From: an uncultured delta proteobacterium
GTDB taxonomy: Bacteria; Desulfobacterota; Binatia; UBA9968
NCBI GenBank assembly: GCA_963847445.1
Contig: CAWJZV010000025.1
Span: 119,980-183,979 of the forward strand
Reading direction: 5' to 3'
Length of the DNA stretch: 64,000 nucleotides
In this document: piece after piece, positions 1 through 64,000 of the stretch
How the letters are laid out: the number at the start of each line of letters is the position of its first letter
Numbering within the stretch: the first letter of the stretch is position 1
The notes under the pieces: model-generated
The model's database searches: none
Told to the model about the DNA's origin: nothing
The model's input: the letters and a program-made list of their open reading frames with translations, nothing else
Position numbers and translations under genes: made by a program

Positions 1-329
1 GCAGGCGGCAGTGGAGGAGGCGTTTTTTTCTCGCCGAAGGTTTGGGTTGCCGCGACGTCGAGTTCAAGTTGCTCCATATCGGCACCGACAAAGGTATGCC
101 GACGCTATTTTTGCCGCACCAGTCCGATTACCGATGGAAAGAACGCTTGGTGAACGGCGATGTGGTGCAGACGATTGAAAGGGAAGCCGAGCAGTGGACC
201 CCGGATTTGATCGTGTTTACGACCGAGGGCCATCGGGACTTTCTCGATGCGCTGCGCGGCAGCACCACGGAGCGAGTGCTGCGCGCCGCCCACTGCCCGG
301 TGCTCGCCGTGCCGGCGAAAGCGAGTTAG
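1..329 (+). CDS. Universal stress protein (UspA family), 5'-partial
   Basis: C-terminal motif DLIVFTTEG..D.LRGSTTERVLRAAHCPVLAVP typical of USP domains; frame runs from window edge. Confidence 0.85.
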   Translation, partial: RRQWRRRFFLAEGLGCRDVEFKLLHIGTDKGMPTLFLPHQSDYRWKERLVNGDVVQTIEREAEQWTPDLIVFTTEGHRDFLDALRGSTTERVLRAAHCPVLAVPAKAS

Positions 330-737
330 TGCCGCTGCGGAGATCGCAGGGAATTCGAGGTTTCGGCACAGAGCACACAGAGACCACAGAGTAGAAGATT
401 CGGAGCCGGAGAATTGCCGCGCCTTCGACGGCTCAGGGCGATCGGGACGCATAGAACCTAGCGCGGCACAACGTAACGAAACATTCGCGCCAAGGTAGAG
501 GGCGGGTTGGAAACCCGTGTGGCTTTTCATTTCCCGCTTGGGATGGTTGCAATCCCTTGCCTTCACGCTAAGCGCAGTGCCGTCATCCCCGTGACAACGA
601 GGATCTAGGGTTTTCGTAGCGGCGGGGCGCGACCTGCACTTCGCTGGATTGCCGTTCTGCGCGGGAATTATCGGCAAAGAGAAAATCGACCTCGAGTCGA
701 CGCAATCAGAATCCCTCGGTTTATGGCCGACGAATGT

Positions 738-1856
738 TCAATGGATCAATTCCAATGCGATGGAGAAGGCGATTAGTAGAACGATCACCCATTCCAATAT
801 TTCCATGCGCCGGTTGGAGGCCTGATCGGAAATCTTTTCGTAGATGCTCTCCAGGGTTTGCAGTTTTCGCAGAATGCTGGTGTCCCACTCGTCCAGGTGA
901 AAACGCCGGTTGATCAAGCGATAGACGCGGGCGAGATACTGGTCGCCCAAAAGTTTCAGGGTGTTGTTGACGCCTTCGAAGAGGATCGCATTGTCGACCT
1001 GGAGCTCGGCGACGCTGCGCAGATCGGCGCCGTAATAGCCTAACAGGCGCGGCAGGCTGAACGCGCGCTTTGAAAGCGTATCGTAGGCTTGATCCAGGGC
1101 GCGGTCGAGTTTTTGATCGAGATAGCGCATTTCCAATAGCTCGACATTGGCATATTCGAGAACCGCGCGGATATCGTCGCCGTCGCGATCGATGAGCAGA
1201 GCGGCATTCCAATCGACGATGGTCAGGTCTTCCATTCCGTAGGAAATCCGCGCGCCGAATGCCTCGGAGACTTCCTGCTCCGACAAGAGCCGCCGTTCGG
1301 CGCGCAGAATCCGCGCGATTTCCTGACCATGCTGGGCATGGAAAAGGTTGAAGTCGATCGCTTCGGCAAAAGACGCGATGTGAAAGACGATATAGTCTTC
1401 CACCACCGACGAGAGCCAGGCTTGCGCCGCTGCGTCGCCGATGACGTGCAGCAACTGACCGACCCGCAGCCGCGAGTCGGCAAGCAAAGGCTCGTTGTCG
1501 TAGAGTTCCTCGCTCAGCGTCAGCAGTTCGCTAAATGGTCCGGCAATGTCGACCGTATAGGTCACCGCCACCGCGCCGAAATCGTAGAACTGGAGATCGA
1601 CGCTCGGCCGGGTGAGATAATTCCCAAGCTTGATTGCTTCGGTATCTTGAGTCAGACGGAGCGGCGCTGGCTGATACTCGAAGTAGCTAGGAGCAGGCCG
1701 TTTGTGCCGCAGGGTTGAACGTTGCGTCGCTTCATGAATGCGTGCTTCTGCCTTATTGAGATCGATGGAACGCGCCGCGTCATAGGCAAAGGTGATGTAA
1801 CACAAGCCGTTTAGGATATTGAGTGTTGGACTGGTTTCCGTCGTCGGTGATGTCAC
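738..1856 (-). CDS. RMD1/DUF155-like hypothetical protein
   Basis: Start re-called at GTG 1856 (longer ORF overlaps ndvB). FYDFGAV motif and C-terminal RRMEILEWVIVLLIAFSI helix resemble RMD1/YagE family. Confidence 0.65.
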   Translation of the reverse strand: MTSPTTETSPTLNILNGLCYITFAYDAARSIDLNKAEARIHEATQRSTLRHKRPAPSYFEYQPAPLRLTQDTEAIKLGNYLTRPSVDLQFYDFGAVAVTYTVDIAGPFSELLTLSEELYDNEPLLADSRLRVGQLLHVIGDAAAQAWLSSVVEDYIVFHIASFAEAIDFNLFHAQHGQEIARILRAERRLLSEQEVSEAFGARISYGMEDLTIVDWNAALLIDRDGDDIRAVLEYANVELLEMRYLDQKLDRALDQAYDTLSKRAFSLPRLLGYYGADLRSVAELQVDNAILFEGVNNTLKLLGDQYLARVYRLINRRFHLDEWDTSILRKLQTLESIYEKISDQASNRRMEILEWVIVLLIAFSIALELIH

Positions 1857-2001
1857 GGCTATGCTCGGATCAAGTTCAAGATTGGCAATCAACTCGCGAA
1901 TTATCGCCCCGCTCGCAGATTGGCAAGCGCTATATCTAGTTCCGTTCTCAGCGCGGGCAATTTTGCCATTGGCTTGAGCGGGCCGCCGTTTGCTCGCGTG
2001 G

Positions 2002-5000
2002 TCACAGCGGCATCGCAGCTTGGAGCGCGACTGAGGCACTCTCTGAGCCAAGAACAACCCGTACCAGATGGGTTGCGCCGTCGTCGGCGAGCTGGATGTG
2101 CATGCTGCCGCCTGCGAGCGATGCGCCATCGAGATCGATGGATAACACCCCGCGCGCAACGCCTTGTGGGTTCTCGACGGCAATTATGTAGCGCGCCGAG
2201 TGATAGCAGAATGCGATGTCAAAGCGCTTCCATGCACGCGGAATACAAGGGTCGAGATAAAGCCTCGTGCCGCGCACCCGAAAGCCGAGGATCCACTCGA
2301 TGCCGGCCCGATACATCCAACCCGCTGATCCGGTGTACCAGGTCCAGCCGCCGCGACCGACATGTGGCGGTTCGGCATAAATATCAGCGGCGACGACATA
2401 GGGTTCGACCTTGTACCGGTAAACGCCAGTGCGGCTGCTGGCATGATTGATCGGGTTCAAGAGCGCGAAAAGCTCGCCGGCCTTATCGCCGTCGCCGAGC
2501 GCGGCGAAGGCGAGGACGGACCAGATCGCCGCATGGGTATATTGGCCACCGTTTTCGCGCACGCCGGGCAGGTATCCTTTGATGTAACCCGGGTCCGGGC
2601 TTGCTTGGTCAAAGGGCGGGGTAAATAGCAGGACGAGGTCGTCGCCCCGGCGCACGAGGTACTTCTCAACCGCCGCCATGGCGCGCGCGCCGCGAGCCGG
2701 TTCAGCGGCGCCGGAGAGAACTCCCCAGGATTGGGCGATCGAATCGATGCGGCATTCCGTGTTGGTGGCGGAGCCGAGCGGGCTGCCATCGTCAAAGTAG
2801 GCGCGCCGATACCACTCGCCATCCCACGCCCTCGCGTTCGAGCGCTGCTTTCAGCGCGCTGACATGCAGCCGCCAGATTTCGGCGCGCCGATGCTCGCCG
2901 CGGGCGTCGGCCACCCGGGCAAATTCCCAGAGTATGGTGTGAAGAAACCAGCCGAGCCAGACGCTCTCGCCTTTGCCCGCAGATCCGACCCGGTTCATCC
3001 CGTCGTTCCAATCTCCCGTGCCGATCAGCGGCAGGCCATGGCTGCCAACCGCTAGACTACGGTCGAGCGCGCGCGCGCAATGCTCGAACAGGGTAGCGCT
3101 TTGCGCGGAGACACGCGGCGCGAAATATGACTCGTCTTGCCCAGCCTCGAGGGTCGGCCCATCAAGGAAGGGAACGACCTCATCGAGGACTGTGATGTCG
3201 CCGGTAACTTCAAGGTATTGGTTGACCGCGTACGGCAGCCATAGAAGATCGTCGGAAATGCGGGTCCGCACACCCCGGCCGGACGGCGGATGCCACCAGT
3301 GCTGGACATCACCCTCGACGAACTGCCGTGCGGCGGCGCGCAATAACTGCGCCCGCGCGACGTCTCGATTCGCCACCATGAGCGCCATCACGTCTTGCAG
3401 CTGATCGCGAAAGCCATAGGCACCGCCCGCCTGATAAAACGCCGCGCGCGCCCAGACGCGACAGGCCAGCGTCTGGTAAAGCAGCCAGCGATTGAGCATC
3501 AGGTTCATCGCCCGATCAGGGGTTGTCACCTGGACCGCGCCAAGCAGGTTGTTCCAGCGCTCCATGACCGCGCGCAGGATTCCATCAAGGTCAGCCCCGC
3601 GGTAGAGGGCGATCAGCACCCGCGCTTCTTCCGCGGTCACCGCCTCGCCGAGGAAAAAGTCGATCTCCGCACGGCCACCGGGACGCAACTCCACCGTCGT
3701 CTGCAGGGCAGCGCACGGATCGAGGCCGGCACCGACCTTGCCTGAGAGTCGGTTGCCTCGTTCGAGCGCGATGGGGTGATCGAGGCTGCCATTGCGACCG
3801 AGAAACTCCGTCCGATCACTCGTCCACTCGGTTTGGCGCCCGCTGAGATCGGCAAACGCGACGCGGCCAGCGAACTCGCTGTTCCAAGCGTTGCGCGCGA
3901 GCATGGCCCCTGTTTCCATGTCGATCTCGGTGACAATAAAAGGCGCGGAGGCGCTCCGCGAAACGCCAAGCACCCACTCGACATACGCGGTCACCGAGAG
4001 ACGCCTGGATCGACCCGAGTGATTCTCGATAGTGAGGCGGGAGATTTTGATTGGGTCCGCCAGCGGTACGAACTGCAAGAGGTCGAGCGAGACCCCATGT
4101 GACAGGTGCTCGAAGCGGCTGTAGCCCTGGCCGTGTCGGGCGGTGTAGGGCGAAGTCTCCTCGCGGATCGGCAGCACCGTCGGGCTCCACAACTCGCCAG
4201 TGTCTTCGTCCCGCACGTAGATCGTCTCGCCTGGCGGGTCGCTGACCGGGTCATTGGACCACGGCGTGAGCTGGTTCTCACGGCTGTTTAGCGACCAGGT
4301 GTAACCCGAACCCGATTCAGAGACCTGAAAGCCAAAGGTAGGGTTCGCGATCACGTTAATCCAGGGCGCCGGCGTCCATTGCCCCGCGCCGAGAATCGTC
4401 ACGTATTCACGGCCGTCGGCGCTGAAGCCGCCGAGGCCGTTGAAGAACTCCAGATCCGGCCGCGGCGGCAAGACTTCCAATGGCTTAGTCGCCGGCGGAC
4501 GTCGTTGCAGCGCAAGCGCAGGGGCTTGGGATCGTTGCTGACGTTCTACCTGCTCGGCCAGGGTACCGCGGCGGCTCAAGAGCACAGCTCGCGCCGCGGT
4601 CTGGAGTAGCGTGCGATCCTCAGCCGAAATTAGATCTCCTCGAGAATAAAAACGCGGCCCGACGGTTCCGGCCCATCGTGCGGCAAACGTGACTGGCTAG
4701 CCCGGAGCTGGCTCTCCAACAGGCCCTGGAGATCTTGGGCGTAGGATGGGGCCTGTTCGTTCAGAATAACCAGATCGACCGCTAATTGCTTCATGCGCCA
4801 GTATTCGTGGGCGCGGAGCAGCTGACGTACGATACCCTGGTCCTCAGCCTCATCGATGCGCACGAGGACAATTGGCAGATCGCCGGAAATTCCGTGCCGC
4901 CATAGTGCCGCGGGGCCGCGAGTATTACCGCGTGAGCACCGCAGATGATCGGCCGCAGTGCAGGGTCGGAGTACAGGATACGGCTGGCGAGATCCTGGAA

Positions 5001-8000
5001 GAGATGGGCCTCATCGGCGTCGATGCCGAGATGGCGCAGCTGCACCTGGGCCTGCGTCCACGCCAGTGTGGCGGCGCGCTCAAATGTTGCTGGATTGTTG
5101 TACTCGTCGGCCAGGTCGAGCGCCTCGTCGCGCGATTGCGCGATCAGCGTCGAGAAGGTGACCCGCGCGGAGGCGCCCGGCGCGAGCCGTGACACAGCGC
5201 CGGAGACTGAAGATCGGGTCGAGCACCGCGCCGACCGTGTTGGAGAGCGGGTGGCCATCAATGACCGACATCGGCGTTCGGATGCCGCGCCCGCGACCGA
5301 GAAACCGGGCGCGGTCGGTCTCGTATTCCATGTCGCCGACGGTTTCCCCTTCGGCGACGATGACGTGCGCCGCCCATACTTGCGGCTCGCTCGGTGACCG
5401 TGGCCGGCGTGTCGCGAGCAGGGCGCCGAGTTCGGCAGCAAATTCCGTCTGCACGAACAGATTGGAAAACGCCGGGTGAGCGGCATCGGCTGCCGGCGTC
5501 GCCAGGACGATTTCGGCGTACGATGTCAGCTCGATCTCTCGGCTTCGCGCTCCGAGATTGGTGATCGACACCCGGCGCACTTCCGCGTCGTGCTCCGGCG
5601 AGACGACGATTTCAAGGGTGGTCGCGATCGCGCCATCGCGCCGCCGGATCTCTACGCGATCTTCGGAAAAAGCCACTTCATAGGTGTCCGGTTCGACGCC
5701 GCTCGGTTGGTATGCAGCCGACCAGACCTGGCCGCTGTGCCGGTCGCGAAGAAAAAAGTATGTCCCCCAGGCGTCACGCGTGCGGTCCTCGCGCCACCGT
5801 GTGACGGCAAGGTCGCGCCACCGGCTGTATCCGGAGCCCGCCGTCGTCACCATCACCGCGTATCGCCCATTCGAGAGCAGGTGGGTGGCGGGAGTCAGGT
5901 CGTGTGGAGAAGTGAAGCGACGCAGGAGCGGTGGCACGAGATCGCGGACGTTGGCGACCGCCCGCACCTCCTCGACTCTGGGCCGGGTGACCAAGACGTC
6001 CCGCGGCGTCCGTTCCTGCAAGCAGCAGCTCGGTGGCTTGCATGCGCGGCTCGGCGTGAAAGCGCGCGCGCATCACGCCATCATGGAGGACATTTGCGAG
6101 CGCCACGAGCGACATCCCCTGGTGATGCGCCATATAGGCGTGCACGACGGCCACGGCTTGGTTCTCGGGCAGGCGCGTGGCGGTGTAATCGAGCGCTTCG
6201 TAAAAGCCATAGCGGCCGCTCGCGCCGGCCTCGGCAAGACGCGCGAAATTCTCTGCCGCCGACTTCGGGTCAATCATCGCCGCCAGCGCCGTCGCGTAGG
6301 GCGCGATGACCACGTCTTCACTCAGCCCGCGTTTGAGCCCCAGGCCCGGAACGCCAAAATTCGAGTACTGGTAGGTGAGCTCCAGATCGCGTGCGTTGTA
6401 GGCCGATTCTGATACTCCCCACGGCACGCCACGCTCGTTGCCATAATTTCTCTGACGGCGGACGACGAGAGCGCAGGTCTGGCCTAACAGACTGCCCGAC
6501 GGCGAATGCATGACGAGCATGGGCATGAGGTACTCGAACATCGAGCCGGACCAGGAGACCAGCGCAGATCCCCGATCCACGGGCGTCAAAGCGCGACCAA
6601 GGTGAAACCAATGGGTCGGCGGGACGTCACCCTTGGCAATGGCAATAAAGCTTGCGAGGCGCGCCTCAGACGCCAGCAGATCGTAACAACTCGGGTCGAG
6701 GCTGTTATCGGCAACGCGGTAGCCGATCGAGAAGAGCTTGCGGGTCGGGTCGAAGAGAAAGCCAAACTCCATCGCGTCGAACATCGTTTTCGTGTGCGTT
6801 ACGAGCGTCCAAGGCGGCGGAGCAACGCTTCGGCTGCTGCGGTCGAGCGCTTGAGGCATCTCAATGACAGTATCGATTCGCGCAAGGGAGTCCCTCGCTG
6901 CGGCGCTATCGGACGCCAAGCGTTCGCGCGCAGCTTCGTCAGTTCGCCTATGACGGTCTCGCACCATTCCGGCGTGTCGGACAGGGTTGGAAACGATGGA
7001 AACAAGCGCGATCCCGTCGAACCCAACTCTTGTTCGGGAATCGTCGGGCGATTGCTCGGAGTCATTGCCAAAGACCAGCCGCGCCCAGGGAATTGCCGCG
7101 TCGAGATCGCGCGCATGACTTTCGATGGCCACTCGCACAGCTTCCGCCCAGGCGACCAACTCCGCCTCGGCGCTGTCGCCTCGTTCCGCGGTCAGCGTGC
7201 GCGCAATGTCCGCCATCGTATGAGCCCGGGCCTCGAGCTCAGTGAGGCATGTGACCCATTCGCCTGGAGTCATAGGGACCGGTTCTAGAGCGGCGGTCAG
7301 GGCATCGAGCGCCTCATCCAAGTGTTTGCGGGTGACCGTTTGGGTGCGCCGGTCGTCAACGACTGCGCGTGCCGATTGGCGCAGGAGTAAGATGGCATCG
7401 GCGATCCCCGAGAGCGCACGCGGGCCGAGCAGCGGGCGCTCGATGATCTCTTGGCACGCCTGTCCGAGCGCGATGAGGTGACCGGCGAGGTTGCCACTAT
7501 CGACCGAGGATATGTATTTGGGTTCAAGCGGACGCAGGTCACGGGTATCATACCAGTTATAGAAGTGACCGCGAAAACGCTCGAGGTCGTTCATGGTGCC
7601 GAGGGTCGCTTCGAGCCGCTCGATGGCCGCCACCGTGCCGATCCAGCCGAAATCGTGCGCCGCGATGATCGAGAGCAGATACAGCCCGAGGTTGGTCGGC
7701 GAGGTGCGGTGGGCCACGACCGGCAGTCGGTTCTTCCTGAAAATTGTCGGGAGGAAGCGCGTGGTCTTGCGGGCTGACAAAGGTTTCGAAGAATCGCCAG
7801 GTCCGCCGCGCGGTCAAGCGCAGCGTACGGAGGTCATCCTGCCGAGAGCGGCTGAGCCGCAGCTGCGCGCGGTGGCAGGCTGATCCAATAAGCCACCATC
7901 GGGCGACAGCGCCCAGAGAAGAGCGAAGGGCGCCGCAATCGGCCAGACTTCCGGCGGTTGGAGGGCAACAAGGATGGCTACCAAAGCAGCGAGGGCTACG

Positions 8001-10886
8001 GTGCCGTTCATGCGGCGATAGAAGCTGACAAGGCTGAGGTCCAAACCGGACTGCGCTTGCGCTGCCGTCACCCATTCAAGCAGCTTTCGGCGGGTCACAT
8101 AGACGCGCCAGAGAGTCCGGATGATCGCGTCGGTCATCAACCATGCCTGGTCGGCAAGTAATGTGACCGTGAGTCCGACATGCGAAGCGGCAAGCACTAG
8201 ATCCGTGCCCACCGCCCGTGCGTGGCTGCGTTTTGAAATTCCGCGGCGATGCGGGATCAGCCCAGTCAAGACCGGACAATAGGGGAGGGATGGCGATGCA
8301 GGCGAGCACGAATGTGGTCCAGATCACCGGCGAAGCGAACGGCAGCGTCCAACCGGCAATCAAGGTCACAAGGGCGGCCGGGGCCGACAGCGTGCGGCGG
8401 AGATTATCGAGCATCTTCCAGCGGCCGATCAGCGGAATCGAGGTACGGACCCGACCGCGGCCCATGTCCGGTGCGTGTCCTATGATCCACGGCAGCAACT
8501 GCCAGTCACCGCGCGCCCAGCGGTGCTGGCGGACCACGGCGACCTCGTAGTGCGCGGGAAACTCCTCGAAGAACTCGATATCGGTGACCAGTCCCGCCCG
8601 CGCAAAGATGCCTTCAAAGAGGTCATGACTTAATAAAGCATTCTCCGGCACCCTGCCGGCGAGGGCGGCCTCAAATGCATCGACGTCGTAGATCCCCTTG
8701 CCGATGTAAGAACCTTCGCCGAAAAGATCCTGATAAACGTCGGAGACGGCCGCGGCGTACGGGTCAATGCCAGCCGGCCCCGAGGAGATCCTCTGAAAAA
8801 GTGAACCCTCGCGATCGGTCGGGAGGGTCGGCGTGACGCGCGGTTGAAGCAAGGCGTAGCCCTCAACGACCCGGCCGACAAGAGGGTCAAACCGAGGCCG
8901 ATTGAGGGGATGCGCCATTGTGCCGACCAATCGGCAAGCGGCCCCCCTTGGCAACCGCGTGTCGGCATCCAGGGTGATGACGTAGCGGACGCCGGAAGGA
9001 ACGATAGGCGCTCGACCGTCCGCTGACACAAAGGTGGTATCCGTGGCGCCGCGCAACAAGCGATTCAGTTCATGAAGTTTGCCGCGTTTGCGCTCCCAGC
9101 CGATCCACTTGCGCTCGCTCTCGTTCCAGCCGCGCCGGCGGTGGAAAACGAAAAATCGCTCGTTCCCATCCGGCGCGGGCCCATGGCGTCGGTTCAACCG
9201 CGCGATGCCGTCGATGGTCGCGGCCAGCAGTTCGTCGTCTCCCGGCATGTTTTCCTGAGGCGCGTCTGTCCAGTCGGAAAGCAGCGCGAAACGAAGATCG
9301 CCATCTGAATTCGCCAGATAGTGCACTTCCAGCCGCTCGATCTGCTCGGCAATCTGGGCCTGACCGGTCAGGAGCGTCGGGACGACGACCAGGGTCCGCA
9401 GATCCGCTGGCACACCATCACGGAGCGCGAGCCTCGGCAGCGCCCGCGGCCCAAGCATCTCCGTGACCTCACGATTGACTAGTGCGATCGCCAGATCCGA
9501 CGCCGGGATGAGAGCAAGAAGCGCGAGTAAAAAGCACACCCACGACTCCACCTTCGGCTGCGCCGGAATTGAACAGGAACAAACCGAGGATAACAGCGCT
9601 GACAATCGCGATAGTTCCAAGGTAGCGAGGCGTCGCTTGAGTCACATAAGCGCGGCGAAGCCAAGTTTTGACCGGCATGCGAAAGCCGAGTTCCTGTTCG
9701 AAGGCGACACGCCCGTTGGCGATCAGATAATAGCCGGGATCCGCGCGGCGGTCCGCAGCTGGGTCGCTGGCCCCTGGCGCTTCGACCCTGGACCTGTTTC
9801 GCTTGAAAAACCGCCCGCCGGGCAACTTCACGCTCATCGTGCGGTGAGCGCCGCGAGAGTTCCTCGATGGCACGCCGGTAACGATCTCGGGTCGCGAAGT
9901 CCGGCGCGGCAAAGCCGGTGTCGGCCCAGAGGATTGCGTCGACAAGACTGACGCTCTCGAAGAATTCCGCCCAGTCGAAGGCGGAAATCACGCGCATGCT
10001 GGTGATCACGTTGCGCACGGTCACGTTCATCGCCGCCTGCCGCTGGTGCTCGACCCGGACAATCTCATCGGCCGTTGTGCCCTGAGCTGCCAGGCGTTCC
10101 TCAATCCAGCGAAGAGCCGGCGTGACCACCGGATCCTGGTCGCGCAAGCGCTGGACGAGCTGCACGATGAAGGACGCCGCCAACGGGGCTCCCTCGAACT
10201 GCCGCAGGACCGTCGCCGCGGGCTCGATTGATCGTCCGCCAAGTCCGAGCAGGCGGTCGGCCACCGCGTCAGCCTCCTGGCGTGCCGCTCGGTCATGCGA
10301 CGATGCGCTCCGCCAGGCGGCGGAGATTCTCCACGAGCACCACCCGCAAGGTGATCGCGACCGCCCAGAGCTCGCCGATCGTCAACGGCTGCACGCGCTG
10401 GTAAGCGCGCACGAACCGACGAAGCATTTCGGGGTCAAACCGGCTGTCGGTATGGGCGACGAATGCCCAGGCCAGCCCATAGACGCGCGGATACCCCTGG
10501 AGTGGACCCTCGGCCAGCTTAGGCAGTTCTCGGTAATAGCCGGATGGCAGGTCGTCATGGATCTCGCGCAGCTGTTCGTCGACGATGTGATAATTGTCGA
10601 CCAGCCATTCCGCCGCAGGTGTGATGGCGCGCTCATCCGGATCGCCTGGGCAATCGCATCGATACGATTCGAGCAGCACCCGCCCGTTGTCCAGCACGCG
10701 CGGCAACAGCGGACGACCTTTGCGCGGCGTGGTCGTGACACGCTGGGCGGCGGCAAGGCTTTCAGCGTGCTGCTCAAGACGCTCGGCGCTGAAGAGTTCA
10801 GCCCGAATCGGTTCTTCGAGCTGCGAAAGAACAACGGCGTCTGAAAGGAGCTTTCGTCGCAGGTTTTGCAGAAATAGTGTTTTCAA
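2002..10886 (-). CDS. ndvB: Cyclic beta-1,2-glucan synthase / GH94 glycoside phosphorylase (NdvB/Cgs), split by multiple frameshifts
   Basis: Consecutive fragments: EEPIRAELFSAERLEQHA, GWERKRGKL, YVITLDADT, LLSHDLFEG, RQHRWARGDWQL, glucoamylase-like YDLLASEARL, GH94 YQAGGAYGFRDQLQD, GDWNDGMN, GRGGWTWYTGSAGW. Confidence 0.93.
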
Positions 10887-11073
10887 TCCATATACCTCAC
10901 GGTCATCCTGGCTGGCTCGGGCTCATTCACAGGCTATCAAGTTCAGCCGTCAGGCGGAACAAGTAGAGGCGGAAACGTTGAACCTAAAAATGCACGAAAG
11001 TTTTGACGCTAGTATTGTCAATGACGGATTGGCGCAGCACGGCGCTGGGGTGGTCTGGTATTTGGGTCAGGAT

Positions 11074-11619
11074 TTACTCTCGTGCTAACACTTTTAATAG
11101 CAGCTTCACATCATTGATTTCCTTAGTGGTGACCTCGCCCGAGGTAAAAAATCTAATACTTCCACCCTTATCTATGATGACGATGTTGCTCACGTCGGCT
11201 TTCATCTTGTAGTCGGAGGACATCTTGCCGTCCCAGTCACAGTAAATGGCCATGCCCTCTTTCTTAGAGTGTTCCCTGAGTTTGTGTTTCCATAACCCGC
11301 GGAAGGGCCAGAATGCCTCCGAACAATCGATAATGGGGAGTCTTACCAGGATGCTTTTTAGCGCGTCCGTTTGCTCGGAATACATTTTATTTAGTTCATT
11401 CTTCAGTCTCTTATTGGCGTCGACAATGTCTTTGTTCTCATAGAATATCGCAGTGACTTTGCCCTTGAGCATGTCTAAGGTCAGTTCCTGGTCATCGCCA
11501 GATTGAACTCTAAAGTGGGGCGCTGCGGAGCCTATCAAGCCGCTGGCTGCTAGAGCTGAACTTTGGAAAACTGGCAGGCTGAGCAGAGCGACCACAAGTA
11601 TGAGATTCTTTGCGAACAT
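11074..11619 (-). CDS. Secreted YtfJ/thioredoxin-like fold protein
   Basis: Signal peptide; IGSAAPHFRV..LTLDMLKGKV and DWDG..IVIIDKGG pattern of redoxin-like/YtfJ proteins. Confidence 0.6.
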   Translation of the reverse strand: MFAKNLILVVALLSLPVFQSSALAASGLIGSAAPHFRVQSGDDQELTLDMLKGKVTAIFYENKDIVDANKRLKNELNKMYSEQTDALKSILVRLPIIDCSEAFWPFRGLWKHKLREHSKKEGMAIYCDWDGKMSSDYKMKADVSNIVIIDKGGSIRFFTSGEVTTKEINDVKLLLKVLARE

Positions 11620-11664
11620 TTTCTGGCCTGACTATTGTTCTTCAAATAATCCCTCGGATTGCGT

Positions 11665-11773
11665 TGTTTTATAACCTGCTCGCGGCTGGTCTGGGTGATG
11701 CCCGGGCGAGCAAGAGCCACGACCGGGAGAAAAATCAGCGCATCCCAACGAGGGTTATGGGATTGATACGCGC
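11665..11773 (-). pseudogene. Degenerate third copy of the DUF3185-like small membrane gene
   Basis: Translates (with a slip) as RINPITLVG-ALIFLPVVALARPGITQTSREQVI versus MRINPITLVGIALIVLGIVAFAYQGITYTSREKII at 13158-13385. Confidence 0.6.
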
Positions 11774-11829
11774 AAGGACTGCTTCTTTCGTTTTCGACCA
11801 CGAGTCACGAACACGAACAACTGCGCCAT

Positions 11830-12501
11830 CTATGGCGATTTCCGCAAAGCGGCGATTCTTTCCTCTGTCGCCGGGTGAGTGGACAAGAAACCACCACCAC
11901 TGTCGCCTCCTGCGGTCTTCGTCAGCCATGTCAGCGTGTCGATCATTACCTCTTTGGAATATCCGGCCCGGCGCAAGATCTCGACACCGTGACGGTCCGC
12001 TTCGAGTTCCTCTGAGCGGCTGTAGCTATTTGCAATCAGCGCTCCCGCGATCGGCGTCACCACGCTGCTGCCCGGAAAAAACTGTTCGAGCAGAATCACG
12101 CCAATATTGATACCCGTGCCCAAAGTCTGTGCTCTGGCCACATGGCCAAGATCGTCGTGAGCAATCTCGTGTGCCAGCACCCCTCTAAGGTGCTCATCGT
12201 TGGCCTTTTGCAGAAGACCGGTCGTCACTTGAAACTCGCCACCGCCGGCATTGGCCGCGTTGATGTTGGGATCGTCAAGAACACGGACGCGGATCTCGTT
12301 TAAACGGCGCGGGTTATTGGTCGCGCGCATTAGCGGCATCATGATCCGCTGCACTCGCTCGGTCTGCCTCGCATCAAGCGGTCGGCTGCTCGCAGTGGGA
12401 CGGCCTCCCTGCGGCGCGGGCCGGCGAGACGAAGTCTCCAGGGCGCAGCCGGCGGGCAATCCGACCAAGATCAAAATGGCTATAGTCCGAAGGCATCTCA
12501 T
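11830..12501 (-). CDS. M48 family metallopeptidase lipoprotein
   Basis: Lipobox PAGC; INAAN, VLAHEIAH zinc motif, YSRSEELEAD, FLSTHP. Confidence 0.9.
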   Translation of the reverse strand: MRCLRTIAILILVGLPAGCALETSSRRPAPQGGRPTASSRPLDARQTERVQRIMMPLMRATNNPRRLNEIRVRVLDDPNINAANAGGGEFQVTTGLLQKANDEHLRGVLAHEIAHDDLGHVARAQTLGTGINIGVILLEQFFPGSSVVTPIAGALIANSYSRSEELEADRHGVEILRRAGYSKEVMIDTLTWLTKTAGGDSGGGFLSTHPATEERIAALRKSP

Positions 12502-12726
12502 GGTTTTTCCCCTCGTCGTCGGCTCAAGCCGCGCCGATGATCAATCCGTTATCGGTTGTCGCGCAGGAAAGTAGGGATCTCAAATCGTTGTCGATCGAGA
12601 AATCTCCCCTCGACTCGGACTTAATCGCCATCCCGAAGCGCGCGGAACGATCCACCGCGCCTTTGGTAAGGCTTTTTGCGACCTGATTGTCGGTGTCAAC
12701 GGCTGGCCGTACCAGGCTGAACACAC

Positions 12727-12876
12727 TCAGATTCGGCCCAGCAGGAACAGAATCAGGACGATAATCAATATCGTCCCGACAATGCCCGAGGGACCGTAGC
12801 CATACGAGTGATAGCCCCAGTTAGGCAGACCGCCAAACAGGAGCAGAATCAAGACGATCAACAATATTAGTCCCAT
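12727..12876 (-). CDS. DUF3309-family small membrane protein (49 aa; not in ORF track)
   Basis: MGLILLIVLILLLFGGLPNWGYHSYGYGPSGIVGTILIIVLILFLLGRI with upstream GGAG RBS. Confidence 0.8.
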   Translation of the reverse strand: MGLILLIVLILLLFGGLPNWGYHSYGYGPSGIVGTILIIVLILFLLGRI

Positions 12877-12994
12877 AATAAGCTAGCTCCTTTTTGATTC
12901 GATTTGACGTTCGGCTAGTTTGGCAAAGAGCCTGGGTCTAATAATTGGACGGGGCTGAACCGCGGGCGGCTGACCTGCTCCTAGATATTTCTCT

Positions 12995-13072
12995 TTAGAT
13001 TCGTCCCCTCAAGATCTGCACGGCCAGCCAAGTGGCGACGATTACGATCGCCACAATCCAAAGTAAATTCAT
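12995..13072 (-). CDS. 25-aa hydrophobic mini-protein, copy 1
   Basis: MNLLWIVAIVIVATWLAVQILRGRI with GGAGG RBS; conserved in frame in the duplicate at 16062-16139. Confidence 0.6.
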   Translation of the reverse strand: MNLLWIVAIVIVATWLAVQILRGRI

Positions 13073-13157
13073 TTCATCGTTACCTCCATCTCGTGTCCAA
13101 CTCGTCGCAGTTTCATCCAAGGCTGATTGCGGCCAAGACCTTGCACCCCAAGTTGAA

Positions 13158-13385
13158 CTACGCCTTCTTGGCTCCGACCACCACCAAGACAATCCCGCCG
13201 ACAAGCGCCAACCCGCCCAAGAGAGGGGAGAGCGGGATGGTCTTCTGGGTGTCGGCGGTGGCATGGATGGGACCGATATCGATAATCTTCTCGCGGCTGG
13301 TATAGGTGATGCCCTGGTAAGCAAAAGCGACGATTCCCAGAACGATCAGAGCGATCCCGACAAGCGTTATCGGATTGATGCGCAT
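13158..13385 (-). CDS. DUF3185-like small two-TM membrane protein, copy 1
   Basis: 75-aa ORF, two hydrophobic helices around YTSREKIIDIGP. Confidence 0.75.
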   Translation of the reverse strand: MRINPITLVGIALIVLGIVAFAYQGITYTSREKIIDIGPIHATADTQKTIPLSPLLGGLALVGGIVLVVVGAKKA

Positions 13386-13421
13386 AAGAATCCATTCCTT
13401 GTCACAACGCCGAAATGGCTC

Positions 13422-13568
13422 CTAGACTCTGCGTCCCTGAACCAAATTGATCACTAGCATCACCAGGGCAATGACCAATAGGATGTGCACGAATCCACCC
13501 ATCGTGTACGAAGTGACCAATCCCAGCGCCCACAGGACCAAAAGAATCACAAAAATAGTCCAAAGCAT
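13422..13568 (-). CDS. lmo0937-family small membrane protein, copy 1 (48 aa)
   Basis: MLWTIFVILLVLWALGLVTSYTMGGFVHILLVIALVMLVINLVQGRRV, AGGAG RBS. Confidence 0.8.
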   Translation of the reverse strand: MLWTIFVILLVLWALGLVTSYTMGGFVHILLVIALVMLVINLVQGRRV

Positions 13569-14140
13569 GGTTCAACTCCTTTCTCTACTAATGTCTTCAT
13601 TGGAACTTCTCCGTTTGGTAAGGCCAATGAGCAAGATTGATGCACAGTTCTTCATCTCTGCAACTCGTTGACGCGACTTGAATTTATTTTTTAGGAAGTC
13701 GCATCGCTGACAATTACCCAAGGGTAATTTTGCGAGAATGCGAATCTGCTAAGACTAGGCGAGCCGCTCAATTGTGTGAAACGCGGAGCTGAACAATTGG
13801 GTTCTCGTAATATCTACGCTTACGCGGGCGGGGAATTGTCGTGCAAACGCCATTACACTTCTGGGCAATGTTCTGAGAATCACCGCGCGCATAAAAACAT
13901 CTGCGCTGGCATGGCTTGTGCCTTTCCAAGGGTTAAGAAGAAAGCGTAACTGAATGAAAGGGGATTATCATGATACGAGCAAATGGTTCCTTAGGATGAC
14001 GGGCGGGACCGCGTGATGATTGACGCGCAGCTAAAGCGACCTTTGAAATAACCAAAAAATAGCCAGCGCAATGAGAGTCGTGATCGCCGGTATAGTAAGC
14101 GCCATGCTGGTCGCAGGGAGAAAAGGCTATGGACCGAGGG

Positions 14141-14160
14141 GGCGGGGCAATTGCCCCGCC
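14141..14160 (-). terminator. GC-rich hairpin, probable terminator downstream of the lipoprotein gene
   Basis: Perfect palindrome GGCGGGGCAATTGCCCCGCC about 20 nt after stop at 14183; no clear U-tract. Confidence 0.5.
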
Positions 14161-14182
14161 CGCGAAGACGAGCGACGCGAGT

Positions 14183-14419
14183 TTACTTGCCCTTCGCCTC
14201 TTCGATCGCCTTGTCGACCTGCTTGCCGGCTTTTTCGACGGGTCCCTCGGGGTTGATCTTGTCCTTTGCAGCCTCGACCGCCTGGTCGACCTGCTTGCCA
14301 GCCTTCTCGACGGTTCCTTCGCGCTCGCAGCCGACACCCACTAACGCGCCACCCAGCACCAGCAACGCGCTAGCAACTACTCGGATCATTTTTTGTTGAA
14401 CTCCACTGTATGTATTCAT
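14183..14419 (-). CDS. Small lipoprotein with tandem EKAGKQVD repeats (stress/LEA-like)
   Basis: Lipobox GVGC, repeated VEKAGKQVD. Confidence 0.7.
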   Translation of the reverse strand: MNTYSGVQQKMIRVVASALLVLGGALVGVGCEREGTVEKAGKQVDQAVEAAKDKINPEGPVEKAGKQVDKAIEEAKGK

Positions 14420-14487
14420 GGATTTTTTTCCTCTAGGAACAATAACCACGTTGGTTATTTGGCTTTAATTCTAAAAGATGTTGTCGG

Positions 14488-14679
14488 TCAGGCGTCCTTC
14501 ACCTTATCGACCGCCTTCTCCGCGGCATCTTTCACCTTATCCACCACCTTCTCCGCTGCTACCTTCACCTTGCCCACCGCCTGATCGAGCTTCCCCTCTC
14601 GTTTCAAGCGTTCGTCATCCGTCAGCGCCCCCGCTGCCTCTTTGATCCGCCCTTTGATCTGGTCGGTTTTTCCACTCAT
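14488..14679 (-). CDS. csbD: CsbD family general stress protein
   Basis: MSGKTDQIKGRIKEAAGALTDDERLKREGKLDQAVGKVK is the CsbD pattern. Confidence 0.85.
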   Translation of the reverse strand: MSGKTDQIKGRIKEAAGALTDDERLKREGKLDQAVGKVKVAAEKVVDKVKDAAEKAVDKVKDA

Positions 14680-14880
14680 TGCCGTGCTCCTTTCGTTCAC
14701 TGAGGCGCCCGCTCGTGCGCTCGCCTCGTGTGGTTGTGCGGCACCGGGCCGCGTAGTTAATAAGGTCCTGTCTTTGTGCAACTGTCTGTCATGTTTAACC
14801 CTTCAGCATTGTCCAGTATTCATGCAGGCGAGCGGTAAGTGGCTGAGCGCGCTTGTTTTAGCGGACTATCGTCTCGGTCG

Positions 14881-15849
14881 TCAGCGAAGATTCTGGAAAC
14901 CTAAAATTTGTGCCAAAATCGTCTCCAAGATGGAATAATTTCCGTTATCGAAGCGGCCATATCGATAACGGCTATTGTAACCATCCTCATAACCGCGCCG
15001 GAAGCCCTCACGGAAGTAGTGGTTGTAATCGGCCCGGCTTACGTAATAGCCGTTGTAACCGTAGTTTGCGTCCCGATAGGCATAAGAGTCTTTGTAGTTG
15101 GAACGCCAACGGTCGTCGTGGTCGGCTATGCCGGCGCGGAAGCCTTCTTCATAACCATACCTGACCGCTTGGCGTAGCGCCCGCGCGCCATATTCGTTGA
15201 TTTGGTAGTACATGCCGCCGCGATTGTAACGATAGATCGGCGGGGTGTAAAAATACGGATCATTGTCGTAGTCGAACCGATGGTCCCGTAAATAGATCTG
15301 CTGCTGCCGTAGGCGCTCAAGATACTCTTGCTGAAAGCGATACTGAGCCCTGCGCCTTTCCTGCTGTAGCCGCGCTGCATGCTCTCGGGCGAGACGCTCC
15401 TGCTGTTCCAAATGTAGCCGGTACTGCTCTGCCTGTTGTCGCTGCTCTTTGATCCGCTGTTGCTGCTGCTGCTGTGACAGACGCTGTTGTTGTCTCTGTT
15501 CCTGAATTTGCTCTTGCTTCTGTTGCTGCACGCGCTGCTGCTGGATTTGCTCCGATTGGCGCTCAATCCGCTCGCGCTGCTGCTCCTGCCACGCGCGTAT
15601 TTCATTCCGCTCCCGCTCAGATTCTCGCTGCGCTTTCTCCTGTTGCTGCTGCTTTTGCTCTTGCTCGGATTTTTTTTGCGCCCTGTCTTGCTGCTGGTCT
15701 TCTTTGCGTTGTTGCTGCTTTTCGTCCTTTTCACGTTTTTGCTGTTCTGGCGATTGTCGCTGGCCATCGGCCGCTATGCCGATCCCCGCCAATGACAGGG
15801 TGCTGATAACCAGCGCCATCGCGAGCTGATCCCGAATATTAAGTTTCAT
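14881..15849 (-). CDS. Secreted Gln/Glu/Arg-rich coiled-coil protein with Tyr/Gly-rich C-terminal repeats
   Basis: Signal peptide, long low-complexity Q-rich segment, repeated GYEEGFRAG / FREGFRRGYEDGY. Confidence 0.7.
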   Translation of the reverse strand: MKLNIRDQLAMALVISTLSLAGIGIAADGQRQSPEQQKREKDEKQQQRKEDQQQDRAQKKSEQEQKQQQQEKAQRESERERNEIRAWQEQQRERIERQSEQIQQQRVQQQKQEQIQEQRQQQRLSQQQQQQRIKEQRQQAEQYRLHLEQQERLAREHAARLQQERRRAQYRFQQEYLERLRQQQIYLRDHRFDYDNDPYFYTPPIYRYNRGGMYYQINEYGARALRQAVRYGYEEGFRAGIADHDDRWRSNYKDSYAYRDANYGYNGYYVSRADYNHYFREGFRRGYEDGYNSRYRYGRFDNGNYSILETILAQILGFQNLR

Positions 15850-16061
15850 GATACTCCTCCGAATGCTTAAGGCGCGTAACTTCTAGATCACGCGAAGTTA
15901 TGTTTGTTTCTACGAGTCGCTATATCTTGATGAAGATGCTTTTGATCCCCAGGAGGGTTACAGGAGCAGTACACTTCTCCAGCGGCCTGGTCGGTGATTT
16001 TTTGTGCACGCGACCAACCGCGCCGGGTGACGTGCCTCTATTGCACGCTAGACCGTTCTCG

Positions 16062-16139
16062 CTAGATTTGTCCCCTCATGAACTCCACGGCCAGCCAAGT
16101 GGCGACGATTACGATCGCCAATATCCAAAGTAGATCCAT
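16062..16139 (-). CDS. 25-aa hydrophobic mini-protein, copy 2
   Basis: MDLLWILAIVIVATWLAVEFMRGQI, GGAGG RBS. Confidence 0.6.
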   Translation of the reverse strand: MDLLWILAIVIVATWLAVEFMRGQI

Positions 16140-16222
16140 TTCTCTTACCTCCATCTCGTGTCCAACTCGTCGCAGTTTCATCCAAGGCTGATTGCGGCCA
16201 AGACCTTGCACCCCAAGTTGAA

Positions 16223-16450
16223 CTACGCCTTCTTGGCTCCGACCACCACCAAGACAATCCCGCCGACAAGCGCCAACCCGCCCAAGAGAGGGGAGAGCGG
16301 GATGGTCTTCTGGGTGTCGGCGGTGGCATGGATGGGACCAATATCGATAACCGTCTCGCGGCTGGTGTAGGTGATGCCCTGGTAAGCAAAAGCGACGATC
16401 CCCAGAACGATCAGAGCGATCCCGACAAGCGTTATCGGATTGATGCGCAT
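16223..16450 (-). CDS. DUF3185-like small membrane protein, copy 2
   Basis: 73/75 aa identical to copy 1. Confidence 0.75.
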   Translation of the reverse strand: MRINPITLVGIALIVLGIVAFAYQGITYTSRETVIDIGPIHATADTQKTIPLSPLLGGLALVGGIVLVVVGAKKA

Positions 16451-16486
16451 AAGATTCCTTTCTTCGTCAGAACGCCGAGATCGCTA

Positions 16487-16633
16487 CTAGATTCTGCGTC
16501 CCTGAACCAAATTGACCACTAGCATCACCAGGGCAATGACCAATAGGATGTGAACGAATCCACCCATCGTGTACGAAGTGACCAATCCCAGCGCCCACAT
16601 GACCAAAAGAATCACAAAAATAGTCCAAAGCAT
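16487..16633 (-). CDS. lmo0937-family small membrane protein, copy 2
   Basis: MLWTIFVILLVMWALGLVTSYTMGGFVHILLVIALVMLVVNLVQGRRI. Confidence 0.8.
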   Translation of the reverse strand: MLWTIFVILLVMWALGLVTSYTMGGFVHILLVIALVMLVVNLVQGRRI

Positions 16634-16675
16634 GTTTCAACTCCTTTCTATAAAGAACTCACCCTGTCGGGTTTC

Positions 16676-16975
16676 CTATCCGCCCAATGTCTCTCGCCGT
16701 TCTTGCTTTTCAACCTTCTCTTGGGCCTCCGCAGCGGCGTCACCTGAGCAGCAACCATGGCTCAAAAGTTCCTTGCCTTTTTCGACGATTGCTTCGCTGG
16801 TCTCGCGCAGCTTGTTGCTCTGCTGACTTAGGTAGTCGAGGGCCTCAGTGCTGCGCTCACGAAGCAATTCCCGGGTCTCTTTACGCGCGAGCAGCGCGGC
16901 CACCAGCGCACCGATGGCCCCTAAACCCAGACCGATCAGCAATAAGGAGAATCTAGATTCACCGTTGGTTCTCAT
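16676..16975 (-). CDS. YtxH-domain general stress protein
   Basis: LLIGLGLGAIGALVAALLARKETRELL; GAGGAGG RBS. Confidence 0.75.
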   Translation of the reverse strand: MRTNGESRFSLLLIGLGLGAIGALVAALLARKETRELLRERSTEALDYLSQQSNKLRETSEAIVEKGKELLSHGCCSGDAAAEAQEKVEKQERRETLGG

Positions 16976-17022
16976 CCGTTTATCCTCCTCTCTTGTTACG
17001 CTCACGCCGATACCGTCTGTCT

Positions 17023-17334
17023 CTAACGCTTGATCACTTGCAGGTTATTGACGACCTGTCTGACGCCCTTTACCTGCCCGGCAACCGTTCCAGCGCGCGA
17101 CTTCTCCTGGGCGGTCTCGACTTCGCCGGTAAGGACGACAATGCCGTTGTTGGTCTCGACGCCCACACGGGTCAGGGTGTTAACCCGCTCTCCTGCGAGT
17201 GCGGTCTTCACATAGGTCGTCAGGGTGCCGTCATCGATGTTCTGTCCCGCGGTCTCACCGGTCATGGCTTGGCAGCCGGCTATCAAGAGTAGAAATGCCA
17301 CCATCGCGGTAAACTTTTTCAATGCCCGTATCAT
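17023..17334 (-). CDS. BON-domain lipoprotein (OsmY-like)
   Basis: Lipobox IAGC; DDGTLTTYVKTAL..VETNNGIVVLTGEV..VKGVRQVVNNL. Confidence 0.88.
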   Translation of the reverse strand: MIRALKKFTAMVAFLLLIAGCQAMTGETAGQNIDDGTLTTYVKTALAGERVNTLTRVGVETNNGIVVLTGEVETAQEKSRAGTVAGQVKGVRQVVNNLQVIKR

Positions 17335-17425
17335 AAATAACTCCTTTTCCCTGTTACTTGTTTCTTGGTTACCCGCTCGATTCGCTTAAACGAACAGAAC
17401 GGATATGCGAAAATCTCCTCGGCCG

Positions 17426-17653
17426 CTAGTAAATGAGCGATCCTGACTCGATCTGTTTCTTACGCTCTTCGTATTCTCGACGCGATATTCTTTCGGCTTT
17501 GTAGTCCTCCTCGAGCTGCTGCATCTCGCGATAGGCGTTATATTCGTAAGCCGCTCCTGTTCCGCCAGCCCCCACCGCTGCTCCACCCAAGAATGCGCAA
17601 CCGCTTTGACCGAGAGCTACTAGCATCACTAACAGCAACATTAATTTTTTCAT
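17426..17653 (-). CDS. Small lipoprotein, hypothetical
   Basis: Lipobox QSGC, glycine-rich segment, AGGAGG RBS. Confidence 0.65.
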   Translation of the reverse strand: MKKLMLLLVMLVALGQSGCAFLGGAAVGAGGTGAAYEYNAYREMQQLEEDYKAERISRREYEERKKQIESGSLIY

Positions 17654-17889
17654 TTTAGACCTCCTCCTTAGTTAGGTCTTGCGCCTCTGGAAATTTACCT
17701 AATGCAATTTCGATGCACAGGTTTTGATGATTGGATTTGCGCGGTTCTCACGATGTTTATGTTCTGGGATTTTTCATTCTTGGCAATTATGAGGGGGACG
17801 ATTCGCAAGGTTGGAAAATTTTACAGTTCAAGTAGTCACGGTCAGGGTGAAAACCGCGTGCAATCGAACCTGCTAATGCGCCGTAGGCG

Positions 17890-17904
17890 TGGCACGTCCG
17901 TTGC
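17890..17904 (+). promoter_or_regulatory. Sigma-54 -24/-12 promoter
   Basis: TGGCACGTCCGTTGC, exact consensus, 40 nt upstream of ORF 17944. Confidence 0.8.
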
Positions 17905-17943
17905 TCAATTGCTTCAGTAGAGAAAGGAGCTACCGAGATCGTT

Positions 17944-18559
17944 ATGAGCGATGGTTTAAACAGCGCTGGTGATTCAAACTTCTACAAGCGACGCATGATC
18001 AGATTAGCGGCGCCGGTGTTGCTGTTTTTCATTCTGTTTTCTGGCTGCGGGATACCGGTTTCGCGAACGACGATTATTCCTAAAGGAGTTGCGGAAAGCC
18101 CAGAACACTTAATGGCAAAGCTCGATTTGCTGAAAACGGGAATGGAAATCGGCGAAGTGTTTGAACTGCTCGATATCAAGCGAACCACACCAGGGGTGCG
18201 GGAATTCGTGACCGCTGAAGAAAAACAAAGACTCTTGTATGGCGCCAGCCAGATGATCGGCTCTCCAAACGAACTCGAACAATTCCGGGGTCACCTGGGC
18301 AAAGCATCGAATTTTCGAAATAAAGTTCCGCGATATTGAGAATCGTTTGCTTTTCGATTCCGCTGTTTCTGTGCTCACCACGAAAGCCGGGCCGGATTTC
18401 ATCAGCTATGTGGTCTTTTATGAAGGCAAGCTGATCAATCCGCCGAGTAAGCCTGACAATTTCTATCAGGAAGAGGCGACAAGGATTTATATAAGCGACT
18501 TGTTCGGAACCATTTTCAGGGTTGGGGCGACACGAGGAGTCGGTTCGCTCGGCAACTAG
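17944..18559 (+). CDS. Hypothetical lipoprotein (frameshift near 18300)
   Basis: Lipobox FSGC; ORFs 17944-18339 and 18347-18559 appear to be one gene. Confidence 0.55.
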
Positions 18560-18854
18560 AATTTGCCGTACTAGCGGCGCTTTCGTGGGAGTTCAAAGTA
18601 CCCGGTCTCAACAGTCATCACGTTGGAGCACTTTCACCGGTGCTGAGCAAATTGAAACCACTGATCAGGCGCAAAACGGATAGCTATATTCCGTTCATCC
18701 CGAGCGCTGCTGCGCCGATGAGAAAACCCCTGGTGTTTTTGCGCGCCACTGCTCGCTGCAAAAAAGTCGCCGTAGAGCGTTTTGCAGCTGCTATCGACTA
18801 CCGCTTTGAGGCACCAATTTGGGCGTGTCAGTGTCACTCTTGGCCGGACCGATG

Positions 18855-19706
18855 CTACGCATGGGCACGTAAATAACCGAAGGCCGGCGCGGGTTTGGCC
18901 TGGTGATAGAAATCCATGAGTTGGTACACTCGCCGTGGCATGTCGGTGCTTACCGGAAAGCCCAACTTTTGCGCGGCTTGCACGGTAATCGGAAAGTCAT
19001 GGGTCCAGCGGCCTTCGCTCAACACGACTGCCAGTTCCTCGGCCTTTTTACGGGGCAGGCGCTTAGTCAAAATATCCGCGATAAAGCTGGCTACCTGCAC
19101 CCGGGCTTTCACCGCCATATCAGCTATCATCAACGTTTCGTCGCTCGCGGTGTGCTTTTTTATCTCAACGACCTTGAGAATAGATGAAGCAGCGACTTCG
19201 CCGATTTGCGGATCGACGGGCCCGAGCACGGCGTTGCGATCCATGACGATCTCGGCGGCCGCCAATGCGATCATCGTGCCGCCACTCATCGCATAATGGG
19301 GAATGAACACAGTGACCTTACCCTTATGCTCGGAAAGCGCCTTGGCAATTTGCTCAGCGGCCAGCACGAGCCCGCCGGGCGTGTGCAGGATCAGATCGAT
19401 CGGCTGCTCGTCAGGAGTAAGTCGAATCGCGCGCAAGACTGCTTCAGAGTCTTCGATGTTGATGTAGCTTGACACTTGCACGCCGAAGATACTCTGGCTG
19501 TCCTGCCTGTGGATGAGCGCAATCACCCGCGACTTACGCTCGCTCTGAAACTGATCGAAGACGCTATCGCGCGCTTTCTGGGTGGTGTCGCGCTGGCCGA
19601 ATACTTGAAGCAGCACCACACCGGTAAGCACCAGCCAGAAAATCATACGTGCTGTTTGCGCGAGCTTGAACCAGATACTCGTTCTGGCCTGGGTTTCACT
19701 AGTCAT
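18855..19706 (-). CDS. SDH/DUF114 ClpP-fold serine protease, membrane-anchored
   Basis: IDLILHTPGG, PHYAMSGGTMIALAA, LGPVDPQ, GRWTHDFPI. Confidence 0.88.
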   Translation of the reverse strand: MTSETQARTSIWFKLAQTARMIFWLVLTGVVLLQVFGQRDTTQKARDSVFDQFQSERKSRVIALIHRQDSQSIFGVQVSSYINIEDSEAVLRAIRLTPDEQPIDLILHTPGGLVLAAEQIAKALSEHKGKVTVFIPHYAMSGGTMIALAAAEIVMDRNAVLGPVDPQIGEVAASSILKVVEIKKHTASDETLMIADMAVKARVQVASFIADILTKRLPRKKAEELAVVLSEGRWTHDFPITVQAAQKLGFPVSTDMPRRVYQLMDFYHQAKPAPAFGYLRAHA

Positions 19707-20793
19707 GGTTCTGTGAGAGCCTTAAGGCGCCAAAGCTAACCAGTTTTTTCTGGTCTTCGTCGTACAGACTCAGCCACGCCGAATTGAGGCTGGTACGGAT
19801 AGTCAACGGTTCGACTGCCTGGAACGCCGGGACGTTATCGTAACAGCGCTGCAGATTGTAATTGGGAATAGTCGGCCGGGCGTGATGAATATGATGCAGA
19901 CCGATGTTGCCGGTGAACCACTGGAGAATTTTCGGCAGCTTCAAATAGGAGCTGCCTTGCAGTGCTACTCTCGCCGGATCCCAAGATTCATGGCGCGCCC
20001 AATAGACGTTCTCAAACTGGTGCTGGAGATAGAACAACCACAAGCCCAAAGAGCCGGCAATCGCGATCACGGGAAACTGAATCAACAGATATGTCCTTAG
20101 ACCGATCGTTAAACTCGCGACAACGACAACGAGCAGAATCGCCAGGTTAGTGAACGCCACACTGATGCGCTCGCGCTTTTTGGCAGCGTTGCTGGAAAAT
20201 CGCTGAACGAACAAAAACAGCAGTACCGGACCGGGAATAAACAGGATGAACGGATTGCGATAGATTCGATAGGCGAGCCGCTTGCGTCGGGGCGCGGCCA
20301 AATATTCCTCTGTCGTCATCGTCCAAATATCGCCGGTGCCGCGCCGGTCGAGGTCGCCGGCCGTGGCGTGATGCACGGCGTGAGTATAGCGCCAGTCTGC
20401 AAACGGTGTAAAAATCAAGATGCCTGAGATATAACCCAGGATTGTATTTGCCCGCCGGGATGGCAAGAAAGAACCATGACAACAGTCATGGAACAAAATA
20501 AAAATACGGACAAGGAGTCCTGCCGCGATCACGGCCAAAGCCAGAGTGATCCAATAGGGATACTCCTGCCGCACGGCATGGAGCATTAAAGCCCAGAGGA
20601 CACCATAAGGAATAAACGTGTCGAGGAGTTGCCAGCACGCTTTTCGGAAATTCGCCTGAGCGTACTTGCGCGTGATCTCCGATAAATCGTAATTGGATGG
20701 CTTAGCTTTTCCCGAGTCGTCAGCCGTGCGATCTCTAACGACTTCAGGAATCGGCTGGCCGACCAGCACGTCTTGATTCACGACAGTGCCCAC
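19699..20793 (-). CDS. Membrane fatty acid desaturase
   Basis: His boxes HDCCH, HAVHH, HHIHH. Confidence 0.92.
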   Translation of the reverse strand: MGTVVNQDVLVGQPIPEVVRDRTADDSGKAKPSNYDLSEITRKYAQANFRKACWQLLDTFIPYGVLWALMLHAVRQEYPYWITLALAVIAAGLLVRIFILFHDCCHGSFLPSRRANTILGYISGILIFTPFADWRYTHAVHHATAGDLDRRGTGDIWTMTTEEYLAAPRRKRLAYRIYRNPFILFIPGPVLLFLFVQRFSSNAAKKRERISVAFTNLAILLVVVVASLTIGLRTYLLIQFPVIAIAGSLGLWLFYLQHQFENVYWARHESWDPARVALQGSSYLKLPKILQWFTGNIGLHHIHHARPTIPNYNLQRCYDNVPAFQAVEPLTIRTSLNSAWLSLYDEDQKKLVSFGALRLSQNHD

Positions 20794-20809
20794 AGTGGAA
20801 CGCGATCAT

Positions 20810-21112
20810 CTATCCGCCCACGCCTTCGCGCTTTTCTTCTTCGTAAGCCTGCCTTTCGCCTTCGGCACGGGACTGCACCGACTCGTGGCCTTGGCAGGCA
20901 ATGAAGTTTCGGCCTTTTTTCACGGCTGCTTTACTGCTCTCTCGAAGCTTTTGTCCTTGCTCCTTGAGGTAATCAAGGCTCTTGGCTCCGCGCTCCAGTA
21001 CTTTCTCACGCGTCTCTTTGCGCGCCAGCAGCGCAGCGATGAGCGCACCGACGGCGCCGATGCCAATGCCAACTAGCAAGGTGGGGATTCTAGGTTCAGC
21101 TTCGGTTCTCAT
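20810..21112 (-). CDS. YtxH-domain protein (paralog of 16676-16975)
   Basis: LLVGIGIGAVGALIAALLARKETREKV. Confidence 0.75.
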   Translation of the reverse strand: MRTEAEPRIPTLLVGIGIGAVGALIAALLARKETREKVLERGAKSLDYLKEQGQKLRESSKAAVKKGRNFIACQGHESVQSRAEGERQAYEEEKREGVGG

Positions 21113-21187
21113 GTCTCTTCTCCGTCGGGCGTTTTCGTTTAAACATGACCGCCCTGAACATGTTCAGCTTTTCCTCCGCTGAATATC

Positions 21188-21202
21188 GCAAAACATATGC
21201 CT
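21188..21202 (-). promoter_or_regulatory. Probable sigma-54 promoter
   Basis: Minus strand AGGCATATGTTTTGC upstream of ytxH-desaturase-SDH operon. Confidence 0.55.
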
Positions 21203-21744
21203 CAGACTGTCGGCGAATTGGGCAAAAACTCAAGCCGGCGTAGCCGTTGGTAAAAGCGCGCTTGCCAGTAGCTGACATCATCGCCGTATGCGTCCAGCCG
21301 GTTGGGCCACCGCCGCGGCGACGCGCTCGAACATGCCGTCGGGCTGTCTCGATCAGCGCGCCGTTACCGTCGCGCCGCAGATAACGCTGGCGCAGAACTT
21401 CCATGGCGGTTCGGAAAGCCGCTGGCGGTTCAGGCTCAGCTCGCGTCGACACTGACATGGCCTGCAAAGATTTCTCCTTGTCCGATAGCTTGGCTGACGC
21501 AATCCTGGTGCCTCGCGGCCAGGGCAATTTCTCCGAGCCATTGACGATAGCAGCTGATCACACTTGTCATTTCCGCGACGACGGCTGGCGGCGTTTCTCA
21601 GGGTTGCAAATCGCTGGCGTCGATAGCGGGGCGCACCGGTTACTACCAGGCAATCCTCAATAAAGCCGGCTGGTTCGTCCTTTGCTAACTCTCTTAGTGC
21701 GAGACGATGTTGTGAGCGACCGCAATGCAGAAAGGGCGATTCCT

Positions 21745-22233
21745 ATGACTTATGAAAAGAGCTGGTCGGATTGGTGGCGGCAGTTTCTCGGTGTCTCTGC
21801 CGGGGGTTACGACCACGTTGTCAAGATTCTTTGCGCCCGTTACGTGGAAGAGATGCAGCATGTGCAGCGCTATACCGAGCACGCCGAACGCATGCAGTAT
21901 CCGCAGTTTCGCGAGAAACTCTTGCGCATCGCCGCGGATGAGGCGCGCCACGCCGAGTGGCTGGCGGAAAAGATCACACTCTTTGGCGGCAAGATTCCCA
22001 ACGTGCCGAAAGAGCCGCCGACGACGAAAAACAGCTGGCAATATTTACTGGGCGATCTCGAAGAAGAAAAGCACTGCTCGGACGATCTGATTGAAGTAAT
22101 GCAGACCGTCCGCAACGAGCTCCCGGATATCGCCGCGATGCTCGAACGGATCTACGAAGACAGCGAAAGACATCGCAGCGAGATTCGCGGCATGCTGATG
22201 CGCAGCGACCCGCAGTCGATCTGGCCGGCGTGA
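21745..22233 (+). CDS. Ferritin-like (rubrerythrin/DUF) domain protein
   Basis: Di-iron type motifs YVEE, DEARH, EEE, DSERH. Confidence 0.8.
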   Translation: MTYEKSWSDWWRQFLGVSAGGYDHVVKILCARYVEEMQHVQRYTEHAERMQYPQFREKLLRIAADEARHAEWLAEKITLFGGKIPNVPKEPPTTKNSWQYLLGDLEEEKHCSDDLIEVMQTVRNELPDIAAMLERIYEDSERHRSEIRGMLMRSDPQSIWPA

Positions 22234-22722
22234 GCAGAAGGATTTGGCCGCAAAGAGCGCAGCGTCGGCACAGCTGCAACCAAGAGAAGAGTGTCGCAAC
22301 GGGAATTGGTCACAACTGACACGAAGGCGCGGAAGTTCTACACCGAGTTCGGAAGTTTATCGTTCACTCGCAAAACTCTGTTGGCATCTCGCAGTATCTG
22401 CGGGTCCGATGGCTGCAAGCGCAGTGCAGTGCATCCTAGAACCGATCTTAGCTGCAGAGGTTTGCCAGCGATCACGGCATCAACCTCCCTGAATTGACAC
22501 CCTTCGTTTCGCCAGACTTCAGCTGGCGGCAAGACGCGAGGTCCATTCCGCTACTCGGATAGAGCCACCAGGTTCATCGCATCGCAGGCAAGCGCGCTCA
22601 ATGATGCCATCGCTAGGTCCGAGCGAGAGCAGTGATGCGCTCGCCAGATGCCGAGAGAATCGCCGATCACATGTTCGCGAACGCTCCTACGCATCGCGGC
22701 AAGATGCGTGCATCGCCGATCC

Positions 22723-22960
22723 ATGACGAACATGAGTGACTGCGAGCTCCCGACGCTGAGTCGATATGCACAGCCACGCCGAACTTGGCGTATTTGCGCC
22801 TTGGCGAGAGGAATTGCCGGAATCGGAGAATCGAATCAGGAAACCCGGAATATAGAGCCGACTTCCCGGACATCGTCAGGTTGCTCGATCGGATCGAGGC
22901 GGACGCCGAAAAAAATTGCGCAGGAAATCCGCGCGCTGCTGTTGACGGCGCGACTACCCG
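22723..22960 (+). pseudogene. Degenerate remnant of a ferritin-like paralog
   Basis: DFPDIVRLLDRIEADAEK..EIRALLL resembles ELPDIAAMLERIYEDSERHRSEIRGML of the upstream gene. Confidence 0.4.
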
Positions 22961-22974
22961 GTCGCCCGGGCAGC

Positions 22975-23715
22975 TTAGTCGCGTGAATGGCTGCTTGGAA
23001 GATGGGGCAGTTTTCGGCGCCGTCCTTTTCCCGGTCTTGTTAGCTTGGTCTTTTGCCGCCGAGGTGGCGCTTGAACCAATTGCGCAGCCAGTCGCGCCAC
23101 TTCATGCAAAGTCCCGGGCTCCTCAAACAGATGGGTCGCTCCCTCGACGATCGCCAGATGTTTTTCAGCTTGAGTATTTTCATAAGCCTGCCTATTCAGT
23201 TCGATGACGACATCGTCCAGACTGCCGACGATGAGTAAAGTCGGTGCTTGCACATTGGCCAGGGCGGGCAGCGCCAGATCCGGCCGGCCGCCGCGCGAGA
23301 CCACGGCGCCAATGGCCGAGCCCAAGGTCGCCGCGGCATTGAGCGCCGCCGCCGCGCCGGTGCTAGCGCCGAAGTAACCGACATCGAGGGCGGAGCAACG
23401 CGGTTGCTCCATCACCCACTGAGTCGCGCGTTCAAGACGCCAGGTCAGCAGATCGATATCGAAGCGATTCCCGTAGGTGATGTCTTCCTGTTTGGTGAGC
23501 AGGTCCATGAGCAAGGTGGCGATTCCCGACTCGTGCAGATTGTTCGCGACGAAAGTGTTTCTTGGGCTCAGCCGGCTACTGCCGCTGCCATGGGCGAACA
23601 GCACCACGCCCTTGGCGTGGCGCGGGACCACGAGCATGCCTTCGAGTTCGATGCCATTCACGGGTATCTTGACCAGTGCGTCAAAGTGGCTTTTCTCAAG
23701 CGCCAAGCTATTCAT
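22975..23715 (-). CDS. Dienelactone hydrolase-like alpha/beta hydrolase
   Basis: FAHGSGSSRLSPRN, GYFGASTG nucleophile elbow, VSRGGRPDL, GATHLFEE. Confidence 0.88.
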   Translation of the reverse strand: MNSLALEKSHFDALVKIPVNGIELEGMLVVPRHAKGVVLFAHGSGSSRLSPRNTFVANNLHESGIATLLMDLLTKQEDITYGNRFDIDLLTWRLERATQWVMEQPRCSALDVGYFGASTGAAAALNAAATLGSAIGAVVSRGGRPDLALPALANVQAPTLLIVGSLDDVVIELNRQAYENTQAEKHLAIVEGATHLFEEPGTLHEVARLAAQLVQAPPRRQKTKLTRPGKGRRRKLPHLPSSHSRD

Positions 23716-23734
23716 GGTCTCCTCCGGGTTGACC

Positions 23735-24244
23735 TCAGTGAAGAAGGTGATGCGCCTCGTGGTGGGCGATTTCGGCGATTTTATGGAAAAGTTCGTGGGC
23801 GTCGTCTTCGCTGAGGTGGTTATCCAGTATGGGCAAATAAATCTCCTCCTCTTTAGCGAAGTGAAGCTTCACTACGCTGTAAAGGCCATAGAGCACCCGC
23901 CGCAATTCCGTCGCGGTGACCCTGTCGAAGTCAGGCTGAAAAATGCGCGAGCGCAAGATTCTAAGTTGTTCCGTCAGGCGGCTTACTTCGACGTGATCCC
24001 GGCTCATGGGGGTCGTCGCTTGCGGTGTGCCCAAAGCCTTGCCGACCGCAGGATACAGCACCGCTTCGTCCGCCGCGGCATGGGGAATCAGACTATGCGC
24101 AAGAAAGTCGTAGACCTCGTCAATGCTCCGTTGCAGATGGTCGCGCGAGAATTCACCGACGCAATCCGCGACCACACGAAGCTTTTCGATCTGTGGCAAC
24201 ATGAGATGATGTTTCTCTCGGAAAGGCTCTGTGACATCGGACAT
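23735..24244 (-). CDS. Hemerythrin/HHE cation-binding domain protein
   Basis: HAAADEAVLYP, DH, HFAKEEEIYLP. Confidence 0.85.
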   Translation of the reverse strand: MSDVTEPFREKHHLMLPQIEKLRVVADCVGEFSRDHLQRSIDEVYDFLAHSLIPHAAADEAVLYPAVGKALGTPQATTPMSRDHVEVSRLTEQLRILRSRIFQPDFDRVTATELRRVLYGLYSVVKLHFAKEEEIYLPILDNHLSEDDAHELFHKIAEIAHHEAHHLLH

Positions 24245-24296
24245 GATCGACCTCCTTCGTTCAACCCTAATGGCGTGCTCTTCGATCGGCTTGGAG

Positions 24297-24726
24297 CTAG
24301 GCGTTGCCCCGCGGAAACTCTTCGGAGATCACTTTGCCGATATCGCGCCATCTCGTCGCCCAACTGGGCGATCAAATCGTCGAGCGTAACGATGCCCAAG
24401 GTGGTGTCGAAGCCATTGACGATCGGTACGCGCCGGACATGGTAGGCATGCATCAGCGCGGTCAAATGATGCAGATCTTTATCGACCGAGATGCGAATCG
24501 GATCCGGCGTCATGATGTCTTTGACGGCGGTCTTGTCCGGATCGCGCTTGGCCCCGGCGACCCGCAGGGCGATGTCGCGGTCGGTGACGATGCCGCAGAG
24601 TTTGCCGTTCTCCTCAGCGACCAGAGAGCCGACGTTGTTTTGCTCCATTAAGTGACAGGCTTCGGTGATGTTGGTATCGGGCGCGACTTTGATCAGCGGT
24701 TTACGACAGTAGGTTTGTAGCGACAT
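24297..24726 (-). CDS. CBS-domain pair protein (frameshift near 3' end)
   Basis: GIVTDRDI, HVRRVPIV, GIVTLDDL. Confidence 0.85.
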
Positions 24727-24801
24727 GATTTCCTCCTGACGCTTGTGGGTTCAAACCGTTCAAGTAGTTCAAAACGTTCAAGTCGTTAGCACTGCAGATC
24801 T

Positions 24802-25415
24802 TTAGCCGCCGATTTTATGAACGCCCAACACGTTGAAGCCGCTGCTGCGCAGGGCTTTGGCGATGGTATCCGGGTCGCCGGCGAGCAGGCGGAGATAGCA
24901 CAGCGGATTGTCGCCGAGATTTCTCGCGATAGGTGCCGACGCCTAGGATTTCACCGCCTTCGCGGGCGACGATGCGGGTGGCTTGGTTGAAGCCATGCTC
25001 TTCGCCTTCAAGGACAAAATCGATGCGCGTGCTGCCGCCGTGCGAGGCGCCCATCACGTCGAGAAAAGCCCGCATGATATCGCTTGTCGTAATCATGCCG
25101 ACCAAACGCCCGTCGGCGACCACCGGCAGGCCGCCGATCTGCCGTTCCAGCATGATCTGCGCGGCCTCTTCGATGGTGGTCGCCGGCGTCACGGTGACCG
25201 GTCTTTCAGTCATGATGCCGCTGATTTTGACCTGTTCCAGATGGCCGCGGTGCTCGCGCAGATCGCGATCGCTGACGATGCCGACGAGTTTGCCGTCGCT
25301 CACCACCGGCAGGCGGCGAAAGCCGCCGGCTTGCATCTTATGCGCGGCGCGGATCGATAAATCCTCCGGTTCGACGGTGAATCGGTTCCTTGGTCATGCG
25401 GTTGCCAACAATCAT
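24802..25415 (-). CDS. CBS + ACT-like protein (AcuB-like), frameshifted
   Basis: FRRLPVV, GIVSDRDL, IGGLPVV, GMITTSDI followed by ACT-like region. Confidence 0.8.
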
Positions 25416-25871
25416 AATTCGGCTCCTTCCGGGTTCAGCGTCTGGCCAGCTCGCGGAGCAAATCGGTCCGCGTCACCAGGCCAAGTAGTTTTTCACCGTC
25501 GCACCACCAACAAGGCTTCGATGCCTCTTTCGACCATGGTTTCGGCGGCGGCACGGATCGAAGTGTCCGGACGGACGGTGGTTGCCGCTTTCATGATATC
25601 TTTGATCGCAACCGCGCCGAGAGCTTCGCGCGGCGAGTCTTTGGGATGGCGCACCAAGGACGCCATCGAGGCATGCAGCAGGTCGTCGTGATTGACGATG
25701 CCGGCGACCCGGTCGCCGTCGAGGACCGGAAAGTGGCGCACCTGTGCCAGGTTGAGCATGTCGTCGGCCAAACGCAGGGTGTCGTTGAGCTTCAAAGTCA
25801 GTAGATCCGTGCTCATCACGTCGGCGACGGTTCTATCGGCGACTTGCCGTCGTGGTCGGTCCGTTCATCAT
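25412..25871 (-). CDS. CBS-domain protein, frameshifted
   Basis: VRHFPVLDGDRVAGIV. Confidence 0.75.
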
Positions 25872-25881
25872 AATCGCCTCA

Positions 25882-26055
25882 TCAGCTTTTCTTCGAGGTT
25901 TTTACTTGCACCATGGATATCGCTCTGACCACTCGGGTGCTGCCGCAGGACGGACATTTTTGCGTCTTCTTGACCTTGCGGTCGTACTCCGCCAGCGACC
26001 AAACTAGCTCGAACAACTTCGAGCACTTCTCGCAGCGAAACTCATAGGTTGGCAT
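25882..26055 (-). CDS. FmdB-family zinc-ribbon protein, frameshifted
   Basis: MPTYEFRCEKCSKLFEL start and second CPSCG motif. Confidence 0.7.
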   Translation of the reverse strand: MPTYEFRCEKCSKLFELVWSLAEYDRKVKKTQKCPSCGSTRVVRAISMVQVKTSKKS

Positions 26056-26073
26056 TGCCGTTCCTCCCGCTTT

Positions 26074-26846
26074 TCACCATTTGACCGCGATCTTGTTGAC
26101 GACTTCGCGAACCCCGAGGACGTACCAAGCATCGCGCTCGGCCATCCGCCTCATGGTTTCGTTAGGTACCAAGCCCTCCAATGTGACGACACCATCTTTG
26201 CTCGTGACCCGCGTCTTGGTGGCATTGACGAAGGGGTCTTTTGCCAAAGCCAGACGTACTGCGTCGGTGAGTTCGTCGTCGTTGTCTTGCTGCGCCGGCA
26301 CCTCCGCCAAACCATTGATCACGTCACGACATCCCGCAACCCACCAGGCGAGCACGCCGGCGAGGCGCTTGTGGGAGAGGCTCGGTACTTCGCCGTTGAG
26401 CGTGACCACGCCATCGCGGACTTCGACCACGATGGTGCCGATGGGCTCCGGGATACGCGCCACGATGAGGTTAGCAATTGTTTCGGCAGCCGGCTGTGCA
26501 GCAAGCAACGCTCCAGCGCCGGTTCTTCGAGCAACGCTTTGATCACATGATCGCACAGTTGAGCGTCACTCATGAATTCTGCCGGCTTTACTCTCAACCG
26601 ATCGACGATAGCCGTCCCGGGCGCGATCGCCGCGGCCAATTCGAGAGCGACCTTTTTCGCGGCGATATCTTCCAGCTCGCCGGTGAGCACGAGATCGTTG
26701 CCGGCAAACGCCAGGGTTATCGGATAGCGATGCAGATCGATCCGGCTATTCTTTTCGAGCGCTGCGCGGAGACGGTCGATGGTTTTGCCACGCTTGATTG
26801 CTGGCTCACCGGATTGTTGGCTCGCTGACCCGGCCTCGGTGAACAT
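26074..26846 (-). CDS. Multi-BON-domain protein, frameshifted
   Basis: Three BON-like units (GVVTLNGEV, GVVTLEGLV, GVREVVNKI). Confidence 0.8.
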
Positions 26847-26874
26847 TTCTCGCTTTCCTCCACAGAGAGACTGT

Positions 26875-26889
26875 GCAGGACCCATGCCA
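26875..26889 (-). promoter_or_regulatory. Probable sigma-54 promoter
   Basis: Minus strand TGGCATGGGTCCTGC ahead of the BON-FmdB-CBS-hemerythrin operon. Confidence 0.6.
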
Positions 26890-27101
26890 TGGGAACTTGA
26901 CGATGGGGCTAATTACTGTCCTTGAGAACTTTCGTGCCTCACGCAAATTGTCCGGAGTCGAAGACTCGCGGATTCGAACATTCCTCCCGCCAAGGCGCAA
27001 AGACGTTAAGTGAAAGGCTGCGCCCGTCATTCCGAGCCGAGACGAGGAATCGAGAAAGATTTCTCGCTTCGGTCGAAATGACAATCAACTCATTCCTTTG
27101 C

Positions 27102-27148
27102 GCCTTGGCGTCCCTTCGACTTTGCTCAGGACATGCTTTGCGGGAGAT
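27102..27148. repeat. REP-like intergenic element (CCCTTCGA..CTCAGG family)
   Basis: Related copies at ~47552-47594, ~47747-47797 and ~48821-48866. Confidence 0.6.
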
Positions 27149-27628
27149 CTTCCGGTTTTCGCTTGTGTCGGCGCCGCGCCGGTCGTCAGAAATGAGAATC
27201 TTCGGCATCACTGTTTGCGCTGATGGGAAATTTGCGCGGGCACTTGATGTTGGATAGCCGCTCGTTCGGCAATATAGCTCCCTCACGAAGCTGGCCCATG
27301 ATCTTCGACGCACTGCGCCGTCATATCGCCCAGCAGCAGCCCGAGCGGTTGCGCGAGGTCGTCGATTTATCGATCAAGGACCGCGTGCGGCTGTGGCGAT
27401 TGCCGAACACGGTTCATGAAAAATCACAGCTCTATAAAATCAGTCTGACGCATTTGGATCTGAAGAATCTCAATGCCGATGAGATTCGCGATAGTTGTCA
27501 CGATGCCGTGCTCAGACGCTACTGTCCCCTGGCGAACGACGCAGCTTGCCAAGCGTTTGTCGCAAGTAAAGCCGCGCCGCATCGCCAATCCGGTCGTTGA
27601 CCAGTTCTCAGGATCCCGCCGCAAGAAT

Positions 27629-27739
27629 CTAGCTAGCCTTACCGTTTGGCCGCGGCCCTTTTGTGGCGAGGATGACGTGCATGATCAAGGTCAGGACGAC
27701 GATCAGTACCAAGATAAACAGTTCGCTTTCGTTTGCCAT
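27629..27739 (-). CDS. 36-aa single-TM mini-protein
   Basis: MANESELFILVLIVVLTLIMHVILATKGPRPNGKAS with GGAGG RBS and own sigma-54 promoter. Confidence 0.55.
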   Translation of the reverse strand: MANESELFILVLIVVLTLIMHVILATKGPRPNGKAS

Positions 27740-27793
27740 AACTACCTCCGGTTTAAAACCACCGGTATTAACACTGCTGCTCAATTTATAGTC

Positions 27794-27808
27794 GCAAACT
27801 CGATGCCA
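27794..27808 (-). promoter_or_regulatory. Probable sigma-54 promoter
   Basis: Minus strand TGGCATCGAGTTTGC. Confidence 0.65.
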
Positions 27809-27815
27809 GCCGCGT

Positions 27816-28223
27816 TTAAGTCTTGATCTGCGATCGACCGGTGAGGAATCGTTGGATCCACTGATTCACATCGGCAAATTCTAATGGTTTAACGAGATAT
27901 GCTTGGGCGCCGAGGCGTTGCGCTTCGCGGCCGTTGGCGACGGCGCCGTAGCGCACCATGCCGAGAATCAATGAATTCGGCAGTTGGCTGCGCGCCTGTT
28001 TGACGATGGTGGCCCAGGAAGGCATTTCCAGATCGGAAAGGATGACTTTGATACTCGGATCGCGGTTAAGCTGAATCAACGCCGTGCCGCTGTCGGCAGC
28101 TTCGACGACGTGGTAACCCTCTTCGCGCAGGAGATCGCTCAAGCTCGTCCGTGAAGTTGGCTCTCTTTCCGCGACGAGAATCCAGGGTGCTACCGTTTGA
28201 TTTCTCGCTGTGCCATCATCCAT
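27816..28223 (-). CDS. Stand-alone response regulator receiver
   Basis: ILVAE, VILSDLEMP (phospho-Asp), AYLVKP. Confidence 0.8.
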   Translation of the reverse strand: MDDGTARNQTVAPWILVAEREPTSRTSLSDLLREEGYHVVEAADSGTALIQLNRDPSIKVILSDLEMPSWATIVKQARSQLPNSLILGMVRYGAVANGREAQRLGAQAYLVKPLEFADVNQWIQRFLTGRSQIKT

Positions 28224-28348
28224 TCTCGACTGTGGGAAAATAAACTGCTTTAGATTCCCACTTCTCCTAACGTTAGTTGCGTTAAACCGCTGTCGTTGCA
28301 CAATGGAGCAAGATTGGGTCCATTGCGATCAGGTTGGTCCGTTGGCCT

Positions 28349-28363
28349 TGGCAAGAAGAATGC
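28349..28363 (+). promoter_or_regulatory. Probable sigma-54 promoter
   Basis: TGGCAAGAAGAATGC upstream of the cytochrome/kinase genes. Confidence 0.5.
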
Positions 28364-28412
28364 GTAGTGCACTTGATGGAGGTGGTTATCTGATGAAATC
28401 CGGGAGGCGGCA

Positions 28413-28839
28413 GTGAGTTATCGTTTAATGTTGGCAATGGTGATTGCCGTGCAATTGTCAGGCTGCTCTGACCTGGCCCGCTGGGTGCGCCAGTTTACCT
28501 ATCCGCCTGAGTTCCGCTATGTCGAACGCGATGAAGTGCGCGGCACCATGCGCGTGCTGGCGGCTCATGCGCGCGAAGTCAATCAATTGATTGCGCCAAG
28601 ACGACGCGCCGCAGGAGCATCGCGCCGAGATCGTCGAGCACCTGCGCGCCATGGAACAGGCGGCGGAGAAGCTCGACCAGTCGGGCTGGCCGACCAACCA
28701 TCCGCAGGTCGATATGAATCTACCGACGTTTCGGCGCGATCTAAAGTTTGCCCGCGAAGCCATCGAGCACGAGCCGCCGAATTATCTCCTCGCCGGTCCA
28801 GTGACCGGCGCATGCGTCAGGTGTCATGGCGCCAAGTGA
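28413..28839 (+). CDS. Cytochrome c (class II / c'-like) lipoprotein, frameshifted
   Basis: Lipobox LSGC, helical body, C-terminal CVRCH heme motif. Confidence 0.75.
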
Positions 28840-28896
28840 TTCCAAGTCTTTAGTTCCGATGCCACTGACCTGTGATTCTTGTTTTCAGCGACGAGA

Positions 28897-31348
28897 ATGG
28901 GTTTGTATTCATTTCGCGACAGTGCGAAATATATCGCGTGGCGCAGATCGACTCCCCCAACCACCATCCGACGAAGAGCTTACCTGGCGACTCCGAGGCG
29001 CAAAGCTTTGGCAGTCGCGCTGCTTGTCCTCGTTGCGCTTATGGGAGTCTGGTGGGGCGCTCATGTCCGGTATCGCAACATGCTGCTCACCGAACTTCGC
29101 GGCGATGTGTTGGCTGAGCTTGATCCATACGGCAACGCGCTGACTATCGATCTGCGGCGACGCTTCGATTTGATCTATGGGTTGCGCGGCTGGGTGATAA
29201 CCAATTCTTCGACGACGGAACTCGGCGCCAATTTCGAGACCTTCGCCCGCCAGCTTAGCGAAGGCATCGGCTGGCGTACGCAACTTTAGTCGTCGCGCCG
29301 GCGGGGTGGTGCGATTCGTTTATCCACGAGCCGGCAACGAGGCGATCCTCGGACGTGATCTTGGTCAACGATCCCCGCGCAGAAGTCCGCGCGGACGCGT
29401 CGCGGGCGATGCAATCGGGCAAGATCGTCATTAGCGGTCCATATGAATTGATAGTCGGCGGCTTTGGCGCAGTAGCGCGATTGGCGATTTTTCGCGAAGA
29501 GAAGTTTTGGGGTCATGGTCAATGTCACTCTCGACCTGCCGCCGATCTTGGCGGAGGCGGGGATAACTTCTCAAAAAAATTTACAATTGGCGCTGCGCGA
29601 TGGCCGCGGCCGGGTGTTATTCGGAGCACCGGCCGTCTTCGATTCTCATCCGGTTATCCATCGCGATCGAATTGCCGGACGGCCACTGGGAACTCGCGGC
29701 GATTCCGATTGACGGGTGGAGCGGCGCCATTCGTCGCGATTTAGCGATATTCGACAGCGGCGCGCTCGCCAGTGCGCTGCTCCTCAGCGCGATCGCCTAT
29801 TTACTGTCTTTTCGCGATGCGCGCCTGGCCTTGCGTGTGGCGGAGGGAACCCGCGCGCTTACGAGCTGAGCTCCAGCACCGAACAACCGTTGAAACGGAA
29901 CTCAGAGCGGCGCGGTCGCGCTATCAAACTCTCGTCGAGGTCAACCCGGACGCGATGCTGGTTAACTTCAATAAAAAAATTGTCTACGCCAACGACGCGG
30001 CGGCCCGTCTGCTCGGCGCGGCTTCTCCGGAGGATCTACTTGGCCGCTCACCGTTCGAGTTCGTCGAACCGGAACGAAGAGCCGAAGTCGAACAGCGCTA
30101 CGAGCGGGCAATGGCCTCGGGCCAGCCCAACCCGCCGAGTATTCAACGCCGGGTCCGTCTCGACGGTTCGTTTGTCTATGCCGAGACCGTCGCCGCGCCG
30201 CTGGCGTGGGATGACGGCACAGCGGTCCAAGTGATCATGCGCGACGTCACCGAACAGCGGCGCGCCGAAGCCTGGGTGCGCAGTCTGATCGATACCACCC
30301 AAGACGCGGTGGTGTCCATCGATCGGCAGGCGCGAATCGTCCTGTTCAATCCTGCGGCGCAACGAATCTTCGGCTATCGGCCGGAAGAGGTTGTCGGTCA
30401 GAAAGTCAACATGCTCATGCCCGAACCCTACACCTCGGAGCATGATGGCTACATCGAACGGTACGAACGGACCGGCGAAGCTCATGCCATCGGCCGCATC
30501 CGCACGGTAACCGCGAAGCGCAAAAACGGCGAAACCTTTCCGATCGAATTATCGGTGGCGAAGATTACCAGCGACCAGGAAGCTCAATACGGCGCGTTCA
30601 TCCGCGATATTTCCGATAAGGTGAGATTGCAACAACAAGCCATCGAAAGCGATCGCTTGGCGACCATCGGCACCATGGCGGCGAAGTTTGGCCATGAGCT
30701 CGGTAATCCACTGAACGGGATGTCGTTGACCGTTCAGCTTTTGGAGCAACGGCTGAGAAAACAATCGCCGACCCTCGACGAGCAGGCAACTTCAACCCTG
30801 GCGCGCTTGAAGACTGAAATATCCCGGCTCAACACGCTGCTGCAAGATTTTCGTTCGTTGTCGCGCAAGGAGACCTACAATTTTGAGCCCGCCCAATTGG
30901 CCGAACTCGTCGCCGAGGCGATCGAGATCGAGTTGCCGGAATATGCCGAACGGGGTGTGAAGGTCGAAGCGCAATTCGCCCCGGACCTGCCGAAAGTACG
31001 CGTCGATATCGACAAGATGAAACAGGTGATTTTAAACCTGGCCAAGAACGCCGTCGAGGCGATGCCCAACGGCGGCAAACTTTTGTTCACCGGATCGGCC
31101 GACAAGGCGGCGGTGATTTTGGAAGTTACCGACAGCGGTGCGGGTATCCGGCCGAGGTCGATGTCTTCGAGCCGTTCTTTACGACAAAGTCCTTCGGCAC
31201 CGGTATCGGCATGACCATCGTCCGGCAAATCCTCGCCGCCCATGGTGGCAGCATCAGTTACAAGAGCGAAGTGGGCAAGGGCACGACATTTACGGTCCGA
31301 TTGCCGCTGGCCGATGACGGCAATCCCACAAGCCGCGCTGGCCTGTGA
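28897..31348 (+). CDS. CHASE-PAS-PAS histidine kinase with FixL-like heme PAS, frameshifted
   Basis: TM, CHASE-like (ISGPYELIVGG..ARLAIF), PAS with VNMLMPEPYTSEHDGYIERYERTG..IG, H-box GHELGNPL, N-box NLAKNA, G-boxes. Confidence 0.88.
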
Positions 31349-31397
31349 TTTGCTGAAATCTTTGCTCAAGAAAGGATCGCGCAGGTGAACGCCTATT

Positions 31398-31444
31398 CTT
31401 TGCAAATTTGCGAAACATGACGGCGATTTTGCACTTGTGCGAAA
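31398..31444. promoter_or_regulatory. Two tandem palindromic boxes (TTTCGCA-N4-TGCGAAA type) upstream of the activator gene
   Basis: CTTTGCA-AATT-TGCGAAA (31398-31415) and TTTTGCA-CTTG-TGCGAAA (31427-31444). Confidence 0.55.
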
Positions 31445-31454
31445 GAGCAATTCG

Positions 31455-32814
31455 ATGAGTTCGAACGGCACCATACTCGTAGTCGAAGATCAGGAGAGCG
31501 CCCGTGACAGTCTCGTCGAGCTGCTTGCGCGGCGAGGGTTACGACGTCCATGAGGCGGCGGATGGCAATGAAGGGATCGCCAAGATAAATCAGCTCGATC
31601 TCGATGTCGTGCTGACCGATCTGATGATGCCGGGAGCGGACGGCCTGGCGGTGCTGAAGCATGTCAGCGAGCTGTCGCCGCAGACTATGGTCGTTCTCAT
31701 GACCGCCCACGCATCGGTGGAGACGGCCATCGAGGCGATTCGTGCCGGCGCCCAGGATTACCTGCTCAAGCCGTTGGTTTTCGACGATGTCTTGCGCAAG
31801 ATTCAAAACCTCATGAGCCATCGGCAGCTAGCTTGGGAGAACCAGCTGCTCCGGCGCGAAGTCAGCGGCCATTTCGCGCCGGACCGGCCGCTCGGGCGCA
31901 GCCCGGCGATGCAGGAGATCGTCAAGATGATCATGAAGGTGGCGCCGACGCCGACCACGGTGTTGATCAGCGGCGAGAGCGGCGTCGGCAAGGAAGTCGT
32001 CGCCCGCACCATCCACGCCAACAGTCCGGCCAAAGACAATGTCTTTCTGCCGGTCAACTGTAGCGCGATCCCGGAGAATTTATTGGAGAGCCAGCTCTTC
32101 GGCCACATGAAAGGCTCGTTTACCGGCGCGGTCAATTCCCAGGAAGGTTTGTTTCAGCGCGCCCGCGGCGGGACGATTTTTCTCGACGAGATCGGCGAGA
32201 TGCCGATGAGCTTGCAGCCGAAACTCTTGCGCGTCCTGGAAGAAAAAACCGTCTTGCCGGTGGGCTCGACCAATCCGGTGAAAGTCAACGTGCGCATCCT
32301 GGCCGCGTCCAACCGCGACTTGAAAGCGGAAGTCGAGGCGGGCCGCTTTCGCGAAGATCTTTACTACCGGCTTTGTGTTTTTGAAATCGACATCCCGCCG
32401 CTGCGTAAACGGCTGGAAGATCTGCCGGCGCTGGTCGAGCATCTGATTCACCGCCATAACCTGGAGATGAAAACCGCCTACAAAGGCGTCGACAGCGCGA
32501 CCATGCGCATCCTCATGTCGCTGCCGTGGAAGGGCAACATCCGCGAGCTCGATAACGTGCTCGAGCGGGCGATGATTCTCGGCAACGGCGAATGGATCGC
32601 GCCAGCGGATCTGCCGGGCCACAGTTCCGCCGCTGCCGACGGCGACTATCGATTGGAAGATAACCTGACCAAAGCGATCGAACTCTATGAAAAAACCCAT
32701 ATCGAACGAACGCTCGGCAAGACCGCCGGCGACAAGATCCGCGCGGCGGAGTTGCTGGGCCTGAGTCTGTCGACGCTCTATCGCAAGATCGAAAAGTTGG
32801 AAATCGAAGGGTAA
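31455..32814 (+). CDS. NtrC-family sigma-54-dependent response regulator (frameshift near 5' end)
   Basis: Receiver (TDLMMP), GESGVGKE, GSFTGA, FLDEIGE, RFREDLYYRL, WKGNIREL, C-terminal HTH. Confidence 0.95.
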
Positions 32815-32833
32815 GCGCGCGGCTTCGCCGCGG

Positions 32834-32873
32834 GTTCAAATCGTTCAAATCGTTCAAGTCGTTCAAAACGTTC
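32834..32873. repeat. 9-bp tandem repeat (GTTCAA-nnc) x4-5
   Basis: gttcaaatc gttcaaatc gttcaagtc gttcaaaac gttc; similar array at 24748-24788. Confidence 0.75.
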
Positions 32874-33003
32874 GGATTCAGTCCCCCTTCTCGGAGACTT
32901 TCGCAATCCTAACAGGCTTCGTCGGGAAAATTCTCGGCGCTGCGAAATGTGCCGATCCTCCCGCCATTTTACATTGGTATTTCAGCATGCGGCCCGGTCT
33001 GCG

Positions 33004-33018
33004 TGGCACACTCTATGC
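33004..33018 (+). promoter_or_regulatory. Probable sigma-54 promoter
   Basis: TGGCACACTCTATGC upstream of the SHOCT-CBS-PRTase operon. Confidence 0.65.
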
Positions 33019-33077
33019 GTTTATCGTGAATGTCGGACTTGTATTTTGACCAACGTCGCCCGCGGAGGTGGTTATGA

Positions 33078-33392
33078 ATGCCATCGAATTGGCGCTGTAG
33101 CTACGTCTCGATGATTTCATTCCTGTCGCTTCTCACCCTGCAGGGGCCTTACGAGTGGGGCTGGCGCATGCATCCGATGTGGGGCTGGGGTTGGGGCATC
33201 GGCATGATGACGATGATGCTGCTGTTCTGGGGTGCGATATCTTGCCGGTGTATGCGGGGCATCCGCTGGTTTGTCGGTCAAAGCAAACCGTCGCGCGGCA
33301 GACTCGGCGATGGAATATCCTGCAGAGAACGATTTGCCAGCGGCGAGATCGACAAGGATGAATTTGAGACCAAGAAACGCGAACTAACGTAA
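33078..33392 (+). CDS. SHOCT-domain membrane protein
   Basis: W/G/M-rich TM and RERFASGEIDKDEFE. Confidence 0.75.
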   Translation: MPSNWRCSYVSMISFLSLLTLQGPYEWGWRMHPMWGWGWGIGMMTMMLLFWGAISCRCMRGIRWFVGQSKPSRGRLGDGISCRERFASGEIDKDEFETKKRELT

Positions 33393-33432
33393 GCGCGCTG
33401 CCGGCAAGCGCAAACAAACGGGAGGTGATTCA

Positions 33433-33717
33433 GTGGAAGATTCGGATCTCAAGCATCGTTTTCATTTGATGCAGACGGAAATCGAGGCGACGGCATCGTT
33501 GTTGAAGGATGCCAAGATCGATCTCACGTCGGCGCTCGACTCGATCAAAATCGAGGTGGAGATCTTGAAGAGCTACATGGAGCGTAATCATCCGGAGTTT
33601 CGCCAAGACTTATGCGGCTCTCCGGGAAGAAGCGATCCAGGCGATCGATCCCGAATGGCCGGGCGCGGAACCGACGCGGAAACAATGAAGCGGGGTGACT
33701 TATGGCGAAGTCGATAA
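33433..33717 (+). CDS. Hypothetical protein
   Basis: ORF with GGAGGTG RBS within operon; 3' end probably frameshifted. Confidence 0.5.
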   Translation: MEDSDLKHRFHLMQTEIEATASLLKDAKIDLTSALDSIKIEVEILKSYMERNHPEFRQDLCGSPGRSDPGDRSRMAGRGTDAETMKRGDLWRSR

Positions 33718-34140
33718 AGAGGTTGACGGTCGGCGACTGCATGTCCGTCGATCCGGTGACGGTGGCACCGAAGGATTCCCTGCAGCGGGTGATGGAGTTG
33801 CTGCGCCGGCGCGATATTCGCGCGGTGCCGGTGGTGGAGGACGGCAGACTTATCGGCATCGTCACCGACCGCGATGTGCGCCAGGTGGCGCCGGCCTATC
33901 CGTTGTTTCGCGATGAAGACGAGATTCGCCGCTACACCGAGAATCTCACGGTCACGGCGGCGATGACCGCCGACCCATGACGGTTACCGCCGATACGCCG
34001 TTGGTCGATGCCGCAAAGATTCTCGAAACCTATCGTATCAGTTCGTTGCCGGTGGTCGAAGGCACGGGTCGTCGGCATGCTTTCGGTGACCGATTTGTTG
34101 CGCGTGTTTGTCGCAGCAAAACACGGAGATCGCCGCATGA
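33702..34140 (+). CDS. CBS-domain protein, frameshifted
   Basis: IRAVPVVEDGRLIGIVTDRDV, ISSLPVV. Confidence 0.8.
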
Positions 34141-34683
34141 AATTGCAGGAATCATGGTGAAGGATGTGTCCAGGCCGCGCCCGACGAAACCATCGGCGTG
34201 GCCGGAAAGCGCATGCGCGAAAGCGCGGTGGGCTGCTTGGTGATTACCGTGGCGGGCGCGGTTAAAGGAATCATCACCGACCGCGATCTGCTCGCTTGTC
34301 TCGCCGCCGAGCATGATCCTTATCGCTGCCAGATCGCCACGCATATGCGCCGGCCGGTGCATGTGCTGCGCCCGGACGAGGATCATGCCAGCGCGGCGGC
34401 AGGTGATGCGGGATCGGCGCATCAAGCGCTTGCCGATCGCGCAGAACGGCAAGCTGTTGGGCATCGTCTCGCTATCGGATCTCGCCGCCATTGCCGGTGG
34501 GGAGGCGGAACAACTGCGCGCTGCGCTGCAATTCTTCACCGCCGTCGTGCGCACTCAGGCCTCGCAGAGCGAGCCGACCAGAGCAGCGATACTGACAGGC
34601 CGCGCGGGTATCGCCGCCGGCGGAATTTGCCAACGACGACCGGGAAGTTCTCGACACCGGCGGCCCTGGATAGGGACTGGTGA
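34138..34683 (+). CDS. CBS-domain protein, frameshifted
   Basis: GIITDRDL, IKRLPI..LLGIVSLSDL. Confidence 0.75.
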
Positions 34684-34701
34684 GGTGCGCCGAGGTGAAC
34701 C

Positions 34702-35353
34702 ATGCGATTTAAAAATCGACAACATGCCGCGGAGTTACTCGTCCAACGGCTAAGAACAGCTTATAAGAACAAAAATCCTCTAGTGCTCGGCGTGCCGCGG
34801 GGCGCCGTGCCGATGGCAAAGATCATCGCCGACGCTTTTGGCGGCGAATTGGATGTCGTGCTGGTGCATAAGCTGACCCACCCAGAGCAAGCCGGAGCTC
34901 GCCATCGGCGCCATCGATGAGCAGGGCAAGGCGTTCGTTTCCGAATGGGCCGCGGACTTAGATCCTGAGTATCTTGAGGCGGAAAAACAGCGCCAGCTGG
35001 CCGTGCTGCGCAAACGGCGCGCGACATATACGCCGCTGCGGCAACCGATCGATCCCGCATGACCGCATCGTTATCGTCGTCGATGACGGCATCGCCACCG
35101 GTTCGACGATGACCGCGGCGCTGCGCGCGTTGCGCGCGCGCAAACCCAAGAAGCTCATTGGCGCGGTGGCGGTGGCGTCGCCGGAAGCGGCGCGGGCGAT
35201 GCTGCACGAGTGCGACGCCATGGTCTGTTTGAGCGTGCCGGCTGAATTTTACGCCGTCGGCCAGTTCTTCGACGACTTCGAGCCAGGTCAGCGATGACGA
35301 AGTCGTCGCGATCTTGAAGCAAGATGTCGGAAACGTCTCGGCTGTGGGATAAG
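34702..35353 (+). CDS. Phosphoribosyltransferase-family protein, frameshifted
   Basis: VLGVPRGAVP, VIVVDDGIATGSTM PRPP motif, FYAVGQFF. Confidence 0.85.
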
Positions 35354-35881
35354 CGGGCCCGGCTCTTTTCGCGGCATTGGCCAGGGTTCAGCTCTTTTTC
35401 GCGGTTTTCACCTCGAAGACGGGACATGCGCCGAACCACTCGCGCTGCTATTACAATTGGGACACCGGATCGGTCTAATGTTTTTCCGGATACTTGCCGA
35501 AGGAAAACATCAGCGATGATCTCTTTCCCCACTTTCGTAAACAGACTGTGTCGCAACTGTCATTCCGAGGTGAAGCCGAGGAATCTCTTCTTCGTATGTG
35601 GCTGAAAATACGAGATCCCTCGCCGCGCTCGGGATGACAGATGTGGGGCATTTGCGCATTACGACACAGCCTCGAAGTGGGGAAGGGGGGATTTTCATGC
35701 GTGCCCGGCAAATCCCCCTCGATCCCCGCTTTCTCAAAGGGGGAAGGCCGGAACAACTTGGCGATTTTCAGCGCCTGCTTCAAAGGAAGTTTTTCTGCGG
35801 CGCAAACTCCTAGCTCTTTTTTGAGGTTTTCACCTCGATATAAAGGGCTCGCTGCTGGATATTTTCGCACCCGCCGATCGC

Positions 35882-36967
35882 TTGATGACGATCCCTTGGT
35901 CCTTCGCCGAAAAATGCCGATTGCTTACCCAACTCTGGTCGATCCCGGCACCGACCTACGCCCGGACCGGCCTTTTCGCCGGGTTCGGTAACGCTGGTGC
36001 GCAAGGTTCCCTGGGGCGGACTCGCGCCGCGGTGAATTACCACTACGATCATCCAGTGGAATTCTGGCGCTTATGGCTCGACGAATCGCTGTCCTATAGC
36101 TGTGCCTATTTCCAATCGCCGGATGATTCGCTGGCGGTGGCGCAAAAAGCCAAGCTCGACTACATCTGCCGCAAGCTGCGGCTGCGGCCGGGGATGCGCT
36201 TGCTCGACATGGGTTGCGGTTGGGGTGCTCTGATCGTTCATGCTGCCACTCATTACGGTGTCGAGGCGGTGGGCTTGACGGTGAGCCCCGAGCAAGCCGA
36301 AGTGGCGCGCCAACGGATTCACCAAGCGGGGGTGGAGCGCCAATGTCGTATCGAGGTAGAAAACTTTTTCGCCTGGCGTGAAGCCGAGGGTTTCGATCGG
36401 GTGAGCAGTATTGGCGCCGCCGAACATGTGCCGGAAATCCGCTTCGAAGAATATTTTAAGTTAGCCGTCGCCTCGCTGCGGCCCGGCGGTCAATTTCTCC
36501 ATCACGCGATCACGCGCACACCGAGCGCTCTAGATCGCCCCGGCCGATCCTATAGCCATCGCTATGTTTTTCCGGATTACTTTCTGGCGACTATCGGCCA
36601 AACCACGCGTGCGGCGGAAGCGGCGGGTTTTGAAATCCGCGACGTCGAGAGTTTGCGGGAACATTATGCACTGACTCTAAGACATTGGCTGCAACGTTTC
36701 GAAGCCGCGCAGGACGCTTTACAAAAACAAACTGACGAACTGAGTTGCCGAGTGTTTCGGCTTTATCTCGCCGGGTCGGCTTACGAGTTCCAATCCGGGC
36801 GGATGAATTTGCATCAATCATTGCTGGTCAAGCCTGACCGAGGCCGGAGTGGCGTGCCGCTGACGCGGCAGGATTGGTATCGGACCGACGACTCGCTGGC
36901 AGGGGCGCTTTCTCATTCTCATTATGGCAAGGACGCTGTGAACGGCACCGCCAAATTGGCGGACTGA
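35882..36967 (+). CDS. cfa: Cyclopropane fatty-acyl-phospholipid synthase family methyltransferase
   Basis: HYD, YSCAYF, AQKAKLDYICRKL, LLDMGCGWG, ESLREHYALTL. Confidence 0.88.
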   Translation: MMTIPWSFAEKCRLLTQLWSIPAPTYARTGLFAGFGNAGAQGSLGRTRAAVNYHYDHPVEFWRLWLDESLSYSCAYFQSPDDSLAVAQKAKLDYICRKLRLRPGMRLLDMGCGWGALIVHAATHYGVEAVGLTVSPEQAEVARQRIHQAGVERQCRIEVENFFAWREAEGFDRVSSIGAAEHVPEIRFEEYFKLAVASLRPGGQFLHHAITRTPSALDRPGRSYSHRYVFPDYFLATIGQTTRAAEAAGFEIRDVESLREHYALTLRHWLQRFEAAQDALQKQTDELSCRVFRLYLAGSAYEFQSGRMNLHQSLLVKPDRGRSGVPLTRQDWYRTDDSLAGALSHSHYGKDAVNGTAKLAD

Positions 36968-37019
36968 CGGACCGATGAGCCACGAAAAATGGATCGGACC
37001 GTCAGACCAGGCACCAAGC

Positions 37020-37463
37020 CTACTTGGCCTGCAGGCGGTAGATGTACTCTGTCAGCGCAAGGATGCGGCTGCGGACATAAGCTTCGGCTTCGTAAGGGAA
37101 TTCCATATTGGACTCCCGAGCCTTCCCTAGGTAATCGAGGCCCCAAATCGGCATTTCGCTCGGACCGTGAGCTCTGAAGCTTCGCCTGCCATCAATGATT
37201 TCCTGCACCCACAGCACCGGAAACATGCCGTGGTTCCGTTGAGCAAGAGTCGTCAAGTCAGAGACCTTGGTGTTGAGCATTCCAGCGTAGGGCCCATCGC
37301 CCTTGCCTGCGCTGCCGTGGCAGATGGCGCATTTTGAATCGTATTCACGTTTGCCGAAATCGAATTTTGCCGGTGCTGATTTGTCCGCGCCGTTAGCGAC
37401 CATGGCTGGACCAGCGATCATGGTCATCGCCAGTATTACGGCTGCAAGTTTGATTACTCTCAT
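37020..37463 (-). CDS. Monoheme cytochrome c
   Basis: Signal peptide, CAICHG, HGPSEMPIWG. Confidence 0.88.
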   Translation of the reverse strand: MRVIKLAAVILAMTMIAGPAMVANGADKSAPAKFDFGKREYDSKCAICHGSAGKGDGPYAGMLNTKVSDLTTLAQRNHGMFPVLWVQEIIDGRRSFRAHGPSEMPIWGLDYLGKARESNMEFPYEAEAYVRSRILALTEYIYRLQAK

Positions 37464-37515
37464 ATCAAGCCTCCCTATCAACGACTCGTAAACTAAGGAT
37501 AAGATCTCTGACCGG

Positions 37516-40500
37516 CTAGAGTCGCACTTCTTGTGCCGGCCATGCCTCAACGCGCGACAATGGCCGCAAATGGTGATCGAGCACCTGTTGCGTATGAACT
37601 TCGACTTGCCGTAAGAACGACGGCGACACCGCGTAACCGTCGCTTTCATAGGTGAGGATCGGCATGCCGCGTTGGATGCTGAGCGGTTTCAAGATCGCTT
37701 CGGCGATGCGGAAGGGGAGACAGTTAAACGGGCCGATTATAATGATGCCATCATAGCCCGCAACCTCGGCGCGTACGCCGTCGCCCACTGTCGGAATCAA
37801 CTCGCCGTAGATTTTCGGTGAGATATGCTCAGCCGCGTCGGTGAATGTCGCCGACGCATCGCCGTTTGGTGTCAGCAAATAGCCGCTCTGGTGAAAGAGT
37901 CTGCGATAATACTCCTCCGATCTTTTCTCCGTCTGATAGGCAAGCCAACGACGCAGATACTCTTTGCCATCGGGCTGGAAAATTCTCGTGCAAGCTTTGG
38001 CCAGTGCTGCGCCGCCCGGTTTCAATCCCCAACCGCCCGCCGCTTCATGGACCATGTTGTAAGCACCGTAAAGCAGCAGGCCGTTCAGGTCGACCGGTTT
38101 GAGAATGATGCCGCAATCGTTATAGATCTCACGCACGCCTTCCATGAAAAGCGGATTGAAGCGTGTGAAGAAATCGCCGGTCACCAAGACCCGCGGACAA
38201 TCCAGTGGATCGCGTTTGCGCGGCAGCGCTGCCAGGCGTTCGACCAAGCCGGGGAGCGCGGCATGAAATTGTTCCAGTGAAGTTGCGCTGGCGATGAAGC
38301 GCTGCCATTCCTGTCTGAACCTCGCGCTGGCGTCGCCATCGCCGACCACATGAATCACCTGTTCGATTTCGACCATGATGTCAGCTACCACCAATGCCGG
38401 CAGGGTATACTTTGCCAGGGTCATCTGGTCGTAGCCGCAGTGATCATTGTCGGCGCCCGGGATAAGCAGGAAGAGATCGTCCAGGTGCTGTTCGGCGATA
38501 AAGCGCTCCAGATAGCCCATGTAGGCATCGATGACGCAAGGCGCGCCGCCTTCCAGCATGTAGAATCCGGCGATCTCGCCGGCCGCGCGCTGCTCGTGAA
38601 TATCCAACAACTGGCCGATGCAAATCGGCAACGGCAGGCACTCCCGTCCCGACGTGTATTGCAAACCTCTGCCCAGATGACGGCGCTCAAGGGGCGTCAC
38701 CGCTCCCGCGTGTAAGCCCAACCAGCCAACCGACATCGCCAGAGATTCCGAGTGGTGCTGCGAAAAATTGGGGAAATAGAGCTTGACCCGCGGGTCGGTG
38801 AGCGCAACTTGCTCGCCGTTGCTGCGGATAACTTGCCGGCCGGCGATAAGTCGAGCCGGGTTGAATCGATCGGCATGGCTGCTCTGACCGACCCGGAAGT
38901 TTCTCACGATGTCGAGGAAGGCTTCCAATCGGGTTTGCACACCAGCGTCGGCGGTGTGGGCGTCGATTTCGAGAATCAGATAGGGCTTGGTGCCCAACTC
39001 GGAAGCGAGCATCGATTGGGTGAAGGCGTCAATGGTGCAACTAAAATTGCTCACGCAGAGGAGAAACAGATTGGCATGCTGTTTGACGACGTTTACCGCA
39101 TTCATCACCTGGTTGGCGAAGTGCCACGAGGTCGGCCCGGCGCCTTCCGGCATAAGGCAGTCTGCGGGAATCGCCGCCACACCCATGCTCGAGAGTTTCT
39201 TGCCCACTGACTGCGAGCCTTCCGGAGTGAAAGCATTGTAGCTGTGGCCCGCCAGAACGATCGCCGGCTTGCTCGCAGCGATGGCTTCTGCCAAGGCGGC
39301 TTGTCCCAACTTTTGCACTTCGGACTCGGCTTCGGTTTGCGCCTGGACGGCCGCCGTCCACTGCCGCTCCGCGAACGCGCGCGTTTGTCCTAGCTCATTC
39401 ACGGCCATTTCCACCAAGGCGGAGCTGGCGGCATAACCGTCGCTGAAGTCCAGCAGTGGCGAGAGCAGATGAATCTGCGGGTAAGCCTTGGCCAGGAAGT
39501 AGGGGCTCGCCTGGGTGATCGGACATAAGTAAGATTCTTTCCAAGCTTCGCGCGCCGGCATGCGCATCACGTGGGGCAGGAAGATCAGCTCGACACCCCG
39601 TTGCACCAAGTCCAAGACCGCACCGTGGGCGATCTGCGCGGGAAAACAAAAGCCGGCATTCGACTTGAGTTCGCCGCGCGGGTCGATGTTCGACAGGACC
39701 ACGTCCATGCCCAAACCGGCGAAGAACGTCGAATAGAGGGGAAACAGCGAGTGCGCGGTCAGCGCCTTGGGGATACCGATGCGGCTGCCGTTGACTGGGT
39801 GATCACCATCGGGCCGGCCAAAAAGTAGTTTGCTTCGCTTCTCAACCAGATCGGGCGCCGCCACCATGCGGGTTTTTCGCTTCCAAACATTCTCATACAG
39901 ACTGCAACGCCCGCCGAAGGGAAAGCGCCGTCCGGCCACTTCGAAATGGTCGATGCTGCAATACATCGTACAGGCGCCGCAGGTGAATCGACTGGTGCGC
40001 TGCATGTCCGGCGCCGCCAGGGTCAAAAGCTCCGTCGCGGTTCCGAGCGCGCCGTGCGCTCGTTGCAGCGCGAGCAGGGCTATACCCAACGCGCCGAGCA
40101 ACTCCGGGCTAGGCGGAATCACGACTTGGCGGCCGACACTATGAGCGAAAGCATGGCCGATAGCGCGATTGAGAGCGACCCCGCCTTGGAGGAAAACTTT
40201 CTTGCCGACGTAGCGCGCTCCCTTGACACGGTTGAGATAATTGCCGGCGATAGCGTAAACCAGGCCGGCGACGATGTTCTCCCGCGATTGTCCCTCTTGC
40301 AGCGCAATTCGGATATCCGAATTAATGAACGCCGCGCAGGTCGCCTTGAACTGCACCGGCGCGGCAGCGGCGAGCGCGAGGTCGGCGATTTCAGAAACAT
40401 CCATGCCGAGGTCGCCGTGGGCGCTTTCTTCAAGAAACGACCCGGTGCCCGCCGAACAGGCGTTGTTCATCGCGTAGTCGATGGGAACGCCGTTGCGTAA

Positions 40501-41682
40501 ATAAATGTACTTCGAATCCTGGCCGCCGATCTCAAAGATCGTATCGACATCGGCATCATAGTGAGCGGCGCCCGCGGCATGCGCCGAAATTTCATTGTAA
40601 ACATGCTCGGTGCCGAGATAGGCGCCGGCGAGTTCGCGCGCCGAACCGGTGGTGCCGACCAGGCCGACACTGCGGTTGCCGACATGCTCGACCAACTCGC
40701 GCAAACATTCGCGGGTCGCGGCGACCGGATCGCCTTTGGTGCGGACGTAATAGGAGGCCACGACTCCATTTGTCGCCGGGTCGAGAAGTATCGCCTTGGT
40801 GGTCGTCGATCCGGCGTCGACGCCAAGCACCATCGGGCCATGGGGCGGCGGTTGTAGCGGCGGCGTAGGAATGATTTGTACCCGGTCATCGTAGAGGCTG
40901 AGCGCTGGCAGGTGGCTCAGCGTGGCCTGCGTGGCAAACCGTGGTGCACAGTCCTGCGGCCGGTCGCGTGTCAGCAGTGCGCTGCCCCAAGCTTCGAACC
41001 AAGGGCTTTCGGGCAGCACGACGAATTCTGTGGACGGCAGTTTTTCGCGCAGCGCGGCGAGCATCGCCGCATTGCGGGTGACGCCGCCGATCAAGAGCAC
41101 GCGGCGCAGTTCGCTCTGGCCTTTTTCGAGCAGGGCAATGACTTTACTCGCCATGCTGTCATGGAGGGTATGGAGAATGTCTTTGGCGCTGGCCTCGTTG
41201 CGGTTGAGCTTATGGGTGATGTCGGACTTACAGTGCACCGAGCAGCGTGCCGCCAGCGGCACGACTTTGCCATCGAACGAAGTCTCGATCGCTTCTTCCA
41301 TGCCGAGCCCCATGCGGCCAATCTGTTGGACGAAGAATTCGCCGCTGCCGGCGGCGCATTTGTTATGGGACAGGACGTTGCTGATTCGGCCGTTGGCAAT
41401 GATGTAAACCAGAAACGACTCGCCGCCGAGGGAAACCACCGCATCGAAAGCTGTTTTCAGCTCGCGCAGGGCGCGTTGAATCGCTGCGGCTTCGGAGATC
41501 TGGCCCAGATGGCCAGACACGCCGAAATAATCGGCGTTGGCAAATTCGTTCGCGGTGAGGAGTTTTTCCAGGACGGCTAACGGACGGCCTTGATGCGGCA
41601 CCACCGTCGAATGAATATCAGCACCGTTTAGCGCGGCGAGTTTGACGGTCAATGCGCCGACATTTATGCCGATATACTTCAT
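37516..41682 (-). CDS. CoA-substrate-specific (2-hydroxyacyl-CoA dehydratase) activase-related multidomain protein
   Basis: Two ASKHA/BcrAD-BadFG modules (NKCAAGSG, GVDAGSTTTK, EIGGQDSK, NNACSAGTG) plus DUF2229-type C-terminal domains; intact 1388 aa. Confidence 0.9.
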   Translation of the reverse strand: MKYIGINVGALTVKLAALNGADIHSTVVPHQGRPLAVLEKLLTANEFANADYFGVSGHLGQISEAAAIQRALRELKTAFDAVVSLGGESFLVYIIANGRISNVLSHNKCAAGSGEFFVQQIGRMGLGMEEAIETSFDGKVVPLAARCSVHCKSDITHKLNRNEASAKDILHTLHDSMASKVIALLEKGQSELRRVLLIGGVTRNAAMLAALREKLPSTEFVVLPESPWFEAWGSALLTRDRPQDCAPRFATQATLSHLPALSLYDDRVQIIPTPPLQPPPHGPMVLGVDAGSTTTKAILLDPATNGVVASYYVRTKGDPVAATRECLRELVEHVGNRSVGLVGTTGSARELAGAYLGTEHVYNEISAHAAGAAHYDADVDTIFEIGGQDSKYIYLRNGVPIDYAMNNACSAGTGSFLEESAHGDLGMDVSEIADLALAAAAPVQFKATCAAFINSDIRIALQEGQSRENIVAGLVYAIAGNYLNRVKGARYVGKKVFLQGGVALNRAIGHAFAHSVGRQVVIPPSPELLGALGIALLALQRAHGALGTATELLTLAAPDMQRTSRFTCGACTMYCSIDHFEVAGRRFPFGGRCSLYENVWKRKTRMVAAPDLVEKRSKLLFGRPDGDHPVNGSRIGIPKALTAHSLFPLYSTFFAGLGMDVVLSNIDPRGELKSNAGFCFPAQIAHGAVLDLVQRGVELIFLPHVMRMPAREAWKESYLCPITQASPYFLAKAYPQIHLLSPLLDFSDGYAASSALVEMAVNELGQTRAFAERQWTAAVQAQTEAESEVQKLGQAALAEAIAASKPAIVLAGHSYNAFTPEGSQSVGKKLSSMGVAAIPADCLMPEGAGPTSWHFANQVMNAVNVVKQHANLFLLCVSNFSCTIDAFTQSMLASELGTKPYLILEIDAHTADAGVQTRLEAFLDIVRNFRVGQSSHADRFNPARLIAGRQVIRSNGEQVALTDPRVKLYFPNFSQHHSESLAMSVGWLGLHAGAVTPLERRHLGRGLQYTSGRECLPLPICIGQLLDIHEQRAAGEIAGFYMLEGGAPCVIDAYMGYLERFIAEQHLDDLFLLIPGADNDHCGYDQMTLAKYTLPALVVADIMVEIEQVIHVVGDGDASARFRQEWQRFIASATSLEQFHAALPGLVERLAALPRKRDPLDCPRVLVTGDFFTRFNPLFMEGVREIYNDCGIILKPVDLNGLLLYGAYNMVHEAAGGWGLKPGGAALAKACTRIFQPDGKEYLRRWLAYQTEKRSEEYYRRLFHQSGYLLTPNGDASATFTDAAEHISPKIYGELIPTVGDGVRAEVAGYDGIIIIGPFNCLPFRIAEAILKPLSIQRGMPILTYESDGYAVSPSFLRQVEVHTQQVLDHHLRPLSRVEAWPAQEVRL

Positions 41683-41754
41683 GGTCGCATGTCCATCTCT
41701 CCCCGCCTTGTTGAACCGGGATTTTGCGGCAGGTCAAGCATACCGCGTAATAAC

Positions 41755-41769
41755 GCAAGATATGCGCCA
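41755..41769 (-). promoter_or_regulatory. Probable sigma-54 promoter
   Basis: Minus strand TGGCGCATATCTTGC; palindrome TTTCGCA-GAAG-AGCGAAA ~70 bp upstream at 41838-41855. Confidence 0.65.
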
Positions 41770-42180
41770 CGAACTTGTCGAGCAATTTGCGTTGACGATC
41801 TGATTATCTAGATCGAGCGCAGCCAGCGCCCAATGCTTTTCGCAGAAGAGCGAAAGTTGGGCTACGAGTTTGTCATTACTTAGAATCGAATCGGGGTAAA
41901 AGTGAAGATCGACCGCTTGCCGCTAGCTGTTCGGCATCGGCTTTGGCTATTTTCAAAGTTATGCGGCATGCCACCGGCTGTACATCATTGCGACTTTCGA
42001 TTTTGTCACCGCGACCTTGCTGATCACGTTTTCATAATGTGTTTTGTCCCAGGGATTATTACTGCGGCCGGGTGGATTATGTTCCATTGTGAGTAGGCGG
42101 TGACGGAAAATTTGCGGGGCGGGATCAACCACAGGGAGACGGTCGCTTTTGCGCTGAATCGAGTCCCAACGACAGCGGTG

Positions 42181-43123
42181 TTATCCGGCCGCTTGGTGCG
42201 CAGCCGGCGCCGGATTTTCGACCGTTTGGTGCGTGCTATCAGCCGGCACGCTGTGAAATGTCGCTTGCCGATAGTGCTCAAGACATTCGCTTTCCCGTCC
42301 GCGCACAATTCTCTCGCCAATGAGCGCACCGCGCTGGCTGGTGATCACGGTACACTGTCGTTCGCCGTCGGGGCCGTCGTAGTAGAGAATAACCCAGTCT
42401 CCGAGTCTTGCCCATTTCGTGGGCGCGCGCGGTATTAGAAAACATCGCCGTGTAGTGTCGCTCGCCTCGGTTTGAATGCAGGATCGGCAGCCACGCTTCA
42501 CGATTGGGATTGAAGCGGTGTGGCGCAATGGTCGGCAAGGCGCCGGCTGTGGCCTTGTCGCGGTACTCGCGGTCAACGTCTAGGAGTTCAGCGATGGCGG
42601 CTTCCTTGGCCTTGTGCACGGGTCGGATCGGGCGCACGCGGCCGAGCCTTGCGGAAAGGGAATCGATGATCCCGGCGACTCGTTTGTTGCCGATGCCAGT
42701 GATCGCTTTCAACCTTCCGTCATGTGCGGCCGACTCAAGCTGTTCCAAAGTATCGATGCCAAGCTCCCGGCGCAGTCGCGCGGCCAGACTCTTGCCGATC
42801 CCGGGGACAGAAGCGAGTAATGCCCCCGACTCACTCTTGCCGCGTAGCCGATCCAGCATGGGCAGTCTTCCGGTAATCAATAGGGTGGCGATGGATCGCG
42901 CCAGCCGCTCACCGATGCCGGGTAGCTTGCGCAGTCCCGGTTCACCCTCTTGGCGGAGGATTTCATCGGCCGGGCGGGTGAGGTGCCTGAGGGTCTCCGC
43001 CGCATGTCGATAGGCTTGCACGCGAAACGGGTTAGCTCCCTGCGACGCTAGTATTTGCGCGACTTCGTCAAGGCGGCGTGCAATGCGGAAATTCACAGTG
43101 TTCGCAGCCAATGGGTTTTTCAT
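42181..43123 (-). CDS. Helix-hairpin-helix DNA-binding protein with PolX N-terminal domain, frameshifted near 3' end
   Basis: GANPFRVQAYRHAA, LPGIG, VPGIG, LGIDTLEQL; no polymerase core. Confidence 0.8.
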
Positions 43124-43134
43124 CTGTGTGCGCC

Positions 43135-43928
43135 GGTGGGTCGGTGTCGTTTCATTCTTCATTGGCGTCGGTTTCGCCGGTGCGACAAAATCCTTGTCCT
43201 CTTCCATGCTCTCGACGATATCTTCGGACCCAGGCGGGTCTTGCCAGCGGGTGATGATCTCCGGACCAGCCTCCCTAGTGCGCTTTTCGGTTTGCCAAAG
43301 CAGCTCGGCGATCTCCAGGTGATCGACAATCTCTTGCAAACCCATGACATCGGTAAGGGTTTTCAGCAGGATCTGATGCTCCGCTTCGCTCGGTAACACG
43401 CCGGACAGGTAGACGACGCCTTTACGGCAAGCGACATGCAATTCTTCCACGTCAATCCGGCCGTCTTCTTTCAAGTGCTCCTTGATCGCTTCGGTCAACT
43501 CCTGGTCACTCAGCAAGCTCAGGTCGGCTGGTATGGCACCCATCGTCGGCGTCTCGGCTGCGCTACCTGCCGTGATGCGACGCCGCGACTCGTTCTTGGC
43601 GGCGCAGCGTCTGCAGCAACGGGCCGCTGGTAAACTGCGTAGACGGGCGATCGCTATCGACTTGTGACATACCTCGCACTTGCCGTAGGTGCCGTCGAAG
43701 ATCTTTTGCAGGGCAGCGTCGATTTCTTTAACCGCGTGCAGAGTCTGATCGTCGAGACGGGTCAAGAGTCGCGCGGTTTGTTCTTCCTGGGCATGCTCTT
43801 CGAGTTCGCTTTCGCGCTCCTCGGCAATGGCGTCCAAGCCTTGTTCCGCTCTGCGGAATTCGCGGAGAAAGTGATTGCGTTGCTGGTGCAGGAGCCTGGG
43901 CTAGCGAATCCAATTGTTCTTTGTTCAT
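43135..43928 (-). CDS. DksA/TraR C4 zinc-finger + BON domain protein, frameshifted
   Basis: IDAALQKIFDGTYGKCEVC..RLRSLPAARCCRRC then BON (GVVYLSG). Confidence 0.78.
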
Positions 43929-43955
43929 AAGATCACCTACTGCCAAGATTCAATG

Positions 43956-43970
43956 GCAAAGCGTATGCCA
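43956..43970 (-). promoter_or_regulatory. Probable sigma-54 promoter
   Basis: Minus strand TGGCATACGCTTTGC. Confidence 0.65.
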
Positions 43971-44172
43971 TCGCTGAAGTAGATCGGCCTATTCGGCCAA
44001 ATTAGCGTACGGATTCTTTGCCTGGTATGCTTTGTGCGTTATCACGCGCCAATAGGATGCATGTGCGCGTCCACCGCGTTCTTTCGCAGCGTGTAGGAAA
44101 GCTGGCTGCGCGATGTGCATACGTGAGAAGCAGCGAAATCGGATCATCATAAACTCGAGTTTAATAATCATC

Positions 44173-46846
44173 ATGGATCTCAATCGTTTGACGGAACAAT
44201 CCCAGGAAGCGTTGCGCAAGGCGCAAGAGTTGGCTGTGCGGCGCAATCACCAGGGCATCGATTCGCTACATCTTTTGGCGGCGCTACTGGAAGAAAAGAA
44301 CGGCTTGGCTGCCGGCTGTCTCGCCGCCGCGGGCATTGCGCCGAGCGCTGTGACCGAACGAGTCGAGCAGGAGCTCAATGCGATGCCGCAGGTGTCCGGG
44401 CCGGGCATGGAAGCGCAGCAAGTGTATTTTACCCAGGGATTGGCCCGACTCCTGACCCAAGCCGAAGACGAAGCCAAGTCTCTCAAGGACGAGTATGTCA
44501 GCGTCGAGCATTTGCTGCTCGCCATGATCGCCGACGAGCGCAGTGCGGTGGCGCGGCTACTGCGGCCTCTGGGATTAACCCGCGAGCGGCTGCTCGGCGG
44601 CGATTAAAAAAATTCGCGGCAGCCAGCGGGTTACCTCGCCCAATCCTGAAACGACCTATCAAGCGCTCGAGCGCTACGGCCGCGATCTCACCCAGTTAGC
44701 CGGTCAAGGCAAACTCGATCCGGTGATCGGCCGCGACGATGAGATTCGCCGGATTATCCAGGTGTTATCCCGCCGCACGAAAAATAACCCGGTGCTGATC
44801 GGCGATCCCGGCGTCGGCAAGACCGCGATTGTCGAAGGGCTTGGCGCAGCGGATTGTCCGCGGCGATGTGCCGGAGAGTCTGAAAAATCGCCGCTTGATC
44901 GTGCTCGACATGGGCGCGCTCATCGCCGGCGCCAAGTTCCGCGGCGAGTTTGAGGAACGACTGAAGGCGGTTCTCAAAGAAGTGCAGGAGTCCGCAGGGC
45001 GAGGTGATTCTGTTCATCGACGAGCTGCATACGGTGGTCGGCGCCGGCGCGGCGGAAGGCGCCATGGATGCGTCCAACTTGCTCAAGCCGATGTTGGCGC
45101 GCGGCGAGCTGCATTGCATCGGCGCGACCACGTTGGATGAGTACCGCAAGTATGTCGAGAAGGACCGCGCGCTGGAGCGGCGTTTCCAGCCGGTGCTGGT
45201 CGATCAGCCCAATGTCGAGGATACGATTTCGATATTGCGCGGCCTCAAAGAACGCTACGAAGTGCACCATGGCGTGCGCATCAAAGACGCGGCGCTGGTG
45301 ACCGCCGCGGTGTTGTCCCATCGCTACATCAGCGACCGTTTCCTGCCCGATAAGGCGATCGATCTGGTCGACGAGTCGGCGGCCAAGTTGCGCACCGAGA
45401 TCGACTCCATGCCCACCGAGCTGGATGAGGTCTCGCGCCGGGTCATGCAACTGGAGATCGAAAGGGAAGCCCTGCGCAAAGAAACGGACCAGCCTTCGCG
45501 CGAGCGCTTGACCAAGTTGGAAAACGAGTTGGCGGGATTAAAAGCCGAACAGGGCCAATTGCGCGCTCGCTGGGAAGTGGAAAAGCAGGGCATCGACCGG
45601 CTCAAAACTCTCAAACAAGAGATCGAAAAAAATAAACTCGCCATGGAACAGGCCGAGCGGGACTACGATTTGAACCGCATGGCCGAGCTCAAGTACGGCA
45701 AGCTCGTCCAACTCGAACGGGAGCTGGCGGCCGAGGAAGAGCGCTTGCGCCAGAGCGGCGGCAGGCAATTGCTCAAGCAGGAGGTCGACGAAGACGATAT
45801 CGCATCGGTAGTCGCGCGCTGGACCGGCATCCCGGTGTCGCGCTTGCTCGAGGGCGAAAAGGAAAAGTTGCTCCGGCTGCCCGAGCATCCTGCACAAGCG
45901 CGTCGTCGGCCAGGAGGAAGCGGTCGAGGCGGTGGCCGACGCGGTGGTGCGCGCCCGCTCCGGGCTCAAAGATCCCAACCGGCCCATCGGCTCGTTTATC
46001 TTCTTGGGTCCCACCGGCGTCGGCAAGACCGAGCTCGGGCGCGCCCTGGCGGAATTTCTCTTCGACGATGAAAACAATATGGTGCGCCTCGACATGTCGG
46101 AATATCAGGAGAAGCATACCGTGGCGCGGCTGATCGGCGCGCCGCCGGGATATGTCGGCTACGAGGAAGGCGGCCAGCTCACCGAAGCGGTGCGGCGCCG
46201 TCCCTACGCCGTCGTGTTATTCGATGAAATCGAAAAGGCGCACCAGGATGTGTTCAACGTCTTGCTGCAAATTCTCGATGACGGACGGCTCACCGACGGC
46301 CATGGGCGCACCATCGATTTCAAGAACACGGTGGTGATCATGACTTCCAACGTCGGCAGCCATTTGATCGCCAACTACCGCGGGCGAGACGATGCGGCGG
46401 CGTTCGCGCCCATGCGCGCGCAGGTGCTCGATGCGCTCAGGCGCGAGTTTCGGCCGGAGTTCTTGAACCGCGTCGACGAGATCGTCGTGTTCCACAATCT
46501 GTCGCGTGAACACCTCAAAGCGATCACGGATATTCAATTGCGGCGGCTGCAACAGCGGCTCGATGAGCGTCATATCACTTTGCAGATGACCGATGCTGCG
46601 CGCGAATATCTGGCGACCACGGGTTACGACCCCAATTACGGCGCCCGTCCGCTCAAACGGTTGATCCAAAAAGAAATCGAGACGGCGCTTGGCCGGCTCA
46701 TTCTCAAAGGGGAAGTCAAAGACGGCGATACCGTGACGGTCGACACCGAGGCCAAAGCTGCCGGTCTCAAGTTCAGCGTGCAACTGGTTAGCGAGCCGCA
46801 AAAGCGTGGCGCGGCGGAAAGCGACGCCAAGAGCGCGTTGGCCTAG
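44173..46846 (+). CDS. clpB: ATP-dependent chaperone ClpB, frameshifted
   Basis: Clp N-domain, [18 protein letters not shown], middle coiled coil (AELKYG), [25 protein letters not shown]. Confidence 0.95.
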
Positions 46847-46856
46847 GGCGAATCGA

Positions 46857-47444
46857 ATGCGTGAATCTCGACGCCAAGGCGATGGCCATTTCGCCTTGTC
46901 GCTCACGTTACTGCCTTGCGGTGACGTGAAAAAAGCGCAATTGGCGGAGTTGGCGCGAGCCCTCTCGGCGCAGGGAATCGACGTGAGAATTGGCAAGCAA
47001 GAATCGCTGCCGCAGCAAGCGTTCGACCCGCGCCGCCGTCAATATCGAGCCGACGACTTGCTCGCCATGGCGCGTCGCCAACCCGGCGCGCACCTGTTGG
47101 TCGTGACCGATTGCGATTTATACTCGGATCACCTGAATTTTGTCTTCGGTTTGGCGGACTCGCCGGGAAAGTGTGCAGTGATATCGCTGTTTCGCCTTCG
47201 GCTGGGGGTCAACGAAGAAACCTTCCGCCGGCGTGCGGTGAAGGAAGCGCTGCACGAGCTTGGCCACATGCTCGGTCTAAGTCACTGTGCAAAGCCGCAT
47301 TGTGTCATGTACTTCAGCAACTGCCTTGAGGATACCGACCGAAAGGAGAGCGCTTGGTGTGAAGGGTGTGAAAGGAAGCTTCAAACAAATGTTCGGCATG
47401 CATCGTTTGCCCAAACCGATGGAGGTGTCTTATGGCTACGGTAG
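46857..47444 (+). CDS. Archaemetzincin (M54) zinc metalloprotease
   Basis: RRQY, NFVFGLA, KEALHELGHMLGLSHC..CVMYFS..TDRK..CEGC. Confidence 0.9.
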   Translation: MRESRRQGDGHFALSLTLLPCGDVKKAQLAELARALSAQGIDVRIGKQESLPQQAFDPRRRQYRADDLLAMARRQPGAHLLVVTDCDLYSDHLNFVFGLADSPGKCAVISLFRLRLGVNEETFRRRAVKEALHELGHMLGLSHCAKPHCVMYFSNCLEDTDRKESAWCEGCERKLQTNVRHASFAQTDGGVLWLR

Positions 47445-47963
47445 CGCGCAAAGCAGAATTGCCCAGCAGAGCAATCGAGCCGCCTGATCCGCGATTGGAC
47501 AGCATGGTTTCGATCGAGAAAGTTCTTTATGCCAGGCGTTCGGTGTGGCGAACTTTGCGTCCCTTCGATTAAACTCAGGACAAGCTTGGCGCGAGGAATA
47601 TCCGAGAGTTTCCGGCGCCCGAGAGATTTGCCATGGGCTGAACTACTCAAACAGCGGAATTGACTCGCGCCAAGGAGCAGAGCACGCCAAGTTCAGAGGG
47701 GTGAGATGAAAAATCTTGGAGCAATTATTCTCCGTTATTCTCCGACCTTTGCGGCCTTGGCGCCCTTCGACGTCGCTCAGGCCATGCTCTGCGGGAAGTA
47801 TTCCGAATTTCATTTGCAGCCTGTCGGGGATTACAGTTTTTCGGAGTCATGGTGGCCGCGCGCGGCTCTCTGTCAGATCATTATTGCTCAGAGTGCTTAC
47901 GCCGCGCAGAGTTCCCAGCCGGCGCAAAGCAAAGCCACCGTCCGCGAGTAATTTTTTAGCTCA

Positions 47964-48245
47964 TTACCGGACCGTCGGGTCGAGAACCGCGCAGAGAATA
48001 TACAAGCCTGTAACTTCAAAGATCTCTGCCGCGCGACTGGCCAGGGCCAGCTCAATGTTCTCTTCCTGTTCCTCCGCAAGAGCGGGTGGCGGGAAAACTT
48101 CGACGTGGCCGTCCTCGTCTTCGTATTGAATAGTGCTGGTCTCGACAACTGCCTCGGGGCAGAGCTCCTTGGCATAAAGGGCCAATTCGGTGAGCTTGGC
48201 ATCCAGAACCGCTCGATAACCGTCTCTCCTAGAACGTGCTTCCAT
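47964..48245 (-). CDS. Small acidic protein coupled to the HEPN gene (possible antitoxin)
   Basis: Overlaps HEPN stop, GGAGG RBS; acidic YEDEDGH segment. Confidence 0.55.
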   Translation of the reverse strand: MEARSRRDGYRAVLDAKLTELALYAKELCPEAVVETSTIQYEDEDGHVEVFPPPALAEEQEENIELALASRAAEIFEVTGLYILCAVLDPTVR

Positions 48246-48606
48246 GGCGTGTTACCTCCTCGACGGCTGCTACAAACGTAGTCGCTCTGCGGGTCAATCG
48301 ATGGGCTACTTTTTGGCTGACGCCGGAGCGCCCGTAGTCGGCGGCTTGCCGTACAGCAAGCCCGGTTGAGATATAATCCCGAAACGGAGCGGGGTAAATC
48401 TTTCGACGATGAATGAGCTCAGTAGTGAACGCGGCCTGTAAGCCAGGATGGCTCCATGCAGTCCGCGTAACCCCAGAAATTTCCAGCGCCACCTGCGCTG
48501 CTTGGAACATGGCGTAGTAGGCGCGGCTAGCCGCGGAGTTGGCACAACCTTCCCGTAAGCAAAGATTAGCGGCCTTTAGAGATTCTTGAGCCCTATCCAG
48601 ATTCAC
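48229..48606 (-). CDS. HEPN-domain protein (UPF0332-like)
   Basis: AQESLKAA, AASRAYYAMFQAA, SH, RQAADY. Confidence 0.85.
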   Translation of the reverse strand: MNLDRAQESLKAANLCLREGCANSAASRAYYAMFQAAQVALEISGVTRTAWSHPGLQAAFTTELIHRRKIYPAPFRDYISTGLAVRQAADYGRSGVSQKVAHRLTRRATTFVAAVEEVTRHGSTF

Positions 48607-49013
48607 AAGTCGCAGCGTAGCCCTGGGCCAACTAGCTGTCAAACGAGACCAGAGAAAGAAAATGTACCGGGAGTCGTGTCTAAGTTTAGCCTGTCAAGTC
48701 ACGTTGGCATAACAAAGATCACGCGTGGCAAGCTCGTGCGAAAGTATAACGGCGGAGTATCCGATGGCCACGATCTAAGTGAAAACGTTTGGGAATGTTA
48801 TTTTTTTTTACACCTGGCGAGCTTTGCGTCCCTTCGATTAAACTCAGGACAGACTTTGCGCGAGATATCCGAGTTTCGTCTGCGGCCTTGCCGCGCTGTT
48901 GCGCGATCGCTCCCTGCTCTCGTTCGTGATTATTCGCGGTATTCGGAAAAGCTTTTGTCATTTGTGCAAAAGCGTGTGCCTTAGTCTTCTCCTGTTGCAG
49001 TCTTTACATTGCT

Positions 49014-49198
49014 AGACTTCGCGCCAAACAATCCATCGTAAACGTTGCTGATATCCCGCCTGAGGTAACCGGAATTTTTCTTTGCGCGCGCCGAAGAGCG
49101 TAGCGTAGAGTTTTCTAACTATTACGCCGCGTCTTGGCATGTGCTTTGGGTAGGCAATTAACTCAAAAGTCTTGGAGTGACAAAGCAGCTGCGTATGC
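49014..49198. repeat. ~180-bp duplicated upstream block, copy 1
   Basis: Highly similar to ~52247-52428 (cgcgccaaacaatccatcgtaaacgttg...ttaactcaaaagtcttg). Confidence 0.85.
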
Positions 49199-49371
49199 GC
49201 AACGTAGTCCGGGCTCGCCACGGAGGGATGGAAAATTGTTTCTCATGATCGCGAAAAGTCTCTGTGCAATTCACTTTACCAGATCATGCAATGGTTAGGT
49301 CTGTATAAAGAAACTCTTCCGAATTGAGGCCGTTCATTGTGTTCTCCGGCACGCCTGCCGAACAAGAACAA

Positions 49372-49386
49372 TGGCATGTTTGATGC
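49372..49386 (+). promoter_or_regulatory. Probable sigma-54 promoter
   Basis: TGGCATGTTTGATGC upstream of the papain-like gene. Confidence 0.55.
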
Positions 49387-49427
49387 TGTAAACACAGCTC
49401 AAGATTAATTGTCTGTCTACAAAGGCA

Positions 49428-51974
49428 ATGTTACTTGGAAGGCCGATGGAGAAGTCAGCCGTCGCAGAGGAGGGCGTCTCGATGAAGACCAACGAAGAGG
49501 GGGGCATACGGCAACCGCGAACAAGGGCCAGCAAACGGATAACACCTATAGGAGTACTGGTCCGGTGCTTTGCTCGCTGCATTCTCCTCCTAGGTTTGGT
49601 TTGGCTCGCGCAAGCTAACGTCGAGGCCGCGGCCGCTGCAGACGCGCCAGCCACATTAGCCACGCAGGATTTGCGAGTATGGGTAGGGGAACGCCCTATT
49701 CCGGGCAGTCAATTGCAAGAGGTTTGGGTTGCCAAGCAGCTTTCGGTGTACGAGGAAGTGTATCCTTTTTCTGGCCAATCGGTCATTGGACTTGGAATTA
49801 CCGGTTTTGTGCAGTTCAACAGCGAGCGGAGCATGGTACGGGTTGTGATGGTGGATGATCAGCTCCATGAATATCTTGTCTACGAGATGTACCCGCTCCT
49901 CGCCTCCGCCTACGTCCTCCCGATCCGCGATGCCTGCCAGGAAACCTGCCTGCTGCCGCCTACCGCCCCGGCCAGCTTAAAGGTCGAGCTGGTGGATGCC
50001 TCGCTTGAGATCCAGACGATAGTCATCAATCAGTTGATGGCTCCGCAGCGTACTCGCGGAGCGCTTTCAGCGGACACGGTACAGCAGCTGGAGAATATGA
50101 AGAAGGCTCAGGCCACCGAGATCATCTCCGTCTTGAATCGACAGATCCAAGCGAAGGGGTTGAGCTGGCGTGCGGGCGAAACGGCGATCTCGCGCCTGTC
50201 GTACGCCGAGAAGAAAAAGCTCCTTTCTTGCGTCGAATCCGGTCGTGATATCGCACCCAACCTGCAAGGCGCTGAGTACTACACGGGTGGGATCTTCGAA
50301 GTGAATCCCGGAACCATGACTCTCTTTTTGCCCGAAAGCGCATCTTCTTCGATGATCGACTCTTTCGACTGGAGCGATCGCCATGGAGCCAATATGCCCG
50401 GCTCTCCGTACTATGATGGGGATCCTACCGGCAGTGGATGGATGACGTCCGTCAAAAGTCAGCGCTGCGCGGATTGTTGGGCACATTCCACTCTTGGTGC
50501 CATGGAAGCGCAAGCCAATCTATATTTCAATCAGCACGTGGACTTGGACTTATCTGAGCAGGAGTTGGTGTCGTGCAGCGGAGCGGGCAGCTGCCAATAT
50601 GGAGGAAACACGGGATCGGCGCTGTCTTATGTCGAGAGAGTAGGAGTGGTGGATGAGGCATGTTTTCCAGAATCCGGCACGGATGAACCATGCACTAACT
50701 GTTGTCCAGCGCCCCGGGAACGAATCCGCATCGCCGGATTCGAGGGATTTAATCCCAGCTGGGAAGGAGAAGACAACATCAAGAGACGACTGATAAAATC
50801 GGGTCCATTACCATTTGGAATTAGCAGTTGGTGGCATGCCATGGTGCTGGTGGGGTATGTGCGGGATCCCGCGACGGGAGAGACGGTGTGGATCCTGAAG
50901 AACAGTTGGGGACCCTCCTGGGGTGAGCAGGGGTATGGGTATGTGAAAGTACAATTGTCTGACATTTATCTCACCTATAACTTATTTAGTCCTGTCATCA
51001 GCCAGTTCACGCCGTATACGGTCGCCTGTTATGACGCTGATGGAGACGGATACTTTAACTGGGGTATCTCTGACAAAGCTCCCGACTCCTGTGGGAAAGT
51101 CCCATCGATAAAGGATTGTGACGATTCAGATCCTAACGTGGCGCTCTTGTTAGAAAATGGCGCTTGTACGGCTCCACCTCGCCCGGATACGACACCGCCG
51201 GGGATCAGCATCGCCGCCACGCCGTCGACTCTGTGGTCGCCGAACGGCAAAACAGTCCCGGTCGTCGTCGCCGGAACGATCACGGATGCCGACTCTGGCG
51301 TGGATGCGAGCACGGCGACATATACGGTGAGCGATGAGTACGGAGTTGTCCAGCCTAACGGACGCGTACCCCTAGAGTCGAGCGGCAGTTACACAATCAC
51401 CGTACTGCTGGAAGCCTCGCGCCGCGGAAACGACATTAACGGTCGGCAGTACATCATAACGGTGCGGGCACAAGATCGGTCAGGGAACTCCGCTGCAGCT
51501 TCCACCGTGGTGACTGTTCTCCACGATATGGGGGATCGCGTGGTGAACGATCTCTTGGCGCTGGCGCATATGAGCACCATGCTTGATGCAATCCCCGTGG
51601 AGGGAGGCCCCGCCGGTACGTTTCGCATTACGGCCGTGTTCACCAACATTAGTACCCAGACAATCAGGCATACGTTTGCGGAAGTCGTGGCCCTTAGCGA
51701 AGGAAATTTGCTGCTCAACGCTGATGATGGCCCTGGCGGGGTCGGTGCTCGGGTGACTCTCCCCAGTACTGAGAACACACTGTTGCCCGGAGCGACACAG
51801 ACATTTGAGTTTGTGATTGGTCTTCAGAACAGGGAGCCGTTCACTTTCCTTGTGAACATCCGAGGCGCCTTGGAAACGCCGAGCTCTCCTGTAGCTGACA
51901 AGCAGAACAAACGGCGCGTCGAGCGAGCGGTTTTGCCCTCCGGGAAGATTAAAAGCGGGTCGAATCTACGTTGA
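49428..51974 (+). CDS. Secreted C1A papain-family cysteine peptidase with C-terminal beta-sandwich domains
   Basis: FDWSD, SQRCADCWAHS (catalytic Cys), DLSEQELVSC, HAMVLVGY, WILKNSWG; DADGDGY/DCDD Ca-type motif; exact start uncertain. Confidence 0.9.
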   Translation: MLLGRPMEKSAVAEEGVSMKTNEEGGIRQPRTRASKRITPIGVLVRCFARCILLLGLVWLAQANVEAAAAADAPATLATQDLRVWVGERPIPGSQLQEVWVAKQLSVYEEVYPFSGQSVIGLGITGFVQFNSERSMVRVVMVDDQLHEYLVYEMYPLLASAYVLPIRDACQETCLLPPTAPASLKVELVDASLEIQTIVINQLMAPQRTRGALSADTVQQLENMKKAQATEIISVLNRQIQAKGLSWRAGETAISRLSYAEKKKLLSCVESGRDIAPNLQGAEYYTGGIFEVNPGTMTLFLPESASSSMIDSFDWSDRHGANMPGSPYYDGDPTGSGWMTSVKSQRCADCWAHSTLGAMEAQANLYFNQHVDLDLSEQELVSCSGAGSCQYGGNTGSALSYVERVGVVDEACFPESGTDEPCTNCCPAPRERIRIAGFEGFNPSWEGEDNIKRRLIKSGPLPFGISSWWHAMVLVGYVRDPATGETVWILKNSWGPSWGEQGYGYVKVQLSDIYLTYNLFSPVISQFTPYTVACYDADGDGYFNWGISDKAPDSCGKVPSIKDCDDSDPNVALLLENGACTAPPRPDTTPPGISIAATPSTLWSPNGKTVPVVVAGTITDADSGVDASTATYTVSDEYGVVQPNGRVPLESSGSYTITVLLEASRRGNDINGRQYIITVRAQDRSGNSAAASTVVTVLHDMGDRVVNDLLALAHMSTMLDAIPVEGGPAGTFRITAVFTNISTQTIRHTFAEVVALSEGNLLLNADDGPGGVGARVTLPSTENTLLPGATQTFEFVIGLQNREPFTFLVNIRGALETPSSPVADKQNKRRVERAVLPSGKIKSGSNLR

Positions 51975-52246
51975 GCTCTTAGTGTCGCAGGGCGCAAATT
52001 TGCGGTGGGGGACATAGCAGCATGGGACCGAAAAGGGGTCGAGGAAAGCGCCGGTAAAAGCCGGATGAGAGTAGCGGATGAAAAGTTCTGCACGGGTCTT
52101 GGGGCTGAATTTGATATCATAACTTTCTATCGAATTGTTGAGTCGTTGAGTCTGACCCTTGTGATCGTTTCGCGGCCTTCGGAAAGGGTTTCGCACTTGT
52201 GGCAAAGCGTTTGACCTAATTTGTCCTGTTGACGTTATCGCATTCG

Positions 52247-52428
52247 ACTATCGCGCCAAACAATCCATCGTAAACGTTGACGATATCCCGCCTGAGTTAA
52301 GCGGAATGTTTTCTTCGCGCGTGCCAAAGCGCGTAGCGAAAAGTTTTCTAACTATCCCGCCGCGGCTTGGCACGTTCCTTGATAGACGCGTTAACTCAAA
52401 AGTCTTGCAGTGATCAAGCAACCGCATC
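52247..52428. repeat. ~180-bp duplicated upstream block, copy 2
   Basis: Similar to 49014-49198; contains TGGCACGTTCCTTGA. Confidence 0.85.
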
Positions 52429-52510
52429 TCCGCTTTCTAGACCTCAATAACCCAGCTGAGGCTTTCCAAGCGTCAGGGCTTTGTTAAATCGATCAGAAGG
52501 AGAACAAGAC

Positions 52511-54507
52511 ATGTTTAAGCCATCTGTAATAAAGCACTGGACGATTCCTTCGATTTTCGTTTTCGCGGCACTCACGCTCGTTGTTACGCTGACGGGAGCC
52601 CACCTCGCGCAGGCGGGTGGGTTCAACGTCGATTCCCTGGTGACTTTCACACCTCTGTCCTCGACCTACCGCACCACCACCAACACCACCGGGTGTCCGG
52701 CCGGTTTCGTCGGGAAATTCACCTTCACTGCGCAGTTGACGAATAAACCGGACAGTCCCGCGATGCCGGGTCTGGACGTGCTCGTGCAGACATTGACCAA
52801 CGGCAACGTGCTGCTGGATCCGCAGACCAACGCCCGTCTTGGGCGGCGCGGGCGCTGTCATGGAAGTACCCGAGGTGGGGCAGTATGCCGACGGCCTGCT
52901 GAGTGCGGACGAGACGGTGGACGTGCCGTTTGTTGTTTGCTTGAAGACACGCCAGTCGTTTCAGTTTTTCGTCGATGTGTTCGGTGTCGTGACCGAGCTG
53001 GTGAGTGTCAATCTGTCGGGAACGAACAGTGGCAATGGCGCTCGACGTCTCGCAGTCAGCGCGGATGGCCGCTTCGTGGCGTTCCACAGCGATGCGAGCG
53101 ACTTGGTGACGAACGACAGTGATCGGCCACCAACTGATCCGTTAGCGTTTCGGCAGCGGACGTATTCGTGCGGGATCTCCAGACCGGAACCACCACGTTG
53201 GTGAGCGTCAATCGGTTTGGAACGAACAGTGGCAATGGCGCCTCTGGAATGCGACCGGCTCAGCGCGGATGGCCGTTTCGTGGCGTTCACAAGCGAAGCG
53301 AGCGACTTGGTGACGAACGACACCAGTGTACGCAACGGACGTGTTCGTGCGCGATCTGCAGACCGGAACAACCACGTTGGTGAGCGTCAACCGGTTTGGA
53401 ACTAACGGTGGCAATACAGCGGGTCGCAGGACCCTCGTGCTCAGCGCCGACGGCCGTTTCGTGGTGTTCCAGAGCCTTGCGAGCGACCTGGTGGCAACCG
53501 ACACCAATGGGACCGGGGACGTGTTCGTGCGCGATCTGCAGACGGGGACTCACCACGCTGGTCAGCGTTAATCGGTCCGGAACCGACAGTGGGAATGGAA
53601 ACTTGGCGGTCGGCAAGCAGGCGCTTCGTGGGTTTCACAAGTAGCGCGAACGACTTGGTGCACGCTGGCACCAACGACGTGTTCGTGCGCGATCTGCAGA
53701 CGGGAACCACCACGCTGGTGAGTATCAACCGGTTTGGAACGAACAGTGGCAATGAGTTTTCGCTGGTCTGAGCTTAGCGCGGACGGTCGTTTCGTGGCGT
53801 TCGGAGCTACGCGACCGACCTGGTGGCGAACGACACCAATGCATGCGATGTGTTCGTGCGCGATCTCCAGACGGGAACGACCACTCTGGTGAGCGTCAAC
53901 CGGCGGGAACGAACAGTGGCAATGGCAATCTCGCAGCTCGCCGGGATCAGTGCGGACGGGCGTTTTGTGGCGTTCGAGAGCGACGCGAGCGACCTGGTGG
54001 CGAACGACACCAATGGGGCATGGGATGTGTTTCGTGCGCGATCTGCAAACCGGGACTACCACGCTTAGTGAGCGTCAACCGGGCGGGAACGAACGGCGGT
54101 AATGGCTTCTTCACGGCGACCCTGCGATCAGCGCGGACGGCCGTTTCGTGGCGTTCTCGGAGCGGGGCGAGCGATCTGGTGGATGAGAACGATTCCAATG
54201 GGTCGTTCGGCACTGACGTGTTCGTGCGCGATCTGCAGACCGGGACCACTACGCTGGTGAGCGTCAACCGGGCGGGGACAAGATCGCGGCAATAACGGTT
54301 CGGACTTGCTTGCCAGTGACCTGTACGACCGTCGGATCAGCGCGGACGGTCGCTTCGTGGCGTTCGACGAGCGATGCGAGCGACCTCGTGGCAAACGACA
54401 CCAATGGGAAATCGGACGCTTTTGTGCGTCCGGTGCCGCGATGTGCGAGGGTGAGGCACAAGGAGGGGCTCGAACAATTGAGCACGTCTAAAGGAGAAGC
54501 GTTATGA
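52511..54507 (+). CDS. Secreted TolB/PD40-like beta-propeller protein A, frameshifted
   Basis: Signal peptide (AQA), N-terminal ~120-aa domain, ~8 repeats of SADGRFVAF.S.ASDLV..DTNG..DVFVRDLQTGTTTLVSVN. Confidence 0.8.
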
Positions 54508-56509
54508 AAAACAATGCATACGTGCTGAAGCTGGGCCTGCTTGCGCTGGCTCTGTTTCTGATGGTAACTGGGGTACCCACTGCGCAGGCGGGTGGGTTCA
54601 ATGTCGATTCCCTGGTGACTTTTACACCTCTGTCCTCGACCTACCGCACCACCACCAACACCACCGGGTGTCCGGCCGGTTATGCCGGGAAGTTCACCTT
54701 CACGGCGCAGTTGACGAATAAATCGGACAGTCCAGCGATGCCGGGTCTGGACGTGCTCGTGCAGACGTTGACCAACGGCAACGTCTTGTTGGATCCGCAG
54801 ACCAATACGGTCTTAGGCGGAGAGGGCGCCGTCATGGAAGTACCGCAGGTGGGGCAGTATGCCGACGGCCTGCTGAGTCCGGACGAGTCGGTGCAAGTGC
54901 CGTTTGTTGTTTGCTTGAAGACGCTGCCAGCCGTTTCAGTTTTTCGTCGATGTGTTCGGCATCGTGACCGAGTTGGTGAGTATCAACCGGTCTGGAACGA
55001 GCAGCGGCAACGTGCTACTCGGTGGCATCAGCGCATTACTAGCCCAGACTCAGTGCGGATGGCCGCTTCGTGGCGTTTGAGAGCTGCGGCGAGCGACCTG
55101 GTGGCGAACGACACCAATGGGACAGTCGGACGTGTTCGTGCGCGATATGCAGACGGGAACCACCACGCTGGTGAGCGTCAACCGGCTGGGACGGACAGTG
55201 GCAATGGGAACGTCTTTACTCGTCCCATGATCAGCGCGGACGGCCGCTTCGTGGCGTTCACGAGCGGGCGAGCGACCTGGTGGCGAACGACACCAATGGG
55301 ACGACGACGTATTCGTGCGCGATCTGCAGACGGGAACCACCACGCTAGTCAGTGTCAACCGGTTCGGAACCAACAGTGGCAATGGCTTGGCGGTACGAGC
55401 CCCGCGCTCAGCGCAGACGGCCACTTCGTGGCGTTCAGGAGCTTGGCAAGCGACTTGGTACGCAACCGACACTAATGGAACATGATGACGTTTTCGTGCG
55501 CGACCTGCAGACGGGAACGACAAGACTAGTGAGTGTCAACCGGGCGGGAACGGACAGCGGCAATGGCTTTTCAGGCGGCCAAAGCCCTGTGATCAGCGCG
55601 GACGGCCGCTTCGTGGCGTTCTGGAGCTTGGCAAGCGATTTGGTGGCGACCGACACGAACGGGGTCGCGGACGTGTTTCGTGCGCGATCTTACAGACGGG
55701 AACGACCACGCTGGTGAGCGTCAACCGGGCGGGAACTAACAGTGGCAATGCTGGGAGCGATTCTGATAACAATCCACAGGGGTCGGACTCCCCCACGCTC
55801 AGTGCGGACGGCCGTTTCGTGGCGTTCTCGAGCTGGTGCAAGCGATCTGGTGGCGAACGACACCAATGCGTGGTTTGACGTGTTCGTGCGCGATCTACAG
55901 ACCGGAACGACCACGCTCGTGACTGTCAACCAGGCGGGAACAGACAGCGGCGATCGCCCTAGACCGGACAGTTCAGAGCTGGCGGCTCCTCGTCGCGCTC
56001 AGCGCGGACGGCCGCTTCGTGGCGTTCGAGAGCGGCTGCGAGCGACTTGGTGGCGACCGACACGAACGGGACATCGGACGTGTTCGTCCGCGATCTGAAA
56101 GACAGGAACGACCACGCTGGTGAGCGTCAACGAGGCGGGAACGGACAGCGGCAGGCCCCGTACAGAGTGTCATCCCGAACCCCAGGGTTGCATCTTCCGT
56201 CCTTTCGGCTCGGGGGGCGCCGTGATCAGCGCGGACGGCCGCTTCGTGGCTTTCTCAGCAGTGCGAGCGACCTGGTCGCGACTGACACCAATGGGGACTT
56301 TGACGTGTTCGTGCGCGATCTGAAGACCGGAACCACCACGCTGATTAATGTCAATCAGGCGGGGACCGACAGCAGCAATGTGGGCTCTCTTGGCCCTGTG
56401 CATCAGCGCCGACGGCCGCTTCGTAGCGTTTACAAGCAATGCGACGCGACCTGTGGCGACCGACACCAATGGGAGAGGGGACGTGTTCGTGCGTCCGGTG
56501 CAGCAATGA
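54504..56509 (+). CDS. Secreted TolB/PD40-like beta-propeller protein B (paralog), frameshifted
   Basis: Different signal peptide, N-domain nearly identical to protein A, ~8 repeats. Confidence 0.8.
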
Positions 56510-56676
56510 GCGAGCGAGGGATAAGGAGAGGCTGGATCATTTGAGACCCGTTCCGACAAACTAATTCCAAGAGCCGATCGGCCCTCGGGCGACACAGTCG
56601 GTCCAGGTGAGCATTTATGTTTCAGTATAAGGCCAGAGCGATATGGAAGTCGGTTAGGAACAGGAACGGGAGAACC

Positions 56677-58396
56677 ATGCGCGACTTCAACGGCAAGTCT
56701 AGCCAGGATCATATGTTTTGTCCTTGCTAGCATAATTATAGAGCCTGTCCATGCTGCTTCGATCGACAGCGAGCCGGCAAATCTGCTCACAAATGGTAGC
56801 TTCGAACAAGGGCAGTTCGCGCCGAACCGCATTCCGAGCGGCTGGTCCTGGGATTCCTGGGCGCGAACGGCCATACCCGTCTGGGACGAGACCGAGGCTC
56901 GTACGGGCGACAGGAGCGTAAAAATCGTCTCGCCCACTTTAGACGACGCTCGCTGGGTTCAAAGCGTGCCTGTCGAGCTCAACAAACCTTATTACCTGTC
57001 TGGATGGGTCAAGACCAAGGATGTTGCCCATTCTCCCGAAATCGTCGATGCGGGCGCTAACATTTCGCTATTAGATGGTTCGACGCGCTCGCCGGGTATT
57101 CTTGGCAGCCAAGATTGGCTGCGCACCGGAGTTTTATTCAACTCCGAATCCAATGGCCAGGTCACGGTCGCCGCGCGGCTAGGATTTTATGGCGGGACGA
57201 CAACCGGCACCGCTTGGTTCGACGACATAAAGCTGACGCCGGTTGTTCCACTTAACCCTCATCCTTCCTGGAAAATCCTGGTGCTCATATACCGTGACAC
57301 CGACTTTAGCTATACGGACAGCGCTGGAACACAGCACCACGTCGTCGCCTCGATGACGCAGTATGAGGTGGATCAAGCGGCGCACGCAGCCAGGCAGTTC
57401 GTAGAAAAGGATATCCCGGCGCTCACGAGCAGCAACATGCTGCCAACGCTGACCATCCGCTATCCCGATCGAGCGCTCAGCAAACTGTCGCCGCATGGCG
57501 GCGGATGGTGGCCTTCGCCAGAGAATACCGCCGGGGAGCGTGATCCTGCATTCGACTCGGTCATCGTTATTTGGGATCCCCGCGCGACAGATCAGATCAC
57601 CGGAAAGTCTATTTGGCTTGGCAGTGCAGCCGGACTCACGCCTGCGATGGGTACCGGACAAGCCTATACGACAATAATCATCGAGGCGGCTTTCTCATAC
57701 GGTCACCGCAACGTGTTCAAGCATGAGTGGGGGCATTCCATACTTGAGTTTTTCAACGCGATTGGGACGGCTCCCAGGCCGAAGGTCGAAAATCATGCGG
57801 TCGCAAACCAGTACGTGAACTGCCTGACGGGCGCTCCTTACGTTTGGGTGGATGAAACCGACAGCAAGCCGATTCCGAACTCGATCTACCACAACGATTC
57901 GGGTTTCACCCACGACTATTACTCTGGGATGACGGCCAGGGCCGCTGAACCGGCACGCTGTTTGGGCATCACTGCGGAGGCATGGGCTTACGGCGGTCCG
58001 GTAACTCATTCTGCGAACCCGTCAATGTCTACGGCCAGTCAAATCATCAATGACAAAGTAAACTTTGTCGTCCAGAGCACGTCTTTCAGCCCGAACCGGG
58101 TAGCTGGGGGTTCTGCCGGCGTGTTCACGATCAACGCGGTTCTGACCAAGACAAGCCCGGCAGAGATCTGGGCGCCGATTAAGGCGGTCGTGAAAACGCT
58201 GACTAATGGGAATACGCTTCTTAGCGCCACCGAAGGCAATGGCAGTGCGGGAAGCAAGCAAGCCATCGATGCAGGATCTGATGACGCCTTAACAGGGAAC
58301 GAGTCCGTTACCGTCCAATTCAAGATTGGACTGGCGACCCTCGATAGGTTCAGTTTTCTTGTGGATATTGAAGGCTATGTTCTGTCTCAGCCGTAG
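56677..58396 (+). CDS. Secreted CBM4/9-like + zinc metalloprotease (HEXXH) protein; start region frameshifted
   Basis: Frame extends upstream of 56966 with signal-like LARIICFVLASIIIEPVHA and NLLTNGSFE..GTAWFDDIKL CBM motif; VFKHEWGH. Confidence 0.75.
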
Positions 58397-58607
58397 GGAC
58401 ATTATTGCGCTGTCGGATACTGGTGACGTTTCTAATTGCTTTGACGGCAATCCAGCTACGCCAAAAGCGACTGGGAAAGGGGATTCTCTGTTTCAAGAAT
58501 ATCTAAAAAGTCAGCCGATATTCCCACATGTTTAAAGCAGCTGGCCCCAGTCAGTTTCTTTCTCGATGTTTTGGGTTCGCCAGGAGAAGATAACACCAAA
58601 AGGTAAG

Positions 58608-59129
58608 ATGACGATGAAATTTTTTTGGAACAATGTGGCCGCGGCCGTGGTTATTGCTTATCTCTTGACGGTCGGTCAAGCCGCTGAACAGCCCAGGCCG
58701 GCCAAGAGTCAGGCCGCAGGAACATTTCAGGTGAAAGTCAGCCAGGGCTATCTTTCTTTAGAGGCCGCCGAGGCACCGCTTGGGCAAATCTTTCAAGAGA
58801 TCGGAAAACAAGCGAAGATCACTGTCGATAGTAACATCGGACCGGAAGAAAAAGTTACCATTCGTTTGGATCGTGTGCCGCTTGAAGAGGGGATTAAGCG
58901 GCTTGCAAAAAACGTCACCGTCTTCTATACCGAGACTCCCAAGGACAAAAGTCGTCGAATATCGAAGGTGGTCGTATTGTCTGAAGGGAGAACACAGCCG
59001 GAGTCAGTTAAAGAGTCCGCGCCACAGGCTGTGAAAATAAATAAGCCGGCAGCGCAGCCTGAGCCGTTCAAGTTCGAGTTCGATCCTGGAAAGATTGCCG
59101 AAAAGGAAAAGCCTCGCAAGCAGCCGTGA
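58608..59129 (+). CDS. Secreted protein with stand-alone secretin-N0/STN-like domain
   Basis: Signal peptide; LSLEAAEAPLGQIFQEIGKQAKITV..KVTIRLDRVPLEEGIKRL. Confidence 0.65.
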   Translation: MTMKFFWNNVAAAVVIAYLLTVGQAAEQPRPAKSQAAGTFQVKVSQGYLSLEAAEAPLGQIFQEIGKQAKITVDSNIGPEEKVTIRLDRVPLEEGIKRLAKNVTVFYTETPKDKSRRISKVVVLSEGRTQPESVKESAPQAVKINKPAAQPEPFKFEFDPGKIAEKEKPRKQP

Positions 59130-59136
59130 CGGCCCC

Positions 59137-59301
59137 ATGAATAGAATAATCAGTCTGGTGCGCGAACCAAGCCTTTTCCCAGCGAAAGCCCTGCTGGCTT
59201 GGGATCTCGCGCTGTGGCTTTGCTGGTTGCCTATGCTGCTCAACCGCATAGTATCGCGCTTGCGATATGCGTCGATGCGACTCGAGGCCGAAGCATCATG
59301 A
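59137..59301 (+). pseudogene. Truncated remnant resembling the N-terminus of a second B2 peptidase
   Basis: LAWDLALWLCWLPMLL parallels LATRVTGLLCLLPVLE in the adjacent B2. Confidence 0.4.
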
Positions 59302-59813
59302 TTTTCCGATCTCCACGAAACAATCAGGCAAATAATTTCTGGTGGAATGTTTCTCTCGCAACCCGAGTCACGGGGTTGTTGTGCCTGCTTCCCGTCCTAG
59401 AAAAATCCCACACTCTTCCCGCGCTCCTCGCGCTCCTCACGCCGGTTCGCTGCGGCGAAAAAATACCCGCTGCCTTGGTCATGGAAAGAGCAGTTGGGTT
59501 GGTGCTGCGACTATGCCATCGCCGGCCGTTTCGTTCGGCGCTTTTTCCCAAGGCGTGTCTCAGGCAGTCGTTGGCGCTCTACCACGCATTGACTCATCTG
59601 GGGTTCCCGGTCGAGTTCCATTTGGCTGTGCGCAAGCAAGGCGAGGAACTTGTCGCCCACAGCTGGGTGACGCTCTGGGGAAAACCTGTCGCTGAAAAAA
59701 CCATTCCAAACGTCATGAAACTTGTTTATTCATACCCCACTAAGGCGAATTCAAATCAGGTCATGAACGGAGGTCGATATGGAACAGAAAAACTCTCAGC
59801 GACCGCAGCGTGA
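59298..59813 (+). CDS. Lasso-peptide-type B2 leader peptidase (transglutaminase-like)
   Basis: KACLRQSLAL (catalytic Cys) and AHSWV (catalytic His), typical of Transglut_core3/B2. Confidence 0.88.
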   Translation: MIFRSPRNNQANNFWWNVSLATRVTGLLCLLPVLEKSHTLPALLALLTPVRCGEKIPAALVMERAVGLVLRLCHRRPFRSALFPKACLRQSLALYHALTHLGFPVEFHLAVRKQGEELVAHSWVTLWGKPVAEKTIPNVMKLVYSYPTKANSNQVMNGGRYGTEKLSATAA

Positions 59814-59970
59814 AAAGACGCAAATCTCTGAGCAGCCCGCGGGCAAACAGCAATGGCAAGAGCCGAAACTGAATTTTGTCAAGCCCAAACTGACTAAGCA
59901 TGGCGAGTTGAAAGAGGTCACTGCCGGTTTCTTCGGCGGGTTCAGTCCGGGAGATCAAGACCCGGTCTAG
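59779..59970 (+). CDS. RiPP precursor peptide with lasso-type leader (63 aa)
   Basis: GGAGG RBS; WQEPKL..KPKLTKHGELKEVTA leader (xxPxL..G.....T) then core GFFGGFSPGDQDPV. Confidence 0.85.
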   Translation: MEQKNSQRPQREKTQISEQPAGKQQWQEPKLNFVKPKLTKHGELKEVTAGFFGGFSPGDQDPV

Positions 59971-60000
59971 CCGGCGCTAAGTAGGCGGAGGCCGAGGCAA

Positions 60001-60990
60001 ATGGACCTGTACATGTGTCATGGTCTCACGCTAGGTGTAAAACTTCTCGGACCGGATGGAGTGGCGCACCTTGAACAGCTGCTCGACGATCTGTCATGGG
60101 TGCGCTGCGACCATGCCGTTTCCCAGCCCTTGCTTAACCTCAGTGTCGGTCTCGATAGTTGCAAGGTGGAAATCCCACCGACGGCGCGTGAATTATTCCG
60201 TGCTGATGATTTTTGCGGCATGGAAGTTGACGATGATTTCTACCTGACCGATGGTTCGTCTACCTTTCATTGCCGAGCCCGAACCGGCGCGGGAGATATT
60301 TTTCTGTCGCCGTCTTTTTCTCACAAGTCGCCTCTCTTGCAGCGAAATTTCTGGGCCTTTGCGTTGCTTAAACTGCTACGCAACCGGAGCATCTTCAGTC
60401 TGCATGCGGCGGCCGTGACGCGAAATGGACTGGGAGTCCTCATCGTCGGCCCACCAGGGAGCGGAAAATCCACCCTGGCTATCGGTTTGATCCGACGGGG
60501 CTGGAACTACCTTTCTGACGATGCCCTGCTCCTGCGCGAGAATTCAAACGGAATAGAAGCGTTGGCGTGCCGCAAGAATTTCTATGTTAACGCCGACGTC
60601 GCTGCGAATTACGCTGAGTTCCCTTTGGCAGACGAAGTCGCGGACTCCTATGGCGGGACGAAGCGGAGGTTAAAGATTGAAGAGGCCTACCCGGCGCAGT
60701 TCTTGGAGAAATGTCATCCGACGGTTCTGCTCTTTCCCCGGATTGTCGCCGATCGGCAAAGCGTTTTGCTTCCCTGCGATCGCATCACGGCTTTAAAAAA
60801 TCTTTTGGCGCAAAGCGGTTCCCAGTTGTTTGACCAAAACAGCATGGGTAAGCAGCTCGACCTTCTAGCGCGGCTGCTGCGGCAGACGACATGCTATGAA
60901 CTCAAAGCCGGCGTCGATCTGTACCACGATCCGGCAGTGTGCATGCAGCTGCTGCAAAAGAGCCAACCGGAGCAACCATGGCTCGACTAA
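60001..60990 (+). CDS. HPr-kinase-like RiPP kinase
   Basis: LHAAAV, GPPGSGKST Walker A, YLSDD. Confidence 0.85.
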   Translation: MDLYMCHGLTLGVKLLGPDGVAHLEQLLDDLSWVRCDHAVSQPLLNLSVGLDSCKVEIPPTARELFRADDFCGMEVDDDFYLTDGSSTFHCRARTGAGDIFLSPSFSHKSPLLQRNFWAFALLKLLRNRSIFSLHAAAVTRNGLGVLIVGPPGSGKSTLAIGLIRRGWNYLSDDALLLRENSNGIEALACRKNFYVNADVAANYAEFPLADEVADSYGGTKRRLKIEEAYPAQFLEKCHPTVLLFPRIVADRQSVLLPCDRITALKNLLAQSGSQLFDQNSMGKQLDLLARLLRQTTCYELKAGVDLYHDPAVCMQLLQKSQPEQPWLD

Positions 60991-62000
60991 TCATCGAGCT
61001 TACCGATCGCTGTAACTTACGCTGCCGCCATTGTTTCGACGCGCGGCATGCGGGCACCGGTGATCTTTCGCTGGATATTCTTAGCAAGGTGCTCCAAGAA
61101 GGAAAAAGCTGTGGCTTCGACGAAATCTCTTTTACCGGCGGCGAGCCGACCCTGCATCGGCAATTTGCCGAGATTGTTCGCCTCGTCTGTGCGGCGGGTT
61201 ACCGCTTCGGCTTTGTCAGTAACGGCAGCAACTTCTCGCACCATTACGCTCTGTTGATCGAGCACCGCGAGTGGTTAGAAGGGGTCACTTTCAGCCTCGA
61301 CGGCGCGCGCGAGACGACCCATGACCGGCTGCGCGGCAAGGGCTCCTATCGGCAGGTGGTGCGGGCGGCGAGCATCTGCGTGTTCAAGGGAATTCCTTTT
61401 ACCCTCAATATGGTTCTCACGGCAGAGAACCGCAGCGAAGTGCGGGAGATGGTCGAGTTAGGGGCCAGTCTTGGCAGTAGAGCGGTGCGCTTCGGCCATT
61501 TGATGTCGACGCCCGAGACCGCCCTGCGCGGCTTGGATCTGTCTCCCAAAGAGCGGTTGGAGGTGGAGGACGAAATCTGGCGTCTGAAAGGAGCCGCCCC
61601 CATCCTTGTCGCCATGGCCCCCGGCTATTTTAGCGAATCGCCGTTTTTCCCCTGCGCCCCGCTCAAACTGCAAGAGCTTAACCTCGATTGCCGGGGCAAT
61701 GTTACGCTCTGTTGCCAGCTATCCGGTTATTCCGGAGCCGACAACAAAACCGATTTCATGGGCAACCTCAGTGAAGTCAGCTTGGCCGAGGCGGTTGAGC
61801 GTTCACGCAGGATGGTCGCTGTATATCTGGAGGACAAGCAAGCAAAGTTAGCCGGCGGCAAGTTTGCTCAACTGGATCATTTTCCTTGCTGGTATTGCTT
61901 GAAGCATCTCGGCAAAACTTCCTGGTTAAAAAACTTTCCTCATCACCCATGGGCGGATCACGAAGGCCCCACAGCGCCGAGGAGCCATGACAACGCTTGA
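60978..62000 (+). CDS. Radical SAM enzyme with SPASM/twitch-like C-terminus
   Basis: CNLRCRHC, FTGGEP, FSLDG..HDRLRG; C-terminal C..GNVTLCC..MGNL..CWYC. Confidence 0.92.
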   Translation: MARLIIELTDRCNLRCRHCFDARHAGTGDLSLDILSKVLQEGKSCGFDEISFTGGEPTLHRQFAEIVRLVCAAGYRFGFVSNGSNFSHHYALLIEHREWLEGVTFSLDGARETTHDRLRGKGSYRQVVRAASICVFKGIPFTLNMVLTAENRSEVREMVELGASLGSRAVRFGHLMSTPETALRGLDLSPKERLEVEDEIWRLKGAAPILVAMAPGYFSESPFFPCAPLKLQELNLDCRGNVTLCCQLSGYSGADNKTDFMGNLSEVSLAEAVERSRRMVAVYLEDKQAKLAGGKFAQLDHFPCWYCLKHLGKTSWLKNFPHHPWADHEGPTAPRSHDNA

Positions 62001-62268
62001 CGACAAGGTTCGACCCAACGCGCAGGTCGTTGACACCAAGCTTGACGACGGCGAAGTCGTTCTGCTCCATCTGGACAGCAAAAGCTATTTTAGCCTTAAT
62101 GTTACCGGCGAGCGGATCTGGCAGGGCTTGAAACAGGGGCTGAGCCTACGCGAGATCAGCCAACGCTTGCAGGCGGAGTTTGACGTGGACGAGGCGGCGG
62201 CGGACTCCAGCGTTGTCGAATTGGTTGACGAGCTGACGCAGCAAAAACTCGCGCAGCTCGCGGACTGA
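61987..62268 (+). CDS. PqqD-family RiPP recognition element (lasso B1)
   Basis: DDGEVVLLHLDSKSYFSLNVTGERIWQGL..ISQRLQAEFDV. Confidence 0.92.
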   Translation: MTTLDDKVRPNAQVVDTKLDDGEVVLLHLDSKSYFSLNVTGERIWQGLKQGLSLREISQRLQAEFDVDEAAADSSVVELVDELTQQKLAQLAD

Positions 62269-62786
62269 TGAACATCCGCCCGGCCACGACCGCGGACATG
62301 GCTCGCCTCATCGAGCTTTTTCAGAAAGCGATCGCCTATCAAAGGGGTTTCGCGCCGTTTTTCGATCTCTCAGCGGATTTTAGCTGGGAGCGATTTGCCA
62401 AGTTGAAGCTTAGTAATCGCCACGAAAGGGTCTTCGTTGCGGAAGCGGATGGCGCGGTATTAGGGTACATCGATGTTCGAGCGATTGTTCCCGGTCAGGC
62501 TCGCTCGCTGAAAAATTTTGTCGGGCGAATATTCCAGCGGCGGATAGCGCCATCATTTGCTCGGACCGGCACTGTGGGTTGGATCGAGGATTGCTATGTG
62601 GAAAGCCAGTTTCGCCGACAGGGGATCGGCGCTGCGTTAGTTGCTTATGGCCTTGCATGGTTGCGCGAAAGCGGGGCAGACCGCATTGAGCTGGCAACTT
62701 TTGTCGCCAACGGCAGCGGCAGAGCTTTTTGGGAGAAGCTAGGTTTTTCTGCTTATCGGCTTTTGATGTCGAAGCGGTTTGATTGA
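62268..62786 (+). CDS. GNAT N-acetyltransferase
   Basis: IRPAT, FVAE..VLGY, YVESQFRRQGIGAAL, N..GRAFWEKLGF. Confidence 0.9.
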   Translation: MNIRPATTADMARLIELFQKAIAYQRGFAPFFDLSADFSWERFAKLKLSNRHERVFVAEADGAVLGYIDVRAIVPGQARSLKNFVGRIFQRRIAPSFARTGTVGWIEDCYVESQFRRQGIGAALVAYGLAWLRESGADRIELATFVANGSGRAFWEKLGFSAYRLLMSKRFD

Positions 62787-62825
62787 GCGTCACGCTCATC
62801 CCAACACACCGAGTGGAGAACAAGC

Positions 62826-64000
62826 TTGGTTAATACGACGCCGCAAGTTTCATCGGGGAAAAGTCGTCCTGAAATTGACCTGCTGCTTTCCTGCGCTAGC
62901 TGTCATCTGGACAGCGCCAGAACAGAGCGCATCAAAGCTTTGACCCGGGGAGAAATCGATTGGCCTTGCGTATTGCGGGCGGCGCTCGCTCACAGAGTCA
63001 TGCCTCTGCTATACAAGAGTCTCAATACCGCCCGCCCCGACAACGTTCCGCAAGCCGTATCGAAGCAGCTCCAGTCCCATTACTACGCCAACGCGGCACA
63101 TAATCTTCTGCTGGCCGGGGAATTACTAAAAATCCTGCGTTTGTTCGAGGGGCACAATGTACCCGCCATCCCGTATAAAGGACCAGTTTTGGCCGCTTCG
63201 ATCTATGGGAACGTTGCGTGCCGGGAATTTGCCGATTTGGATATTTTGGTGCGAGAGCGCGACTATGACAGAGCGCAACATCTGCTGATCTCCCAAGACT
63301 TTCGCCTGGTAAAGGAATTTGACTGGGAGTCTACCTTTGTTGATACCCGCGGCAGAGTCGCTGTGGATTTACACAGGGGAATGGCAGCGCGGGAGTTTCC
63401 TTGCCCACTCGCTTTCGAGTATCTCGCGGGACGTCTTCAGCCAGTAGATCTCGTGGGCACAACCGCAGCCACTTTATGCCCAGAAGATACACTGCTCATG
63501 CTCGCCATCCAGATCAGCAAAGACTCCGGCAGCCGTTATTTACAGCTGGCGAAGGTTTGCGACATTGCCGAACTGGTTCGGGTATATCCGCACCTCGACT
63601 GGGCGCAGGTCCTGCGCCAAGCACGGCGACTGGGCGGCGAGCGGATGCTCCTCTATAGCCTGCGCCTGGCGAACAATTTGCTCGGCACGGTACTTTCGCA
63701 GGAAGTTGTCTGCGCGATCGGATTGCATCCGGCTATCGATGGGCTTGTGGAGTACGCTCGGCGGCAGCTTTTTGATCAAGGTGACCGCACCGTTGTCGAT
63801 CAGCCGACGGTTGACCAGTTCCGCTGGCTCGTACGAGAACGGCTGCGTGACAAATTATACCCTTATTATCTGCGGTATGTGATGGACGTAATAGTCCCTT
63901 GCGAACTGGATCGACGACTATTGCGTCTGCCCGGGCGATTGTCGTTTCTTTACTTTCTCATGCGGCCGGTTCGGCTGGTCGGAAAGTACGGATTGCTTTT
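62826..64000 (+). CDS. Nucleotidyltransferase (NTP_transf_5-like), 3'-partial; not in ORF track
   Basis: TTG start after GGAG RBS, open to window end; IPYKGPVLAASIYG..REFADLDILV, VDLH. Confidence 0.85.
   Translation, partial: MVNTTPQVSSGKSRPEIDLLLSCASCHLDSARTERIKALTRGEIDWPCVLRAALAHRVMPLLYKSLNTARPDNVPQAVSKQLQSHYYANAAHNLLLAGELLKILRLFEGHNVPAIPYKGPVLAASIYGNVACREFADLDILVRERDYDRAQHLLISQDFRLVKEFDWESTFVDTRGRVAVDLHRGMAAREFPCPLAFEYLAGRLQPVDLVGTTAATLCPEDTLLMLAIQISKDSGSRYLQLAKVCDIAELVRVYPHLDWAQVLRQARRLGGERMLLYSLRLANNLLGTVLSQEVVCAIGLHPAIDGLVEYARRQLFDQGDRTVVDQPTVDQFRWLVRERLRDKLYPYYLRYVMDVIVPCELDRRLLRLPGRLSFLYFLMRPVRLVGKYGLL

Follow-up and report, generated by a model that had tools for sequence, protein, structure and literature searches.

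The split-B lasso clusters of paeninodin (PadeK) and pseudomycoidin (PsmK/PsmN) share with the locus described here a leader with the motif [Y/W/F]xxPxL and a threonine at position −2, a discrete PqqD-type RiPP recognition element (RRE), a B2 peptidase, an HprK-like kinase and a PF14907-type transferase. Lasso tailoring is also known to employ an acetyltransferase (AlbT of albusnodin). For discrete lasso RREs the recognized motif is given as [Y/W]xxPx[L/V/I/F/A] (PMC13381572), and the penultimate threonine of lasso leaders is reported to be conserved (PMC10368454). PsmK phosphorylates serine and PsmN adds hexoses onto the phosphate (PMC9266682), the true reaction of PsmN being unsettled. The closest characterized non-lasso relative is LPP (Popov et al., Nat Commun 2026, PMC13381572; genes LppA/K/B/S/D/N), described as a likewise cyclase-free RiPP family of patchy distribution derived from lasso machinery, with a lasso-like RRE motif in the precursor, a discrete RRE, a kinase resembling HprK and an NTP transferase. 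LppK was reported to phosphorylate Ser3 of a linear RiPP without a cyclase but not its S3T variant, and LppN was inactive in the heterologous host (PMC13381572). With the publication of LPP, the lack of a cyclase is thus by itself no longer without precedent.

The window, i.e. the whole stretch of 64,000 nucleotides that was analyzed, spans positions 119980–183979 of contig C25 (183979 bases) of a metagenome-assembled genome with an estimated contamination of 6.9%, so that position 64000 is the contig end. Seven genes on the plus strand lie there, encoding a B2 peptidase, a precursor, an HprK-like kinase, a radical SAM (rSAM) enzyme, a PqqD-type RRE, a GNAT and a PF14907 nucleotidyltransferase (Table 1). 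The first-pass annotation of this DNA had called this run tightly coupled and free of frameshifts, which is confirmed: B2 and precursor overlap by 35 nt, kinase and rSAM by 13 nt, rSAM and PqqD by 14 nt and PqqD and GNAT by 1 nt, gaps of 30 nt and 39 nt precede the kinase and the nucleotidyltransferase, respectively, and none of the seven genes contains an internal stop. Position 59137, from which that run was counted, is not a gene start. The longest B2 ORF (59199–59813) starts with a TTG at 59199; the start is likely the ATG at 59298, because the N-termini of homologues fit there. Homologues of the truncated nucleotidyltransferase measure 407–443 aa. Since this gene closes the operon in complete relatives, little of the cluster is missing from the window; the genes downstream of it in complete loci are divergent and without conservation.

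Table 1. Features of the cluster and of the region upstream of it (window coordinates)
Feature	Coordinates	Strand	Basis
Papain-family (C1) peptidase, C-terminal beta-sandwich domain (~51522–51881)	49428..51974	+	PF00112 E 3.8e-25; domain HMM E 6e-35
Beta-sandwich domain copy split across two frames	52460..53201	+	HMM positions 8–72 / 73–121 in different frames
Signal peptide, beta-sandwich domain (~54585–54935), beta-propeller-like repeats	54504..55475	+	domain HMM E 4e-29
HEWGH-motif protein, C-terminal beta-sandwich domain (~58013–58387)	56966..58396	+	domain HMM E 1e-43; no Pfam match
up187, membrane-anchored, conserved upstream partner	58566..59129	+	no Pfam/NCBIfam match
Lasso-type B2 cysteine leader peptidase	59298..59813	+	PF13471 E 1e-12; NF033537 lasso_biosyn_B2 36.1 bits, cut-off 33
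Precursor, 63 aa	59779..59970	+	NF033521 lasso_leader_L3 20.9 bits, cut-off 19
Leader, ending V-T-A (predicted cut)	59779..59925	+
Core, 14 residues	59926..59967	+	GFFGGFSPGDQDPV
HprK-like peptide kinase	60001..60990	+	PF07475 35.3 bits, cut-off 33.3
rSAM enzyme, abbreviated SPASM/twitch C-terminal domain, without fused RRE	60978..62000	+	PF04055 E 1.4e-23
Discrete PqqD-type RRE, B1-like	61987..62268	+	PF05402 E 3.4e-16
GNAT acetyltransferase, accessory	62268..62786	+	PF00583 E 1.1e-18
PF14907 nucleotidyltransferase, truncated by contig end	62826..64000	+	PF14907 E 2.8e-64; 391 codons visible

Unlike the paeninodin and pseudomycoidin clusters, the present one has no Asn-synthetase-like cyclase and carries an rSAM enzyme in its core set; its family's cores, which can be as short as seven residues, mostly lack an acidic acceptor and have Ser/Thr at internal or penultimate rather than C-terminal positions. 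From LPP as described in PMC13381572 it differs in possessing B2 and the rSAM enzyme (a search of that paper for the terms 'radical' and 'rSAM' found neither), in having no conserved exporter gene where LPP has an MsbA-like one, in a 7–19-residue FFGxF core in place of the long variable cores of 35–200-aa precursors phosphorylated at Ser3, and in its occurrence in other phyla than the Bacillota, the only phylum reported for LPP. We found no published description of this cluster family in the literature, in agreement with the earlier suggestion of an undescribed RiPP class. We consider it probable (roughly 0.7) that the locus is a complete or near-complete small-RiPP operon of split-B lasso descent, in which an rSAM enzyme is found instead of a macrolactam cyclase. 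The first-pass annotation had read the genes in a similar way, and its reading is supported as a whole, each testable part having held. What computation shows are the genes with intact catalytic motifs, their conserved order, the motifs of leader and core and the lack of a cyclase, whereas the chemical steps and the product are inferred.

The arrangement B2, precursor, kinase, rSAM, PqqD, (GNAT), transferase, in this or a permuted order, was found at 25 genome loci and 80 metagenome loci, and because it recurs to this extent and in several phyla, the gene set is not a product of chance. The labels of the genome loci include Acidobacteriota, Acidimicrobiia, Nitrospirota, delta- and betaproteobacteria, Thermodesulfobacteriota, Entotheonella, Thiohalocapsa and one Bifidobacteriaceae-labelled metagenome-assembled genome. 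In 24 loci the rSAM gene is flanked on either side by 3.5 kb or more; of these, the kinase was present in 23, PqqD and the precursor in 22 each, the transferase in 19 and B2, matched at E 1e-5, in just 16; in some loci B2 lies several kb upstream. The rSAM gene was found in none of 60 relatives, and this patchy distribution is consistent with horizontal transfer. Counting against the operon reading are this absence together with the contamination estimate, the lack of a conserved exporter gene and the incomplete detection of B2. The peptide, predicted to be tiny and phenylalanine-rich, belongs to a widespread and unstudied family.

The precursor gene is preceded by GGAGG 6 nt upstream of its ATG. 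We collected 48 homologues, 39 of them distinct, and P-21, P-14, L-12, G-8, T-2, one core glycine and one core phenylalanine are invariant in 32 precursors. P-14, L-12, G-8 and T-2 fit known lasso leader/RRE motifs, and the NCBIfam leader model scores above its cut-off, so that the lasso-type leader claimed earlier stands. The core motif F-[FLIA]-G-x-F, in which the glycine and the second phenylalanine are invariant, occurs in 36 of the 39 distinct precursors. Each of these 36 places a Ser/Thr at the fourth or sixth position of the motif; where position 6 is valine or isoleucine (4/36 entries), position 4 is threonine. Two read-through artefacts excepted, cores span 7–19 residues, and thioether chemistry is excluded because they contain no cysteine. 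Contigs from three metatranscriptome libraries (320, 383 and 465 nt, 95–99% identical) span the precursor gene and the 5′ end of the kinase gene, which is no proof of transcription since such libraries can contain DNA.

B2 has intact catalytic motifs, the cysteine of FPxxCLRQS and the histidine of GHSWV being conserved in an alignment of 11 sequences; the source genome holds only one further, weak PF13471 match. The best NCBIfam matches of the PqqD-type protein are the lasso PqqD models NF033530 and NF033536, with 51.7 and 48.8 bits under cut-offs of 70 and 80. By family knowledge, this RRE would bind the leader motif [F/Y]xxPxL and present the precursor to the enzymes. B2 is predicted to cut after T-x, here after V-T-A as also proposed in the first-pass annotation, in agreement with the invariant threonine at −2; the 14-residue core would thereby be freed.

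The kinase conserves the P-loop GxxGSGKST and an LSDD motif (12 sequences), HPr kinase 1ko7 being its top hit in the PDB (E 2e-5). By analogy to PadeK, PsmK and LppK, it may phosphorylate the Ser/Thr flanking the invariant phenylalanine. LppK left the S3T variant unphosphorylated, whereas threonine without any serine is found in the core of 8 of the 36 entries with the motif; either the kinase clade found here takes threonine or its target lies elsewhere. The PF14907 transferase may then, in analogy to PsmN, put a further group on the phosphate. The GNAT is an accessory part of the cluster, found in 13 of 105 related loci; the first core residue is F or G in all six distinct cores of such loci, and where present the enzyme might tentatively be assigned to capping the new N-terminus.

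The rSAM enzyme carries CxxxCxxC at residues 12/16/19; C134 is invariant in 15/15 sequences, as are five C-terminal cysteines (C226, C245, C246, C304 and C307) in the pattern CX13GX4CC ... CX2C. This is an abbreviated SPASM/twitch pattern, and the SPASM label given earlier holds in this respect, but no Pfam SPASM family matches at E <= 0.01. The CxxxCxxC core and the Cys-rich C-terminal extension are shared with SPASM/twitch maturases with RRE (SkfB, SuiB, CteB, PqqE with PqqD, YydG), and the predicted PqqD-like partner parallels PqqE; in contrast to these maturases, the present enzyme has no fused RRE, only five invariant C-terminal cysteines and, among the 25 NCBIfam families listed, no cut-off reached (StsB 80.4 bits, cut-off 625). 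The SynChlorMet cassette (ScmC/D/E/F) and HprK-related kinase A/B systems (Haft-type, NCBIfam) likewise combine HprK-like kinase, PqqD-like and rSAM-SPASM genes; since the scores stay far under the cut-offs (ScmC 25.6 versus 125, ScmD 20.8 versus 100, ScmF 82.8 versus 400, HprK_rel_A, TIGR04352, 72.5 versus 200 bits), the present cluster is not a member. Searching full texts for 'SynChlorMet' brought up no paper. The structural model (pLDDT 87) fits best to BlsE, SkfB, SuiB and CteB, with TM 0.55–0.67 across these, anSME and PqqE. Because a decarboxylase scores about as well among the top matches as thioether synthases and a Lys-Trp crosslinker do, the reaction is unreadable from sequence or fold. 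The enzyme would act on F-[FLIA]-G-x-F, most likely forming one intramolecular crosslink (−2 Da), with epimerization as an alternative.

The latter leads to an unlikely competitor of the operon reading, a linear LPP-type peptide that is (poly)phosphorylated and decorated, in which the rSAM enzyme closes no ring and whose FFGxF stretch is epimerized in a YydG-like manner or undergoes another mass-neutral or small change. YydG, according to a review an rSAM epimerase of Val/Ile, is among the PDB sequence matches of the rSAM enzyme (E 4e-4 with a single sequence, 5.9e-10 with a profile), kinase, RRE and transferase form the LPP core set and the hydrophobic core may resemble epimerase substrates. 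However, the crosslinkers SkfB, SuiB and CteB match no worse than YydG, and an invariant glycine, which has no stereocenter, together with an invariant phenylalanine speaks for a reaction at two defined points and less for scattered epimerization.

It is highly improbable that the cluster yields, in place of a peptide product, a small cofactor or metabolite derived from the peptide, made like PQQ or mycofactocin by an rSAM enzyme, a PqqD-like chaperone and a peptidase. Cofactor pathways commonly include kinase and nucleotidyltransferase steps; the conserved part of the precursor is very short, the rSAM enzyme matches the PqqE structure and PqqE (65.4 bits) and MftC (76.6 bits) are among its family matches, far under their cut-offs. 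Yet leader and peptidase are lasso-type, no conserved redox or other cofactor-tailoring gene adjoins the cluster, its neighbors are secreted proteins and its distribution is patchy and suggestive of horizontal transfer.

A lasso cyclase is no part of the system, as the first-pass annotation, which had proposed a survey of homologous clusters, had supposed. With the AsnB-like proteins of the source genome as the only queries, phmmer detected such a gene in 0/105 related loci. A stricter screen of 10 cluster-bearing genomes found no PF00733 on or near the cluster, the nearest match on the same contig being 387 kb away; the source genome has four PF00733 match rows, none on C25. Lasso ring sizes are 7–9. 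Asp/Glu is absent from 24 of the 39 distinct cores and occurs at positions 7–9 in only three, several cores are just seven residues long and the window core has Asp at positions 10 and 12 only; judged by sequence, the cores cannot form lassos, as had been suspected of the window core. Least credible is an ordinary paeninodin/pseudomycoidin-type cluster with its cyclase past the contig end or elsewhere and the rSAM enzyme in tailoring: although lasso models are the best NCBIfam matches of B2, leader and PqqD (cut-offs passed by the first two), the contig stops within the last cluster gene and contigs C34 and C4 carry PF00733 genes, this is largely refuted by the operon ending with the transferase in complete homologous loci, by the cyclase screens and by core composition.

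Linked genes upstream of the cluster had been overlooked in the first-pass annotation. Four of them carry a beta-sandwich domain (pLDDT 93 in the model from the HEWGH-motif protein), which has no Pfam family and is found on diverse secreted proteins, almost exclusively adjoining this cluster type. The linkage is newly seen here and ties the peptide family to secreted proteins. Homologues of up187 occur in 22 loci, with one strong copy in the source genome, and lie directly 3′ of beta-sandwich-domain genes in loci L126 and L131, three times in each. The beta-propeller-like repeats of the 54504..55475 protein run on in other frames to ~56544.

The seven genes from the B2 peptidase to the nucleotidyltransferase form the tightly coupled, frameshift-free run that the first-pass annotation had described. 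All of them are encoded on the + strand and possess no internal stops from 59199 to the window end; neighbouring genes overlap at four junctions (35, 13, 14 and 1 nt), the other two being gaps of 30 and 39 nt. Since the window (C25:119980-183979) stops where its contig C25 stops (183979 bases), the gene run is truncated by the assembly and not by the window. In complete relatives the transferase comprises 407-443 aa and is the last operon gene, followed by divergent, unconserved genes; hence, very little of the operon is missing. Scans of 58300-64000 revealed one promoter-like site versus 2.3 expected and seven terminator-like sites versus 6.8 expected, i.e. no signal for either. Further upstream, a ClpB-type chaperone (44113-46846) is split over at least three ORFs with matches to Clp_N, AAA_lid_9 and AAA_2 plus ClpB_D2-small, which suggests frameshift errors or decay in the assembly; the peptide operon is unbroken. 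Among the relatives, locus L019 harbors a single 498-aa ORF (4617-6113) with matches to both B2 and kinase, a possible natural fusion, and the label of its MAG, Bifidobacteriaceae, is odd given the habitat of the peptide family.

Genes of the peptide operon, with window positions and the family matches that identify them
Gene	Position	Strand	Evidence
B2 peptidase	ORF 59199-59813, likely ATG 59298	+	PF13471 E 1e-12; NF033537 36.1 bits, cut-off 33
Precursor, 63 aa	59779-59970	+	NF033521 lasso leader 20.9 bits, cut-off 19; GGAGG 6 nt upstream
HprK-like kinase	60001-60990	+	PF07475 35.3 bits, cut-off 33.3
Radical SAM enzyme	60978-62000	+	PF04055 E 1.4e-23
PqqD-type RRE	61987-62268	+	PF05402 E 3.4e-16
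GNAT	62268-62786	+	PF00583 E 1.1e-18
Nucleotidyltransferase	62826 onward	+	PF14907 E 2.8e-64; 391 codons in view

A search with a precursor HMM yielded 48 precursors that carry the leader motif and represent 39 distinct sequences. Counting leader residues back from the cut site, an alignment of 32 precursors shows P-21, P-14, L-12, G-8 and T-2 as well as one Gly and one Phe of the core to be invariant, and W-24, L-19 and F-17 to be nearly so. Judged by its sequence, the pattern [F/Y]-17 x x P-14 x L-12 ... T-2 is a lasso RRE and peptidase signature; the motif [Y/W]xxPx[L/V/I/F/A] is described for lasso RREs (PMC13381572) and a conserved penultimate Thr for lasso leaders (PMC10368454). The window leader (59845-59880, -27 to -16) carries two tandem RRE-type motifs, W-x-x-P-K-L (-24 to -19) and [F/Y]-x-x-P-x-L (-17 to -12), and RRE specificity in Bacillota is reportedly set by W versus Y (PMC13381572).

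The cores share the motif F-[FLIA]-G-x-F-[STVI]-[P...], which begins 0-7 residues after T-x in 36 of the 39 distinct precursors. In all 36, motif position 4 or 6 is occupied by Ser or Thr, position 4 being T wherever position 6 is V or I, and eight contain Thr without Ser. Apart from one frameshift read-through, none of the 36 motif-bearing cores contains Cys. The shortest cores measure 7 residues and several consist of FFGxF[ST]P alone; that of the window reads GFFGGFSPGDQDPV. Second or divergent precursors with the same leader and another core occur in four related loci (L023 8717-8998, L033 8804-8998, L124 14300-14563 and L042 1693-1962), where T-F is followed by S-[IA]-P-F-S-P-I-P-N, V-V-P-F-S-P-L-Y-L-Q or F-A-P-S-I-V-V, and the enzymes may accept a motif of the P-F-S-P type too. 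In the Entotheonella locus L018 the sequence immediately upstream of the radical SAM gene is masked, which leaves precursor and kinase unreadable there.

Compared with lasso clusters, leader and peptidase are of the same type: the former combines invariant P-14, L-12, G-8 and T-2 with F/Y at -17, and the latter conserves its catalytic Cys (in FPxxCLRQS) and His (in GHSWV). Because both exceed their NCBIfam cut-offs, annotation pipelines would call the two genes 'lasso', a label that is misleading for this family. The PqqD-like protein is a discrete RRE, yet it scores 51.7 bits with the lasso-specific PqqD model, whose cut-off is 70. Querying with the radical SAM protein gave 80 metagenome loci and 27 genome loci; two of the latter, L035 and L036, match weakly and in part and were dropped, which leaves 25 true relatives. 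None of these 105 loci contains an AsnB-like match in a phmmer search with the three AsnB-like proteins of the own genome. Since this query set is narrow, PF00733 was also searched in ten cluster-bearing whole genomes. All ten possess matches and none of these lies near the cluster, those on the same contig being 387 kb to 2.8 Mb distant; the contig numbering was confirmed by returned coordinates for five of the genomes and inferred from the accession suffix for four others. The own genome contains four PF00733 match rows, on C34 and C4 and none on C25, and its sole other PF13471 match is a weak one on C42. The absence of a cyclase noted for the window extends to the homologous clusters covered by these searches, which lack the Asn-synthetase-like macrolactam cyclase (PF00733) of lasso clusters.

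Lasso cores harbor an Asp or Glu acceptor at position 7-9, corresponding to the ring sizes, and a tail to thread. In the present family, only three of the 39 distinct cores possess D/E at these positions and 24 contain neither residue; the acidic residues of the window core are D10 and D12. The earlier judgement that the core does not fit lasso geometry therefore holds; together with the cores that consist of nothing but FFGxF[ST]P, this rules out a lasso fold for the peptide family.

Outside lasso peptides, the closest likeness is to the linear polyphosphorylated peptides (LPP), the first characterised cyclase-free offshoot of the lasso machinery, which share with the operon an HprK-like kinase, a discrete RRE, an NTP transferase and the lack of a cyclase (PMC13381572). 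In contrast, LPP clusters encode a signal peptidase I and an exporter, have long cores, are confined to Bacillota and are without a radical SAM enzyme (PMC13381572). By the family assignments of its genes, the run contains neither LppS (archaeal-type signal peptidase I) nor an MsbA-like exporter, its peptidase being B2, and clustering of the neighbours gave no further conserved gene family. LPP carry a polyphosphorylated Ser near the core N-terminus; in the operon family, Ser/Thr sits at motif position 4 or 6. Membership in the SynChlorMet cassette (ScmC 25.6 versus 125, ScmD 20.8 versus 100, ScmE/ScmF 76.8/82.8 versus 400) or in the HprK-related kinase A system (TIGR04352, 72.5 bits versus 200) is dismissed by scores far below the cut-offs. 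The authors of RRE-Finder mention about 300 discrete lasso-type RREs which occur together with radical SAM enzymes and were treated as false positives (PMC7470986). Full-text searches gave no description of the gene set, and the radical SAM compendium PMC10288494 and the RRE-Finder supplement may list the family undescribed; term searches of PMC10288494 and PMC13352647 returned no relevant passage. A new class of peptides is probably represented by the operon family, whose pharmacophore, FFGxF-S/T-P, is conserved and unusually small. Here, a radical SAM enzyme is served by the leader, recognition element and peptidase otherwise found with lasso cyclases, which amounts to a swap of the class-defining enzyme of a RiPP.

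An alignment of 15 radical SAM sequences reveals the family signature DHFPCWYC and, besides CxxxCxxC, six cysteines invariant in 15/15 (C134, C226, C245, C246, C304 and C307). The enzyme is without a fused RRE since the protein begins directly at CxxxCxxC. SPASM domains possess a seven-Cys motif that binds two auxiliary clusters; the C-terminal part of this enzyme contains five invariant Cys, to which C134 adds, and gives no Pfam SPASM match at E <= 0.01. Its structural model (pLDDT 87) matches the folds of BlsE, SkfB, SuiB and CteB with TM 0.55-0.67 and fits both twitch (BlsE, SkfB) and SPASM enzymes (SuiB, CteB, anSME), while sequence and profile searches of the PDB returned SkfB, BlsE, PqqE, viperins and YydG. 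None of the 25 NCBIfam matches listed reaches its cut-off, the best being ScmF. The enzyme is probably a member of the SPASM/twitch group, its sequence gives no readout of the reaction, and sequence, profile and fold searches picked out no single chemistry.

We favour a single crosslink within the invariant Gly/Phe motif, with epimerisation as the main alternative. Triceptides are crosslinked at an aromatic-x-x motif by a 3-CyFE radical SAM enzyme; as far as the sequence goes, the F-[ST]-P that follows the invariant Phe would suit such a motif, and no triceptide maturase model is among the 25 best NCBIfam matches. Thioether chemistry of the sactipeptide or ranthipeptide type was dropped because the cores are without Cys, and the StsB model scores 80.4 bits versus a cut-off of 625. 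Methylation by a B12-type enzyme is rejected, as the Pfam matches include no cobalamin-binding family.

The GNAT is accessory, being present in 13 of the 105 loci, and matches HaaN, an acetyltransferase of cyclophane RiPPs, weakly (27.1 bits versus 250). Where it is encoded, F or G starts six of six distinct cores; in loci with PqqD and transferase and without GNAT, Gln starts 12 of 23, counts that are not independent because the loci are related. N-terminal Gln can self-cap as pyroglutamate, and the difference in core starts would tentatively fit N-terminal capping by the GNAT.

For the maturation as a whole, the discrete RRE would bind the leader and the radical SAM enzyme would then work on the Gly/Phe motif, for which one crosslink is the preferred product. 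The kinase, which retains its P-loop and LSDD motifs in the alignment, would phosphorylate the flanking Ser/Thr. By analogy with PsmN, the pseudomycoidin transferase that adds hexoses to phosphate (PMC9266682), the nucleotidyltransferase may extend this phosphate, before B2 would cut after T-x and the GNAT might cap the N-terminus. Thr is not accepted by LppK (PMC13381572), which by analogy argues against the kinase step as drawn in view of the eight Thr-only cores.

The peptide family is not rare: at E <= 1e-30 the radical SAM protein matches 951 protein clusters in a collection of 5.8 billion proteins, with generic names among those listed. The best 120 of these 951 are at least 63% identical, and the closest among them (97%) is labelled Candidatus Binatia MAG. 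Our locus-level survey covers 122 loci; the metagenome loci are for the most part of short length, frameshifts affect several of those from long-read MAGs, and locus counts are not independent because the loci are related. The distribution is patchy: at E <= 1e-20 the radical SAM gene is missing from all 60 relatives searched at the level of genus, family or order. One Nitrospiraceae MAG contains the whole cluster twice, in almost identical form on two contigs (L014 and L017), each copy with a beta-sandwich-domain gene of its own. Runs with the labels biofilter, soil and sediment contain DNA of the stretch in all or part (20 rows, 12 coded studies), and one biofilter run covers 29 of its 30 bins. 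Three metatranscriptome libraries each yielded a single contig over the precursor gene and the 5' end of the kinase gene (320, 383 and 465 nt; 95-99% identity), which hints weakly that close relatives transcribe this region. RNA cover in these libraries spans 59415-59608 and 59769-60261; none or scraps elsewhere in the operon are not a sign of silence.

Upstream of the operon, four genes at 49392-58393 encode a domain of about 115 residues without a Pfam match, modelled as a beta-sandwich with pLDDT 93. In a fold search, no PDB entry matched at E <= 0.001; the top match was a CBM2 cellulose-binding domain (E 0.02, TM 0.47), and the predicted fold class says nothing specific about function. An HMM places the domain at five sites in the own 7.19-Mb genome, four of which are these genes within 10 kb of the operon; the fifth is C14:97743-98735. 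In five other genomes, the radical SAM gene is no more than about 15 kb away from 18 of the 19 domain match rows, and 19 of 24 well-flanked radical SAM loci contain the domain. Searching with the domain only, using a narrower alignment than the full domain, yielded 17 loci, of which nine are cluster contigs already known and eight are new. Six of the new ones harbor the precursor, the kinase or other cluster genes; the remaining two (L123 and L125) contain none, and one of them comes from a genome that carries the cluster on another contig. Hence, the beta-sandwich domain occurs almost only beside this operon, in the own genome and in other phyla.

The domain is usually C-terminal on secreted-type proteins, as in the papain-like peptidase and the HEWGH-motif protein of the window, whose other two carriers are a split copy and a propeller-repeat protein. 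Carriers elsewhere include subtilase, PKD and DUF7948 proteins and SBBP/DUF5122/NHL/FG-GAP propellers. Directly upstream of B2 lies a membrane-anchored protein of no known family (58566-59129) with one strong copy in the own genome; its homologues directly follow beta-sandwich-domain genes three times each in two related loci (L126 and L131).

Co-folding of domain and precursor lends weak support to an interaction, with a score of 0.40 versus 0.02 for the best control; in the calibration, 58 of the 80 solved complexes attained the mark, as did 2 of the 110 mismatched pairs, and at 0.60 or under it was attained by only 7 of these 80 complexes and by both mismatches. Contacts agree in at least 80% between runs, with a pLDDT of 48 or more for the partner. 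Domain and operon are linked in the genomes, and binding of the peptide is putative, suggested by the fold model. A tentative reading, to which we assign about one chance in four as a whole, is that the operon would make up one half of an undescribed system of larger extent. In it, the domain would specifically recognise the matured FFGxF phosphopeptide as its ligand, or the peptide would act as an anchor displayed on the surface. The domain would mark secreted proteins encoded nearby, namely many beta-propellers as well as peptidases of the papain-like, subtilisin-like and HExxH kinds, whose genes are often paired with that of the small membrane-anchored protein. Peptide and receptor would thereby dock or regulate extracellular proteins by means built from RiPP chemistry. 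The link to a private domain on secreted peptidases and propellers offers a testable lead to the function of the peptide; the same question of purpose arises for paeninodins and LPP, the biological roles of the latter remaining unknown according to their authors (PMC13381572). Among the domain's surroundings, 53568-56544 contains overlapping ORFs in several frames and on both strands with the same beta-propeller-like repeat (FVAF.S.ASDLV..DTNG..DVFVRDL.TGTTTLVSVN), as if a single long repeat gene had been interrupted by frameshifts, be they real or introduced by the assembly.
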